Below, piece by piece: positions 1 to 64,000 of a stretch of DNA of 64,000 bases. The position numbers and the translations under genes are program-made. Below the pieces are notes generated by a model. It had not been told where the DNA came from. It was given only the letters and a program-made list of their open reading frames with translations, and searched no databases. This stretch comes from Girardia tigrina (lineage: Eukaryota), in assembly GCA_001938485.1 (NCBI GenBank), contig MQRK01222709.1, forward strand, positions 24,965 through 88,964. The letters are read 5' to 3'. Each line of letters begins with the position of its first letter. Position 1 is the first letter of the stretch.

Positions 1-139
1 ATATATATATATAAGAATCGCACAGTTTTTAATGAAAAAGAAGACATTCGATTTGTTAAAAATATAATCGTACATTTGTTTAATCGCATCAGATAAATCA
101 TATTCTAGGTTAAATAATATTTAATTCTATTGAAATTCA

Positions 140-261
140 ATGAGTAAAGGGATCGGATTACTGTTCGAATATGAAACCCAAAAAATCGTTCAAATCAATA
201 GCACAAAAGTTGGTGTAATTAACAGAATTATCCAGCTGCTTATTATAGGATATATAGTTTG
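140..261 (+). CDS. P2RX: P2X exon 1 ([40 protein letters not shown])
   Basis: ATG at 140, YxTxK motif and TM1; donor GTAGGT at 262. Confidence 0.93.
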
Positions 262-1907
262 GTAGGTTTAATGTTTTATTTGCGTAAAATGTTACTATGT
301 TGAAACAACAACAAAATTTTAATAAATAAATAATTATTTGAATAAATCATTTAAAATGGGATTTTACTTTTATGTAAAATGTACTTACTAATAGTAAATT
401 CTATTAAAAAGGCATTTAATATGTAAATTGCACAAATAAAATTTGAATTGTCATTAGTATATTAACGCTATAAAAAATTCTTACAGTTGGGTGATGATTG
501 CTGAGAAAGGTTATCAAGAAATTGATTTTCCAGTTAGTGCTATCACAACTAAAGTGAAAGGAATCGGTCACACTAACGTCTCTGACAATCCTGTATATGG
601 TGTAATGACTTGGGACACGGCCGATTATGTCGTTCCTCCTCAAGTAGATCACATGTTGTTTCTTATAAATTAATATAAATCATTTAGGAAAATAATGCCT
701 TCTTTGTCATCACAAATGCTGTAATAACTCCAAAACAAACACCAGGAGTATGTATGGAAGTAAGTATTTCCCGATAAATTATTGTACCCTTAAATTATAG
801 TTCCATGCCGTCAAAAAGCCATTTGCGGATATTTATTATTCATATTATTTCTAAATATGTGTCCATCTTGAAACCTTTCTTCATAGAGTTTTGTTTAGTT
901 CAATAAAACCTTAAATGCTAATAATAATTGTTTCATTTAATAATTTTGAAAAGTTGTTGTATAAAAAATATTCAGGGTCCCGCAATCATAGGCAACAAAT
1001 TTAAGGGTTCTACGAGCAAAAACGTTTGGGAACCACTGCCCTATGGTATTAGGTACAATGTTCTGTATTCCGCATTCATTAAATATTTTCTACGCAAACG
1101 CTAGCAGCATCACATTGATTTATTCTATGGAAAATGGTTATTAAATATTCACTTTCCTAAGCCATTATTAAACATTAAAGTAAATAAGAGATGAAATTGT
1201 TTTGTGAATATAATAATATCATTAATCTATTGTATTAATGTATAAATAGACCGTATTTAAAAACATGCACATGAATGATCCAGAATTTATTTTTATTTAT
1301 TTTGCAAAGTGTTCTATTTTTAAGGGAACTTAAAAAACTTTTAAAATCTGATAAATGTCAGTATGAATATGAAAATAGTGATAATCACCACTTTATCATT
1401 CTTAGTTTATCCATACTAACGCATCAATGAAAATTTAAAACAAATCAATCGAAAAATACTTTCAGTTTAAAATATCTTAGAAGCCGAAGATTGTTTTCTT
1501 TAACATTTCTTCACAGTCTACATTTGTTTTTTAATTCACTATCTTACATTTAACTAATATTTATTGTAATTACTATCATTGTGAGGAATGTTTTACTTTA
1601 TTAATGGTTGTGATATGATTGTTTTAAATTCGAAATTGTGATTCTCCTACGTAGCTGGAAAATTGGTATTTGATTCTGCTAACCATATTTGGTTGTTCGA
1701 AAAAGATATGTATTACTATAAATTAAAGAAGTAATTAATAACCTGATACAATTTAAGTTTTTTAAACAATTAAATTGACAAAGTTTTAACGAGTTATAAA
1801 ATATATATTTAAATTGGAAAAGATTCAAAGAATAAAACTTATTAGAAATTAATTGAAATGTGGTTCGAATAATCAAGAAAACCTAGAGCGATGTTTATTT
1901 AAAACGA

Positions 1908-1947
<40 letters not shown>

Positions 1948-2336
1948 TCTTAAGAACTCAAACGGTTAAAACTAAGCCTGCGGGTGTATTTCGTCGCCGA
2001 CTGAAGGGTGCAGCAGGCGTTTTCTCGTGAACTGAGCGGGAGTTTTGTGATACAGTAAACTTATAGTAAATAGAAAACTACTTTGTTTTTACGAACGAAA
2101 ATTTTGGCAAAAATTAATTAAAAGCAATGCTTACCAAAGCAAATAATACGTATAAAGCGCATATCCATCGTAATTATACAAATACCGCTATCCATCACAA
2201 ATTTACTAAATAGGTAATTTCACTAGACACTCGCTCCAGTGACTAACTGCGAAAAACGTCAAAATACATTGTCCGCAGTACAAGTGTTAATAAAAATAAT
2301 GTAAACCATATTAGTCTTAATAATAATATTATAATC

Positions 2337-2375
<39 letters not shown>

Positions 2376-5300
2376 TTATTCTTAATTATAATAATTTTAA
2401 ATGAATAGAGTTTGTCTGGTCACGGATGTAAGCTGTATTATTTGTAGAAATACAGTAACTAAGTAGAAATGTTTTAAAAAATGTAGAAAAAGCAAACAGA
2501 CAAAGTAAAAAACGACATTATAGAAAATCTAAATTTAAAATCAAAGTACGTGTAAAATTAAGAAAACTTTTACCTACATAAACTTTTAACATCATTGATT
2601 TCATGGAAGAATTTGGAATACAATATGATGTATACAATATACAATATGAAATGATATTGAAAATATAAGTCCAGCTTTCTTTTAATCTCGGTATTCTATT
2701 AACTCCCGCTCAAAATTTTTTGTCCACTTATTAAGAACCATGTGGCTTATTAGAGCTTATACTGTACATTATAAATTATTTTAATTTATTCTGTTTCAAT
2801 TCTATAAAAAAAGAAAAATGCCTCAGATTAAGAAGTTATAATTTTCTTTAAATATGCATATTTAAAACTTAATTTCAAAACACGTATGATAAAATAACTT
2901 TTAAAACAATGTCTCATTCTATTAAATTGGAAGTTGTACAAACAACATCTAACAAATATAATGGTGTTTTTATACATAATGTGGTTCTAAATTAAGGATT
3001 GAATCTTTAGTATCTCCATTTAATCATATCTTTTTGACCTACTATTTTTAAATATCTTGCTATACTAAAAGAGCATCCAGTAAGATAAGAAAGAAACAGA
3101 AACTAGTTGATTTGTATTGTAATCCATAATATAAAATTATTTCTTGATCATCAAAACAAATTAAATAATTAATTTTTAAGTTTTTAGTAAATTAATTATG
3201 TCTTCTTAATAATTAGATTAATAGGTTATGTGATTCGCTCATTAAATACCCAAAACAATCTTTTAAATATAGGACACCATTCTGTACACACTTTTTCCCT
3301 CGTCTTACCAGCTCCAAGAATGCATTTTCGTAGAAATAAAAATCACAAATAAAAATCACTTGGAGCTAGGTTTGATAAATAAAGATGGTATGTGGGGCTA
3401 TGGAAACCCACCTTCTTGATTTCGTTTAGAGAATGCTCTTGTATGTATTGGCACATTATCTGGCGAAAAAAGAAACTGTACATGCGGGCCTTTTGTCTGG
3501 ACTTCCTAACTTTCTGACTCGACATAGAAACATGAGTTAATTTTCACATCCTTGCTAGCGAAATCTATTGAAACCACGCTATGGAAATCCTATAGAAATC
3601 GTTATTGTTAGGATTTTATAGGTAATGTTTTAAAATTTTTGAAATAATAATTGAATTCAAAGTATCATTTTAAATTAAAAAAATTAAGAACTAAATAAAG
3701 TTATCCTAGGCTTGATAAAATTTCGTAAACGTAATTAAAGAAAATGAAATTATTTAATCATCGGAAATTAAAAAAAAGTAAAATGAATTATTAGTACTAT
3801 ATTTATTTTTATTATACCGGTTTGAGATTTATGACATAAATAGTACCTCAAAATTAAAAAAAGTAAATGAATTTAATTTCGATTGAATTTGTTTAAATAA
3901 AAAGTATTATATATTTTTTATATTAATAAAACTTGAAAAACTGATGTCGGCTTTTAATATTGATAACGTGGAAGATGTTCCAAATTTAAAAATTTTACCT
4001 ATATTTCTTTCTTACAGTACGTTTAGTAATAATGTTTTTAGTTTAAGAAATTTATATTGACGACAATTTCTCCAGCTAAGAATAGTAATAGATTTTCCAT
4101 TTAGAGAATAATATTACTTTATAATAATTGTCAACAGAATTACATTTTTTGTTGATGAAAACAAGACAGAAACATTAATTTGTTTTAATAACATTTGTAC
4201 TACATTTATGAAATGATAACCAAAGAAGGATGTGTTCTAATTTTGCTACATTTTACTTTTACTTTTTACATAATATTTTGAAGACTTGATAATTTAATTT
4301 TTTAGGATATAAATGCATTTATGAGATAAAAATCAAACAAAAGATTGTTGAAACATTCAGAGAGATAATCGAAATTATTTTAGGAATCGTTAAGGACACT
4401 TAAATTACCATTAAATAAACATTAAAGATGTCCTAAAATGATTTTAAAGTTATTCTTTAAAAGTTTTTCAGATTTTTTGTTTTTATTTTATTTGCATTTC
4501 CTTTAGTCTTTTTTATTTTTTAATAAATAGATGTAAGATTTGATAAATAAGTTTATATCAGTTGCGAATCGTAATTGATCCTGTTCTAAGTAGCATCTGT
4601 CAGTTACTTCCATCACAGCTGCGTTAGGAGAAGAATTAATACCCTTTACCAAATGACAACATTCGCCAGTTAATTACCGTTTATTACCGATTTACTCCAT
4701 CATTTTTCATATTTTTATAAAATGTATTAATATTAATAAGTTTTTATCTACTCCGTCTAATATTGCTTCGTCATAACTTATTACAACAACTTATATCTTT
4801 TTATTTTACATAGTTAAGATTAACTTTACCTTATTCCATTAACTTTTTATTCAATAAGTTAAAGAATCCCAAAAACCAATTTGGACACTCTTCTTTATTC
4901 AATATGTAATCAGTTTTTGAACAATTTATATAGTTCTTATTAAAATTGTTGGCATTTTACTGACTGCTTTGATTACAAATAATCTATAAAGAGAAAAAAA
5001 TCAACTGATTTTTTAAATTTGGTATACTGAATGTTTTTTCTGAAATAAATTTCGACAAAGATTAAGCTACTTTAATTTTGAGTATTGGTAAAGTAAACTT
5101 TACCAATACCAATCGTTTTATGGCAATTGAAAGGGTCCCATCGAGCTGCAGTCATACGCTTTGACCCTACAAATGGTCATATCTCATCAAAATTCCACTA
5201 TTTTTGCGATAACAGTTCTCGCGCGGGCTTTCGCTTCACATATACCAAAATCCAAGACAACTTTTTCTTTTTGAAATGAAAGTTCTTCGATGTCATTTCC

Positions 5301-8300
5301 AATGCATCGATTGTTTCACAGAGAGTGAGATATAAAAAATGCAGTCTACTGTGAGTTGTTGGAACACGACTATTGTGGTTATTGGTCATTTGAAGAAATG
5401 ACAGACTGAGTAAAAAAATTTGAGTCTTCGTGAATGACAGAAAAAAGGCGATTTGCAAACATTAAACATTCAAAACTCCATTGTAATTATGGATTTAAAA
5501 GTTGTATTTATTGATCACAATTTGAGTACAGTTAAACAATGTGACGACTTATCAAATGATTTTTTGAAAGAAAAACAATTGTCCGATTAATGTTGTTGAA
5601 ATTGTGGCGTTGATAAAAGTTCAATTCCGAATGTTTTTATTTGATAATTTTCCATAATTGTAAAAAAATAGAGAGAAGATTGAAATATTAATCAAAAATA
5701 GTTTGTTAAATTGGTAAAACGGTTTCTTAGTGTTTTTCCAATTTATTGATTTTTAAAATAATTTTTTTTATAATTTATTTGATGCACCGATGGCATTCTT
5801 GACTAGTTGAGATTTTGTTTCACAATTTGAGAGTTGTTGACATAACTGCTGAGATTCAATAGTTGGGAGTGATAACAGGAACACAACGACAATCCAATAA
5901 ATACTAAGTCTTAACAAAGGTTGAGACTTTTTAAAAGATTGCAGGCATGGTAAACAAAAAGTCTTTCTTGAGATTTCACTTGGTCGTACAGTGGAACCCC
6001 GTTATAACGAAGTGCACGGAACCGAGAAATTTCTTCGTTATAACGGGGTTTCGTTATAGCGAGAAGCAACCTGTTTTAACCCTTAGAGGGTCTCTGGGGT
6101 CAGCGTATGACCCCACAGTAATTTATCAAAGTTGACTGTTGAAAGAGGAAATATTCTGCAGCTTTATTTTTTTGTGACATTTCTTGTTACATGTTGTAGA
6201 AAATAAAACCAGAAGATGCACCTTACTCCTTTTGTCATTGTGATAAAAAAGGATTTTATTTAAAAAAATGACACTCAGGTTTTGTGGGGTCATACGCTGA
6301 CCCCAGCCTATAACTATATGTAAACTCATCTAAACCTCATTTCTTCGATGCAAACTAGTTGTTCCCACATGTATTCAAGCAAGAAGCCTCTTATTTTGTA
6401 CCTGAGAAAAAAATTGGTACAAAAATTTGTCATTTATTCACACAAGAATTATGACAAAACATCAGAAATAAGAAAACTATTTTAATAAAACCTTTTTGTC
6501 AAAACAACACCAAATGATCATTTTTAGTAGATATAGGGAAAAAATCGGTTATTTTTGACTGACGAGATATGTAACTCGTAGCCACAGCCTTCTCTACAAT
6601 CTCCAAGGGTTGTAAAGCGTCCAGTCCTCGCTCGGCACAGTAGCGTCGAAAAATAGTCAAGCTTTCTAACATAGATGCAAGGGTCACGGGTGGAACGTTT
6701 TCCTCCATATTGTCACCATCTGATTGCTCATCCTCAACACAGGAGCCAGGACGAATCTACAGAAACAAAGAATTACAACATCATACAATATTTGACACAT
6801 GCTGTTACAGTATTTACCAACCTTTTCGAGAATCTCGGAATCCTGAAGGATACTTTCCGTTGACACAAGTTCGTTCACTCCCAAGAAGTCCTCCAAGCAG
6901 CCGTCCATTCCAAAGTTGTCGGCGAGGAATGCGAAAATGTTCCTAGTCTCATTTAGAGTGGATTCAGATGTCCCTGTAGCAGAATTATCAATTGTTTCTG
7001 GAAATGGGTCGTGTTGGAAACCAGCATGATGAAAACAATTGACGATTGTCTGTGTATCCACTTCACTCCAAGCACGAGACGAAAGTTGAACTCAGTCAAA
7101 GATTGTGATGCCAAACGACTGAATATCCTTTTTTGCTTCCACCCAAAGGAGAAGACGGCGAAGAATTTTGGATCTGTATATCGTCTTGAAGGTCTTTATA
7201 ATACCTTGATCTAGAGGTTGGATATGGCTGGTTGTTGCGGGAGGTAGGAAAGCAAGCTCAATGGCATGCGGGTTTGTGACTGCTAAGGCCTTGTGGCTAG
7301 ATACATTATTCACAATTAATAGCACTTTTCTTCCAGCTCGCATCATATTGGCGTCAAATTTGCTCAACCACTGTTTCCATGTCTCAGAATCCATCCACGC
7401 TTTTCTGTTACTGCAATATGTCACGGGGAGAGATTCTTTTTTGATGTTTTTGAAGCAGTGTGATTTCTGAGAGTTGCCAATGAGAAGCAATTTTCTTTTG
7501 TCTGTTCCTGTCATATTCGTGCAGAACAGTATGGTAACTCTGCGTTTGCTAATTTTTCCACCAATGCATTTTTCACCTTTCAGAGCAAGTGTTTGATTGG
7601 GGAGACATTGGTAAAACAAACCAGTTTCATCAGCGTTGTAGATGTCGTTTTCATTGTAACGCTGCAGGTAGGTCGGGAATACATTTCGTCTCCATGCGAT
7701 AGCAGCGTTTTCATTAGCTCCCATAGCTTCTCCAGACACAGTACGGGACGTCAATCCATGTCTCTTTTTGAAGCGATCCAAGAAGCCATTGCTTGCTTTA
7801 AAGTCTGGAAATTTCAAAGCACATGCGAATTCCCTCGCTTTCTCTGCAAGAATCACACCAGAGATTGGAATATTGAACGCCCGCTGCTGGGTAAACCATG
7901 TTTCTAAAGCATGCTCAACATCTTCGACTGGACTTGAGCGTAGTAATTTGCGTCCTGTAGATCCACATTTTTCCCATTCAGAGAGAATAGTCTCTCTCTG
8001 CTTGATGATGGTGGAGAGAGTACTAGGAGGGATGTTGTAGTGAGAGGCGATTTCATTTTTCTTTATCCCCTTGTCCACATCTTCTAATATAGAGAATTTC
8101 TCTTTCAAGTNNNNNNNNNNNNNNNNNNNNNNNNNNNNNNNNNNNNNNNNNNNNNNNNNNTACTAGGAGGGATGTTGTAGTGAGAGGCGATTTCATTTTT
8201 CTTTATCCCCTTGTCCACATCTTCTAATATAGAGAATTTCTCTTTCAAGTCTAATGCTTTTCTTTTACGTGGTCGACTTGGGTCCATTGCAATCAGAAAA

Positions 8301-11300
8301 TAATGCACTCGTCAAACACACAACAAACCCGTAGACACAGCAAAGAAAACCTATCCAACCCTCCTGTCTCAATTAAGAAACATGAGCTAAGCCATAACAA
8401 CAGTCTAGCCCGCTTCTATTCAAAGATTACAACTTATCGCATTAGCTTCGATTATTGCTTTCAGAAAAAAATGAAATNNNNNNNNNNNNNNNNNNNNNNN
8501 NNNNNNNNNNNNNNNNNNNNNNNNNNNNNNNNNNNNNNNGTTACGATATCAATCAACCCGCATTTTATCAAATGAGTACAGACAACGATGGCTCGGCCAT
8601 AACAACAGTTTAATACCCACTCACCCACATCCATCAATGAAACATGAACTCGCGGATTCATTTGCGATAATTGGATTAAGAAACGGAAATTGTAATTTGT
8701 GTTCGCGCTGGAAAACCTTATTTTGAGGGACAGTATGCAAGCTTCGGTTTATCGTAATACAAATAACCCACCTTTTTCAAATGAGAATAGAGAGCGATGG
8801 CACGCCATAACAACAATCTATCCCTCACTAATCCACTCAAACCTTATTCTGATTGAACAAGATATTTTTGTNNNNNNNNNNNNNNNNNNNNNNNNNNCGT
8901 CTCTATTACTGAAAACTCACACACCCAGAAATGCAATTTATTCATATGGTTGCTTCCATATGAGCAGCATTGACTTCGTTATAACGAGGTCAATTTTCCA
9001 CATTTTGGGCCATTTTTTCTTCGCAATTACGGGGTTTTCGTTATAGTGGGGTTCGTTATAATGGAAGGGAAAATACATTGAAACATGTAGGATGCGGCAG
9101 AGACTACAAAATTCCTTCGTTATAACGAAAATTTCGTTATAACGGGGTTCCACTGTATATTGAAATGAAAACAAAACAAGAATGTTTGATCAAAGTTGAA
9201 AAGTATGGATACACGAATGTTATTCTTCACATGTATCTCCTTCAGATTAAATATTTTTTAAAACATGAAAAATCGGTATTTAAAATAAAAACAAAAGTTT
9301 TCTAATGAAATGACATTCGAAATTTGTCATTCAGATTGCAAAGAACCATCGATAATACTTTGACGACTTTTGATAATTTAATTTTTTTAAACAAATAATT
9401 TTATTTTGCCATGGTAATTTAATCTTTAATTTTTTGTCATTACTTTTGCAATGACCTCATAATAATTTAAATATGATTTTTTTTAAAGAAATATTAATCA
9501 ATTGATTGTAATAATTCTTAAATTCGTAACATAGTGGCATTGAAAGAAAGTATTGCAGATTGTCAAAGGTGCCATAATTCATACAAAATACAAACAGTAA
9601 AAGACAGTCTACATGTTCTAATGTATTATGATGTTAAGAAAGTTTCAAACGCTTTTCGTTATCATTATAATTTTTCCAATGAGTAAATTAATTAATGATT
9701 CACAAACCAAACAATTGTTTACGGAAATTAATATAATATCACATGAATTCGACTTTATGATAGGACCTGGTTCTGTAAATTGGAAATTTTATTTTTGTCT
9801 AAGCAGTTTCCTTAGCTTCGTCCCCTGAAGCTCCTGTATAGTCTGACAATATAACTTTTCAATGTATAGTAATGCTAAGTCCCGTTGACATGATCTGTTT
9901 TGCAAAGGATTTGAGAGTTTAGATTGATGAAAATTTCACATTCTTTACATTGACTTAATACATCTCAATCTCATTTTAATCGATTCTTTTATTAAATTTT
10001 TATTCTAATTAATTTTTGCCAATAATTCAAAAAAATATTTATTATAAATTGTAGTGTTCTCTTGACCATACATATATTATTTTAATAAAAAAATAATTTA
10101 ATATATTTTTTCTCTACACCAGTTAGTTACTTACGAAAAGTACCGTTTGAGGAAAATTTTTTTAATATTCCACTTCCAAGTGGCTTGCTTATGACAATCT
10201 TATATAAATAAAAATAAATAATTATAATATACATCATATACATTAAATAATTATAATTATTAATATCGATTTTAATTGGTAAATCTTGATAACGTCTGGT
10301 CGAGAAAATTGAATAATTGTTCGACCTTAAGTAGAATTAAGTAAAGAAATATGACTTCAAAATGAATTAAATTAAATAACAATTAGAAAATTCCATAAAG
10401 TTAAAATTTAAAGTAAAATAAAATTTAATTTCTTGATTTGAATAATTTCGAGAAAAATCTCCTCTATGTGATTGGTAAAAATATAAAATATGTACATATA
10501 TATTGTTAAAAAAGTTTTTTTTAATAATCTAACTTGTAAAGGGGGAATCTCTGCACAATTTTCTCTATAAAAAATCAATTTAAAATTCAAAGACGTACAT
10601 TGATTGTAAATCTCTCCTTTATCGCATGAATTTAAAGAAATTCTTGTCGAATTTACGTTAAAAGCTCTGAAAAACAAACCTGATAATCTTTAAGAATTCG
10701 CTGTAAACTATTTTCGAACGCTATTGAAATTTCATTTGGCCGAAGAAAAAAACGTCATCGTTAAATATGAATTTCGAAATGTGACTCGAAAAGAACAAAT
10801 CGAGTACCGATAATATGGATGATGCGGAAATCGACCACAGAAAACCCTGTTGTAGATAGGCGATATCGACAGAAAGTTGGATTCTGCACGATATCATTTC
10901 ACAACACTCGAAAGATGTTATTCAAGAGTCCGAAAAATATAAAAATGAAAACTGGGAACGAGAAATGACCCTCTTAAGGGCCACAATTTCAGATTGTTTA
11001 AAAAAATACAAAACAATATCTATACAAAAACAAATGTTAACTAAATACCGTTGATTTTCGGAAATTTGAATTTTTAAAAGGAAAATAATTAACTCTTGCA
11101 AGAATAAGCATCATAAAGCTCAAGTTACCAGTTTAATCACTTCTATAATTAATTCCAACGAAGAAACTCATCTAAAAGAATGTGCTATAACCAGATAAAA
11201 AATTGGTCGACATAAAAGCAAACACCATAAAATTTTTCAAATTAAATATCTGATGGTTTCATTAAATAAAAATAATCAATAAAATTGTCTTTTATAATCG

Positions 11301-14300
11301 TTGACAAACAATCACTTTTCTTTGTAAATGAAGTATTATAATTTAAATATACAAATTAACTCCCTTCGTACATCGATATCTCTACATATTCTTATCTTTT
11401 TTTATCTCCGACAAAGAAAATAAAACTACTTCTCGTTTAAACGATCTTTTTAATCATTTAAAAACAATTGCGAATGATAACAACTAAATTGATGGTGGTT
11501 GAAATATCCCGTATGGCAATAATATGGTTCTTTCCCAAACAAGACTTAGATTGAATTCACACAATGGAAATGAAACTCTCGTTACCAAGGCTCTCTTTAC
11601 CCAAACTCTCTTTAAACAAGCTGACAAAGTAAAGTTTAATAAATTTGTTAAAAGCAACAGTTTTAAAAAGTCATTCAAGGATAAAGTTTCCATCAAAAGA
11701 AATTGGAATTAAGAAAATACATTGTGGTGCTCCGGTAAAACGAACGAAATAAAAAACACTGAAAATTAAATTATTTAAGAATCATTTGTTTTAATAATAT
11801 GAATGTGATTTAACTTTTTTTTAAAAAATCACAAATTTAAATTATAAAACGATGTCAGTAAAAATAAATGAATTTGTCAACGACTTTTTATTTTTCTTTT
11901 CAATTTTCATTTCGTACTCGGATGAAATCGATGGGGCCAGATCTACCGCCCCATCATTCAGCAGATCTACACCAAGAGGACCCACTTGGACTCATCGAGC
12001 GGACCACAGACCGACGCGACGCCGCCGTTGAAACGATACGCCGATCTTTCCGGACACTGAGTCCTGGTACAATTAGGAGGTGCTGGTCGCCGCCACTCGG
12101 TCCGGCAGCCGGCACCTCATACATAAAATAGAATTTTAGAAAATTTAGAATGTAATTTTTACAACAAAAATTCTTGAAATGTAATTCTAGAATTTTAAAA
12201 TATAAAAACGTAAATGTTTAAAAGGTAATTGGAATTCCTAATATATAACGGCTATTGTTTAATGACTTTTGGAAACTATGAATGTAAATTTACATTAAAA
12301 ATTCTAAAATATTCATATTTATACTGCAATACATTTATTTATAAGGATAATCGTTAGTAAAAATTATTCCTCTATATTTTGTTTTAAGATAGGTTTTTGA
12401 AATAAAATAATTTTTCGGATTGATGTCAAATTTTAATTTGAGTTAAAATTTAAATATGGTCTCGAGTGGAAACCTCGAACCTTACAATAAAAATGTCAAG
12501 AAATGTAGATGTAAACTCTAGACATGCATATGTATAACATTTTAGAATTTTGAATAATGTATGCTTCAGATTTTGGTTAAAATAATTTAAAAAAAGTTAT
12601 ATAAATAAATCAAATCTAATTGAAATCAAACAAAGTTTCGTACAAATTCGAGCATTTATACCAATTTTAATTTTTTTAATGTATATTTCTACACAAACTT
12701 TTAGTGAAAACAATATTCAAAATGAAAATACATTGTTATCAACACAAATTCATAAAAATATTCAGGAGCGTAGGGAGCCCATATGGTTTTTACTGGATGG
12801 TTTACAGTTATGATTGTTGTTTCAAAAGTTTTTTATAAAAGAAGGTTGGAAGTAGAAAGGTAAAGTGTTTCTCTTAAATATACACTAAAAATTATGTAAA
12901 TTCTCAAAATAATTTTCTTATAGTTTCTGTCTTTGTAAATCCTTTTATTTTTAAAAAAATCATGTTGGAATATATCACAAAACTGTGATTTTAATGTATT
13001 TGTTTTTCAATTAAAAATATTTACAGAAATGAGAAAAAAATATTTGAAAAAAGGTTCCACGTTTCTGTTAATTGATGGGAAAATGTTTACAATTAGTTGA
13101 TAAACAAATCATTGATCTCAAGTGGAAGGAATTCTGTGAGAGTGAAAGGAAATATTTATTTATCTGTTAAACAGTTGTTATATTTTAATAAAAATATAAT
13201 TTGACTTTTGTCAACGAGATTTATCGATGCGATAAAAATAATTTTCTAATATTTTTTTGTTAAAATAGGTGAAATAATGAAAAAAAACTTATTATTTCAG
13301 TATTTAGAGAAATATAAATTAAAATTAAATTAAAAAAATGATTAAAAGATATTACAAAGGGCAAATAATTACGCATTTTATTGGACCAAAATTCTCTAAC
13401 ACACGACCCACAAAATGTTTTAAACATATTAAAAGATAGTACCCATTGTGAGGAATGTTCTGAATTGTTTTTGTTTTATATTTTGCATGTTGTATGTTGA
13501 TTCGGGTTGTGTCTCCCCTACCCAGATGGATGATTGGTATTTTCTTTGATTCCTACTAATTGAAAATAAGTTAATTTAACTTAAAAGTACAAATATTAAA
13601 AATATTTTTAAAATTTAATATTTAAATTTTCAAAAGTAATATTTAATTTTTTAATGCAATTTAAAATTTTCATATAACTGGAAAAATGTATAAATCTAAC
13701 TTTGAGTCACTGGGATTAGAGGGATGATAAATTGATCTTAATTACACAAGAATAAGTTAAAATGTTAAACATTTTAAAATGTGAACTATCCAAAATAAAT
13801 ACTATTTTGCAAATTAAAAAAAATCCCCCCTCCAAAAAAAATCAAATTATAAACCTAATAACGTTGTACTACTTGTATTAGAGGTATTTCGATGGTATTA
13901 TAAATTTTATTATTGTAAAAATAGTTAATTAAATTTTTTTAACTGTAAAATAAAATCTCATAAAAGAAAACAAGTATTAGGTTGTTGCAAAAGGAATGCA
14001 GGTTTTTGATTTTTTGTATTTACCGCAAAGTTGTATGACTAAAACATGTATGTTGTTATGCAATGTATTATGTTATGTAATGTATGATTTAATGAGTCAT
14101 TCGAAAGCTTCATTTATACTCTTTCAGATGAATTTGTCTAAAAAATATTGTGAGGAATATTTGGTGTGTTGATGTTTTTGTGTATTGTTAGCATGTTTAA
14201 ATGTTGTGTGTTGATTTGGGATTGTGTATCTCATAATCAGATGGATGATTAATATTTTAGTTTTTATTATTTGAAACTATTTTATTTACATTTAGATTTA

Positions 14301-16799
14301 GTATTCAAATTTTTAATTATACATACATTTGATATAATTTTATTTATTTTATTTTTGTAAATTTTTAAATAATTAAAAACAAATTAATGTTTAAAAATGA
14401 TTATAAAAAGTAATTTTACTTTAGTCAATAAAATTTAAATTAAATATTTTAGATAAAATAATTTTCTTCAAGTTAGTTTATATTGGGATGAGAAATATTA
14501 AATATTGAGTGATGAATTTAAGAGAGACCAATACTATTGATTGTCATAGAGATGATCAAAGTTGAGAATGTAATAGATGTTCTATCAAATGTCAGAGTTC
14601 TCTTAACACTTATTATAATGTTTCTTTTGATAATAATTTCGATTTTAATTGCAGATGTCAAAACGTGATTTTTGCAACAATTACTTTTTACGAATTCAAG
14701 CTAGGCATAATGTAGCACAATACGCTCGAAACATCAGCAAAGTTTGGAGCCAACGATGCACGGTGCAGCGCTGGTATCAAAAGATTTTCTCTGGCAATAC
14801 TAGCCTGGAAGATGAGCCTCATGGAAGCCGCCCATCGACAATTGACAACGACGAATTTGAAGGAGCTAGTGGAAGGCGATCTACACACAACTGTTCAAGC
14901 ACTCACAGAAGAACTTAGCGTTGATCCCTCAACCGTCGCTCGGCACTTGAAGCAAATTGGAAAGTCGAAAAAGCTCAATAAAGGGGTGCCTCGCGAATTG
15001 AACGAAAGTCAAAAAATCGTTGTTTTGAGGTGTCTTCCGCGCTTCTTCTCCGCAACATGAACTACCCGTTTCTTGATCGTATTGTGACGTGTGATGAGAA
15101 GTGGATTCTCTACAACAATCCGCGACGTTCGGCACTACGATTGGACCGCGATGAGGCTCCTCGCCACTTTCCGAAACTGAAAGCCCACCAAAAGAAGCTT
15201 ATGGTGACTGTTTGTTGGTCTGCAGCCGGTTTCATTCATCACATCTTTCTGAATACGGGTGAAACAATCTCGTTAGAGAAGTACTGCCAACAAATTGACA
15301 AAATGCATCACAAGCTCCGACTTATGTGCCCAAAAGTGGTTAGTATGAAGGGATCAATTCTCCTCATCGACAACGCTCGGCCACATATCAGAAAAGTGAC
15401 CCTACAAAAGTTAAAGGAATCGGGTTACTTATCCATCCTACTCACCGCATCTCTTGACCACCGATTACTATTTTATTAAGCATCTGGAAAACTTCCTCCA
15501 AGACAAATGCTTCAAAAACCGAGGCGACGCTACAGACGCCTTTAACGCTTTCATCGCATCCAGAACTCAGGATTCCTTCACTAGGGGCATCAGTACACTT
15601 GTTTCTTGTTGGCAAAATGTATTGATTCTGATGGCTTTTATTTCGTTTAATAAAGTTTATTCTGTGCTGAGTTATATTTGTTTAAAATTTAGGTTCAAAA
15701 ACATGCATTGCTTTTGAAACAATCTAATATTATGTTAGATTATATCCTCCCTCAAAATAGTTTTCTATGTTCGTGCCTGATTTTGACATATAAGAGTTTT
15801 GATAACTAATTATTATTATAACTAATTATTATCCCATTTGTGCTCAAAAAAACTAGGATGACAGAAATATATTAATAAAAAATGTCGAATAGCGTAAGTA
15901 GTTTGAATAATTCTTGTAATAAGAATTCTACTTGTGATGTTTATAAATGTTCGAAAAATCATATTGATGTTGTTTATACCCATTATTTGATGATTATTTA
16001 TAAATATTGTTATTACTAAATATTGCAAGGATGACGAAAATATAAATGATTACTGATTAAATGGTTACTGATTAATAATTTAATTCATTTGTATATAAAT
16101 TCAAAAATAATGATTGCGTACTCGATTGTATGAAATCACGCTAATTAATAATTCTCAATAACATGGTTGAGACTACCGATTAAACATTGATTTAGGGCGA
16201 TGTAACCTAATTAACAATGCTTCACACTTTTCCAATAAATATCAAAATGCTTACACAGAATTTTGAAATTATCAATATTGCTATCATGTTTACATTTTTT
16301 CCGAAGTTCTGCAATATTGCTATTGACCTCTTTTCTACCGTGTTCTTGTTCGTTTACATTGATGACGGTCAGTCTCTCTCTAATGTATGTGATATCTCAT
16401 TAATTACACTTCTTTTCATAAACAATATTAGAACAAAGAGATAAAGGTGTAATAGATTTTTAACTGAGCATATTTTGCATTTTATATAATCGTGATACAA
16501 TTTTCAAATTTAATTCATTGTTATTTACTTTTAGATATGTTCTTTTAAAGTTTTTAGATCCTTCAGCATAAGGTGCAATTAAGCAATATTTAGGCATATT
16601 ATTAATATCTATTGTTACTTCAATTTCGTTCTTAAAACAATCAGGAGAATCACATCTCTGATTTTGCGAACTATCTCTGAAAAGTATGTTATCCACTGCT
16701 TCCTTTGTTGGTTTCTCAAGAAAATATTTTAAATAATAATTCTGATTTAATACGGAACTAAGCTAATTAACACTTTTAACAGATTTAAGAAACATTAAA

Positions 16800-16853
<54 letters not shown>

Positions 16854-19380
16854 GATAATAAAATTATTCAGTTCACGAGTTAGTGAAAATTAATATACAA
16901 AATAAAAATCAGTAATTTCAGCACGAATTTTGATACAATTTCCTGAAAAGAAAACGCGCAAGAAGAATGACCAATAAAATAATCAACGTTTTTAGAGCAT
17001 TGCATTTACTGTTTATTTCGCTAGACCACAAATTTTCTAAATTGTAAACATATCTCCAACAAATCATTGGAAGCCATCAAAAAGTACCCGGACCGGAGTT
17101 TTCATAAAAACAGTTTAAAATCTTTGAGAAGAATGCCAGTATGTAATTTCCTTAATATTAGGCAAAATCCAGAGAATCAACAATATTTTTATATTTACCA
17201 TTTTATTTTTAATCAATATATTTTATCTAAAAAATGATACAAATGGAAACAACTTTATATTTCAATGCAATACATGCACATAATACAGGTGAATTCCGAA
17301 GCACTTACTTTTTTCTCTTTAAGTTCATAAATGAACATACATTTATAAATAAGATCAATTTGTAATTGTTGAAATGTTTCTAAAGCTGAATATTTTCTTG
17401 TCATTTTGGTTCTCTTTTATCTCCCTCGCCGGCGATGACTGGAGGCGCATTTAAGTTCAAATACGCCCACAATGAAAACATATTGAGAAATGTCTAAACT
17501 CATACAAAATCCGACAATGAACATGCTAAAAATAATGTACTAAATAATTTATTCCCCAAATCTCCCATCAATTTGATTACATTAAGTAATTTAGACAAAG
17601 AAAGTAATCTGAAAATACAACAGGAAAATATACTTTTTAAAAAATAATAAAAAATTTTTATGCAAATATTTTTCTAAATTTAACGAAAACAAATGGCAGA
17701 AATCAGTGAAATGGAAGTGTATGACTTTGCAAGTACAGAGAGAAGAACTAGAAATGGTTTATGTTTGAAAACCACTTAATAAATAAATTATAAAATTTAT
17801 ATAAATATTTATCACAATATCTCATTGTGGAAACCAAAGTTCTCCTATTAAAAAAATTATTTAATTTAATGTTGGTTCTCAGATAAAAGTTTGTAAAAGT
17901 GAGACTTTTTACCGCTTTATGCTTTACTTATATCATTTTTAACCTTAAGCATGTTAGTTTAAATATTTTTAATGTTTACGTAACACAAAAACCCTGTGTA
18001 ATTCATACTACCAGTTATTTCAGAATTTCTTTGAAGAACATTTCAAAAAAGATCTATTTTTAAAATAAAGATAAATTTATTGAAGTCTCAAACAAGGTTA
18101 AATCATTACTACCAAGAGTTTCCGTCCCCCATATTAGGAAGATTCTCTCACGTTAGGAGTCACTGTTCTAATTGATTCTTTTATTCATGATTTTTTTGTT
18201 AAGAAATATTATACAAAACTTTTTAAATAGTGTAAATTTAAATGTATTTGGATTGATTAAAATTAGTATTTTTTAAATAACATCTTTATGTCATTAAGTA
18301 TGTGAGGAATATTTTCGAATGGTGTTTATTGTATGTTGAGTTTGGTATACTACTTTTAAGATTGTGTTTCTCCCATCCAGGTGGAAGAATATGTTGAATT
18401 TTTTAAACCGTCGGATAATTTGAACAATTTTGAAATGTAAATAACAACTTTAAAATTAAATTAATATATTTTAATCGATAAAGTAAAAAATACTATTTTA
18501 ATCAAAATATTTTAAATCTATTTGAAAGTGATTTTAAATATTTTGATAGGGGATTGTAACGTAAAGATTTATTTAATTATAAATAACATATTTACAATGA
18601 ATTAAAATATTTTTAAAAATAATTTGAAATAATTTTAGTAAGGAATTGCAATTTAAATTTGTTCGAATAATGATAGGCTAAGAAATAAATTTATCAATTT
18701 ATCAATCTAGAAATATGTCTCATTACGAAAGTTTTGTGGAGAAATGTCCTAGAGGCAATTTGAATTGTCTTACCAATAAAAGTATTGGAAATCCTATTAT
18801 GTCCTTAATAAAGTCAATGTCTCAAATATCTATCAGTTATTTAGGCAAAAGACGGAAGTATTTACAAATGAACGCTAAGATTTCGTATCTTTCAAAAGTT
18901 TTCAGCTTCTTGTAAACATCAAAATCAATGATTTCTTGAACTAGATTTATTATGAAATAGATTTCTTAAACTACATTTAAGAAACTACATTACTAGATTT
19001 ATTAAACTACATTTATTATGATATTATTTAACTTGACGGTTCCTTACTAAGGGAATAATTATTTTCAAAGAAGTACATACGATTAATTAAGGAAATTCAC
19101 AAGTTTTTATATATAGAAGATTTTTTTCTGGTAAACAAGAAACATATTTCAACAAATAAACTTTAGCATCGAATTCTTTTCTATTCCGACTCAATCAAGT
19201 CTGAAAAACATTAGTAAATGATTTCATCATTGCAATCTGCATTATAAAATTTATAAAACTCTTTAACAAGAAATAAAAGTACATTTAAAATTATTTATTA
19301 TTGTTTTGTAATGTCAAGTTTTGATCTAAGAGACCGTTTAAATACTTTAAAAATGATATTGTATACATTTCTCCTGAATA

Positions 19381-19420
<40 letters not shown>

Positions 19421-20510
19421 ACATGTATTATGTAGGCATATATATTAAACATATAAAACAAATTTTTGACAAAATTGTACAAATTTTGTATAAATATTAG
19501 AGTCCCGATGTAAGAGAAGCAAGATGTAAATCAGACGAAGATTGTATGAAAGGAAGAAATTTGATAACAGCATCTGGAATGTTTACCGGTAAATGTTTAA
19601 ACTATTCCTCCAAGTTTGGTTTGTGTGAAATCAGAGGCTGGTGCCCTACAGAAAATGACACATTACCATTAAAAAATGAACCTCTTTTTCCAATGGTAGA
19701 AAATTACACTGTTCTTATAAAAAACGACATTGAATTTCCAAAGTTTAAAGTTAAAAGGTATTTTTTTCTATAATATAAAAATTATTATAAATTATAAATT
19801 GCAGACGAAATGTGTTGGATTGGTCAGGAAAGAAGTTCCTCTATTCATGCAGGTACAAAGCTGAACACCAAGAAATGAAGTTCTGTCCCATTATAACTCT
19901 TGGAAGTATTTTCAAAGAAATAAAAGCACCCAAAAAAATGCTATCCGAGGTGAATAATTATAATTATGACCAAAAACAATACTTTCCTTAAAGGAGTAAT
20001 TCAAATTATTCCCCGTACAATTTGATAATTAATGTTACAGTCTACCAATGCGTAAAGAATAATTTATGAATGAAGTGGGAGTTTAACATCATTGTAATCA
20101 TTGTAATTATTATTGAAGCGTTTCGAATGATTCTTCAATATTTCTCTTTTTAAGAAGAATAATAAATAACGAAAATGTAATATTCATTATTTATTTGTCT
20201 GACAGAAAGACAAAAATTCATAAAAAATTACAATAATAAAATATTTCATTTTGTCCTTATAGTATTAACAAGCAAAAATCTTTAAATAAAATTAATCGCA
20301 ATATTTAACAAAGTAGTAATTATTTCCGTTCTTGAACTTTTAGAATGTAGAAAAATGACAATTTAATTGTAATGTATTGAGAAAATAAATGACTGAATTT
20401 ACATAAAATATTTGAAAATCAAAGTAATAAAAAATGTCAGAATACTATTTTCGAAAATTTATTTATATAATCAATTATAATGACTATTCACCATTTTCAG
20501 CCTATTTTTT

Positions 20511-20559
<49 letters not shown>

Positions 20560-23500
20560 CAATAGAATCATATGTATTGTGGAGGCTTCCAGTCATTTCG
20601 ACAAACAAATCAAAGAGCTATGACGATTGGATAATGAAAACAATAATGCTTAATAATGTAAGTGGTGCGTTCAATAAGTACCTGACATAAGGTGAAAAAA
20701 TATAATAGCAAATTTTAGTTTTTTGTGTGATTAAATTAATTAATATAGGTTTTAATTTCAGTAATTGTTTTATTTTATGAAACGCACTAAATTGTTTATT
20801 ACGTCATTTTGAAGTTTCATCAGTGAGATGATTTCATACATCGAACATAGCAGCATTATTAAATTCTTTGTGTTACAGAAGAAGACTTGCAGTGAAATCT
20901 ACGATCTTTCGCTGTCGATTTAGCTACATGACTCACCCTCTCTGAAAACTGTTAAATATTGGGTCCAAGAGTTTTAAGGTTGTTGCACCTTCGTTTTTGA
21001 TCAAGAAAAATAAGGAAAATCAGGTCAAGCCATCTTTGAAAACTAAGACGGCCACAAGTCATGGACGATCCCATTTTCTGGGATCATAAAGGTGTTATTC
21101 TTATGGTTATCATGGATAAAGACATCACCATCAACGCTTTTTTTAGAGCCTACTAATGACAACCGCCAGAAAGAATAGACGGAAGTAGAACACTCCAGTG
21201 CACATAGCAGGCATTTCTCGAGCCCCAATTAAAAGTTCTGGACTAGAGCTTGTGTATCATCTGCCGTTCAGTCAATATTTTGAACCAATCGGTGTTTACC
21301 TCTTCAGAGACATTTGAAAGACTTCCATTTGGGATCCAAAGACGATTTGAAGGTCGTTGTGGATGATTTCTTCTCAGCATACCCCACAGAACTTTAAAAA
21401 AGGCGTTTTTTGAGTTGATTATTCGTCGGAAGAAATACGTGGAGCTTCATGACATAATGTTGAAAAAGGATGCATACTTAAGTTAAATTTGTTGTGTGAT
21501 AAAAATGACCTTTTTGGAATTCGTTTTCTTTGTCTGGCGGGTACTTATTGAACGCACCACGTACACTCATTGCATCTAGCAGTCAAGATCAATGATTCGA
21601 AGTACTGCTATGCAAGTGTCTAGCAGTATGTCGTAATTTGTAAAAATGCACTCGTGAAACTATTAATACGTAAAATATCATCTTTTTTATTAAAATGTAA
21701 CATTTGTGTTTATATTATTTTAATATTGTTTGTCCATAGCAATCTAGTACTCAGTTCCAATGATGGTACTATAGGCTTTACAGTTTGCATTCTGTGATAC
21801 TATTGCTTTTCTTATGTATATTTTTGTATAAAATAAACATTTTAACTCGAAAATGGGAAGTAGAAGATAATCCATATTGCATATATACATCAATAGTGAT
21901 AAACAAATACCACAACAGTAACTACATTAATCAAACGCCAAGTCAGATTAAGAAAATATCGGACACGGCCATTTACCATTATTATCTAATTAATCGCAAA
22001 CAGCTAAGTCTTTTTAAACTCATAGAAGTAAACAACTAATATTATAAATAATGATTTATGGAAATAAAGATTAAAGTTACAGAAGTTTTATTTCATGAAA
22101 CTCTTAAACAAAAGAATTGCCAAAAATCTAACTACAATATATTGGCAAGTTCGACATCAGACGCATTAAGTATCTTTCCATTTTGCAATAATAATAATTT
22201 ATTATTAATTTGAATGATCAAAATCTAAAAATCTCTATGAGAGATCTAAGACAAATTAAACAAAAATATATTAACAATTAATTCCGTGACAACGCCATCA
22301 ATCCAGAAATTAGAGAGTCTAAGACAATAATTCTTTCAAAGTACATTACCATGTAACCTCTCCGTGTAAACAATTCCTCTTTTGATCCTCCAATAATCAA
22401 CAAGGCATTTATTATTTGTTCAAGATATTCGAACAACTTTTCCAAACCATATAACGAATCTGACCGATTTCTTCCTTCCAGTCACAGATCTGGAGGACAA
22501 TCAGATTTCGAGCACTGATATTATTTTTTGACTAAAACTTAATTTAAATGGTATTTGATCCGGTGTGAAATAAAAATTTCCCCCGCTATAAAATGTCCCT
22601 CCACCCATGGAATTTTTTGAAATATTTTTCCCCTGTCACGATTTTTTATGAAACTTTCTACCCACTATAAGATTTCCTTTTCATCCTCATTAAAATCTAT
22701 CTCCCTCCATTTACGGTAACAATTTATTAGGGAGGCAATTTATATGGAATGTAGATCATATAATCGGGTAGGTTAAACTATATGATATTGGATATTTTCC
22801 CATTTTTTATGGTTTTTAAGTTAACCCATTAATGCCGAGAATTATGTCATACACTCCTTTCTTGGTCAAGGTCAGCCGGCTACTGCGCATGCATGCCTGG
22901 TGACAGAGAAACAAAACATGTTCCGTATGTGTTCTGAACCTTCAGAGTACACACCTTATCAACGAAACATAGCTAAATGCAATGTCTTTACTTTTACAGC
23001 CATTTTTATTAGCTGGGCACGAATGTTCCCGTTCGGCGTTAATGGGTTAAATTTGAATACATTTTCTCGATAACACTAAATTATTTATAGAGTTAGGTGA
23101 CTTAAGAAGTTTTAAAATTCATTAACGGCTTGATTGTTATTGTACAAGTTCAAACGTTACTGAATAAATTTAGCGTTTCTAATATTGTTTAGTTTAAAAT
23201 AACTTTTTCTTAAAATTCTGCTGTCAAAAAATTTCTTACCACGTCTTCTTGAAAGGATTTTAAAATAAACGCAGTTGTATGACAAATCGCAATTTAAATG
23301 AAATTGAAATTGGAAAATTTTTAATTGTTAGTGAAATGTTATACACAGTAAATCTACTTTAAAATAGAAATATAACAAGTGGGGTGAAATTTTATGCATA
23401 AAAGTATGTTGCTGGAGGGAAATTTGCGTGGAAGGAAATTTTATGCTACACCGGAAACACGGGCACAAATAATCCAATATTCTGTGATTCTCGAGATGCA

Positions 23501-26500
23501 TATTATTTTGTAAGTATACACAGTCGATTATACAGTGTTAATTACTCAAGAGTTATTTTTCGCAGGCAATTAATTTTTAAATACGGGAATTACCCGTACT
23601 GCTCCAGTACCGTTCAATACTGTATACTATTCGAAATTCTTGGTTCATGTAGACAGTGTACACAGTTTATGATTTTATAAGCACTCAAAGAGTATTAAAC
23701 AATTAAACATGCATCACTTATTCATATGAGTAAATATTAGGGTTATTTCCGTGAAGATTAAATGCTACGTTGTGAGAAAGCTCACAATAATTGTACACTT
23801 GTTTATGGCTTTCAAAGCAGTAATATAAAAGTATTGACATTAACACAGGTTTTCCGTTTAGTTTAACTGTTATGTATAAAGTTGGTGGTTCTCTTAAGGA
23901 TCGTAAATCATTTATGCTCAAATACGTGTTTAACTTTCAAGGTTCCATAAATATATAAAACGGACAAGGGAAAATCTGACGCAAGTAAACATTTTTCGTA
24001 TATTGCTAATGACATTTTCTTACTTTTTTCGTGGTTTTGCTTTATTTCCGTACTGTCATGCTGGTTATTTTCTCAGATGCAAATAATACTGATTTTAGGG
24101 AAAATGAGTTCAATCTCTCCCAAAAGACAGTAGGGACATCTGTTTTTTTCATTTTCTGTGGACTTTCATGATTTTAGGGTTGATTAAAAGGCTCATAAAT
24201 TCACACAAAGTAGAATGATATAAACATGAGCTTGTGGAGAAAACAACTCTTTTGGAACTAAAGCACTTTGTATTATTTGGCGTTTTATTAAGTGTCCGAA
24301 TCAATATATACAGGTATAACCTATCCTGTCTGTTCTTTTCAATCAATTATCAGATTTTCTTTTACATTTATCTCACTATTAGTTAAAACTACACGAGGTA
24401 TCTGGGAAGTCAAGACATCTATGATAAGGGATTTTCTTTCAAAATGGGATTCAAATTTTTCATACAGGTCTGTCCAGAAGTCTTGACCGATTTATAGACA
24501 AGTGAAAGATAAGCATTTATTATTATTTGCATCATCATCTCTAATGTGTTCAAAGTATTTTACATTGTTAGTCACACCCTTCTCCCACCGTTCTGGGAGT
24601 TTTCTAATTCATTTGGTGAAGAAACTGTGAGGTTTCTCTTCAATCCAACGCTCCAACACCACTTGAAATTCTTCCGCGGAGTTGTAATTTCGTCCTCGGA
24701 GGGCGGTTTTCATTGAGGCATATAGCGGGGAATTCAAGTTACGCTTCCAGCAGTAATATATTATCATTCGAATATCACGTTGACTCAAATTCATTTTAAA
24801 GCAATGAAAATAAAACTTTCAAACAATTTCGCAAAGTAATATTTATTTTCGAAACAATTTGTTAACTAATATTTTGAAATTAGTTTTCCTATAATAGGAA
24901 AAATTGATTATTTTTTAATTATATTTTACAAAATCATTCACATATGTATATGTTATCTATACTGTAAATATCATAAACATTTATCAATGCGTTTACTAGA
25001 TACTTATAGGAAACTATCAGTCAAAACTTTCTTGTCAGACCTTTATTTTTTAAATCAACAGATCAATTATCACTTTGACAAAAGAAGAACGAGTTGAGTT
25101 TGTTTAGCTTGAAAATAAAGCCTAATTGTAATTACATATCAAAAATCAGGTTATTCTTTGTCTAGACTTTACGGATACCTTGTATATAATCATTATTCTT
25201 TTATAGTTGTTAAATAAAAATAAAATACTTTTTCGCTTAATTTTTTTATTTTTCACATTAATTATTTAGTGAGTGTGACACTTGTACGAGGTCTTAATAA
25301 TAAGATTAATTGATCACAAAATTAACATTCACGCCTCAGATTGAACTTCTTTTCTAAGTATCTTAAAACAAAATTTGCATCATTAATCATTACTTTAAAA
25401 TGTATGTGGTGGGTTAAATAAGTCGTGATAATAATAAAAGGAAAAAAAAGAGAACCTGTTCTTTTTGAACTGAAAGCTGTTTACCAACCAGAGTACCCAT
25501 CCACAGCAACAATTTATCGTTGGTTTAATTTCTTTCAGAGTTGTAAAATCTTCGTAGAAGACGAAAAAAGATCTGGAAGACCCTCCGAAATTGATGAAAA
25601 ATAATGTAAAAGATGCAAAAAAATCGTGCAAAACGAGAGAAGAACAACGATGAGAGAGCTCACAACCTATCTAAATGTGAGCAATGGCACTCTGCATACT
25701 CTATTCACAGAACGTACTATTCAAAAACTATGTCCCAGACGTTTGGAAGGCTGCTTGGAAAATCTGCAGATCAGGACCGATGTTGGAGACAGTTCCATTG
25801 ATAATATCATCATTGAAGACGAGACACCATTGTACCTTTATGTCCCCGAATCTAACAGAGAGTGGCAAGAATGGAAACTACCAGAAGAAAGCAGCTCACT
25901 GAAAATACAGTCCTCATGTTACAATCGAAAAGCTTTCATGCTGACGGTGTTTTGGGATGCCAATGGCATTATTCTGACTGAATTTGCTGAATTTGGCGTG
26001 AAGAAAAATACTACTCACACATTATGCAGCAAGCAAGAAAGACGCGTCGCAATAGCAAATTGTGCGATCGCTATTTTTAACACGACAAAGCTCCCATCCA
26101 CACTAGCAGCTTTTCCATGGCTACAATAGAGCGTTTTGGGCTCAATTTACTCGCTCCATCCGATTTTTTCCTGTTTAACCATACTTAAAGAATCTGTGGC
26201 ACCAGGTATTTGCCAACAAACAAGATTTGAAAGCAACCGTGGAAAGTTTTCTTGGAGAAAAGCCTCCAGAATTATTCAAAAACGCCTTCGAAAACCTCTA
26301 AAATTGCACAAGGAAATTATTTTGAGAAATGATGCCTATTTACCATGCTTGTTCTAAATACAAAGTTTTGTGTTGATATCTTAAGTCTTTCTATATTAGT
26401 CTCACGACTTATTGAACGCAACACATTATGTTGTTAAACGCATATTAATTAAATTAATTAAATCATAAATATATTTTAAATAATGATGTTTTCGTATTTT

Positions 26501-29500
26501 ATTAATTATATATAATTGTTTAAAAACATCTTAAAAATAAAGAAAATATATTTTTCGAAATTGAAGATTTCACGATTTATTATCTGATATAATATTAAAA
26601 ATACTTATTATTATTTTAAATGAAATTATGTTAAGGGAGGTGTAGTAGCAATAAATATCCATTGGGCTTGCAATCTGGACTGGAATCATAAATTTTGCAA
26701 TCCCGAATATTCTTTCCGGCGTCTGGATGATGAAAAAGCCAAAATAGCAAAAGGATTAAATTTTAGGTAAATATATTTTGTGATATTGTTAATTACAGAA
26801 GCAATATTATTGGTAATAATAATAAAAAGAGTAACTTATTAATATTTTATAGTGCTGTGATATTAATTATAAAACTGGCAAATATTTACAGTTTACATAA
26901 ATATTAAGTTTGATTTGCTCCGAAATTACTTTTACGTCAAATGGATTAAAACTCCGGAAAATGAATATTTATGTAAATAGATAATTTTGATTAATTAATT
27001 AATTTCCGGAGTTTTATCGATATTAGGGCAAACTGTACTGCTAATCCTATTCTTCGATGTCTAACTATTAAGATATATATACATATATATGTGTGTGTGC
27101 ATAATATTGAGTCTTGTGAACGCTAATTTGATGTTTTTGAAAAATAATTTTGTTAAAGCTTTTTTTAAGAAATCGATCATTGACCATGTTTCGCAGTTTC
27201 ATATTTCATCATCATTAAATATAATTTTTAAAATATTTGAATGTTTTAGTTTTTTATTTTTCGCCTCTATTTCAAATGATTAGTTTTCTATTACTTATTT
27301 TTTTGTTCTATAATGTTTTATTTGTATGGGTAAATTAAAAATCAGTTTGTACTTGATTTATGAACTATTTATAACTGTAATGCAAATGTTAATGGTAAAG
27401 TATTTTTGTTTAACTGAACTAATGTCAGAAATATGCGCACAAATAAATAGATCCCAACAAAAAATGAATTAATATGAATTTTCCAAAATGACTTATAAAA
27501 ACTTTTCCGAAAAAACGTTTTATGTAGGTGTAATGAGAGACGAAGTAAAGATATTTGTTGATAGTATAAAATGAGATAAATATATCATAATTGAATTTAT
27601 GGGCGCTGGCACCATAGAGCAAGAATGGAAGCGGTTGATCCCCCTTGAAAATCAGACATTCTTAGTTTATTTTAAATTCTTTAATTTATCATAAATATTA
27701 ATTCTTCCATTTTAGCGTTACAACAACATTAATATTTCAAACACTTCTGCAATAACAAGTTAACTAGATAGAGTATTAAATTTATTTTTTGTCTTTCTGA
27801 CAATTTCAACTGGGGTTAATAATATCGAACTGTCATACATTTAAAAATGTAAAATTTTAAAAATTACTATTTTTGTATTACATTTTTTAATTATGTTATT
27901 TCTTTGTTTAAATAATGTTTTGAAATGCTGTTTTTATAAAATCAATTTTCAAGGTGTATTCATTACGTCGGCTTTTTCAAAGTATAAACATTTTTAAGAA
28001 ACATTGCTAAAAAGCATATTAAATCTAGTTGGCACAAAGGATCTCAACAAGATACTGAAACTTTTCTGGGTATAAAGAATGATTGCAGTAAGGATATTTT
28101 ACATCATCAATTCTTTTGTTCCTGGAATTAATCAACATTTTTATTTTGTTTAAAAATAATTTTTTTCATAATCGTCAGTACTTGAACTTATTAGACAAAT
28201 ACTTCAAACAAGCACAATACTTCAAACAAAACCCATATATTGTTCAAGTACAGGGTCATGTACAGAAGCTTTCAACAGTATTTAATCTCCACAAGGTAGA
28301 TGCAGAGACGTATTTTAAAACTGATATTTTAAGATGGTAACTACACTAGCAAACCAATTAAATATTAAATTTGCTTTACCACGACAGTACAACAAACAGA
28401 AATACCGTAATAATCCAGGATCATCACATTTGGAAGATTATTTTCGTGAAACACTATTTATACCATATTTAGTTTCAATAATTAATTCTTTGAAATGCCG
28501 CTTTTCTGAAAGTAATTATGCACAGTTCAATCTTTTTTCACTACATCCAATTCAAACTAATAGCCTCAATCGTCAAAATGAGTGTTATAAATAATACATA
28601 AAACATCAAAAATTTTGAAAATGAAGCAATGATGTGGTATGATATGTGCTCTACATCAGAAAACTTAGAATTATGTAATTTGGACTTTCTTGATTTGTTA
28701 TCAAAAACTAGTTTATTTATAGAAATCCGTCATGCAATTTTGATTTTAATTACGTTACCTTCAATCACGTGTACAGTAGAGAGTGTAGTTTCACCAGAAA
28801 TAGAACACCACTAAACAACAAGAAAGTTTATTTAAGTACAACACAAAAAATCAAATTCTGTATTTACGCTTTTTATCACATATTTAAAAAAATTTAATTT
28901 CGAAAAAAAATCAGGTATCCATTTCGTAATCTCTGTACCACGGTGGTTCTCTTCTCTCTCGGTCGCTTCTGCGTTGCTCGTCACGATTTTTTTGGTCCAT
29001 GATCTCTTCAACACTCGACTCCTCGTCAACTGCAGCGCTCTCGTATTCACTGCTTTCTAAACCATCAATAAAATCGTTTTCAGGATTATTCTGATCGTCA
29101 GATCGCTTTCTGATATCCTGAATATGTCTCGGAACTCCATCTACTTCGTATTTGTTGTGAATAATTTTTGCTGTGATTATACCCCGACCCCATTGACTTG
29201 TACATTGAACATGTTGACTCGGCTTGACGTACGCTTTCTCTCCTACTTCAAACATTCTACAGTCGACACTCATCGGTTCCACGTTTATTTTTTCACCCAT
29301 TATTCTCTAATTACAGTTAAATATTAAATCACTTGGCGATTTAATTCCATCTTTTCTTCTTTTCGGATCTATATTATACCAATACACAGCTTCAGCAATA
29401 ACAATATTCAATCTCTCCGCTATTCTTTTTATCGTACAGTGACAGCGCTCCACAATACCGTTCGTACTGGGTTTATATGCACATCAGTAGTCTATCTTAA

Positions 29501-32500
29501 CACTCGATTTAATACACATGTGTTTGAATTTGTCACCTGTAAAAGCTCCTCCATTGTCAACAAGGATTTCTATGGGAGCTCCATGCCGTATAAATAATTC
29601 ATCGAGAATTTTTATTACGTCGTCGGCTCCTTCAGTTTTTACTTCTCTCCAAATAGAAAATCGACTGGGCCCACAATCAATTACTGATAAATATACTCTA
29701 TTCTTGTAATAAGTATGATATGTAGCCAATCTTCACAACATTTTTCTACCAATAATGATCCCTTTGGTGTTTTTATAGGGCCGGGATCAACATTAATACA
29801 CCGTTGACAGTTTTGAACAACACTTTTCAATTTTCATACCTCCTCCTTACATTATTACATCCATGCCAATTATAACATCTACATCTTTTACTAACTCACT
29901 CATATCTAAACACTTTAATCTCAATAACACATTAGACTCAGACTCAATCTTTATCTCACACTCTCCAAGCACAGCTACTTCATTTCCATCAACTTCCTTA
30001 ACACACACATTAGACTCAATCATCTTCTATCTACCCAAGTCATATCTTACAATACTCACATCACTCCCACTATCAATAAGAGCATTAACCCACTTACTGT
30101 TCAACTTGACCATCAACCGCATAGGCACCTTTCTCCTCGTACAAGAATAGTCGGTGCCAACTATTGTTGGTTTAAGTTTAAATGATTCTTCTTCTTACAC
30201 TTGTATAATGTTCACCGGAGATTCATAATCACAAATTAACTGTTAGATTTATTAATTTTATTCCTCTCTGAATTTGCCTCTAATTTACTATGATTAACAT
30301 TCTTATTTAGCTTGTTTCGGTTAGCTGCTGTCGATTTAATAATTATTTTTTTCTTTTCATGGATTTTTACACATATCCCAATCAATGCCTGATTCATAAT
30401 TTATTAGATTTTTTAGATTTTTAAAATGTTTTCAACTTTAAAATATCAAAACAATTATTTCTTTTCTTAATTGTTATTTAATAATAAAATTATTTATTTT
30501 TAATTCGATAATATTTATCTCTCTGTAGATATTCTAATATCATTTATACATCGATCAGTTATAGTCAATATATAGTCAAACTACTTGGCTAGATAATTCA
30601 ATTTATAGTTATTAATAATAACTTATTATTTTTTGGGAAATCCTTCCTTGATTGTGTAGTCTTTATTAATCTGAGAATTAAATAGTCATTCAGTTACATA
30701 AATTCTTATAAAAAAGTCATGTTCTATTGAAATAAAGAGACAGACCACATATATAATATATTTGTCTAAAAAATGTGTTTCCTTGTTGGTCACGCTATGA
30801 TCGAAATGTGAAAATACGGGGGAATCACGTAAGCGAACCCACGCAAGGACATGATAAATCTGGATAGCCCTCATTGATACGGTTTTGTCGGTACAGCGCC
30901 TTTGCCGAAGAACGCTGCTAACCCGACGAAATCGAACGAAAGCCGTAAAGGTCGTTACATTTTTAAATCAATTCCGATTTTGAATAATGCCAATTCGAAT
31001 GTTTCCTACAAGAAATTTCGTGAGATTTTCTAAAAAAATACTAATAACATATTATTTCAATTGATAAATGACGATTTCTATCACTTATTTACCAATTTTA
31101 TTTATAAAAATCAATTTAGTATAAATTTACAAAATTTCGTTATCGTCTGAGTCACGGTCAAGCTCAAATTTTACTATGATCATATATTAATATATGTTGA
31201 TAAAATATGAAATGGTACAGGAATAGGGAGTACATCCGAATAAAGTTGAGGTAAATCTGCAGAACCCGCTTTGAGACGGTATCATCGTAAGGATCCAGGA
31301 GCCGACTTAATTTACAGACTGTTAAATCAACGCAGAATTCGAAACAATAAATGATAAATTATAATAATTACGATTTAAAAATTAAAACAGAAACTTTTAA
31401 AGACGAAAATTCAGTTCTACCGTCGTATATGTCGGTTCTTTTTCTAGTATTTATAGATGTTTATTATTATACTTTCAAATACAAATTATACTTTCTAGAA
31501 AATGTATATGAAAAGTGGCACAAAAATCTTTTCTTATTTTAGATATGGTCATTATTATCGTATAAATGACACTCTTCATCGGGATCTCGTCAAAGCTTAT
31601 GGGATTCGGTTTTTAGTTTTTGTTACCGGAAAAGCTGGAAAATTCAGTGTAATACCTCTAACAATGAATTTAGGATCAGGATTAGCTTTACTGGGCCTGG
31701 TTAGTTTATTTAATTATTTGTATTAATTACATTTGTAAAGATAACTCACACACGGTTAAAATGGTTAAAACTTTTACTATAAGCATAACTCAGATCATCC
31801 TTGAGATTAGGGAATGTAATACCGGTAATACCGAAACCGGTTAACCGCTTAACCGTCGCTATAATTCGATACCGAAATATGGTATTTAAAAAAATTATTC
31901 CAATTTACAATGATATTTTTTAAAACTTTTATTAAAAAATAAAAAAAATAGTTTTTAATTTCATCATTTAAATATTTTTTGTATAAGAAATTAGAGCAAC
32001 CTTTAGCTTATAATGAAGAAAATGAAATTTAGAAAAACTAAACTAAACTAAACGAAACACAATCGTTGACACCACCATAGGTGCAATATGGAGCCCGAAT
32101 CCCATATGAGTTAGTACGTATAAATCACCGGCATACTTTATCGAAATTCAGGATCAACTCTTACTTGCATATACGCTTCTCGAAGGTCGAGCATTGCACC
32201 AGTTCAGTCTCCATAATCGAATTTTCTCGATACATACATCACTAGCGCCGGTATATACATCGATATATCGGTACATCTCCCTAAAATCAAAGATTGGTCT
32301 CATCTGTTTCTTATTTAGCTGCTCCCTAGCAAAGGTTGGTACTAGACCTAGATGGTTTCCCATACTCTTATCATACGGTAGTATATATCCCACTTCTTTC
32401 CAATCTTTCATTTTCTTGTCAAACTCCATCTTAGATTTCTTCTCCATTCTGTAATTTGACACAGCCTTCTTAAGAAATGGGACCTCATTGCCTTTCAAAT

Positions 32501-35500
32501 CACAAATAATCTTCCAATGTTCATCAAAAGACACAGTAAAATATTTTTCCTCAACCTTCAGCGTTTCAGCATCATCTTTCTCTATTGCTACACACACAAA
32601 ATTATAAGTTCGATAAGTTATTTTCAAGACCTAATTTCCAAATGATCAAGTATATGACAAACGACTTTAAAATATTGAAGAACATTTTGAATTTATTAAC
32701 GAGGAACTTACGAAAAGTCATGTACCAATGTTCCAGAATGTTGTATTATCTTTTGAGAAACGGTCGCAATTGTATCAGACAGTTGAAAGAATATTAACAA
32801 TAACTATGAGTTGTAAATATTTCTAATTTCCTAGATTAAACATTTTGGAAATTTCACTTTTTTATGATAGATCAATAGTACGTGTTTCAAGCTGTACTGA
32901 TAATTATGAAGCACCATGTAAAATTCGATTTTTATAAACAATCTTTATATATATAGCGTATTTATTAATTATTAAAAATAAAAATTGTTTTATTGTTCTA
33001 AATCTGAAATCCATTTGTGAGTTATTTTCAAATAATAAGAGATTTTTAGAGTTATTATTCGTTTTCTTCATTGATCGTCACAACACAACCTTTACATTTA
33101 CAATTAAATGTTTTTGCAATCAACAATAAAATATAAAATATCTAAAATGTTATAAACGCAATGCTCAAACTGCAATCCATCCTTCTTCAGCTTCATTATT
33201 TGATCATTTTTTCAAAATTATCTCTGTTCATTAATTTCTTGAAATATATTTCTTATGTTATTTTTCTAATAACCGATATTAATTTTGACTATAAACATCG
33301 TTGTTTTTTTTTGTACGCGCCAGAAGAAAATATTCATTGATATAAAGTCAGGGCTTTCTTTAAATACATGAGAAGAATGTTTCGTTCCTCAGGAAGTGTT
33401 TCATTGAGATATTAAATAATGTGAAGAGACTCCATCTTGTTGAGAATAAAGTTAGACTAGACAGTTGCTGCTTGTATGGTACAAGATGATTAAGAAGTAC
33501 AAGTAAAACAGTTGGGATTTAAAAATAAAACAAACGAATATTTATAATAACTAACGGTAACTATGTTTTAAAATATGTTTTGAAAATAACAAAATAAGAC
33601 AAAAATAATTAGCAAACATATTTTACGGCAATTAGTATTATAAAATTAATGAAAAATTTTTATGATCAATTTATATAATGCAAAATTATTATTTTAAAGT
33701 CCAATGAAGGAGATTGTACTAAGGAATTCACAACAAATTAGTTGAAACTGCCCTTCTATCATTACTTTTAATATTTTAAAATATTTTAGGGCCTTAAAAT
33801 ATTAATATACAAATAATTAGTATTTTTTCATTATTTATTTCTTTAATAGTAAACTAGGATACTTTATTTGGATGTGTTGGTAACTATTTTGATTAAACTG
33901 ATTCACCAAATTTATAGACCACATCCCGAAGGAGTCAAATCATAAGTGTTCACCACTTGCATATCTGTATATTTAATCATGTATTTTATTCCGACCGCAA
34001 TCTAAGTCTTCATCAAATTTGTTTCCTTTGATTATGTCGAATTTTGTCCCAATAAATACAAGAAATAGACTGCCGTGGATTATTAGAAAATTCCAATAGT
34101 TCGGCATATTTATGGTAATAAAATCCCTTAAAAATTAAAAAATAAAAATCAACACAATGTAAAAATAACACAGTTTTTTGTATGATTTTTTTTCTGAAAA
34201 AAACTGATAATAGTCTATTTAGGTAAAAAAATTAGCACTTAAATTCCAATAAAACTTAATTATAATGAAAAAAGAAATTTCAGAAAAATATCTTTGAAAT
34301 TGATAAACTTTAATCAGAGATGTCAGACCGTGCGGGAAATCCCGCATTGCGAGAAAATTTGTAAAACAGCGGTAAATGCGGGAAAAACTGAATTGTCGTG
34401 GGATTTTTTTCCATCGTGTAATGATAAATGTTTGGTAATGTTTTTTTCTTAATGAAATGGAAAAAGTAAAGACTTTCATACTTTAAATGCTAACTTATAT
34501 TATTTATAACCCCCGCATTGTTTTTCCTTTTTAGAAATTCGAACAGAAACTCATCAGTTAACAATCCTTTTAGAAGTGACTATGATATGTAATTTACGTT
34601 TTTCTTCTTCATTAATAAATAATTTCTACTAAACTGACTGTGCGTATTGTGCTGTGAAATACCATAAAAATCAGTAAACTTCTTTTGAAAATTCCGCATG
34701 AAAAATATATAACTAAATAAATTATAATTAATAAGGAATCTAAACTTGTATTTATTAATTTCGAAAATTCAAAAAGTTATGACAAATAGAAAAAAAATAT
34801 TGTTATTAACAAATTTTAGTTTATTGATATTTCTAGCAATAAAAAAATATTAGTTGATCGGAATGTAATATTAAAAAAATCAATCCGTTTCTAATTTTCT
34901 TTTTGTTGATCCCCCACATGAAAAAAATTGAAAGCAATCCTGAGTATAAGTAAGTATATGAGATATTTCTCGAAATAATTTCGTCGAGGACACTTTTTAA
35001 ATACGGGGTCAAAAATAATTTTAGTTTTATTTTTTTTAAAGTGACTCTTGATGTGAGAATCATAAAAATAATGTTTCATGCGTTTTACTGGCCTGTATTG
35101 GGAGAAAGAAAAGATTATTAGATTTCCATTTAACTTTGGTCACAAAATAAAATGGGAAAAATATACACTTTTGAATCTTTTGATAATGGCTTCAGAAACA
35201 ACAATAATATAAAGTTTGAATTAAGTAAATATTTATGTTAAATATTTTGTAGTTTTAGAACAACTATGCCATACAAAATAGTTTGTTTATCTGGAGACTA
35301 AGAGGTCATAAATCACTCAACATATACACTTTGCAGATGTCCTTTATGTTTGTAATAGCGAGTTTCAATGTAAATTGAAGACTCAGCAGAAAAAAATGAT
35401 AAATATTTTTTTAAAAAAATACATACTTAGAAACATTTCGTCAGACCAAAATAACAATGTAATTATTGTTATTATTATTATATAAGGTGTCATGGCGAAA

Positions 35501-36502
35501 CATACAAAGGGCAAAACACCCAAAAGACATAATATCCAAAATGATTTATTCATTCATCATTCAGTACATGAATGATTTACTGAAACACTAACCTCGTTCT
35601 CTGTATTTTTTGAGCTCGACGTGGCCATTTTCCATGGTACAGTACCTCTTACATTTCGAAAAGATTTTGTCTTTGTAGATTGAATATCTCATATAAAGAT
35701 TGCCTTCCTGTACTAATTTATTTTTCAGTTTTTTGTGATTTCACAAACATTATGGAATATTTAGTTATTCAAATAAAATATTTTATTCATTCCCATTAAT
35801 TTTTTCCAACTTTATTTGTATTTTTTGAAGCAAATAGTTATTATCTTTTACGGTGAACGGAAAATTCGACTCACATATCAGCTTTTGTGATTACAGTTTG
35901 GGTCATGTTTTTATCTATTACTGAGATGAACATTATCAAGAGAAGAGTTTTACCTTTTGGAAGTCTTGCCTGTTGAATGTTTTGTTTTTTGGATGTTTTT
36001 CCTTATTATCCCATTATATGAAGTGATAGAAAATTAAAATATTCTGAAAATTTAATTATTTTATTTTAAAAATAAATTTACATAACAATTACTGAAAACT
36101 TTGTTTAACTATTTAAAGGTAAATTTTCCGTCACCGCTGTGTACACAGATCCCGAATGTTTGACCACTTTTTTAAGCGGTTCTTTTGATCACTATATTTT
36201 ATTTTTCTCAGTTTTAGTAAATTAATTAATAGTTATTTTAGCTATTTATTTGATTATTAAAAAATAAGTAAAATTTTTTTAAATTTTTAATAATATAAAA
36301 TATCAAATAGAAAATAAAAATAAAAAATTTTCAAAGATAAGTTTTTAATATAAGTTAAGAGAACCTTTATAATATGTCTTTTTAGTATGGATTTATTGAT
36401 TTTCATTTTATGATATCTATTTATTAAAATTGATATTTCAATAATATGGTATCGAAAAACTTTAAATCTGAAGATGGAGCTGTTTTATTGCTGCCTCGCT
36501 TG

Positions 36503-36546
<44 letters not shown>

Positions 36547-39500
36547 CTAGATATCAAAATAATTTAGTTAAAAAAGAATTAAAATTAAATAATGAACAAA
36601 TGAATATTTAAATTAAAAAATAATCGAAATTCTTTCATTTGTAAATGAACAATAGAGTCACAATTATTATGACTTCCGAGTATAATCATGCTTAAGTGAC
36701 TCATTGAGAGTCGAATTCTTCAATTGATTAGAATGTCTTCTAAGTAAAGTCGAGACTCGAAATGGCTCGCTATGATTAGTTGGCCAATCAGAACGAGTCT
36801 CGTGAGAGACAGTGACTTCTTGAAATCACTTTTTATTGTGATTTAGGTTTCTGATTTTTCCTCTTTTTTGTTTTTTTATTGATAACCAAATTTATGAATT
36901 TTGATGTCGAATACCATTGCGTGAAAATTTGAGAGCTTATTGGGATATTTTAAGATTGATGATACTAAGAAAAAATTATCAAAGTTAAATTTGTTTCAAG
37001 TCAAAAGTAAAATTTAAAAAATTTAAAAGTGAAATTTAAATTGGAATCAAAATATAATTGTAAAACAAGTAAATCGACTTAAATAAAAAATTTTATTTTT
37101 TTTATTTTATTTTTAAATTTTTAAATTTATTTTTATAATTTTATTTTATTTATAAATTTTATTTTGGAAAACGTAATTATTAATGGAAATATAATTTTAT
37201 TTTTTATGTAGAAAAGGGGTAATTTAAAAGTTGTTAAATTAAACGAAATTTCGATTTTAAATTCTATTTTCAAAATATTATTTTATTAAATCCAAAGTAA
37301 TTTTTAAAACTATTATGAAAACGAAATGAAAAATGCTATTGTATAGAATTGGGAAATCTAATTGAGAAACAGGTATTGAATAAAGGTACAATAAAATTGA
37401 AATTTAATAAAAGACGCAATAAAATCTTTGTGACAAAATTTTAATTAACTTTATAATTTTTATTAAAAAAGTAAAGAATTTTAATTCGTAAAAAAAATAC
37501 AATAACCATATTTATATTTACATCTATTCTTATTTAAAATGGTTTGTGTAAAAAGAAAGTGCAAAAGTTCCTCGGAAATATTTGTTTAAAAAACTCAAAT
37601 TGTGGTAGAAATAAAGTTTTGCATTAATGACAATGTCTTTTGATCAAAAACCCGATACGTACATTAACTAAGTAATCAATCGTTCTACTTTTCTCAGGAC
37701 TGTTCTCATCTCAATAATCTCACGTCTTAGTAAAAAGAGAGGAAATATTAAGTAGCTGATTTTCAGAATTTTATAAATAATTCTAATAACCTGTCAGGCT
37801 TAAGTTTCTTAAAATCTTATAACTTACTGATGTTTTTTAAATCTTCGTTACTTATGCTTTTTTTTCAAAATGTTCAAAAAGATAATTTTAATTTACATTA
37901 CATGTTTTCTTTTTTATTGTTAATATTTTTACATTTTTGTCCCCTGTTGACATTTGGGAAAGTTTATCACTCTAATTTCAACAGCTCGACGTTCGCACTC
38001 GTGTACAAATAAAAGACTTCCAAGATTTTAGCTTAAACTTATTTTTACAAAACAATAAAACCTAAAATCATTTGTTTGAAAAACCAATACTAAAATATAT
38101 AAATTATTTAATAATATTTACACTAATCATATTTTTAGTAATGATCGCAAAATAAAGAAAAATAAATAATTCGATCATGTTGATCCTCTTTTGTAATTTA
38201 GGCATCCGTTCTATGCGATATCATTGTGCTTCATTTATTGGGATCAAAAGATGTTTACCAGAAAGCGAAATTCGAAACTGTTGGAGAAGAAGACAAAATA
38301 ACAAGCGAAGTAAATTAAATATATATTCAAATAAATTAGATCTTGTCTAAAAATAAGGTTATCAAGTACCAATCATTATATATCAACAATTATGAGTTTT
38401 AAATAAGTGAATCTCAGATAGGACAGGAAATAATTAGGCCTACATCGTGACAAATCTCATCAATCTCAACGATAAGTATGATAAAATCAGTCCGGTTTTG
38501 TAAAACTTCCTCCACTTAATCGACCAGTCAAAGCCTAAATATATTGCAAATATTTTACGTCTCTTTAGTTTCCAGTGAATTTAACACGTTCCCTTAAAAG
38601 AATACTTCAATTATTGTTCATTAAAATATGTAATAATTCAAATCTACATATAATCCACTCATGTATAAATATTTAGAACTGTAAGCCGCAAAATTAAACG
38701 ACTCTCATAAAAGGAACATGTAACAGTTATAGCTATTTTCACAACCAGGAAATGTTGACCTAACATTCAAGACAAATTCCTCAGATATTTCTAAAACATA
38801 TTACTAAATCTGATCTAATTATTTCCTCTTTTTAGAAATTTTAACAAATAGAAAATTGTACATTTCCAATTGGGAAATTGTAATATTATTAAAATTAATG
38901 ATCATTTGGAATTATTTTAAAATATTTTAAATCGGTATCTCTTATTTTAAAATTTAAAACGAAATCTTTAAAGCATTAGTAATTTAGAGTGGATTATCAC
39001 ATAAGTTCATAATATCGCTACCTTGACTTCTTTGGACATTAAAGTCGATGAAGCTCGAGTAAAAGACGAAAAAGCTATCGGAAAGATAGCTGTCACACCA
39101 AAATCTTTGAAGAACAGATATTTTTTAAAAGGTTTAAAATATTTGAAATCCACCCGAAATAATTTTGTCCGACGATTTTGTAAAATATTGGATACTTTGG
39201 TTCCCAATTTTACGTCTAAGGTCAAACAGTAATCAAAGAAATGGACACATAAAAGGGAAGGTACTTGAGTTTTCTGAGAATCTACTCATGAAGTTTATCT
39301 TGTAAACCGATTGGCTCAGAAACTGTTGTTATGCAGTAATTATGACAGTAATTGTGTAAATATTTACGCCACTTTTGTCTGAATCGGTGTCCGATAAGTC
39401 AGGAAAGTGGCTGTTGTCAGCTTTTTATCCATCAGCCTTTAGAATTGACGTAAAACAGTCCATAACCTTAAAATTGTTATATTCAATTTAGTGACTCTGT

Positions 39501-42500
39501 TTGGAAACAAATATAAAAAAATTAAACGCCTTATTAAACACAAGTAGACGTATAATTGGATGAGCATATTCTCAGAAAACTACGGTAATAAATATTACGC
39601 TAACGGAAGACCATAAATTTTTAATAAACTAAAGAGTGAGTAAAACGACATCAAACAGCTAAAGAAAACGTTAAATATGATAAAAGATTTAATTACTTCT
39701 GGTTGAAAAAACTTAATAATTGATCAAAATTTAGCAAGATTAATAAAAAATAATGGGTTTAAAAATACAGATAAAAATATTAAAAATAAGATTTAAAACT
39801 AAAATTATCTTGAGAAACTTAGGTAACTGCAGTGATCTTCAATTAATTTCACAACCAATCAATTTAATTGAAAAGTGTCTTGAAGCGCGAATTTAATTAA
39901 TGTATTTATGTTAAAAAATTGTAACTAAAGCGGTGCGGGACAACTCGCCGAAAGCTCAATTTAGTTATGTAACTTTACAAAGGAAAAAAAGTCTAAATTT
40001 TAGAGTAAAACAATGGACAACTCGCCGAAAGTTAATTTTGGTTAAGTGTTATTATTAAAAAATGTAAATTTGTTGAGAGCGATTTCTTTTTAATTTGTAA
40101 ATGAAAAGATGTAAATTGGTAACTCTGCACAAATTTTTGAAATTAAAAAAATAAAGTTATTGATTGAAATTTGTCTTTGTACTGAAATTTAAATAAAAAC
40201 ATGAAAATCAACGCCAGCTCAGTTTAAAGGGAGCAAAAAATTATTCCAGATAATCCGGCGGTGAGAACTTTGGTATCTCCGTTTAGGTTCATAACTTTGG
40301 TCTTATTGATATTGATCTTTAGTCCTAAATCTACAAATGAGTCATTCAGTAGAATAAGGTTTCTGATAAGATTGTTCCAGTCGGTGTCTATCAGACAGAG
40401 ATCGTCCGCGTAAGCCAGTCTGTTGATCTCATCCCGCTTCAGCTCCCAGGAGATGAAAAACCGTTCAAATGTACCAAATGCAGCAAAGGTTACAAAACGA
40501 AAGGACGGTTCACTAGGCATCTGCGTAAAGATCATCGAATAGAAGCGAGGGAGAATATCAATGAACATCCGACAGAATCATCAGAGCAATCCAACAGAAG
40601 AAGCGACAATCCAGCCAGAGACGAAGAACCCACACTTATCCAAACGACCAATTTTCAGCCAGCAATAGTCACCCAGACTATTTCAACGGTGGTGGAGCAA
40701 ACGACTTATCCCGAAGATACACATTTGACTTTTAAGATCGCAGATCCAAATGCGAGGGGAAAGCTCAAATGTCCCTTTCGCGGCTGTACCAAGTCCACCA
40801 ATACAGCCAAAGGGTTGCTCAATCATGGTACCACAATTCATGATTGGTCGTTTGCAACAGGGAAGCCTAAAAATTTCGGAGACTGAAGCACTCCGTCCCC
40901 GTAGGAGGCCTACCGGAGGGCAGCTAGCACTCTTTAGTTTGGGTGGACCCTCTAAAGAGCCTAGTGGCTCAATACCATTCGAAAGAGATGGGAGGCCCAC
41001 ATTCCAGATAATAGGAAAAGCAAATAGGAAAGAAATATCTAAGTTCAACAGTAATTGAATCTAGAAAAACGCATCTTCAGTTGCAAAAGTTTCCCATCGA
41101 AATGAATTCAACTAAACCTTAATTTCACAACGAGCTCAAAAAGGATCAAACAGGTCAGACTAATCAACAAAAATGGAAAAGTGAAACGGCCCTTGTCAAG
41201 CCCATGTCTATAATTTTATAACACAGCATTAAAAATTACGAGTTCATGCTGAAAATGGGGGAAAGATATTTGATTATTAAATAAGAAAAGATGGCTTTAC
41301 ATGATATATTCCACAACTAGAGCTTTGAATAAATATGTTTTACTGATTTCTGTGCTAGTTTGGTTCCTTCGGAAAATAATCTTTAAAAACCCAAAAAGAA
41401 CCTAGGAGGACATATTTTTTTTAGTTGTTTTGAGTGATTTGATGTGAATATTTAACACTTCTTATTAAAAGATATCATAAATAAATTTTTTGATTTTTAT
41501 TCTAACCAGTCTTGGATAGTGATAAAATTTATATAAACCTTTAGGGCATCCTTTTGTCTTAATTATTCTGTATTGGTTTTGTAAGTGAAAACGAATTTCA
41601 ATGACCCCCAACATTTTTAGTGATGTTATGAAACCATTATTTAAATTTATCTGGCAAAACATCTAAAAAATATCAATTCTTCTGAAGAAGAATTGAATAT
41701 TAAGCCCAGTAAATGAAAAAATATATTATTTCGGTAAAACTTTGATCTTTTACTGCAAAAATTAATGAAATTAATTAATTTTTACATCAAAATTTTTCAT
41801 TAATAAAATATTGAATCTATTTTTTGCGAAATAAATTATTTGGATTTTGAAATAATATTCGTAAGAAATTAGAAATTAGGCGAAATCCCAACGACCGAAA
41901 TAGATGACATTCTATACGAATTTTATATATTATCAAAGAATTATAATGTCTTTAAATAAGTCCTATTAATAAAAATATTATCCCCCAAAAGATACATTAT
42001 TTCAATGTAAAAATTGTAATCTTTAATGAAATAATTCTAATATTTCTTGTGACGGTCAATTAATAATGATAATAATTAAATTTTTAATTACTAATCCGAT
42101 TTAATAATTAAAATTAACATGAAATTTTCATACATTAATTAAAACATTTTTTTCAGTTTATTTCTTTCGAAAGTCATGAAAATATTTTTAATGTTCTTCT
42201 TTCATTATTTTAGGAGACGTAAACGATTTTTGGTAAAAGAAATTTATAAAAGGAAAAAAATAATTTTTTTCTCCGGAATTTTCGTATTTATGGGAAAACA
42301 AAATTAATAATCTAATATTATTTGATTAAAATTTGATTGATGCCTTAATTAATTATGATTATAAATATTATTTCATTTTTTAATTAACATTAGTCATTTT
42401 TTTTGTTATTTTACTATGATATATTTTTTTCAGGTTTTTTTTGTCACTTGAATGATTCATTTATTTTCAGAAATTATTTTCTAAATTACATTATTTTTTA

Positions 42501-42746
42501 ATAAATTATTCAAAATTAGTACAAACAAAAAAATAATTTTAATAATTGAATTAATAATATTGTTTTTTTTTTCATTTTTACTTTTAAAATTCATTTTTAA
42601 ACAAAAAAAACAACTTGGTGCATTATATATTATCATTTTGAGTAATATTTTTATTTTATTTTATTTTATTTTAGATCAGTAGAGAGAAAACGGAAACGTC
42701 AAAATCATTTATTGCTGGAGATAATAATATGGAATTAACATTATAA
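140..42746 (+). CDS. P2RX: P2X purinoceptor (ATP-gated cation channel), full spliced model: join(140..261,487..643,688..759,19501..19757,19805..19949,26636..26766,31543..31699,38202..38309,42675..42746), ~406 aa
   Basis: All introns are GT..AG and phases join into one open frame. P2X hallmarks: YETQK (YxTxK), TM1, [19 protein letters not shown], 10 ectodomain Cys, GWCP, FRRLD, NFR, KAYGIRF, GKAGKF, TM2 [11 protein letters not shown]-terminal YQKAK (YxxxK). In-frame upstream TGA at 131. Confidence 0.95.
487..643 (+). CDS. P2RX: P2X exon 2 ([10 protein letters not shown]...TTKVKG...[11 protein letters not shown])
   Basis: Acceptor TTACAG ending at 486, donor GTAGAT at 644; ATP-binding KxK motif. 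Confidence 0.95.
688..759 (+). CDS. P2RX: P2X exon 3 ([24 protein letters not shown])
   Basis: Acceptor TTTAG ending at 687, donor GTAAGT at 760; FFV.TN...TP.Q..G.C.E motif. Confidence 0.95.
1580..1909 (+). repeat. Solo-LTR-like family copy 1 (3'-truncated at a TA microsatellite)
   Basis: Starts TGTGAGGAAT, has the TTCTCC..AG.TGGAA core and the GTTCGAATAATCA / ACGATG blocks shared with the 61194 copy. Confidence 0.65.
1910..1944. repeat. (TA)n microsatellite
   Basis: Direct reading. Confidence 0.95.
2340..2372. repeat. (TAA)n microsatellite
   Basis: Direct reading. Confidence 0.9.
3270..3530 (-). mobile_element. Mariner transposase C-terminal relic
   Basis: [12 protein letters not shown] (YSPDLAPSD motif) and [18 protein letters not shown] on the minus strand. 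Confidence 0.7.
6076..6306. mobile_element. piggyBac-like terminal fragment nested in the Tigger 3' region
   Basis: TTAA|CCCTT end at 6076-6084; perfect 24-bp inverted repeat 6094-6117 / 6283-6306. Confidence 0.55.
6499..8287 (-). pseudogene. Tigger/pogo transposase (CENP-B-type HTH plus DDE_1), disabled; probable intron 6757-6821
   Basis: [10 protein letters not shown] start, [27 protein letters not shown]; second catalytic D reads N ([10 protein letters not shown]); in-frame TGA at 7092-7094; C-terminal QSKITDFF. Confidence 0.9.
13447..13800 (+). repeat. Solo-LTR-like family copy 2 (3' end unclear)
   Basis: TGTGAGGAATG start and TCTCCCCTACCCAGATGGATGA core. Confidence 0.6.
13977..15727 (+). 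mobile_element. Mariner element with decayed transposase, interrupted by a solo LTR
   Basis: TIRs TTAGGTTGTTGCAAAAG.. / ..CTTTTGAAACAATCTAA with TA flanks; [24 protein letters not shown] motifs over frameshifts; ~1290 bp after removing the 460-bp insert. Confidence 0.92.
14149..14608 (+). repeat. Solo-LTR-like family copy 3 (TGT...ACA, 460 bp) inside the mariner 5' UTR
   Basis: TGTGAGGAAT...CTCTTAACA; its removal restores normal mariner length. Confidence 0.75.
16170..16745 (-). mobile_element. Penelope-like retroelement relic (linker plus GIY-YIG endonuclease)
   Basis: [13 protein letters not shown]..., [19 protein letters not shown](fs)[25 protein letters not shown] across frameshifts. 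Confidence 0.7.
16800..16851. repeat. (CA)n(TA)n microsatellite
   Basis: Direct reading. Confidence 0.95.
18301..18810 (+). repeat. Solo-LTR-like family copy 4 (510 bp)
   Basis: TGTGAGGAAT...GTCCTTAATA; flanks AAGTA / AAGTC (5-bp TSD with 1 mismatch). Confidence 0.75.
19501..19757 (+). CDS. P2RX: P2X exon 4 (Cys-rich head: [15 protein letters not shown]...TGKC...[10 protein letters not shown]...[19 protein letters not shown])
   Basis: Acceptor ATTAG ending at 19500, donor GTATTT at 19758; matches ORF 19546..19773. Confidence 0.95.
19805..19949 (+). CDS. P2RX: P2X exon 5 (RNVLDW...SCRY...[11 protein letters not shown]...MLSE)
   Basis: Acceptor TTGCAG ending at 19804, donor GTGAAT at 19950; dorsal-fin Cys pair. 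Confidence 0.93.
20513..20552. repeat. (TA)n microsatellite
   Basis: Direct reading. Confidence 0.95.
20661..21561 (+). mobile_element. Internally deleted mariner
   Basis: TIRs GTGGTGCGTTCAATAAGTACC / GGTACTTATTGAACGCACCAC with TA flanks; decayed transposase ([17 protein letters not shown]). Confidence 0.85.
22560..23454. mobile_element. Unclassified non-autonomous TIR element
   Basis: Imperfect TIRs CCGGTGTGAAATAAAAATTTCC / GGAAATTTTATGCTACACCGG with subterminal AAATTTCCC repeats. Confidence 0.6.
22825..23046. mobile_element. piggyBac-type MITE (222 bp)
   Basis: TTAA on both sides; 14-bp TIR CCCATTAA(T/C)GCCGA. Confidence 0.85.
24465..25043 (-). mobile_element. Internally deleted mariner
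   Basis: TIR-like ends with TA; N-terminus [18 protein letters not shown] fused directly to C-terminal [17 protein letters not shown]. Confidence 0.8.
25405..26425 (+). mobile_element. Decayed mariner
   Basis: TIRs ..AATAAGTCGTGA / TCACGACTTATT..; [33 protein letters not shown] motifs. Confidence 0.85.
26636..26766 (+). CDS. P2RX: P2X exon 6 ([43 protein letters not shown])
   Basis: Acceptor TTAAG ending at 26635, donor GTAAAT at 26767; GG..I.W.C.LD, FRRLD and NFR motifs. Confidence 0.95.
27101..27300 (-). mobile_element. Penelope pLTR remnant with degenerate hammerhead (27179-27217)
   Basis: Same terminus ATATTGAGTCTTGTGAACG as the copies at 55564 and 60563; hammerhead core and stem II disrupted. 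Confidence 0.65.
28000..28783 (+). mobile_element. hAT transposase relic (C-terminal dimerisation region)
   Basis: LPRQ....[18 protein letters not shown]...LKCRFS and [13 protein letters not shown], cut off by a Gypsy LTR at 28784. Confidence 0.75.
28784..30170 (-). mobile_element. Ty3/Gypsy fragment: aspartic protease, integrase, 97-bp 3' LTR (28784-28880)
   Basis: [12 protein letters not shown]; [32 protein letters not shown]; [12 protein letters not shown]; LTR TGT..AATAAA..GAAACTACA. Confidence 0.85.
31543..31699 (+). CDS. P2RX: P2X exon 7 ([52 protein letters not shown])
   Basis: Acceptor TTTTAG ending at 31542, donor GTTAGT at 31700; matches ORF 31502..31726. Confidence 0.95.
32060..32600 (-). 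mobile_element. Ty3/Gypsy reverse transcriptase fragment
   Basis: [30 protein letters not shown], then DLREAYMQV and [12 protein letters not shown] in a shifted frame. Confidence 0.8.
36503..36545. repeat. (TA)n microsatellite
   Basis: Direct reading. Confidence 0.95.
38202..38309 (+). CDS. P2RX: P2X exon 8 ([36 protein letters not shown])
   Basis: Acceptor TTTAG ending at 38201; end of TM2 with conserved Asp and YxxxK; donor GTAAAT at 38310, or read-through to TAA at 38316-38318. Confidence 0.92.
39264..39585. mobile_element. Tc1/mariner-superfamily MITE (322 bp)
   Basis: TIR core AGTTTTCTGAGAAT(C/A)T(A/G)CTCAT at both ends, TA flanks. Confidence 0.7.
40255..41000 (+). mobile_element. Non-LTR retrotransposon insertion (RTE-like) with inverted 5' RT fragment and C2H2-finger 3' end
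   Basis: 12-bp TSD ATTCCAGATAAT (40243-40254 / 41001-41012); minus-strand [22 protein letters not shown]; plus-strand open frame 40446-40886 with two C2H2 fingers. Confidence 0.85.
42675..42746 (+). CDS. P2RX: Probable P2X terminal exon 9 ([23 protein letters not shown])
   Basis: Strong T-rich acceptor (ttattttattttag) ending at 42674, phase 0 compatible with exon 8, AATAAA at 42816; no conserved motif confirms it. Confidence 0.55.
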   Translation: MSREKTETSKSFIAGDNNMELTL

Positions 42747-43614
42747 ATTCGTCCATCATGAAATATTCCTATATTTAATAATATTTATTATTTCTTTATA
42801 ATTTCATTAACTTCAAATAAAAATAACACTAACAGCGGTTAAAAAATGTTGATAATATTCAATATATAATATAATATAATTTATAATAATATCCTAATTA
42901 GTTTAGAGTATAATCTCAAATTAACCGTATGTTGTCACGAGACTTTTTGAATTATTTATATTTTATTGATAAACATTTTAGTAGTACGAATATTAATGAA
43001 AAAAATGTTTTTTTTATAAATAAATATTGGTTATGAGAATTTTTAGACGGATTTTGTTCCATTTTTATTTATAATTCATTTTTAATATTTGTGTTTAAGA
43101 AAATTTGTCTTTTGTTCTTCTTCTTTTGAATAAATTTACAATGGTTTTTTTCCCACAAAAATGAATTGGTAATAGAATTTTATTTGAGAAATTATTTTTC
43201 TTTCAATTGTTCCATATTTAAATTGAAGAAAAATATTCAAGAGAAAATTTATTCATTATATTTTGTGGGGTTAATAAGGATAAATTAAAAAATAATTTAT
43301 TTATATTTTAATGCATTTTTAAAAATAATTTTTGGTTTTTCTGAAAAGTTTAGAAATAAAATGAACAAAAGTTAAGAGGACTTACTTCTTTTATAAAAAA
43401 CATAAAGAATCCAAGACTTACGTGACAATTAGTGATATTTAATAACAAAAGATATAGAAACTATTCGATTTTGTGAGAACATTATAAGATTTTATGCAGA
43501 AATGTTAATTATTAATTGTAGTATAGTTTACAATTACTGGCCTAATCATCTATGTCAAAATTATTTGGTTAAATAACCTACAACCATAAAGGAAATAGTT
43601 GAAAATCATTTATA

Positions 43615-43916
43615 AAGGGCGTCCCAAAATCCACGCAAAAAGTAATTTTTATTGAAAAAACAAGTTTATAATTAAAAGGAGGAAATTGAGCGCTATATCA
43701 TCGAAATTCAGCCACAATTATGCAAAACAATCATGGAAAATTTCAACAAGAGTGCGTATGTTCCAGAAACGTTGTGGATGCCATTTATCCGATATGCTTT
43801 TCCATACATAACCCTATACTGTATATTATATAAATCAATAAAAAAATTACAATTTTTAATTATAAACCTGTGTTTTCTATCAAAATTACTTCTTCCGTGA
43901 ATTTAGGGATACCCTT
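43615..43916 (+). mobile_element. Non-autonomous Tc1/mariner element (302 bp)
   Basis: TIRs AAGGGCGTCCCAAAATCCACG / CGTGAATTTAGGGATACCCTT, TA flanks, transposase C-terminal remnant. Confidence 0.8.
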
Positions 43917-46599
43917 TATGATATGTTGTTTACGACATGAAACGTCATCTTATTCAGTCATAATCCAGCAGCTGCGTAGTATTGATTATACCTGATATGA
44001 ACGTTGTAGCTAGAACAGGTCGTACATATTACCTGAGACAACAAAAGAGAACAACAATAACCTTTGCTGCCATCTTTACTGAATGATACAAGACCTATGA
44101 TGATTCTGACAAATACAAAAAGAACCAAGGCTTGTGGTTGGAAGATGGAACATTAAAGAAATATCAAAATTATTTCTGTCAAATGTACACATTGTAGCAT
44201 GGAATAAATCATGTGGTTGTTTAACGGCGCTTATAATACAAAAGACTGAAAGTTTTCTATGATGCAGGTCCCGTTGTAAAAAAAATACTGACCCTTAATG
44301 ATTTTTAAATTTTATTTTATTGATTACTTAATACTGAAGTAAAATTCATTCATAAAAGTTTTGTACCTGCATCGAAGAGGTTATTGTTGACAGATATATG
44401 TTTTAATCAATATGTTTCTGAAGAATCTGGAAGGGTTCACGAAATAGACGTGATACTGACTGACCAAGGTTGTCTAATGAAATCAAATTATTAAAATTAT
44501 TTAAAATCATTTTTCCTGAAATGATTAAGTATATTACAAAAAAACATTTTCTTCAACAGACTGGATGTCTTGTTTGCGTTGATTCCTTTCAACTTAATTC
44601 TATTCTTTACTTGTTCTTCAAATTTCTAAGTCTTTAATCGTTGTGCGTGATTTTCACTCAAACTTTTTATAACAGTTTTTTTACTTATTTAAAATTGCTT
44701 ACGTTAAGTAAGATTCGTAACCCTTTTACAAATATAAGAAGAACCTTTTACAAGAAAAAATTTCCATTTTTCGTTGAAAAGGCCCAATGTACGATGTGTG
44801 ATGAATTTTAAATTATTGGATTCAAGCTCATCATATTGGTTAATATCCCTCAAATAAATTGGCAATATCCAGAATTAAATCAAAATTCATTTACATAATT
44901 TAATTTTGTGGAAGAACTGATATTAAAAGGCAGATAAGGTAAATAAAGTAAATCTAGTTTAACCGGTGCTGAATAAATTAGAATTTGTTTGGAACACTTA
45001 CCTAATATTTAACGTAAGACCATCTGGTAATATGTAAAGAATGTCTTTTTGTAGATATATTTTAATTATACAATAAACAAGTGACGAAGCTGAAAAGTAA
45101 AATCTATAATTTATTACCAAATTAAAAGAGAAGAAATAGTTAGAAAAACGCAAAGTTATCTTTAAGTTTTTTAAATGAGAAATTATGTAGAAAGTATTAT
45201 TGATGGTGAATGGTTATAAAAGAAATTAAGAATAACTGAACTTGCTAAGGGTATCTTTGGTATAATCTTAGGGCAAAATTGGACTTATGCCTTTGGATAT
45301 TACAGATGCATTTTTATACAAGTTTATATTTGCTGTTTTACTGTTATATACGTATTTTCTATTTAATAATTATTAAGTATACTAGGACTATTTTAATTAT
45401 AAAAACAAAAGAAACAGACAAATTAAAAATGAAAAACTCGCAAAAATTGACAAAGCATAAGAGATACAGAATAGTTATTACAATGTTTAATTGTGATACA
45501 ATTACTAAAGGTTAATTGTACGTTTGTTAATTGATGTTAATATTTTAATTTATCAGCTTCTTCATTATATTTTGGTACGATACTGGAGACACGTTTGAGT
45601 ACTATGACGTACTTCTTTTACTTCTGTAATTCCTGTTTGAGAATTCACTAGTATTCATTTATGACTTATCCTATCTTTTTGAAAGAATTTTTTAAAGAAT
45701 TGCATAACCCTTCACTGAATCTTGTCGCTTTTCGTGTTTTTCCAGCAGTGGTATTCAATGTTTCAGACTTTTATCGATAACTTTGGTTCTCGCTTTCAAT
45801 GTATGTGACGAAAAAATATTTCAAGACGTTAAGAAATCGTTTATCATTAGAATATTTTCATGAGAATTGATTAAATATATTGAAAAAAAACATTCAGAGC
45901 AAAAATTTATGTCATTAACTTTATAAGTCTAAAATACTTTCGTACGCTGATCTCCTGTACACTTTTTAAGTTTGTCAAGGAAATTTAATTGAATAAAACT
46001 TTGGTTTCAAAATTTGTTGTTCGAAATATTCAGGTTAACTATTTGTTTTATATTGCTTTTAATGATGATTTTCCTAGCTTGTTCATATTGGGAATTTAAA
46101 AAAAAACGAAGATCTAGAATGTAATTTTAGTTTGATTTGTACATGTGATATGCTGGCAACCGGACCCAGCTATGGCGGCCAGCATCCCTTAAACGTAAGG
46201 GGAATTGTTGCTCGGACAGATCGGTAGATCGACTTGACAGTATCGGTGCACCGGTAAGGGTGGAAAAAAACTTTTTTTATAAAAAAACAAACACGTTTTT
46301 ATAGACTTAAAAAATATGTTTAAAAACGGTTATATTTTTTTTAAAAAGTTAATTTTTGTTTTAAATATTTTAATTTTAGACAAGCAAATTGAATACATTG
46401 AGGTTCTTGTACTATTATTTTAATTAATTTTTAAATGATGTTTTTAGATTTTTTATTACTCGCAACAAATCTTTATCTGTTTTGCCAAGTTTTGTAGTAC
46501 AATCAGATAATAAAGAGAAACAAACTACTACGTACAAGTTAAAAATTGCAATAAGTGCCTGAGAGCGTCCTGCATCACTAGACTTAAAAAACATGTGCA

Positions 46600-47520
46600 C
46601 AATTGCCATTTGAGTATCGACCTTTCAATTGACTTTGTAGTAAATAATGAAAACAACGTCATACAGTCATTGAACTCATTATCTCAGGTACAATTATCTT
46701 CAGAATTCAGTCAAGAAGGCGCTTCTACTATATTGTCTCAAAGCTCCATGAAATTAAAGGTATCACCTTTTCATACATCATCTAGTAATAAAGTGATTAC
46801 AAAATCTAATCTTTCGTCGTCGTGAATTCTCAAATTTGTTGATTTAATGACAGAACGGCGAATTCGAAATATCTTACTTGATGCAAACGACAACAGCTCT
46901 TCCTTTTGAAACGGTCTTCAGTTAATGGAGTCTTTCTATGAACCTTTTATCTTTGCATTATCAAAATTTGAGTCAGATGAACCTTCTTAAGCACAAATTT
47001 ATCATGAACTTGAACTATTACAAAAACATTTGCGTCAAAAATGTAATGAGAGAAATCACAATGATTTTCAACAGTGTTCAAGAAAAATTTGAAGTGTCGA
47101 AGTTTCTTAACTAATGAAATAATGCTCTTGGATACACTAAGTTTTGCAATTTATCAATAAAATAATCGTTTCTTATTGATGTCATTCACATTTCATTCTA
47201 GCTCCTGTTTTGAATCATAGTCAAAGAGACGATAATCTCGTAGATCATGAGTTCATAATTCTCAGAAAAATCCTGTAGGAAAAGATGCCAAAAGATTTTA
47301 ATGTAATAAGGTCGCAAATGCTGACATACAAAGCACTGACAGGTATATTTTTTACGCCTGAAATTGGGAAGATGCTACATTTATTGATTCTAAGACAAGT
47401 TGGAAATTCTTTGGCGAAGATTAAACCTACAACGTGCATACTTCGAGTCGAAACAGACTCACGGATGAACGTGTGGAAAAATTGACTTACGTTTATTTTA
47501 ACCATCGCATGATGTATTAA
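46600..47520 (+). mobile_element. hAT transposase relic
   Basis: C-terminal SRNRLTDERVEKLTYVYFN at ~47445-47505; GC-rich subterminal blocks at 46150-46260 and 47685-47775. Confidence 0.55.
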
Positions 47521-47944
47521 TTTGTAATTATAATATAAAATCTGGAAACTTTTTATTTATATATTTTATGGGTATCGACCAAACAGTATGGTGCTATTTT
47601 CTGAAAAAAACATAAAAAACGAGAAAACAAAGGCTGTTTTTTGTTTGTTTTTTAAATGAAAAAAAAGTTTTTTTAACATCATTAGTACCGCCTGATTCGT
47701 CATCGTGTGTCGGTTCCGTGACCGATTCTTGGCAGTGCCTTGTTGCATGGTGAACCCCGGAGCGGTGGGCTCTGTTAATAAAATTGCTTTTTTTTAATTT
47801 TTTTGTTAATAAATTGCAGGAATTTTTTGGGAAATTAATTCTTCAGATGCACCCCAACATGTTTGCATAGTAAAAGTCCTAAATAGATGTTAGAAATAAT
47901 TTTACAAATTCATTTTAAATAAAAAATTTCTAAATGGATTTATT

Positions 47945-47947
<3 letters not shown>

Positions 47948-47980
<33 letters not shown>
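47948..47980. repeat. (TA)n microsatellite
   Basis: Direct reading. Confidence 0.95.
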
Positions 47981-47983
<3 letters not shown>

Positions 47984-48891
47984 TATCTTAACCCTTCATA
48001 GATCTTTGTTACCTGTTATTATAACATTTAGATTCATATTTTACCACATTATGTAGTGTACATATTATTTTTATAAACTTTTTATTTATTTTATTTTATC
48101 TGTGGAAACATCACATAAAACTTTTGTGGCTAATTCCTAACCTAATTTATTAATTATATTTCAAATTCCATTGTCTCATTTTGCTTTTATTTTTCTGCCA
48201 ATTCAACAGTTATATTTTGCATAATAATTATTTTATGATATCTTGCAAATTTAATATATTATTTATTATCGATATTTAAGTTTTGGGACGTTTGTTAATA
48301 ATTTAAAAACGTGTGTTTTTAAATTTATAATTTCAAAATTTAGCTAATCTAAAGGCGGAAAAGATGGAGTATTTATATAATTTGATAAAAAGAGACGATC
48401 TTTATAAATAAAACTATCTAATAATATTCTATAATTCGTGTCTGACAGCAATAAAAACGGAATCAAATAAAATTAGAACAGTAGTCCATGTCCATAGGAC
48501 GTGCACCGAATTACCATTAAATACTCGAGCCAACGGGGTTTGAAGGATTTGAAATTCCTACATGGCAGTAGCAGACCTTTCTGGTGAGACATAAAATTCA
48601 TAAAAACATGTTATATCTGAAACAATGACATCAAAATAATTAAAAAAATAATTCTTTTTCATATTTGTGCATAATTTTACTTATTTTTTTATTATTTAGC
48701 TAAATATTATCGCTTATTTATATCGTGTTGCATGAGATATTTAAACAATGTGTCTATTTTTATATTGAATTATAAGTGGAATGATAAAATGTATTATGCG
48801 TTTTTTATGGCTTGTATTTTAATGGTCAGTATTTCCTTTAAACGGTCATTATAAAAAATACTTGAGCAAAAAAATTGTAAGTAAATGTTGG

Positions 48892-49473
48892 GATCGAGAA
48901 ATTTCCCAATCGACACCAGGCCAATTCATTAAGGGCGCACTGAGTCTGATGGAAAATTTCTCGGGATCTGAAATAAAATAAAATGATTATTAAATAAATA
49001 TAATATTAATTAATTAAAACTAACCTTAATTGATTTTGGACTTTGATCTGAAATAAAAAATATGATTATTAAAATTAATTGAAAAAAAACTTACTTAATT
49101 GATCTGACCTTTGGAATCTGAAATTATAAAAACAATGATTATTTATTTAGTAATAGAAAAAAACTTACTTGATCGATCTGATCTTTGATCCTTGTTGATC
49201 TGAAATGAAAAATATGATTATGTTTTTTTGATTGTAAAACTTACTTAATTGATTTGGACTTTGTTGTCGACAGATAACGGCAGGAGCTTATAGTGCCTGC
49301 CGAAACTGTTGACACAAAGTCCGGTGATCTCGAAATTTATGTGAAAATTTCGAAAACACGAATTATGTTTTCTTGATTTTAAAACTTACTTAATTGATTT
49401 GAACTTTGTTGTCGACAGATAACGGTAGGAGCTTATAGTGCCTGCCGAAACTGTTGACACAAAGTCCGGTGAT
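48892..49473 (-). ncRNA. Candidate spliced non-coding transcript: micro-exon array (exons 49390-49473, 49245-49328, 49169-49199, 49095-49117, 49025-49047, <=48967)
   Basis: Five introns of 61, 45, 51, 47 and 57 nt with GTAAGT/GTTAGT donors, TAAT branch-like motif and TTTCAG (or TTTCGAG) acceptors; no convincing ORF. Confidence 0.55.
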
Positions 49474-49510
49474 CTCGAAATTTATGTGAAAATTTGGAAA
49501 ACACGAATTA
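49245..49510. repeat. 145-bp tandem duplication, each unit holding a 67-nt hairpin (49256-49322, 49401-49467)
   Basis: GGACTTTGT-T-GTCGACAG-ATAA-CGGCAGG...CCTGCCG-AAA-CTGTTGAC-ACAAAGTCC. Confidence 0.9.
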
Positions 49511-49686
49511 CTATAAATTCGTTTGAATCTGTTATTTGTTAAAAAAGGTTTTTGTCTAATTGTTGATTACAAATTAATAAATTTTTCAATCTTCAGTTTT
49601 TGTGAGTATTTTAATTTTATTTTTTTTAGAGGTTGATGGAGTATAGATATAAATTGGACATATGCTAAAATATATTGCTGGGAGGC

Positions 49687-49948
49687 GATCAGTTGATAGT
49701 TACTGGCAGGTGCTCATAGTGTCTGCCATGATTGTTGACGATCTGGCAGTGAATAAGAAAAAGATCTTTAAAGAGAAATTAAGACAGCTGATCAGTTGAT
49801 AGTGACCGGCAGGTGCTCATAGTGCCTGCAGTGAGTGTTAACGACCATGCAGGGAATATGAAAAGATCTTGAAAGGAAATTGAAGACAGATGATCAGTTG
49901 ATAGTTACCGGCGGGTGCTCATAGAACCTGCCGAGTATATTGATGATC
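49687..49948. repeat. Three ~103-bp tandem units, each holding a 57-nt hairpin (49687-49743, 49790-49846, 49892-49948)
   Basis: GATCAGTTGATAGT.AC.GGC.GGTGCTCATAG...CTGC...GA(T/C)C; shares the core of the 145-bp units. Confidence 0.9.
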
Positions 49949-50672
49949 TGGTAGTCGAAAGAAATTGTTCTCTATAGAACATCTTAAATGTCACTGTCGA
50001 TGAGATAGTCTAATAATCAAACCTCCATCAACCTCAACCTTTTTTTGTTGTCATTGTTAAACCTTTAATATTAATGTTGGATAATTGATGAACATTTATG
50101 TTTTTAAGTTTATTTATATTCTTTTAAAATATTTAAAGATTATTCAGTAGAAATATAAGAAATCATCAAAATATAAAGCAACATGATATCAATAGAGATT
50201 TGTTCCTCTAGACAGGAGATGGATGAATATTTACAAAAAAAAGTTTACGAAGAACCCGGAAGGTATTTGATTTTGTTCACTGGTAAATCATTGGGCCAGA
50301 TGAACCTAATCGGGTACGATACGAACCATTTGCATGTATTAGAAGAGGAAAGATAGATGATGTTCGTATCAAAATAATGTGTTGGGTTTTATAATAAAAA
50401 AGAAATAATACATAAAAAAGATAATAAAAGCCTTACATAAACAACATGATCAGTATTGTAGGTATTTAGTCAGTATTTTAATTACGTTCCCAGTATGTTC
50501 AATCTACGATCAGCAAAATGGCCACTATTTTAGATATTTCATCAGTATTTTAATTAAATTAACGTTATATTTATTTAATGATCATTATTATATTTAAGAA
50601 GTTTATTTTGTACGATTAATAATTTTAAATCGAAAGCTATTTCACACATTAAAACAATATTTTTTAACATTT

Positions 50673-51990
50673 TGTAGTTTCTAAATAAAAATACAATAAA
50701 GCTAACACAATATTTATTTAAAAAAACTGTTTTCCGTTGTTTAATAATTTAAACAAATGAATTTTTTAATCCATTTCTTACACGCCCCCTGCCCTTAAGG
50801 CACACAGACAAACACCGTCTGAACAAGGGGAAATTTTCTTTTAATCTTCACTCCGAGATTCGGTGCATACGAAATCTTTTAATCTTGGTGGTGTCAAAAC
50901 TGTTCACTAAGGTCGCCCCCGTCGGTAGGCGCTTGCTGATTATCTTCTCTACGAGGTTCTGTTTCTGTATCTTTTCCTCACTCGATTCTCGCCGCTCACG
51001 TCATATCTTCGCCTTAATCGTCAACAATTTCTGTTTGAATTTGTTCTGTTGAGAGCACCCAACGCACGTAACTGATGTAATATGGCCTGATATTGACTTT
51101 GACTTACTGTTTTTGAGGCGCTCCCGATACTGTCGCTCAAGTCAACTTCGTCATGCAATTTGCTAATGGGGCTGGTTTAATTCGTCTTTCATTATTAACT
51201 GACTTTGTCTTTGGGGTGCTCTCGAGAAATCTTTCAAGAGAAGCAGTCTTCTTTTCTGTGTAAATACTGTGGACGCCTATATTATTCCGTCCGTATTTGG
51301 TGTTGCATTGTATCATGCAACCATTTTTCCAATCAATCTTCCACTTCGAGTCACCATCTTTTTAATCATACGGTGTCCACTCTCCACAATGCCTTTTCCA
51401 CTTGACCTGTTCACGCATCTAAAACAAGCGTCCACTCCTGATTGATCCAGCAGTCTTTTGATCCAGTTTCTTCTGAAGGTTCTGGAATTATTTAGAAAAA
51501 CTTCCGGTGGTCCGAACTCGTGGAATACACTTGCTAATGCTCAACAGATTTTCTCTTCATTCTTTGACTCGATTTGGCGCCAAATCATGAACCGCACCGG
51601 ACCACAATCCACCATTATTAGGAACTTTTTTCCTTCTACATATGTCGCGTCTACTGCCAGTCTTTTCCATGTTCTTTTGGAACTCAGTTCTTCTTTATCC
51701 CACTTGATTAGTGCAGGATCAATTGATGCGCACTGGATGCATCCTTTCACCACCGATTTTATCTAATCTCCCGAGACCCTATTCGCCCCTCACATCTTCC
51801 TCGCTAGGAACATTGTACGCTTCGTCCTGAAATGGTTGAATTCGTGTAGTTTTTAAACCATCAACTCCTTCGATTTGCGCCTCAGTTATGAATGCCGCAG
51901 CCACCGATGTTTCCTTTAATGTTGTTAACCAATGGCTTGGCACCACTGTTAGCGCATCTACTCTGTTTTCCTCTGATCGTGAAAAGAAAT
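50673..51990 (-). mobile_element. Ty3/Gypsy 3' fragment: integrase, PPT (50783-50798) and 110-bp LTR (50673-50782)
   Basis: CIQCASIDPA, WKRLAVDATY, MVDCGPVRF, EFGPPEVF; minus strand AAGGGCAGGGGGCG|TGTAAG...GAAACTACA. Confidence 0.85.
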
Positions 51991-52439
51991 ACGTAAATTT
52001 TAATTAAAGCTTAGACAATTGAGAGTTTCATGCAAAAGCTGATTTTTAGTCATATAATCATGATCTTAGCTAAAGATAATTTAATATCCTTCATGATCAT
52101 TCTAGACCAGGGGTTTCCATCCTTTTATAGATCACGGTACCCCAATATGAACTTTTAAAATCTCGCTTCCCTCTTAAAAATGACCAGTCACCTTCTTTCT
52201 CTCCGTGATTCTAAAGAAATTTTTCTGTATAAACACACTTTGTTCAACGGGGAAATCAACATTAGAACAGTTCTCGATCCGTTATATTATCCAGCCAAAA
52301 ACAGGACAGTCCTCATACGTTTCACAAACAGAAACTTCCATATCATGTTCCGTGTTCAAGTTCAAAGATCCAGTACGTCTCTTTATTTCGGCTCTTTTTA
52401 CTACTTAGGTGTTCGAATTATCATTACCTTGGGTTCGTT

Positions 52440-53470
52440 GATCACTTAATAAATGTCGTTGTAGACATCCATTAGTTTGGTTTTTTCGTTGGCGCCGTAG
52501 CCAGGTGCATATTCTTAATGTGTCTTCTAATTTCCTTGTGCTCAGTAAATTCTTTAAATTAAAAATGGAATGTACATGCTACTCGTTTGATAGGCAACTG
52601 ACGCATTTTCGGACATTTTTTCTCTTGCTCGACAACCTCTTTCAATCGCTCAGATATGGTTCAGTTGATTAGGTGTTTAAATTTCTCATCGTTGTCGAGA
52701 ATCTCTCTTTTGTTTAGACTCTCTCTGTATTCTACCAAATATATCGGATCGTTGAATACCCAAAGCACATCGCCAGCAATACGCTATCTCAGTTGCTTGT
52801 CACAGCTGCTAATTTTCTGATTTTCTGAGGCGATCTTAGAGTTTAGAACTCTTCAAATTTCAGTCACACCCTTCATAAAATACTATGTGCCTTTTAGCCA
52901 GAATCACTCTTTCCCCAGTCAGTCCAATCGCATGTCCATATTCGGTATCCTGTCTTCCTGAAAGCCGTCCTCGCCCAGCAACTATGGAAAGCTTGAAACC
53001 GTGCAACATCCTACTCAAGTGGTGTTCATCACTCACTTTCATAATAGACCGCAAGAAAAATACTAGTCTCAATCAGTTTTTTCTTCAATACTATTTAATA
53101 CGCTGTTACTCTGAATTGCAGGTTGCCATTTTTAAGGCTTTCACATTCCATTTCGTGTCCCTGTTGTCGCTACCACTAGTGGTAAATATACTTCCTAGAT
53201 AGCACAATTCATTCAGTCATTATATGACTTCCTCGTAACATTTCACTTGCGATATTCCAGAGCCTGATTCGTCAGTAAGGCTTTTATCTTAGTGACACTT
53301 ATTGTCATTTCAAACTCCAGAAATATGTTCCTTGGTATATCCAGATTTTTACAATTTCGATCAATATCAGAGTCGATGGTACAGAGGTCCTCTGCATATG
53401 CAAGTCTAATGATTTGAAATTCAATGCCTTGTTCATCGATCAGGGTGACACCTCCCCCAAATCCTTTCAG
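52440..53470 (-). mobile_element. Decayed RTE-like LINE fragment related to the 40255 insertion
   Basis: IIRLAYAEDLCTIDSD (RT domain 5) near 53400; degenerate finger ICTWLR.QRKNQTNGCLQRHLLSD near 52450-52510. Confidence 0.6.
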
Positions 53471-54833
53471 TATAACCGTTTGATTACTTTTTTTAATCTA
53501 ATAATTATTATAATAATCTAATAATTGATTATTATTTGTTTTATTTCCTAAGTTAAAGAAAGCCTGAAAATCATTATTTTTAATTTTATAGCTTTCTTCA
53601 CAATAACTAACAGTTATTGTTGTGACATACATTTTGCTTATAGCATTCTAATGCACTGAACAGTCTTACGAATTGCGAATATCAAGACTTTAGTGAGTGT
53701 TATTAGTTAGTAATGAATTAAAAGTAAAATTAATTCAAATAATTAGTTTGTATTATGGATATTTTTGTATGATTTCATTTTTTCATTTATTTTATATTAA
53801 ATATTATATATTTAGGTTTAATTCATATTTTATTATTTTATAACTTCGTACATCTCACGAGCTCGCGACACCCCTATCAGATGTTCTCGGCACCCATGTT
53901 TGGAATCACTGATTTAACTAACTGATTTAGCATTTGGTAAATGGTAAATTGGTTGAATGCAACACTTAATTATATTTTTTGATATAATCGAATTTTTTAC
54001 TGATCCATAGGTTATGTCTTTACTAATCTTTTAATATTAAGCCATATAGGATTATCGTAATTAAAAGTTATTCAGAAAAGTTTTGGATAGACTCATGTAA
54101 AATTCGGTTTTAAATATAATTTTATAAATAATCTAATAACTTACAAATTATATTTTACAATTATTTCTAATAAAATTTTATAATAAAAAAATCATATATT
54201 ACTTTTATTTAACGATTAGTAAAATCGTAAAAAATTAACTAAATGATTAGAAATTTTTTAATTAATTTATTAACACAAACTATCAAATAAAACATAAAAT
54301 TTTAATTATCCCATGATGGTTTTATTAAATTAATTAATTACTAATCAGAATAATTCAATTATAATTATTGAATTATTCATCAACAATGTAATTTTATTAA
54401 AATACGAGTCACAAAAAGTTTGATCAAAAAAGGTCTCGAAAAATATTAAAATGGCAATTATTCTAGAAAAACTTTTTAAAATATATTAAATGAGTTTTTA
54501 TCAAATTAAATGAGTAGAAAAATTTCTTCAATTTCATTTAATCAAGAAAATAATAAATAATTGCTAAATAAATGATAAATTATTTAAAAAAATTACTTTT
54601 CGAATAAAATAACTGCGACCAATAAATTTTAAAATTAAAGCAATTACGAAAGGATTAAATTATTAAAATTCCAAGATCAAATTTTTCAGAGGATTACTTT
54701 TAATTGTTCGTTAATTTTATATTTAATTGATAACTTTATAACTTGAAATAAGGATATATTAATATATGATGGAATTGATTTGTGTTAAAGCAAAAATTTT
54801 TAAGGAACTTTGGTTTAAAATTAACATAATGTA

Positions 54834-55306
54834 TGTGAGGGAAAATTCGGAATGTTGTAAGTTTGTTGTTTGAATGCTGTTTGGATTGGTGACTCTCCAA
54901 CTCAGATGGGATTGATATGTTAATTAATTAATTAATTATTTAAATCTTGATTAGTTATTTAAATCTAATGAAATTAATTTAATGAGATTAATGTTTAAAT
55001 ACTAATTAATTAAAAGTTTTATAATTATAAATTTTAATAATATTTTTAGTAAACGATTTAAATTATTGAATTTAATATTATTTAAAAACTAATGGTTATT
55101 TCAAATAAATTACTTAATGGATTTTTATCCAATATAATTTTGAGAAATTAAACATTAATATTTTTGTTATCTCATTTATTAATTTTAGAATATAAATATT
55201 TATACAAAAACATATTAATCAAGAATGTTGATTCCCGCAGATATTGATATTGAAAATGTTTGTGTTGTTAATAAATGTTTACACTCAAATTGTGATGTTG
55301 TTAATT
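54834..55306 (+). repeat. Solo-LTR-like family copy 5 (473 bp)
   Basis: TGTGAGGGAA...GTTGTTAATT; exact 5-bp TSD ATGTA. Confidence 0.75.
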
Positions 55307-55563
55307 ATGTAACTTAATTTATGTTATTGGTTGCGAATTCAAGACATGACTCGACACAGGCTTTCCTCAATCCATTAATTTCGATCGACCACAAAATTTC
55401 GGAATTCTTACTTATCTTTATCCTCATTTTTGAAGAAAATAGTTAAACTTAATTAATAAGTTAAAGTTAAATTGAGCTTTTTGTTGTTGGTGAGTATACA
55501 GGTTTTATTACATCGATTGCGAACCAAGGGGGTCGTCGACCCAAAAGCAATGCTATATATATA

Positions 55564-56127
55564 TATTATTGAGTCTTCTGAACGCAAGTTTAGTATTTCG
55601 AAAATATAATTTGATTAAAGCTTTTTTATATAATTATTGGACATGTTTCGATGTTTACATACATCATCATCAGCAATTTTCGGATATTTAGTAAATGAAT
55701 ATTGAATTGTTTGAATAATACAATTTTTTACAATTTTAATAAATATAATTTACTTTAAAAGGTGACGAAAAAATTAAACATTATTTATGAAAATATTATT
55801 TGGTAATAATGGCAAAAAATATTTTAATTAAAAATTTTAAGTATTGATATAACCTTACTTTACCCATTCTGAATGTTAATTGATGGGTTGTAGTGTCTTA
55901 TTAGTAGAGATTCACAAAACTGTCGTTCGTAATTTGAATCAAAACCCTTTTGTAAAACAGAAAACTCATCTTTTGAAATGGATGAGGTTCTATCCTTACA
56001 ACATAACCAATGATCAAGAACCTTACTCGATCGACTCATTTGCGAGTGCTCGCTAATCCGGGTTTTGAGATGACGATTTGTCTCTCCGATGTACGAATTT
56101 TGACACCCGTGACAATTAAATTTAGTA
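55564..56127 (-). mobile_element. Penelope-like element 3' end: GIY-YIG C-terminus plus pLTR with hammerhead
   Basis: FNCHGCQNSYIGETNRHLKTRISEH...ESLLIRHYNPSINIQ; terminus abuts (TA)n. Confidence 0.9.
55636..55677 (-). ncRNA. Minimal type I hammerhead ribozyme
   Basis: AUUG-CUGAUGA-U-GAUGU(AUGUAA)ACAUC-GAAA-CAU-GUC^-CAAU: intact core, 4-bp stem I, 5-bp stem II, palindromic stem III ACAUGU. Confidence 0.85.
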
Positions 56128-56129
56128 GA

Positions 56130-56366
56130 ATTCCTTAAGAATTCCTTAAAAAGAAAAACATTCGCCAGTGATGATGACATCAAATCGTTCCTATATGGCT
56201 TTTTTGCTGAAAAAGGCATAGGTTTTTATGAATCAGGAATAATGAAGCTACCGAAAGTGATTGAAAATAATGGAAAGTATATCGTGTAAAAATATTTGTG
56301 CATCCATGTCATTTTTTGATAATAAATATTTTAGTAAAAAACGCAATGACTTTTTGGCCAACCCAA
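56130..56366 (+). mobile_element. Mariner 3' fragment with right TIR
   Basis: FASDDDIKSFLYGFFAEK..FYESGIMKLP..VIENNGKYI*; TIR ..GCAATGACTTTTTGGCCAACCCAA|TA. Confidence 0.8.
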
Positions 56367-56369
56367 TAA

Positions 56370-56750
56370 TTACTTAATAAATAATGCTTCAGTGATCATC
56401 CGCTCGAAATTTGTGTCAAAATTTTTACTCAAAACTTTGAATTCTTTTTCATATATATTATAGAGAATGGAGCTGTTTCTACTCATTTGAGTGTGTTCTG
56501 CAATTCTGTACGGAGATGACGACGTGTTTCTCCGATGTACAAGGATATACACTTGTGACATTGAAACTGATCAGGCCGACATTTAAACTGATAAACTATA
56601 TTAGCTTGTACACTCAAAGGAGTTTGTGATTTATTGCTAAAATATCTCGATAAATTATTTGTAGTAAATATTACTCTAAGCTTAAAACATGTAGGTATTC
56701 TTTTAATAAAAAATGTTTTAAAATGTTTTAGAAACAAATACAATTGATGA
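56370..56750 (-). mobile_element. Second Penelope GIY-YIG fragment (different subfamily)
   Basis: KSQTPLSVQANIVYQFKC..C...YIGETRRHLRT(fs)RIAEH..ERMITEALFIK. Confidence 0.85.
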
Positions 56751-56820
56751 TACCCAAAATAAAATTAGACTAATGTTGAAATAACCTGAAATACTCTGAA
56801 GGATCAAAAGACGGGTCTTT

Positions 56821-57231
56821 TTCTAGTTTATTATGTTATTTGGTATCTTGTTTGGTATGCTGTTTTAGAAATATGTTTCTCCAACCCAGATGGAAGATTT
56901 TAAATATCTTAAAACGTCGGATTATTATATCAATTTAAAAATTTAAATAACCAACTTTAAAATTAAATTATTATAACTCAAATAATATATTTTAATTTTT
57001 TTAAACTAATTAAAATTATTTAGTTCTTTAAATTTTAAATTATTTTGTTATCGAATTGTAAATCAAATTGTAATTTAAATTATTTGAATAATAAGGCTAT
57101 AGAAATAGAATGAAAAAAAATTATCAGTCAAGAACGATGACTAGCTACAAAGGTTTTGTGGAGAAAGTCCTAGAGGCAATTCAAGTTGTGATATCAATAA
57201 ATGTATTGAAATTATATTAGTGTTCTTAATG
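56821..57231 (+). repeat. Solo-LTR-like family copy 6 (5'-truncated)
   Basis: TTTCTCCAACCCAGATGGAAGA core; TTTTGTGGAGAAA.GTCCTAGAGGCAATT shared with copy 4; ends GTTCTTAAT. Confidence 0.75.
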
Positions 57232-58195
57232 ATTTAAGACAGCCATTCCCAATTAAACTTATTTTGAAATTTTGTTAAATTGAGTCAGGCTATAGCTGTT
57301 TGCAATCATATTTGTCCAGCGTCATTTGCAATTATATTTATCGAAATTTTGATTATTTAAACTTTTTTGGACTATACATAATAATTATTATGAGAATAAA
57401 TAAAAAGACAAGAGTAAAGCACACCAAATATATATATATATATATATATATTTTGTCACAACTCTTCTATTTTCGAATTTTCGCTAATGTGCGAGCTCAG
57501 CTAAACAACGAGCAATTTTCATCACTTTTTTGCAGATCATTTTCGTCATTACAATAATATAAAATATACATCGATAAGAGAAAAATTATAAAATGGACCC
57601 AGCACGAACTCCAAATGCCCGAGTCTTTAAGAACTTGCCGCCACTGCCACTCTACCGCTACATCCGTCCGGTCTTCGGACAACCTAGGGATCGGGCGGAA
57701 TAGGGTTGGTTACCTTTTCTGTAACTGAAAAAATTATTTCTTAGACAAATTAAATTAAAATAAATGACCTGAGCAAATCATAACATGAATAATTAAAAAA
57801 TTGAAATTTACCTGACTAATTGTACTTTTCTGTATGTTTTCCAATAAATTTTATTAAAAATATAAATCATTCAGACATTCCTTTCTGAACCTGAAAAAGA
57901 TATAATTCGGTACATCGAATAAAAGCGTCCTATACGTGGAGAATTATTCTTCCTTATATTTGTGAACAAGATGATTTATTTTGGCTAAAGTTTTTATAGG
58001 TCGTATCTGATTAACAGAAATATGTACCTGTTTCAGGAGAAATAGGCCGGTTATAAAAACAAATTTAAAAATAAATGAAACGGAAAGTTTAATACATCTT
58101 TTAAAACAAAAAATTGTAGCAGTTGTATTTATTACATTAACTATTTGTAATGTGTTTGAATATATTTATTTTAAATTATTGATTATATGCAAATA

Positions 58196-59463
58196 TTAGG
58201 GTGAACAAAAAGTCTTTTCGTATTTTCTACGTCTTTTTGTTCAATTGTTTCTTTTTACCAATGAAGATATTTTATAAACATGTGATATATGTTTTTAAAG
58301 TTCTTGAACTGCTCTATCACAATATATATTAAAACTTCTAATTAGTCATTAATATAATTTTTATGGTCTTTTAGAAAAATCATGGAAATTTTGAAATTCG
58401 TGTTCTTTTTACGCCATTACTGGAAACAGGGCTTAAACGTAACTGCAGCAACAAAGAAGATATGCAAAGTTGAAGGCGATAATGTGATCTCAAATCGTAC
58501 TGCACAACATTGGTTCAAAAGATTCAACGAAGGCGACATTGACCTCGGTGACAATGCACGTTCAGGCCGACCTATCACCGTAGATTCCGGAGCAATTCGT
58601 GAAGCCGTCGAGACAAATCCGTCAATAAGTACTCGTAGATTGTCGGCCGAACTTGATATTCCTCAAACATCTATTGTACGACACCTTCACGCTCTTCGTA
58701 AGGGCAATAGACGATGTCGTGAAGTGCCTCATGAATTGACACAAATTCAAGCCGAAAAGCGTTTTGAAACTTGTCAAAAATTGCTTGAAAATTCGCGCGA
58801 TGACCGTTTCATCCGTCAACTTGTACCTTGTGATGAAAAGTTGGTTTACTACAGTAATCCAAACCAACAAAATCAATGGTTTGACCCCGGTAGCAAAACG
58901 AGATCGTTTCTCAAGGAAGGCCCTTTTGTGTGTTTGGTGGAATTTCGAAGGCGTGATTCACTTCGAGCTGATTTCAAATGGTCGTACCATCGACGTTGAC
59001 CTTTACTGCGCCCAACTTGATCGAATGTATGTGGCACTTGGCGAGAAACATCCCGCTTTGATCAATCGAAAGCGAGTTCTTCTACAATAGGAAATTGCAA
59101 AACCGCACACCGCCAAACAAACAACGGAAAAAATCACAAATCTCGACGCCTTTGAACTTCTTCCACATCCAGCGTATAGTCCGGATCTTGCGCCATCTGA
59201 CTATCATCTTTTCCGCTCTATGGCACACTTTCTTCGTGGTCGCAGCTTCAATAATCTGGCCGAGGTCAAAAAATTGTCACCAGTTCTTCGCTTCTAAGAA
59301 CAAGGATTGGTACCGCAGCTGGATCACACAACTTGCCCATAGATGGGTTCAAGCTAGAGATTCAAATGGTCTTTACTTTGAAACTTAAATGTTTTTTTAT
59401 TTGTTGTAAAATTATGTTTAAATTTTTAATAAAAAATACGAAAAGACTTTTGGTTCACCCTAA
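58196..59463 (+). mobile_element. Near full-length mariner (1268 bp), transposase 58382-59388 disabled
   Basis: TIRs TTAGGGTGAAC.AAAAGTCTTTTCGTATTTT, TA TSD; EVPHEL, PCDEK, YSPDLAPSDY; frameshift near 58890, stop at 59088. Confidence 0.95.
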
Positions 59464-59655
59464 TAATACAAATAATTGTACAGTTCGACCATTTAACTTT
59501 AATTCAAAAGATTGTTTCAAATAATTCGTAACACTATTTAAAAAACTCAATATTTAATTAGCATCAGAATTACTATTGATATTCTTGTGTAATTATTCAT
59601 TTTATATAAATATTAAGTTGTCGCTAAAGTTCTTGACTCCTCTCTAATATAAGGT

Positions 59656-59708
<53 letters not shown>

Positions 59709-60440
59709 TATATTTTCTACGTTTTTAATCGATATTTCAATCTATATTTTCAATAAAATACCTTGATTACTCATTTCGTTTTCTTAATACGTCCAATTCA
59801 GAAACCGAATATTCCTGGAATGAAGATGCTGTTATGCTTATGGTGAGAGGCGTGTCAGACATTACATGCTTCCCACATTTAAACTTGTAAAAATGCTGCA
59901 GAAAATAAAGCTCTCATTTATCAAGCATATAGAGATGGTTTTGTGGTATATTCGTCAGTTAAACCGTTTACAGAAGTTCAGAAATTGTGAATTTGCGCTC
60001 CAGGATAAAGAGAGAAGGGGTGTACCCAAAGAAATGGAGGACATCGAATTGCAAGCCCTGATGGATGAAGATACTGCCCAGACCACAAGTGTACTTTTTA
60101 TACAACTTTGAGTAAGCCAATTTATTGTTCTAAGGAGATCGCACAAGTCATGGATAAAATCGTGAAGGTTGAAAGATAAGTTCCACAGCAGTTATTTTTG
60201 GAAAATATAGTTCAAAGATTGAGTTTATGCATTTCACATTATGCATGTCACCAGCAAAAATCCTTTCTTTGGCAAATTGTTACTTTTGAAGACAAATGGA
60301 GGTATTACGAAAATCCAGAGCGCAAAAGATCAAGGTTGGACCCTGGTCAAGCAACAACATCTACTCTTAATCTAATATTCATGGGAAGAAGATCAGGTAA
60401 TGCATTATAAAAATTGAAACTTGTAAAGCCATGAGTGATT

Positions 60441-60492
<52 letters not shown>

Positions 60493-60562
60493 NNNNNNNN
60501 NNNNNNNNNNNNNNNNNNNNNNNNNNNNNNNNNNNNNNNNNNATATATATATATATATATAT

Positions 60563-60920
60563 ATAATATTGAGTCTTGTGAACGTAAGTTTAGTATTTTG
60601 AAAATATAATTTGATTAAAGCTTTTTTTATACAACTATTGGACATGTTTCGATGTTTATATACATCATCATCAGCAATTTTCTATTGGATTGTTTGAATA
60701 ATACAATAACTTTGAAATAACCTTACTTTGTCCATTCTGAATGTTAATTGATGGGTTGTAGTGTCTTATTAGTAGGGATTCACAAAACTGTCGTTCGTAA
60801 TGTGAATCAAAACCATTTTGTAGAACAGAAAACTCATCTTTTGAAATGGATTAGGTTCTATCCTTACAACATAACCAATGATCAAGAACCTTACTCGATC
60901 GACTCATTTGCGAGCACTCG
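60563..60920 (-). mobile_element. Penelope-like element 3' end (near-identical to the 55564 copy, internally deleted)
   Basis: Shared GIY-YIG tail and pLTR; terminus abuts (TA)n. Confidence 0.88.
60637..60678 (-). ncRNA. Minimal type I hammerhead ribozyme (second intact copy)
   Basis: AUUG-CUGAUGA-U-GAUGU(AUAUAA)ACAUC-GAAA-CAU-GUC^-CAAU; differs from the 55636 copy only in loop II. Confidence 0.85.
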
Positions 60921-61193
60921 CAAATTTGCATCAAAACATTCATCTCATCCAACTCAGAAATATATTTCAAGGATGGCATCCAAAAGTTGCCAAGCAACTG
61001 GAAAAAGGTGATAGATACTTACGGAGATTATTTCAATGAATAGTCTTTTACATTTTTAAAATATTTCAATAAATTTGATTAAAAAGGTCAAGAACTTTTG
61101 AATGAACCTAAAAAAATTATAATCGAATTATAAAGAATAAAAACCACATACTGGATAATTTAATTATCACGTGTTTTATATTATAATAATTAC

Positions 61194-61694
61194 TGTGAGG
61201 AATATTTTAAATTGTTTGAATGCGTAAATTTATGGATGCTGCATGTTGATTTAAGTATGTTGAACTTAGAATGGTGATTCTCCCACCCAGATGAAAATTG
61301 ATATTTTTTTTATTAAATTTAAAGTGATTGACTATTCGAACATAATTAAAATAATCATTTTATAAGTTCATATTTTTAATTTCACAATTAAAATTAAGTT
61401 TAATAATTTTAAGTAAAATTTAAATTAAATGCATTTTTAATAATTTGATGACACTTATTATTTTGGGATTTATTAAAAAATGGTAAAAATTAATATTTTT
61501 AATTAATAGTTTTTAGAGGTTAAATATTTTAAAAAATAACTTAGAAAAATTGTTCGAATAATCATGATTAAATATAGAAATAAGAAAACCAATTAGAACG
61601 ATGGCAAACGATGAAAGACCTTCTGAGAGTCATAATGACTCTAAACGTAATTGCAATAAAAATTCAAATGAGACTTGTCTAAATGTTCTTATTA
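61194..61694 (+). repeat. Solo-LTR-like family copy 7 (501 bp)
   Basis: TGTGAGGAAT...GTTCTTATTA; exact 5-bp TSD ATTAC. Confidence 0.78.
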
Positions 61695-62856
61695 ATTACA
61701 TTATTATCTTTCTATTTATCTAAGTACATAACAGTTTAAACATACCTTTATGCCCAATATTCAATCCTTCCTAATTAATATTTACCTATTTACCTTCCTA
61801 ATGTCGGAATAGAATCGATTCATCATGGACCGGGGAGGGGGGGTATTTTTAAACTAAATCAAAATGTTATTACATAATTTCTCAAAAAAGAGTTTAAAGG
61901 AAAACTATATCAAAATCGAATTGATTATGATGAATTCAAAAAGAATGTATCCATGAAACTTAACATAGAAAAGAAAAGAATGTTTCAATTGATGATTCTA
62001 AAGAAAGTAATAAATTCGAAAAAATAGTTTTAATTTCTTCTATAAAATAAGAATCAAAATTTCTTATTTCATTCATCCGCGTATACGTTAAAGCAAGATG
62101 GATGGAAGATGATCCGCCATTGTAAAAAAAGTAAAATAAAGAAGAAAATAATTTTCGTTGCTAGTGTGACGACTTTGAATTGTGAAGAAGTGCAAAACAT
62201 GTTAAGATTCTTCAAAGAAATATTCTTCTTGAAAATCATCCAAAAACACGAAAGATGTATATTTATAAAGTTATATTTGTTGCTGATACTTTTCTGATAG
62301 TTTGTTGCTAATAATAAAGGTTTAATTACATGTTTACATTCCAATGTACATTTTATAGATTTGCCAGAATGTCAAAATCGTTGTCTAATAAAGTTTCAAT
62401 TCTGCCGATCAAATTTGAATATTTTAACATCCTTAATGCATACATTAGGAAAACTTTTTGGATGGAAAGAGTAAGTCAGAACATTTTAAAGTCCAACAGG
62501 ACAGAAGGAATCTGAAAACTTTATTAAAATCTATCAACAGATGTATATGAAACAATCTCCTATAATTTTAATGTCATCCAAAGAACTGGAGAAAATTGCT
62601 GTATACCCAACTTCATTATAAATTTCTTGTCATCTTCAAGGAAAAAGTGAAGTGTTTCAAAATGTGAACAGAGGCATATAGTGTGGTTTGTAAGCTTGAT
62701 GCAAGACTTAGTTATATGAAGCGAAATTGTGCATGATCTCATTCTTTTTAAAATTTTGGAAAGATATTACAGTTTGACTGTTAACATTTTATTTCGATTT
62801 TAGTAAAACTATTTATGCTAATACGTATTCATTCTTGTATTTTATGTGAAAAAATA

Positions 62857-64000
62857 CTATGGTGATTCAAAAGTTTTTTCGTTTTTCCATTCATATTTTC
62901 AAGATAATAAAGCATGTAAACAGAACACATTCTTCGAAATACAAGCATTTATTTTTAATGGTCTTTAACTATCTTTCAGTCAGTTGCTGGATTCCATGAG
63001 TATACCACTCTGTCGTTTTGAAAGCAAAGAAATCGCGGCACCTTGTTCAACCTCTTCTACTGAATCGAACTGCCGCCCTTTGAGAAAATGCTTCATTGCC
63101 CAAAAGACGTGCTAGTCGTAGGGGGCAAGGTCGGAGCTGTAGACAAGGTGTGGCAAATTTTTGATCCTCTGCAGCTCTTGCACTTTACCACTAGTCAAAC
63201 GTGCAGTAAGTGCCGGGTCGTTGTCTTGTTGTAAAAGAACTCGGTTTAGATTGACCACTGCTGGGTAGCGCTCACAGAGAATGGCGTAGACTCTGTCCAG
63301 CTACTGAGTGTACAAGTTTGCATTCACAGTACGCCCCTCCGAAATCAGCTCGAAATGAATCCCCCCCTCAAAATTCCACTATACACAGAGCATAACTTTT
63401 GAATAGAATGGTCCTTGTTTAACCATAGATTGGGCGAGCATACCATGGTAGAGCCACTGATTCTCCTTGTTGGAATTACGGAAAAATATACACTTTTAAT
63501 CCCCCGTCCCGATCCTAATAAAGAAGCGCATGTCATGGGGGTGAGCAAGCAATTCTTTGTAGAGATCAAGTCGTTGTGGTGCTTGAGTGGCTGTCAGTTT
63601 TTGAGGAATTTGTGACACCGTCTATTGATAAGACCAAGCTAATCAAGATGACGTTGAATAGTGTGTTGTGAAGGACCAAGTTTTACTGATTATCTCCGCA
63701 TGCTGGTGCAGGGCTGCTCCTCCACAGCTTGACGTAGAGTGTCATCATTAACAACAGATGGTCGTCCAGAGCGAGGTTGGTCTTCCAAATTGACGTCTTC
63801 ACTTGAGAAACGCTTGGACCAAAATTATGACACACGAACTCTGACTGAACCTTTGCCTTATACTTAACATATTTCCCGGGCTGCAGCAGCTACTTTAAAG
63901 CCTATTTTCCAGTAATGTCGCAAAAGGACTCGAATTTCTTATTTTTCGCTCTTCATAATCTGATAAGAATAAACAAACAAACGTTTAATGAATAAACCGA
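62857..64000 (-). mobile_element. Decayed mariner running off the window end
   Basis: TIR after TA at 62855-62856; RVLLRHYWK, PRSGRP, LQQDNDP, YSSDLAPYD motifs on the minus strand. Confidence 0.88.

Follow-up and report, generated by a model that had tools for sequence, protein, structure and literature searches.

Mini-introns arrayed in tandem within the LTR of a Girardia tigrina retrotransposon family, antisense to its gag

The window analysed here is a stretch of 64,000 nucleotides from a contig of the planarian Girardia tigrina (MQRK01222709.1). Between positions 48886 and 50437 it carries a solo LTR that has hundreds of copies in the genome, and the first third of this LTR, on its U3 side, holds a 360-bp array of four mini-introns. 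The carrier is an ordinary one; the new part is its unusual cargo. The reading that we favour, with a confidence slightly above even, is that the LTR of a gag-bearing Ty3/gypsy-like element encodes a non-coding antisense RNA that is spliced several times and carries hairpins.

The limits of the LTR are clear. Similarity among the copies spans 48886 to 50437 and is lost beyond, and identical 4-bp target site duplications (TSDs) flank the element at 48882–48885 and 50438–50441. Its sense is that of the plus strand, as in full elements the PBS and gag come after its right end. With 1,552 bp the window's copy is longer than most others (~1,300–1,460 bp). The termini are TG...CA with short inverted repeats, which in the window's copy bear two changes at the 50437 end, and two AATAAA hexamers near the right end (50393–50428, plus strand) are candidate sense poly(A) signals. 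Both ends could be paired for 26 copies: 17, the window's copy included, have a 4-bp TSD, seven abut element interior, one has a one-base mismatch in the TSD and one comes from a spurious second start. A search of the species' own genome with the array gave 1,203 first-look candidates, the best 40 non-self matches being 92–97% identical; with three probes the candidates numbered 1,203, 719 and 360 (40 scored for each). The first-pass annotation had described a stand-alone locus and had stated that neither a TSD nor a transposon protein accounts for the array. Both statements have to be withdrawn, as the solo LTR that contains the array is flanked by a 4-bp TSD and belongs to a high-copy, gag-bearing element to whose gag the array is antisense. 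The copy-number check proposed at that time thus returned a transposon LTR; one splice junction was nevertheless seen in a contig that is probably RNA (see below).

The region at ~50650–51760 had appeared as a decayed integrase-bearing element with the array in its 3' LTR. This was rejected, as the other copies end at 50437; the neighbour is a separate, older repeat. It is a decayed LTR element on the minus strand with integrase-like frames, a purine tract and a repeat for which 209 candidates of 76–87% identity were found. In a 3' LTR variant (contigs L031, L033 and L034) introns 2–4 are for the most part lost to an internal deletion; the flanks of these three are near-identical, so that they are possibly one locus.

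Five GT..AG blocks of 61, 45, 51, 47 and 57 nt are present on the minus strand where they had been described, each starting with GTAAG or GTTAG and ending with AG, next to exons of 84, 84, 31, 23 and 23 nt as claimed. The first block is private to the window's copy, and we number the four others as the family introns 1 to 4. In antisense order the array reads as follows. An 84-nt segment (49245–49328), with which the first antisense exon likely ends, precedes intron 1 (49200–49244, 45 nt). A 31-nt micro-exon (49169–49199; 24–26 nt in two older copies) separates it from intron 2 (49118–49168, 51 nt). Micro-exon a (49095–49117, 23 nt) leads to the putative intron 3 (49048–49094, 47 nt), and micro-exon b (49025–49047, 23 nt) to the putative intron 4 (48968–49024, 57 nt), the last two introns being called on sequence signals. 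The last antisense exon within the LTR occupies 48886–48967. The exons are richer in G+C (0.26–0.44) than the introns (0.09–0.25). The sole open frame terminates within micro-exon b, no ATG occurs in the internal exons, and the earlier view that the array does not code for protein holds.

The size match with the P2X receptor gene of the window was also borne out. Two of its plus-strand introns, read by eye, measure 44 nt (644–687) and 47 nt (19758–19804), so the sizes of the array introns are host-like. This gene (164–38400, plus strand) combines its two mini-introns with introns of many kilobases; its end lies ~10 kb from the array, and the genome has five intronless full-length P2X matches. 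A receptor gene located elsewhere in the genome shares 74% identity with a Schmidtea mediterranea protein across 97% of its length, well ahead of the next hit, as befits a planarian host.

A strict donor/acceptor motif is matched by four of the five blocks, which make up one chain. In 20,000 composition-matched simulations none reached a chain of three such introns (the longest was two), and the chain of four is not due to chance. The proposed tandem amplification of an exon-intron unit is also upheld: the four units are alike, with 11–12 of 12 end bases in common and interiors 58–73% identical. Retention of the splice signals while interiors diverge is thus seen between tandem units, and it recurs between subfamilies.

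The five-intron form itself stands only in part. The blocks exist, while the family norm is four introns and the first "intron" derives from a duplication. A 145-bp tandem duplication (49362–49506) occurs only in the window's copy, and its products are the 61-nt "intron" 49329–49389 and the additional 84-nt exon 49390–49473. The 40 listed matches to other copies all begin at query base 135 or later, so each has one 84-nt unit. As the duplication is missing from these 40 matches, we consider the five-intron form private to the window's copy.

The hairpins that had been announced are present. The 84-nt segment carries one of 67 nt (~49256–49322) with z-scores of -9.7 on the minus and -9.4 on the plus strand, so either strand folds; the last exon carries another (~48895–48963) with a z-score of -4.15, and one of 200 shuffles was equally good. 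The first is stable and falls within the 60–80 nt of a microRNA precursor. It displays no covariation: one of 1,400 cells was changed on both sides and 61 were broken. Rfam gave no match near threshold. In each of the four sequencing runs compared, contig depth peaks strongly at the central 40 nt of this hairpin (49275–49313), far above the rest; these 40 nt recur in contigs with unrelated flanks, some of which lengthen the palindrome; they may be a motif common to other repeat families. The same hairpin core is found in 103-bp tandem repeats further right in the LTR (49687–49931). Beyond the LTR edge, an antisense AATAAA lies ~40 nt away in all five distinct interior flanks.

The orientation of the element was read from its PBS and gag. 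A 15-mer directly behind the right end of the LTR, in plus sense, has 224 exact genomic matches. Of thirty such loci that were fetched, three belong to the family of the array and one to a distant relative; in the other 26 the 15-mer stands behind LTR ends of unrelated types, from which we conclude that it is a shared PBS. We take it to be complementary to tRNA-Pro; a scan of the 30 loci for tRNA genes found none. The PBS is followed, without a change of strand, by tandem repeats and a broken gag. That of copy L077 matches PF03732 with E 7e-4, below Pfam's cut-off, while the gag of a sister family, 59% identical to it, reaches E 1.3e-5 and has zinc knuckles. A homologue search with this sister gag gave no match at E 1e-8 among proteins of near length, and the gag frames are broken in all family copies seen. 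From these landmarks the array is placed at the U3 end of the LTR, on the strand opposite to gag, and is antisense to the genomic RNA.

Overlapping contigs join the LTR, the PBS, gag, ~4 kb of eroded coding-like DNA and a second LTR; both LTRs never occur on one contig, and the interior of ~8 kb is pieced together from these overlaps. When pieces of another family's pol were used as tblastn queries, the interior of the element gave no match. Ten interior ORFs matched no pol family, and no protease, reverse transcriptase, integrase or env was found inside. The sampled elements therefore look non-autonomous and apparently lack pol. Their Ty3/gypsy-like placement is provisional: it draws on gag, PBS and TSD, the pol order PR-RT-RH-IN not having been found. 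A polypurine tract was not found before the 3' LTR, where the sense sequence is not purine-rich. In its place, within the first 40 interior nt, stands a sequence nearly complementary to the PBS of the element itself (10 of 11 bases; L046, L048, L054, L011, L021), so that a PBS-like sequence faces inward at both LTR borders. Other LTR families with the same PBS (L143, L149, L151) have a second PBS-like copy ~45–75 nt inside the 3' end of the LTR.

An env-PR-RT-RH-IN block beside copy L048 was considered as the family's own, which would make an ambisense element. It was discarded because similarity ends at the junction in all 40 of the 40 other env matches: this env-pol belongs to another, more numerous family. 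The sequences concerned (L048:5708-10000 and L049) represent a distinct Burro-like family, itself abundant, in which PR-RT-RH-IN is immediately preceded by a fusion protein of mononegavirus type (PF24664); they are broken by stops and gave 756 and 2,352 first-look candidates.

We then turn to the splice signals among copies. In 56 distinct full-length arrays GTAAG is kept at donors 1 to 3 in 53, 47 and 48 copies respectively, and GTTAG at donor 4 in 49; with the strict motif all four introns are complete in 15 of the 56, the window's copy among them. Precise loss of an intron was seen in none of the sampled loci, whose contexts over-count copies; the smallest exon-exon gaps at the four junctions are 40, 45, 33 and 37 nt. 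A subfamily B, represented by copy L020, differs from the window's copy between intron 1 and exon a at 33 of 141 non-signal columns (~23%) and at 0 of 19 donor/AG positions (p ~0.006 by our own arithmetic), a comparison limited to one segment that was picked after the difference had been seen. L020 has one acceptor changed from CAG to TAG and an exon a of 22 instead of 23 nt, a difference that shifts the frame, and three complete introns parse in just 8 of 16 subfamily-B copies. An acceptor that appeared lost in subfamily B in the alignment columns is explained by a one-base shift.

Fourteen older copies, 69–89% identical, retain the architecture of the array; they were picked by their splice-motif pattern and are a biased sample, four of them truncated or deleted. 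In 12 of the 14 the last acceptor is complete, although for most of these copies it had played no part in the selecting pattern. Donor 4 is complete in one of the 14, as against 49 of the 56 young copies, and the acceptor upstream of the 84-nt segment in none. Changes found in single copies number five on the eight GT positions, to be compared with 0.41–0.55 per site in exons and intron interiors. As such singletons hit GT as often as other sites, individual insertions show no sign of selection on their splice sites. The idea of selection for splicing is thus divided: signals are spared between subfamilies, and no constraint is visible at the window's insertion. If there is any constraint, it would act on the transposing lineage and mainly concern introns 1–3 and the last acceptor. 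Nineteen stretches upstream of the PBS in other LTR families, many of which may fall short of U3, contained no chain of three introns (the longest was two), so the array is not a general property of LTR families.

Contigs of four runs (X1, X2, X4 and X7) were compared with 49095–49361; that X1 is RNA is a guess. One X1 contig skips 49118–49168 exactly, joining 49117 to 49169 with CT..AC on the plus strand, i.e. GT..AG on the minus strand. The joint has no ambiguous bases and a depth of 19.5, the neighbouring unspliced contig a depth of 9.95; the joined contig is 85% alike, with 23 nt on the short side of the joint. The joined form is absent from the sampled genomic copies. Slippage between tandem units is an unlikely source, because it would drop an exon together with an intron (70–80 nt) and not 51 nt. 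For the intron at 49200–49244 no joint was listed in the four runs and unspliced contigs cross it; X2, X4 and X7 showed no joint at all, though their word shares are small and absence is not implied. No contig of the four runs could be assigned to the window's own copy. In X1 and X4 the exon bins are deeper than those of the introns; as contig depth is no guide to the ranking of parts, this was given no weight. The predicted spliced form is thus seen at one junction, exactly, in a probable-RNA contig of one run out of four, and intron 1 shows no joint.

According to the reading that we favour, an antisense Pol II promoter would lie further right in the LTR, and three or four mini-introns would be spliced out of its transcript. 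A short RNA from a 3' LTR would end at the AATAAA ~40 nt beyond the edge; at solo LTRs transcription may alternatively read through into the flanks. Reverse transcription uses RNA of the gag strand, where the spliceosome does not recognise these sequences as introns, and this explains why they are kept whenever the element inserts anew. Splicing would stabilise and export the hairpin-bearing antisense RNA, which could dampen the sense promoter or feed a small-RNA pathway; within this reading, such a use is the likeliest, at about even odds. The stronger proposition, that the LTR family amplified and kept the U3 mini-intron cassette solely to get its antisense hairpin RNA spliced, we hold to be possible but doubtful. 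If it were true, each of hundreds of solo LTRs would be a ready-made gene for a spliced non-coding RNA that tunes silencing or makes small RNA, and the family would offer a compact natural test bed for why antisense RNAs of retrotransposons get spliced.

Other explanations were weighed against this one. The array could be an enhancer-like tandem DNA element of U3 whose motifs are protein-binding sites resembling splice sites, any splicing being incidental. The 103-bp tandem repeats of the same LTR would suit this, as would the palindromic hairpin core whose central 40 nt recur with unrelated flanks, the single junction seen and the lability of donor 4. But the donor, a TAAT motif and the acceptor are correctly ordered at the length of host mini-introns (44–57 nt), the exons are richer in G+C than the introns and the junction is exact. 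Moreover, a genome search with a generic acceptor-exon-donor-intron-acceptor pattern yielded 235 matches where its control yielded 35; of the 100 listed, 95 were assigned by eye to the LTR family of the array. We consider this explanation unlikely. Still less probable in our opinion is that a longer antisense mRNA, running from a 3' LTR into the interior (as in HBZ or Retand) or from a solo LTR into host DNA, has the array as its spliced 5' leader. The literature describes spliced antisense transcripts from the 3' LTR in HTLV and BLV (PMC10186651), plant LTR elements with antisense ORFs (PMC7264820) and, in Echinococcus, the ta-TRIM elements (PMC4558846), with which the solo LTRs that make up most sampled copies compare in that they could drive flanking RNA. 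Against a leader are the AATAAA within ~40 nt and the longest stop-free antisense frames, which reach 65–80 aa in the first 1.2 kb of the interior (two copies).

If the LTR had taken up, in reverse orientation, part of a host micro-exon gene and carried it as passive cargo, host-like intron sizes would also be expected, and antisense introns outlast reverse transcription without any selection. Yet the units are paralogues of one another, most exons have lengths that are not divisible by three and that differ between subfamilies, the signals are spared in subfamily divergence, and no single-copy parent appears among the best 40 matches scored per search; we give this origin little credence. Finally, a locus-specific host non-coding RNA gene, unrelated to the transposon and under selection at the site of the window, is largely refuted and very improbable. 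The window's copy does have all four family introns complete, but so have 15 of 56 copies. The TSD, the LTR ends and the hundreds of copies (92–97% identical for those listed) speak against such a gene, as do the singletons that strike GT as often as other sites and the lack of any read assigned to the window's copy.

Among known systems, schistosome micro-exon genes have coding micro-exons whose lengths are multiples of three, and a signal peptide. The array differs from them by exons of 31, 23 and 23 nt, without ATG and with a stop in the chain. The closest parallel is found in Drosophila, where the antisense RNAs of HeT-A and TART are non-coding with several small introns, most TART introns measuring 53–104 nt; the size and spacing of introns are similar across diverged subfamilies, and the role of splicing is described as unknown (PMC2615633, PMC1636488). 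The likeness lies in an antisense, non-coding anatomy with several small introns in the terminal region of a retrotransposon. However, HeT-A and TART are telomeric non-LTR elements with introns spread over kilobases, whereas the array resides inside the LTR of a dispersed element, is a tandem-amplified unit with exons of 22–31 nt and is present in every solo LTR. These features keep the array outside the HeT-A/TART group, though this is the group that it would most resemble in its working.

Antisense promoters are described for several LTR elements (PMC7264820, PMC10974842). The spliced antisense RNAs of HTLV-1 (hbz) and BLV (AS1/AS2) begin in the 3' LTR; hbz codes for a protein, and AS1/AS2 are short and probably non-coding. 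These are vertebrate retroviruses, and an array of mini-introns and micro-exons, as in the planarian LTR, is not mentioned for them in the available part of that source (PMC10186651). The microRNA cassettes of foamy-virus LTRs contain strong hairpins transcribed by Pol III (PMC7693620), unlike the planarian hairpin, which is located within an exon of the putatively spliced array. The Burro elements are giant gypsy-like elements of planarians whose gag has CCHC knuckles and is followed by more coding sequence, with tandem repeats in the interior; the planarian host, gag followed by further coding-like sequence and interior tandem repeats are shared with the element of the array. Burro has env in frame between gag and pol and an interior of up to 25 kb (PMC6431247). 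The element of the array is set apart from Burro by an interior of ~8 kb, an LTR of ~1.4 kb and the failure to find env, reverse transcriptase or integrase; an ancestry from a deleted Burro-like element is possible. A literature search that covered few subscription papers or repeat databases turned up no description of tandemly arrayed mini-introns within an LTR or in a planarian element, and the LTR family may already be catalogued somewhere.

Spliced non-coding antisense RNAs of retrotransposons are thus already known from the telomeric elements of Drosophila and from retroviruses, where the role of splicing is called unresolved. LTR elements of planarians are controlled by PIWI in somatic cells (PMC8532177). 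With subfamilies and older copies to compare, in a PIWI-controlled group, the array makes the question of splicing easy to test. It is also a hazard for annotation, as such arrays would be called novel lncRNA genes at hundreds of loci. The window contains further repeats, identified by eye: the pieces at 40353–41060, 58358–59388 and 55860–56764 are presumably a non-LTR fragment bearing a zinc finger, a mariner-like transposase and GIY-YIG-like (Penelope-type) sequences, respectively.

What the first reader, a model, noticed from the sequence alone, without database searches (positions are those of the whole stretch)
48892..49948. Six long hairpins, mostly placed directly after a 3' splice-site-like AG|ATC: candidate small-RNA precursor cluster
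Seen: a five-member hairpin family (49256-49322, 49401-49467, 49687-49743, 49790-49846, 49892-49948) with the core GG(C/T)(A/G)GG.GCT(C/T)ATAG..(C/T)CTGC, plus an unrelated ~70-nt hairpin (arms 48895-48908 / 48950-48963). On the minus strand five of the six begin within a few nt of a pyrimidine-rich ...AG|ATC; the sixth has a degenerate site. In the 103-bp units one arm (GATCAGTTGATAGT.AC.GGC.GGTGCT) is nearly invariant while the other drifts. Established: polycistronic pri-miRNAs show tandem ~60-70 nt hairpins with this arm asymmetry. Inference: a lineage-specific miRNA or hairpin-siRNA cluster, or RNA elements coupled to cis- or trans-splicing. I do not recognise a known miRNA, and the ~26-29 bp stems are slightly short for canonical Drosha substrates.
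Basis: partly seen in the sequence, partly recalled or inferred. Interest (0 to 1): 0.8.

Follow-up and report, generated by a model that had tools for sequence, protein, structure and literature searches.

The report
Tandem RNA-type hairpin cluster, function unproven
A 1.1-kb intergenic stretch of an AT-rich, flatworm-like genome holds a real cluster of unusually stable hairpins; they look shaped by RNA-level selection on the plus strand and could be a young small-RNA precursor locus, but they do not fit canonical microRNA geometry and no expression or cross-species evidence could be obtained.

Summary
All six hairpins are at the stated coordinates and rank among the roughly 18 most stable 80-nt folds of 12,686 in the window. 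Five form one family (A1, A2, B1-B3); a covariance model finds no other member in the 64 kb. They sit in two adjacent tandem arrays (145-bp and 103-bp units) that share only the hairpin.

Pairing is kept by wobble and compensatory changes on the plus strand (89% of cells paired against 73% on minus). The B hairpins fold 8-14 kcal/mol better on plus. AG|ATC is the complement of a GATCT motif at the stem base.

The A array on the minus strand does look like five canonical mini-introns (45-61 nt) between exon-like pieces. This conflict between strands is unresolved.

Stems are 23-28 bp without a consistent lower stem, and the block shared by A and B is apical, so canonical pri-miRNA geometry is not met. 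Rfam, collection scans and literature searches found no relatives.

Best reading: a young, lineage-specific plus-strand hairpin-RNA (miRNA-like) locus, confidence 0.4. Main rival: a palindromic, MITE-like tandem repeat.

The parts
48891..48968 (.). H0: unrelated ~78-nt hairpin at the left end of the A array, ending in GATCT
   Evidence: -29.6 kcal/mol on minus (z -4.3) and -22.9 on plus. Not matched by the family covariance model.
48965..49510 (.). A array: tandem units of about 70-82 bp; the last two are enlarged to 145 bp by the A hairpin plus a mini-hairpin
49254..49324 (+). Hairpin A1 (family member)
   Evidence: -41.6 (+) against -36.0 (-). The most stable 80-nt fold in the window. CM score 80 bits.
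49399..49469 (+). Hairpin A2 (family member; 97% copy of the A1 unit)
49324..49359 (.). Mini-hairpin (15-nt arms) just 3' of A1 on +; on the minus strand it spans the weak GAG acceptor. A second, slightly degraded copy lies at 49469-49504.
   Evidence: I9.
48968..49389 (-). Five intron-like segments on the minus strand (49329-49389, 49200-49244, 49118-49168, 49048-49094, 48968-49024; 61, 45, 51, 47 and 57 nt). They separate exon-like pieces of 84, 84, 31, 23 and 23 nt.
   Evidence: a GT(A/T)AGTTTT donor, a conserved TAATCAT about 20 nt before a TTTCAG (or TTTCGAG) acceptor. These columns and the exon 3' end are the conserved part of the unit. Real P2X introns in the window are 33-47 nt.
49629..49648 (.). 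Left arm of the inverted repeat flanking the B array (13 nt perfect, 20 nt at 85%)
   Evidence: I4. It forms the closing helix of the 421-nt + strand fold.
49687..49743 (+). Hairpin B1: 26 pairs, 8 of them G:U, on +
   Evidence: -24.6 (+) against -10.2 (-). Strand difference ranks 2nd of 4,234 windows.
49790..49846 (+). Hairpin B2 (4 mismatches in the stem)
49892..49948 (+). Hairpin B3 (4 mismatches in the stem)
50016..50035 (.). Right arm of the inverted repeat flanking the B array
   Evidence: (I4).

Best explanation
The locus is two adjacent short tandem arrays whose repeat units each carry an RNA-type hairpin. The hairpin is the only part shared between the arrays, and its pairing has been kept on the + strand by G:U wobble and compensatory substitutions. 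The most likely functional molecule is therefore a + sense transcript carrying a string of hairpins: a young, lineage-specific polycistronic hairpin-RNA precursor. It would probably feed Dicer-type small-RNA production (miRNA-like), by a non-canonical or still inefficient route because a proper lower stem is lacking. New copies arise by tandem duplication, some copies decay (B2 and B3 each have 4 mismatches), and some units have lost the palindrome by deletion. The AG|ATC seen on the minus strand is the complement of the GATCT motif at the stem base, not a processing signal for the B hairpins.

Shown: the hairpins, the family, the covariation, the strand bias, and the absence of known homologues.
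Inferred: transcription, its strand, and any processing into small RNAs.
For: - The hairpins are extreme outliers in stability.
- On the gap-free 57-column alignment, 89.2% of cells are paired on +. Seven pairs change on both sides. The covariation score is 0.369 against 0.225 for shuffles (0 of 500 reach it). Slid registers give 29-53% paired.
- The mirrored minus-strand structure pairs only 73.1%.
- G:U occurs at about 11 pair positions on +, against 2 A.C positions.
- MFE(+) minus MFE(-) for B1 and B2 is -13.5 and -13.0 kcal/mol, ranks 2 and 3 of 4,234 windows (sd 3.5).
- The 421-nt B domain folds at z = -7.7 on + and -3.0 on -.
- A and B share the hairpin but have no detectable spacer similarity.
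- The B 5' arm plus loop is nearly invariant while the 3' arm changes yet keeps pairing.
- Three unrelated hairpin types sit in one 1.1-kb stretch. This fits new hairpins arising within an existing transcript (PMC3763532, title and abstract as listed).
Against: - There are no expression data.
- Main stems are 23-28 bp, and only B1 reaches about 33 bp, through a wobble-rich 7-bp helix beyond a 6-nt bulge.
- MFE loops are tiny.
- The block conserved between A and B is the apical stem-loop rather than a mature arm or seed.
- B2 and B3 each carry 4 stem mismatches, and the recent A1/A2 pair shows no excess constraint in the stem.
- Within the B array, changes made after duplication are only weakly biased towards pairing: about 9 preserve it and 8 break it (my count).
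- There is no Rfam match at E up to 10 and no further copy in the window.
- The region is TE-rich and intergenic, and the B array is flanked by an inverted repeat, as in a MITE.
- The A array carries strong minus-strand splice-like signals.
Confidence: 0.4

Rival explanations
1. Selfish or neutral DNA: a palindromic tandem repeat, possibly a MITE-like non-autonomous element with internal tandem repeats. The hairpins would be DNA dyad symmetries produced by local inverted duplication or template switching and homogenised arm to arm. They would have no RNA function.
For: - The setting is intergenic and TE-rich: a hAT relic at 46.5-47.5 kb, a retroelement relic at 50.1-53.2 kb, and Penelope, mariner and pogo copies nearby.
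- The B array is bracketed by a 13-nt perfect inverted repeat, about 0.005 expected by chance in this 2 kb (own estimate).
- Three unrelated palindromes (H0, the family, the mini-hairpin) sit in one array.
- Hairpin-less units keep only the left outer arm, as expected from palindrome deletion.
- B2, B3 and A2 are accumulating stem defects.
Against: - The strand asymmetry of wobble pairs (about 11 to 2) and of folding energy is not expected for a DNA palindrome, whose two strands are equivalent.
- No target-site duplication is visible at the inverted repeat.
- There are no dispersed copies in the other 63 kb.
- There is no similarity to any TE terminus in the window or in the fetched pogo contigs.
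Confidence: 0.3
2. A minus-strand spliced transcript: a tandemly duplicated exon-intron module, non-coding or encoding a short low-complexity peptide. A2, A1 and H0 would be exonic hairpins starting at the 3' splice sites. The hairpins would modulate exon choice or splicing, or would simply be carried along.
For: - Five consecutive units have a GT(A/T)AGTTTT donor, a conserved TAATCAT about 20 nt upstream of TTTCAG, and 45-61-nt spacing. The exon 3' end and the signals are the conserved columns.
- Genuine P2X introns in the same window are 33-47 nt with similar signals.
- H0 folds better on minus.
- The A region is equally structured on both strands, z about -10.5.
- The mini-hairpin spans the weak acceptor of the A exons.
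Against: - The B hairpins are poor on minus, -10 to -15 kcal/mol with z from +0.2 to -2.7.
- The B hairpins have no good donor; GTAACT or GTCACT lie inside the stem.
- The A-exon acceptor is GAG.
- Exon lengths of 23, 23 and 31 nt are not multiples of three.
- Substitutions among B1-B3 show no coding signature: about 5 synonymous to 10 non-synonymous in the better frame (own count).
- No upstream first exon or ORF was found.
- The 45-aa + strand ORF over B1 has no relative in the protein collection.
Confidence: 0.15
3. A known catalytic or processing RNA in tandem: a hammerhead-type satellite or retrozyme as in schistosome Sm-alpha, or a spliced-leader RNA gene array.
For: The host looks like a flatworm, a group in which hammerhead-bearing repeats and SL trans-splicing exist (own knowledge). 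The A hairpin has a CAGAUAA...GAAAC arrangement around the apical helix that faintly recalls a hammerhead core.
Against: - No ribozyme or SL family matches, even at E up to 10.
- There is no helix I and no CUGANGA box.
- Each minus-strand unit has an upstream acceptor, and no Sm-site-like element was noticed on reading the units (not scanned). Units of 70-80 bp are too short for SL RNA genes.
Confidence: 0.03

Closest known systems
Young, species-specific polycistronic miRNA clusters formed by tandem duplication or by new hairpins arising in an existing transcript (PMC3763532)
   Same: Several 57-71-nt hairpins spaced 100-150 nt apart in one orientation. One arm is invariant among recent duplicates while the other keeps only pairing. 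Wobble-rich stems. Unrelated hairpins sit side by side.
   Different: Stems are 23-28 bp without a consistent ~11-bp lower stem. The conserved block between subfamilies is apical. There are no small-RNA reads and no known seed or Rfam family.
MITE-like elements with internal tandem repeats, and MITE-derived miRNA hairpins (own knowledge, e.g. Made1 / mir-548; bivalve repeat-bearing MITE-like elements)
   Same: The B array (3 x 103 bp) is bracketed by a 13-20-nt inverted repeat, for a total of about 407 bp. The units are palindromic, the neighbourhood is TE-rich, and the flanks are AT-rich.
   Different: No target-site duplication and no other copy in 64 kb. There is no similarity to transposon termini in hand. 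The strand-biased wobble pairing is not expected for a DNA element.
Mirtrons
   Same: The hairpins lie next to splice-site-like motifs, and the genome uses very short introns (33-61 nt), the size class of mirtrons.
   Different: On the minus strand the hairpins are the exon-like segments, not the introns. On the plus strand the hairpin ends lack GU and AG.
Flatworm micro-exon genes (own knowledge)
   Same: A tandem series of very short exon-like pieces (23-31 nt) with canonical splice signals in a flatworm-like genome.
   Different: The exon lengths are not multiples of three. No signal-peptide exon was found and there is no coding signature.

Membership tests
Canonical animal miRNA precursor (Drosha/Dicer substrate; MirGeneDB-type criteria) | Imperfect hairpin with at least 16 paired positions in a ~22-nt duplex | tested here: met
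   There are 26-28 pairs in A1, A2 and B1, and 19-22 in B2 and B3.
Canonical animal miRNA precursor (Drosha/Dicer substrate; MirGeneDB-type criteria) | About 35-bp stem: ~22-bp upper stem plus ~11-bp lower stem flanked by single strands | tested here: not met
   Main stems are 23-28 bp. Only B1 extends to about 33 bp, through a wobble-rich 7-bp helix beyond a 6-nt bulge. B2 and B3 do not.
Canonical animal miRNA precursor (Drosha/Dicer substrate; MirGeneDB-type criteria) | Mature arm or seed is the most conserved part among paralogues | tested here: inconclusive
   Among B1-B3 the 5' arm is nearly invariant. Between A and B the conserved block is the apical stem-loop, and the arms differ by compensated changes.
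Canonical animal miRNA precursor (Drosha/Dicer substrate; MirGeneDB-type criteria) | Discrete 5p and 3p reads with 2-nt 3' overhangs | not testable with these tools
   No small-RNA data are available.
Canonical animal miRNA precursor (Drosha/Dicer substrate; MirGeneDB-type criteria) | Match to a described miRNA family | tested here: not met
   No Rfam 15 miRNA family matched at E up to 10. k-mers from all arms are absent from 8.4 million full texts except for chance hits. miRBase and MirGeneDB themselves could not be searched.
Mirtron | Hairpin ends coincide with the 5' GU and 3' AG of one short intron on the hairpin's own strand | tested here: not met
   On the minus strand the hairpins lie between an acceptor and the next donor, so they are exon-like. 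On the plus strand the ends have no GT...AG.
MITE / TIR element with internal tandem repeats | Terminal inverted repeats | tested here: met
   49629-49648 against 50016-50035: 13 nt perfect and 20 nt at 85%.
MITE / TIR element with internal tandem repeats | Target-site duplication | tested here: not met
   The flanks read ...TTTTTTTTA and AACCTTTTT...; no direct duplication is seen.
MITE / TIR element with internal tandem repeats | Multiple dispersed copies | tested here: inconclusive
   None in the other 63 kb. Only chance hits in metagenome contigs, and none in prokaryote-genome or viral contigs. The host genome could not be searched.
Hammerhead or other self-cleaving ribozyme repeats | Conserved catalytic core and three-helix junction | tested here: not met
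   No ribozyme family matched at E up to 10. The CUGANGA box and helix I are absent.
Spliced-leader RNA gene array | Short leader exon plus donor, an Sm site, and no upstream acceptor | tested here: not met
   Every unit has an upstream TTTCAG acceptor, and units are 70-82 bp. There is no Rfam SL match. The Sm site was not scanned for.
Micro-exon gene | Runs of symmetric micro-exons (multiples of 3 nt) between a signal-peptide exon and a terminal exon | tested here: not met
   Exon-like pieces are 23, 23 and 31 nt. No upstream ORF with a donor was found.

The most novel reading that the evidence does not exclude
The two strand signals are both real. A minus-strand spliced non-coding transcript is built from a tandem array of palindromic mini-exons, each starting at a 3' splice site. 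The same palindromes are read from the plus strand as hairpin small-RNA precursors. This would be a sense/antisense locus in which splicing on one strand and hairpin processing on the other share the same repeat unit. Alternatively, exon-sized hairpins are released in a splicing-coupled, Drosha-independent way distinct from mirtrons.
Probability: 0.07. Interest if true: 0.75.

Novelty: new member of a known kind. Interest (0 to 1): 0.35.

Why it matters
If the plus-strand hairpins yield small RNAs, this would be a snapshot of a small-RNA cluster being born. It would show tandem duplication, wobble-mediated stem maintenance, decay of some copies and palindrome loss in others, all in a flatworm-like lineage where lineage-specific miRNA gain is of interest. 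It would also be a test case for hairpins that lack a Drosha-type lower stem. If it is only a palindromic repeat, it is an ordinary piece of repeat-rich intergenic DNA. In that case the strand-biased wobble pattern would be a caution against reading RNA selection into few, related copies.

Tried and rejected
- Rfam, whole window at gathering score and the locus at E up to 10: only noise. ARAGORN found no tRNA.
- Degenerate core pattern in JGI metagenome contigs: 10 hits, all chance matches in GC-rich or unrelated contexts. None was pursued and none was recognised as human.
- A longer pattern in prokaryote genomes and in viral contigs: 0 hits.
- Exact-product look-ups of four window ORFs, two of them at the locus: not on record.
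- Word search with the 45-aa ORF over B1: no candidate. This was an attempt to detect other genomic copies through spurious ORF calls.
- Literature k-mer searches in U and T spelling for all arms: nothing relevant. The supplement of a flatworm miRNA paper is not held.
- Similarity of hairpin arms to TE termini in the window and in the pogo contigs L001 and L012-L018: only 11-12-nt chance words.
- Homology between the B spacer and the A-array units: not significant.
- Hammerhead, SL-RNA, Helitron-end, snoRNA and rolling-circle-origin readings were considered and dropped for missing core motifs.
- Coding readings of the exon-like pieces were worked out by hand only and show no coding signature.
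- Joined models: neither a joined micro-exon model nor a joined P2X model was searched.
- Species identification failed. The best named P2X relatives are flatworms at 49-55% identity for the exon searched, up to 64% on other exons in the tblastn map.

Full report
**Context**

The window is about 28% G+C and is crowded with transposon relics:
- a pogo/Tigger transposase at 7095-8108 (-);
- mariner pieces at 14.6-15.5, 25.6-26.1 and 58.4-59.4 kb;
- a reverse-transcriptase fragment at 40.2 kb;
- a GIY-YIG (Penelope-type) ORF at 55.9-56.2 kb;
- integrase-like relics at 29.5 and 51.3-51.8 kb.

The one clear host gene is a P2X receptor on the + strand. Its exons lie at 140-259, 485-660, 694-765, 19501-19758, 19803-19943, 26627-26779, 31538-31669 and 38202-38318. 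The last exon ends in a stop, and AATAAA follows 13 nt later. A search with the single exon 19501-19770 gave named relatives that are mostly flatworm P2X receptors (Schistosoma, Heterobilharzia, Macrostomum, cestodes) at 49-55% identity. I therefore take the host to be an unannotated AT-rich flatworm. This is an inference, and the species is unknown.

Exons were handled one by one by reference. Real introns of this gene can be as short as 33-47 nt.

The finding lies 10.5 kb downstream of the P2X stop. It sits between a hAT-like relic (46.5-47.5 kb, read by eye) and a degenerate retroelement (50.1-53.2 kb, minus). It is therefore intergenic as far as the window shows.

**The observation**

All six hairpins are real. 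In a scan of 12,686 80-nt windows on both strands (mean -9.4, sd 4.8 kcal/mol), A1 is the most stable fold of the whole window at -43.3. A2, H0 and B1-B3 all fall within the best ~18 loci. The family core occurs five times against zero expected. A covariance model built from the five copies finds no further member in the 64 kb, and it does not recognise H0.

The copies sit in two adjacent tandem arrays:
- 2 x 145 bp at 96-97% identity (A1, A2);
- 2.4 x 103 bp at 85% identity (B1-B3).

The A units are the enlarged end of a longer array of 70-82-bp units running from 48965. H0 sits at the other end of that array. Each A unit also has a 15-nt-arm mini-hairpin. The B array is bracketed by an inverted repeat at 49629-49648 and 50016-50035, with 13 nt perfect.

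**Which strand**

The five family members align without gaps over 57 columns.

On the + strand:
- 89.2% of cells form standard pairs.
- Seven pairs show changes on both sides.
- The covariation score is 0.369 against 0.225 for shuffles, with 0 of 500 shuffles reaching it.
- Sliding the partner by 1-3 columns drops pairing to 29-53%.

The mirrored structure on the minus strand pairs only 73.1%. The difference is wobble. G:U occurs at about 11 pair positions on +, against about 2 A.C positions that would be G:U on minus (one-sided binomial about 0.01, my count).

Unconstrained folding agrees. B1, B2 and B3 give -24.6, -23.5 and -22.4 kcal/mol on + against -10.2, -10.7 and -14.6 on -. Across 4,234 60-nt windows the strand difference has sd 3.5, and B1 and B2 rank 2nd and 3rd. 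The 421-nt B domain, closed by the flanking inverted repeat, folds at z = -7.7 on + and -3.0 on -. The A region is equally structured on both strands, and H0 is better on minus.

A DNA palindrome treats both strands alike. The bias therefore points to pairing of a + sense RNA, or less plausibly to an extreme strand-specific mutation bias.

**What the AG|ATC is**

They are the reverse complement of GATCT. This motif closes the B and H0 stems, because GATC is self-complementary. It lies a few nucleotides beyond the A stems, and it also ends every hairpin-less unit. GATC occurs 18 times in 1,060 nt against 2.3 per kb elsewhere.

For the B copies the favoured RNA strand is the opposite one. No good donor follows the site; only GTAACT or GTCACT lie inside the stem. 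A link to splicing is therefore unlikely for them.

**The unresolved counter-signal**

On the minus strand of 48968-49389 there are five intron-like segments of 61, 45, 51, 47 and 57 nt. Their features are:
- a GT(A/T)AGTTTT donor;
- a conserved TAATCAT about 20 nt before the acceptor;
- a TTTCAG acceptor (TTTCGAG for the A-exon acceptor at 49328/49329).

They separate exon-like pieces of 84, 84, 31, 23 and 23 nt. These signals and the exon 3' end are exactly the conserved columns of the repeat unit, while the interior varies with indels. This matches the short-intron habit of the genome. It is hard to dismiss as chance, although tandem copies are not independent.

In this reading A2, A1 and H0 are exonic hairpins. 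Worked out by hand, one frame stays open through the five pieces, but it encodes only low-complexity sequence. The piece lengths are not multiples of three. Substitutions among B1-B3 show no coding signature. The joined sequence was not sent to any search.

Hairpin-less units retain the left outer arm of the A stem. They therefore look like units that lost the palindrome by deletion (inference).

**Tests against known kinds**

- Rfam gives nothing at gathering score, and only noise at E up to 10.
- Canonical pri-miRNA geometry is not met. Main stems are 23-28 bp, and only B1 reaches about 33 bp through a weak lower helix.
- Mirtron geometry is not met on either strand.
- The block conserved between A and B is the apical stem and loop. 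The arms differ by compensated changes. Among B1-B3, however, the 5' arm plus loop is nearly invariant while the 3' arm drifts.
- The MITE reading has the inverted repeat. It lacks a target-site duplication, dispersed copies, and any similarity to transposon ends in hand.
- Hammerhead and spliced-leader readings fail on core motifs.
- Scans of metagenome, prokaryote-genome and viral contigs, ORF-based look-ups and full-text k-mer searches found no relative. None of these collections holds the host genome, so absence there says little.

**Verdict**

The best-supported reading (0.4) is a young, lineage-specific + strand hairpin-RNA locus. It would probably be a miRNA-like or other Dicer-substrate precursor cluster that grows by tandem duplication and is partly decaying.

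The main rival (0.3) is a palindromic, MITE-like tandem repeat without RNA function. A minus-strand spliced transcript with exonic hairpins (0.15) remains possible for the A array.

It is corrected in strand, not met in canonical geometry, and untested in expression. Strand-specific small-RNA and RNA-seq mapping, plus a genome-wide search with the hairpin model, would settle it.

Noticed in passing
window 140-38318 (+): P2X purinoceptor gene spread over 38 kb in at least 8 exons. Introns range from 33 nt (661-693) and 44 nt (19759-19802) to about 18.7 kb, and the long ones are filled with transposon relics. The closest named relatives are flatworm P2X receptors at 49-64% per exon.
   Followed up: partly
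window 7095-8108 (-), N runs at 8111-8160, 8478-8539 and 8872-8897: pogo/Tigger transposase ORF cut by masked or gap stretches. Intact 487-aa copies, 96% identical, occur on short contigs of several metagenome and SRA assemblies (L001, L012-L018). The host or a carrier of this transposon is therefore present in environmental or host-associated samples.
   Followed up: partly
window 55554-56057 and 60554-60925: Two copies (84-95% identical) of a repeat that includes the GIY-YIG (Penelope-type) ORF region. A second GIY-YIG-like ORF lies at 56486-56764 (-).
   Followed up: no
window 5991-6070: A perfect 20-bp stem with a 20-nt loop (-33 kcal/mol), about 0.6-1 kb beyond the C-terminal ORF fragments (6502-7091) of the pogo element. 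It may be a transposon terminal or subterminal structure.
   Followed up: no
window 12041-12120, 40891-40970, 57651-57730: Other very stable GC-rich local folds (-30 to -37 kcal/mol), unrelated to the hairpin family. 57661 shows a strong + strand bias (-11.6 kcal/mol).
   Followed up: no
window 29487-29732 (-) and 51316-51753 (-): Two degenerate integrase-like relics of one old retroelement family (36-46% amino-acid identity by tblastx). Pfam did not recognise the short pieces.
   Followed up: partly
window 46514-47510 (+): The reading frames look like the C-terminal part of a hAT-type transposase (dimerisation-domain-like motif), broken by stops. This was judged by eye only.
   Followed up: no
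window 48608-48639 and 50040-50071: A 32-nt inverted repeat, 75% complementary, with a 16-of-17 core. It brackets the whole hairpin locus (1.46 kb). By my estimate this is compatible with chance in AT-rich DNA, and no target-site duplication is seen.
   Followed up: partly
window 48891-49950: GATC is 7-fold enriched (18 in 1,060 nt), including one GATCGATC at 49171. G exceeds C on the + strand (207 against 133).
   Followed up: yes
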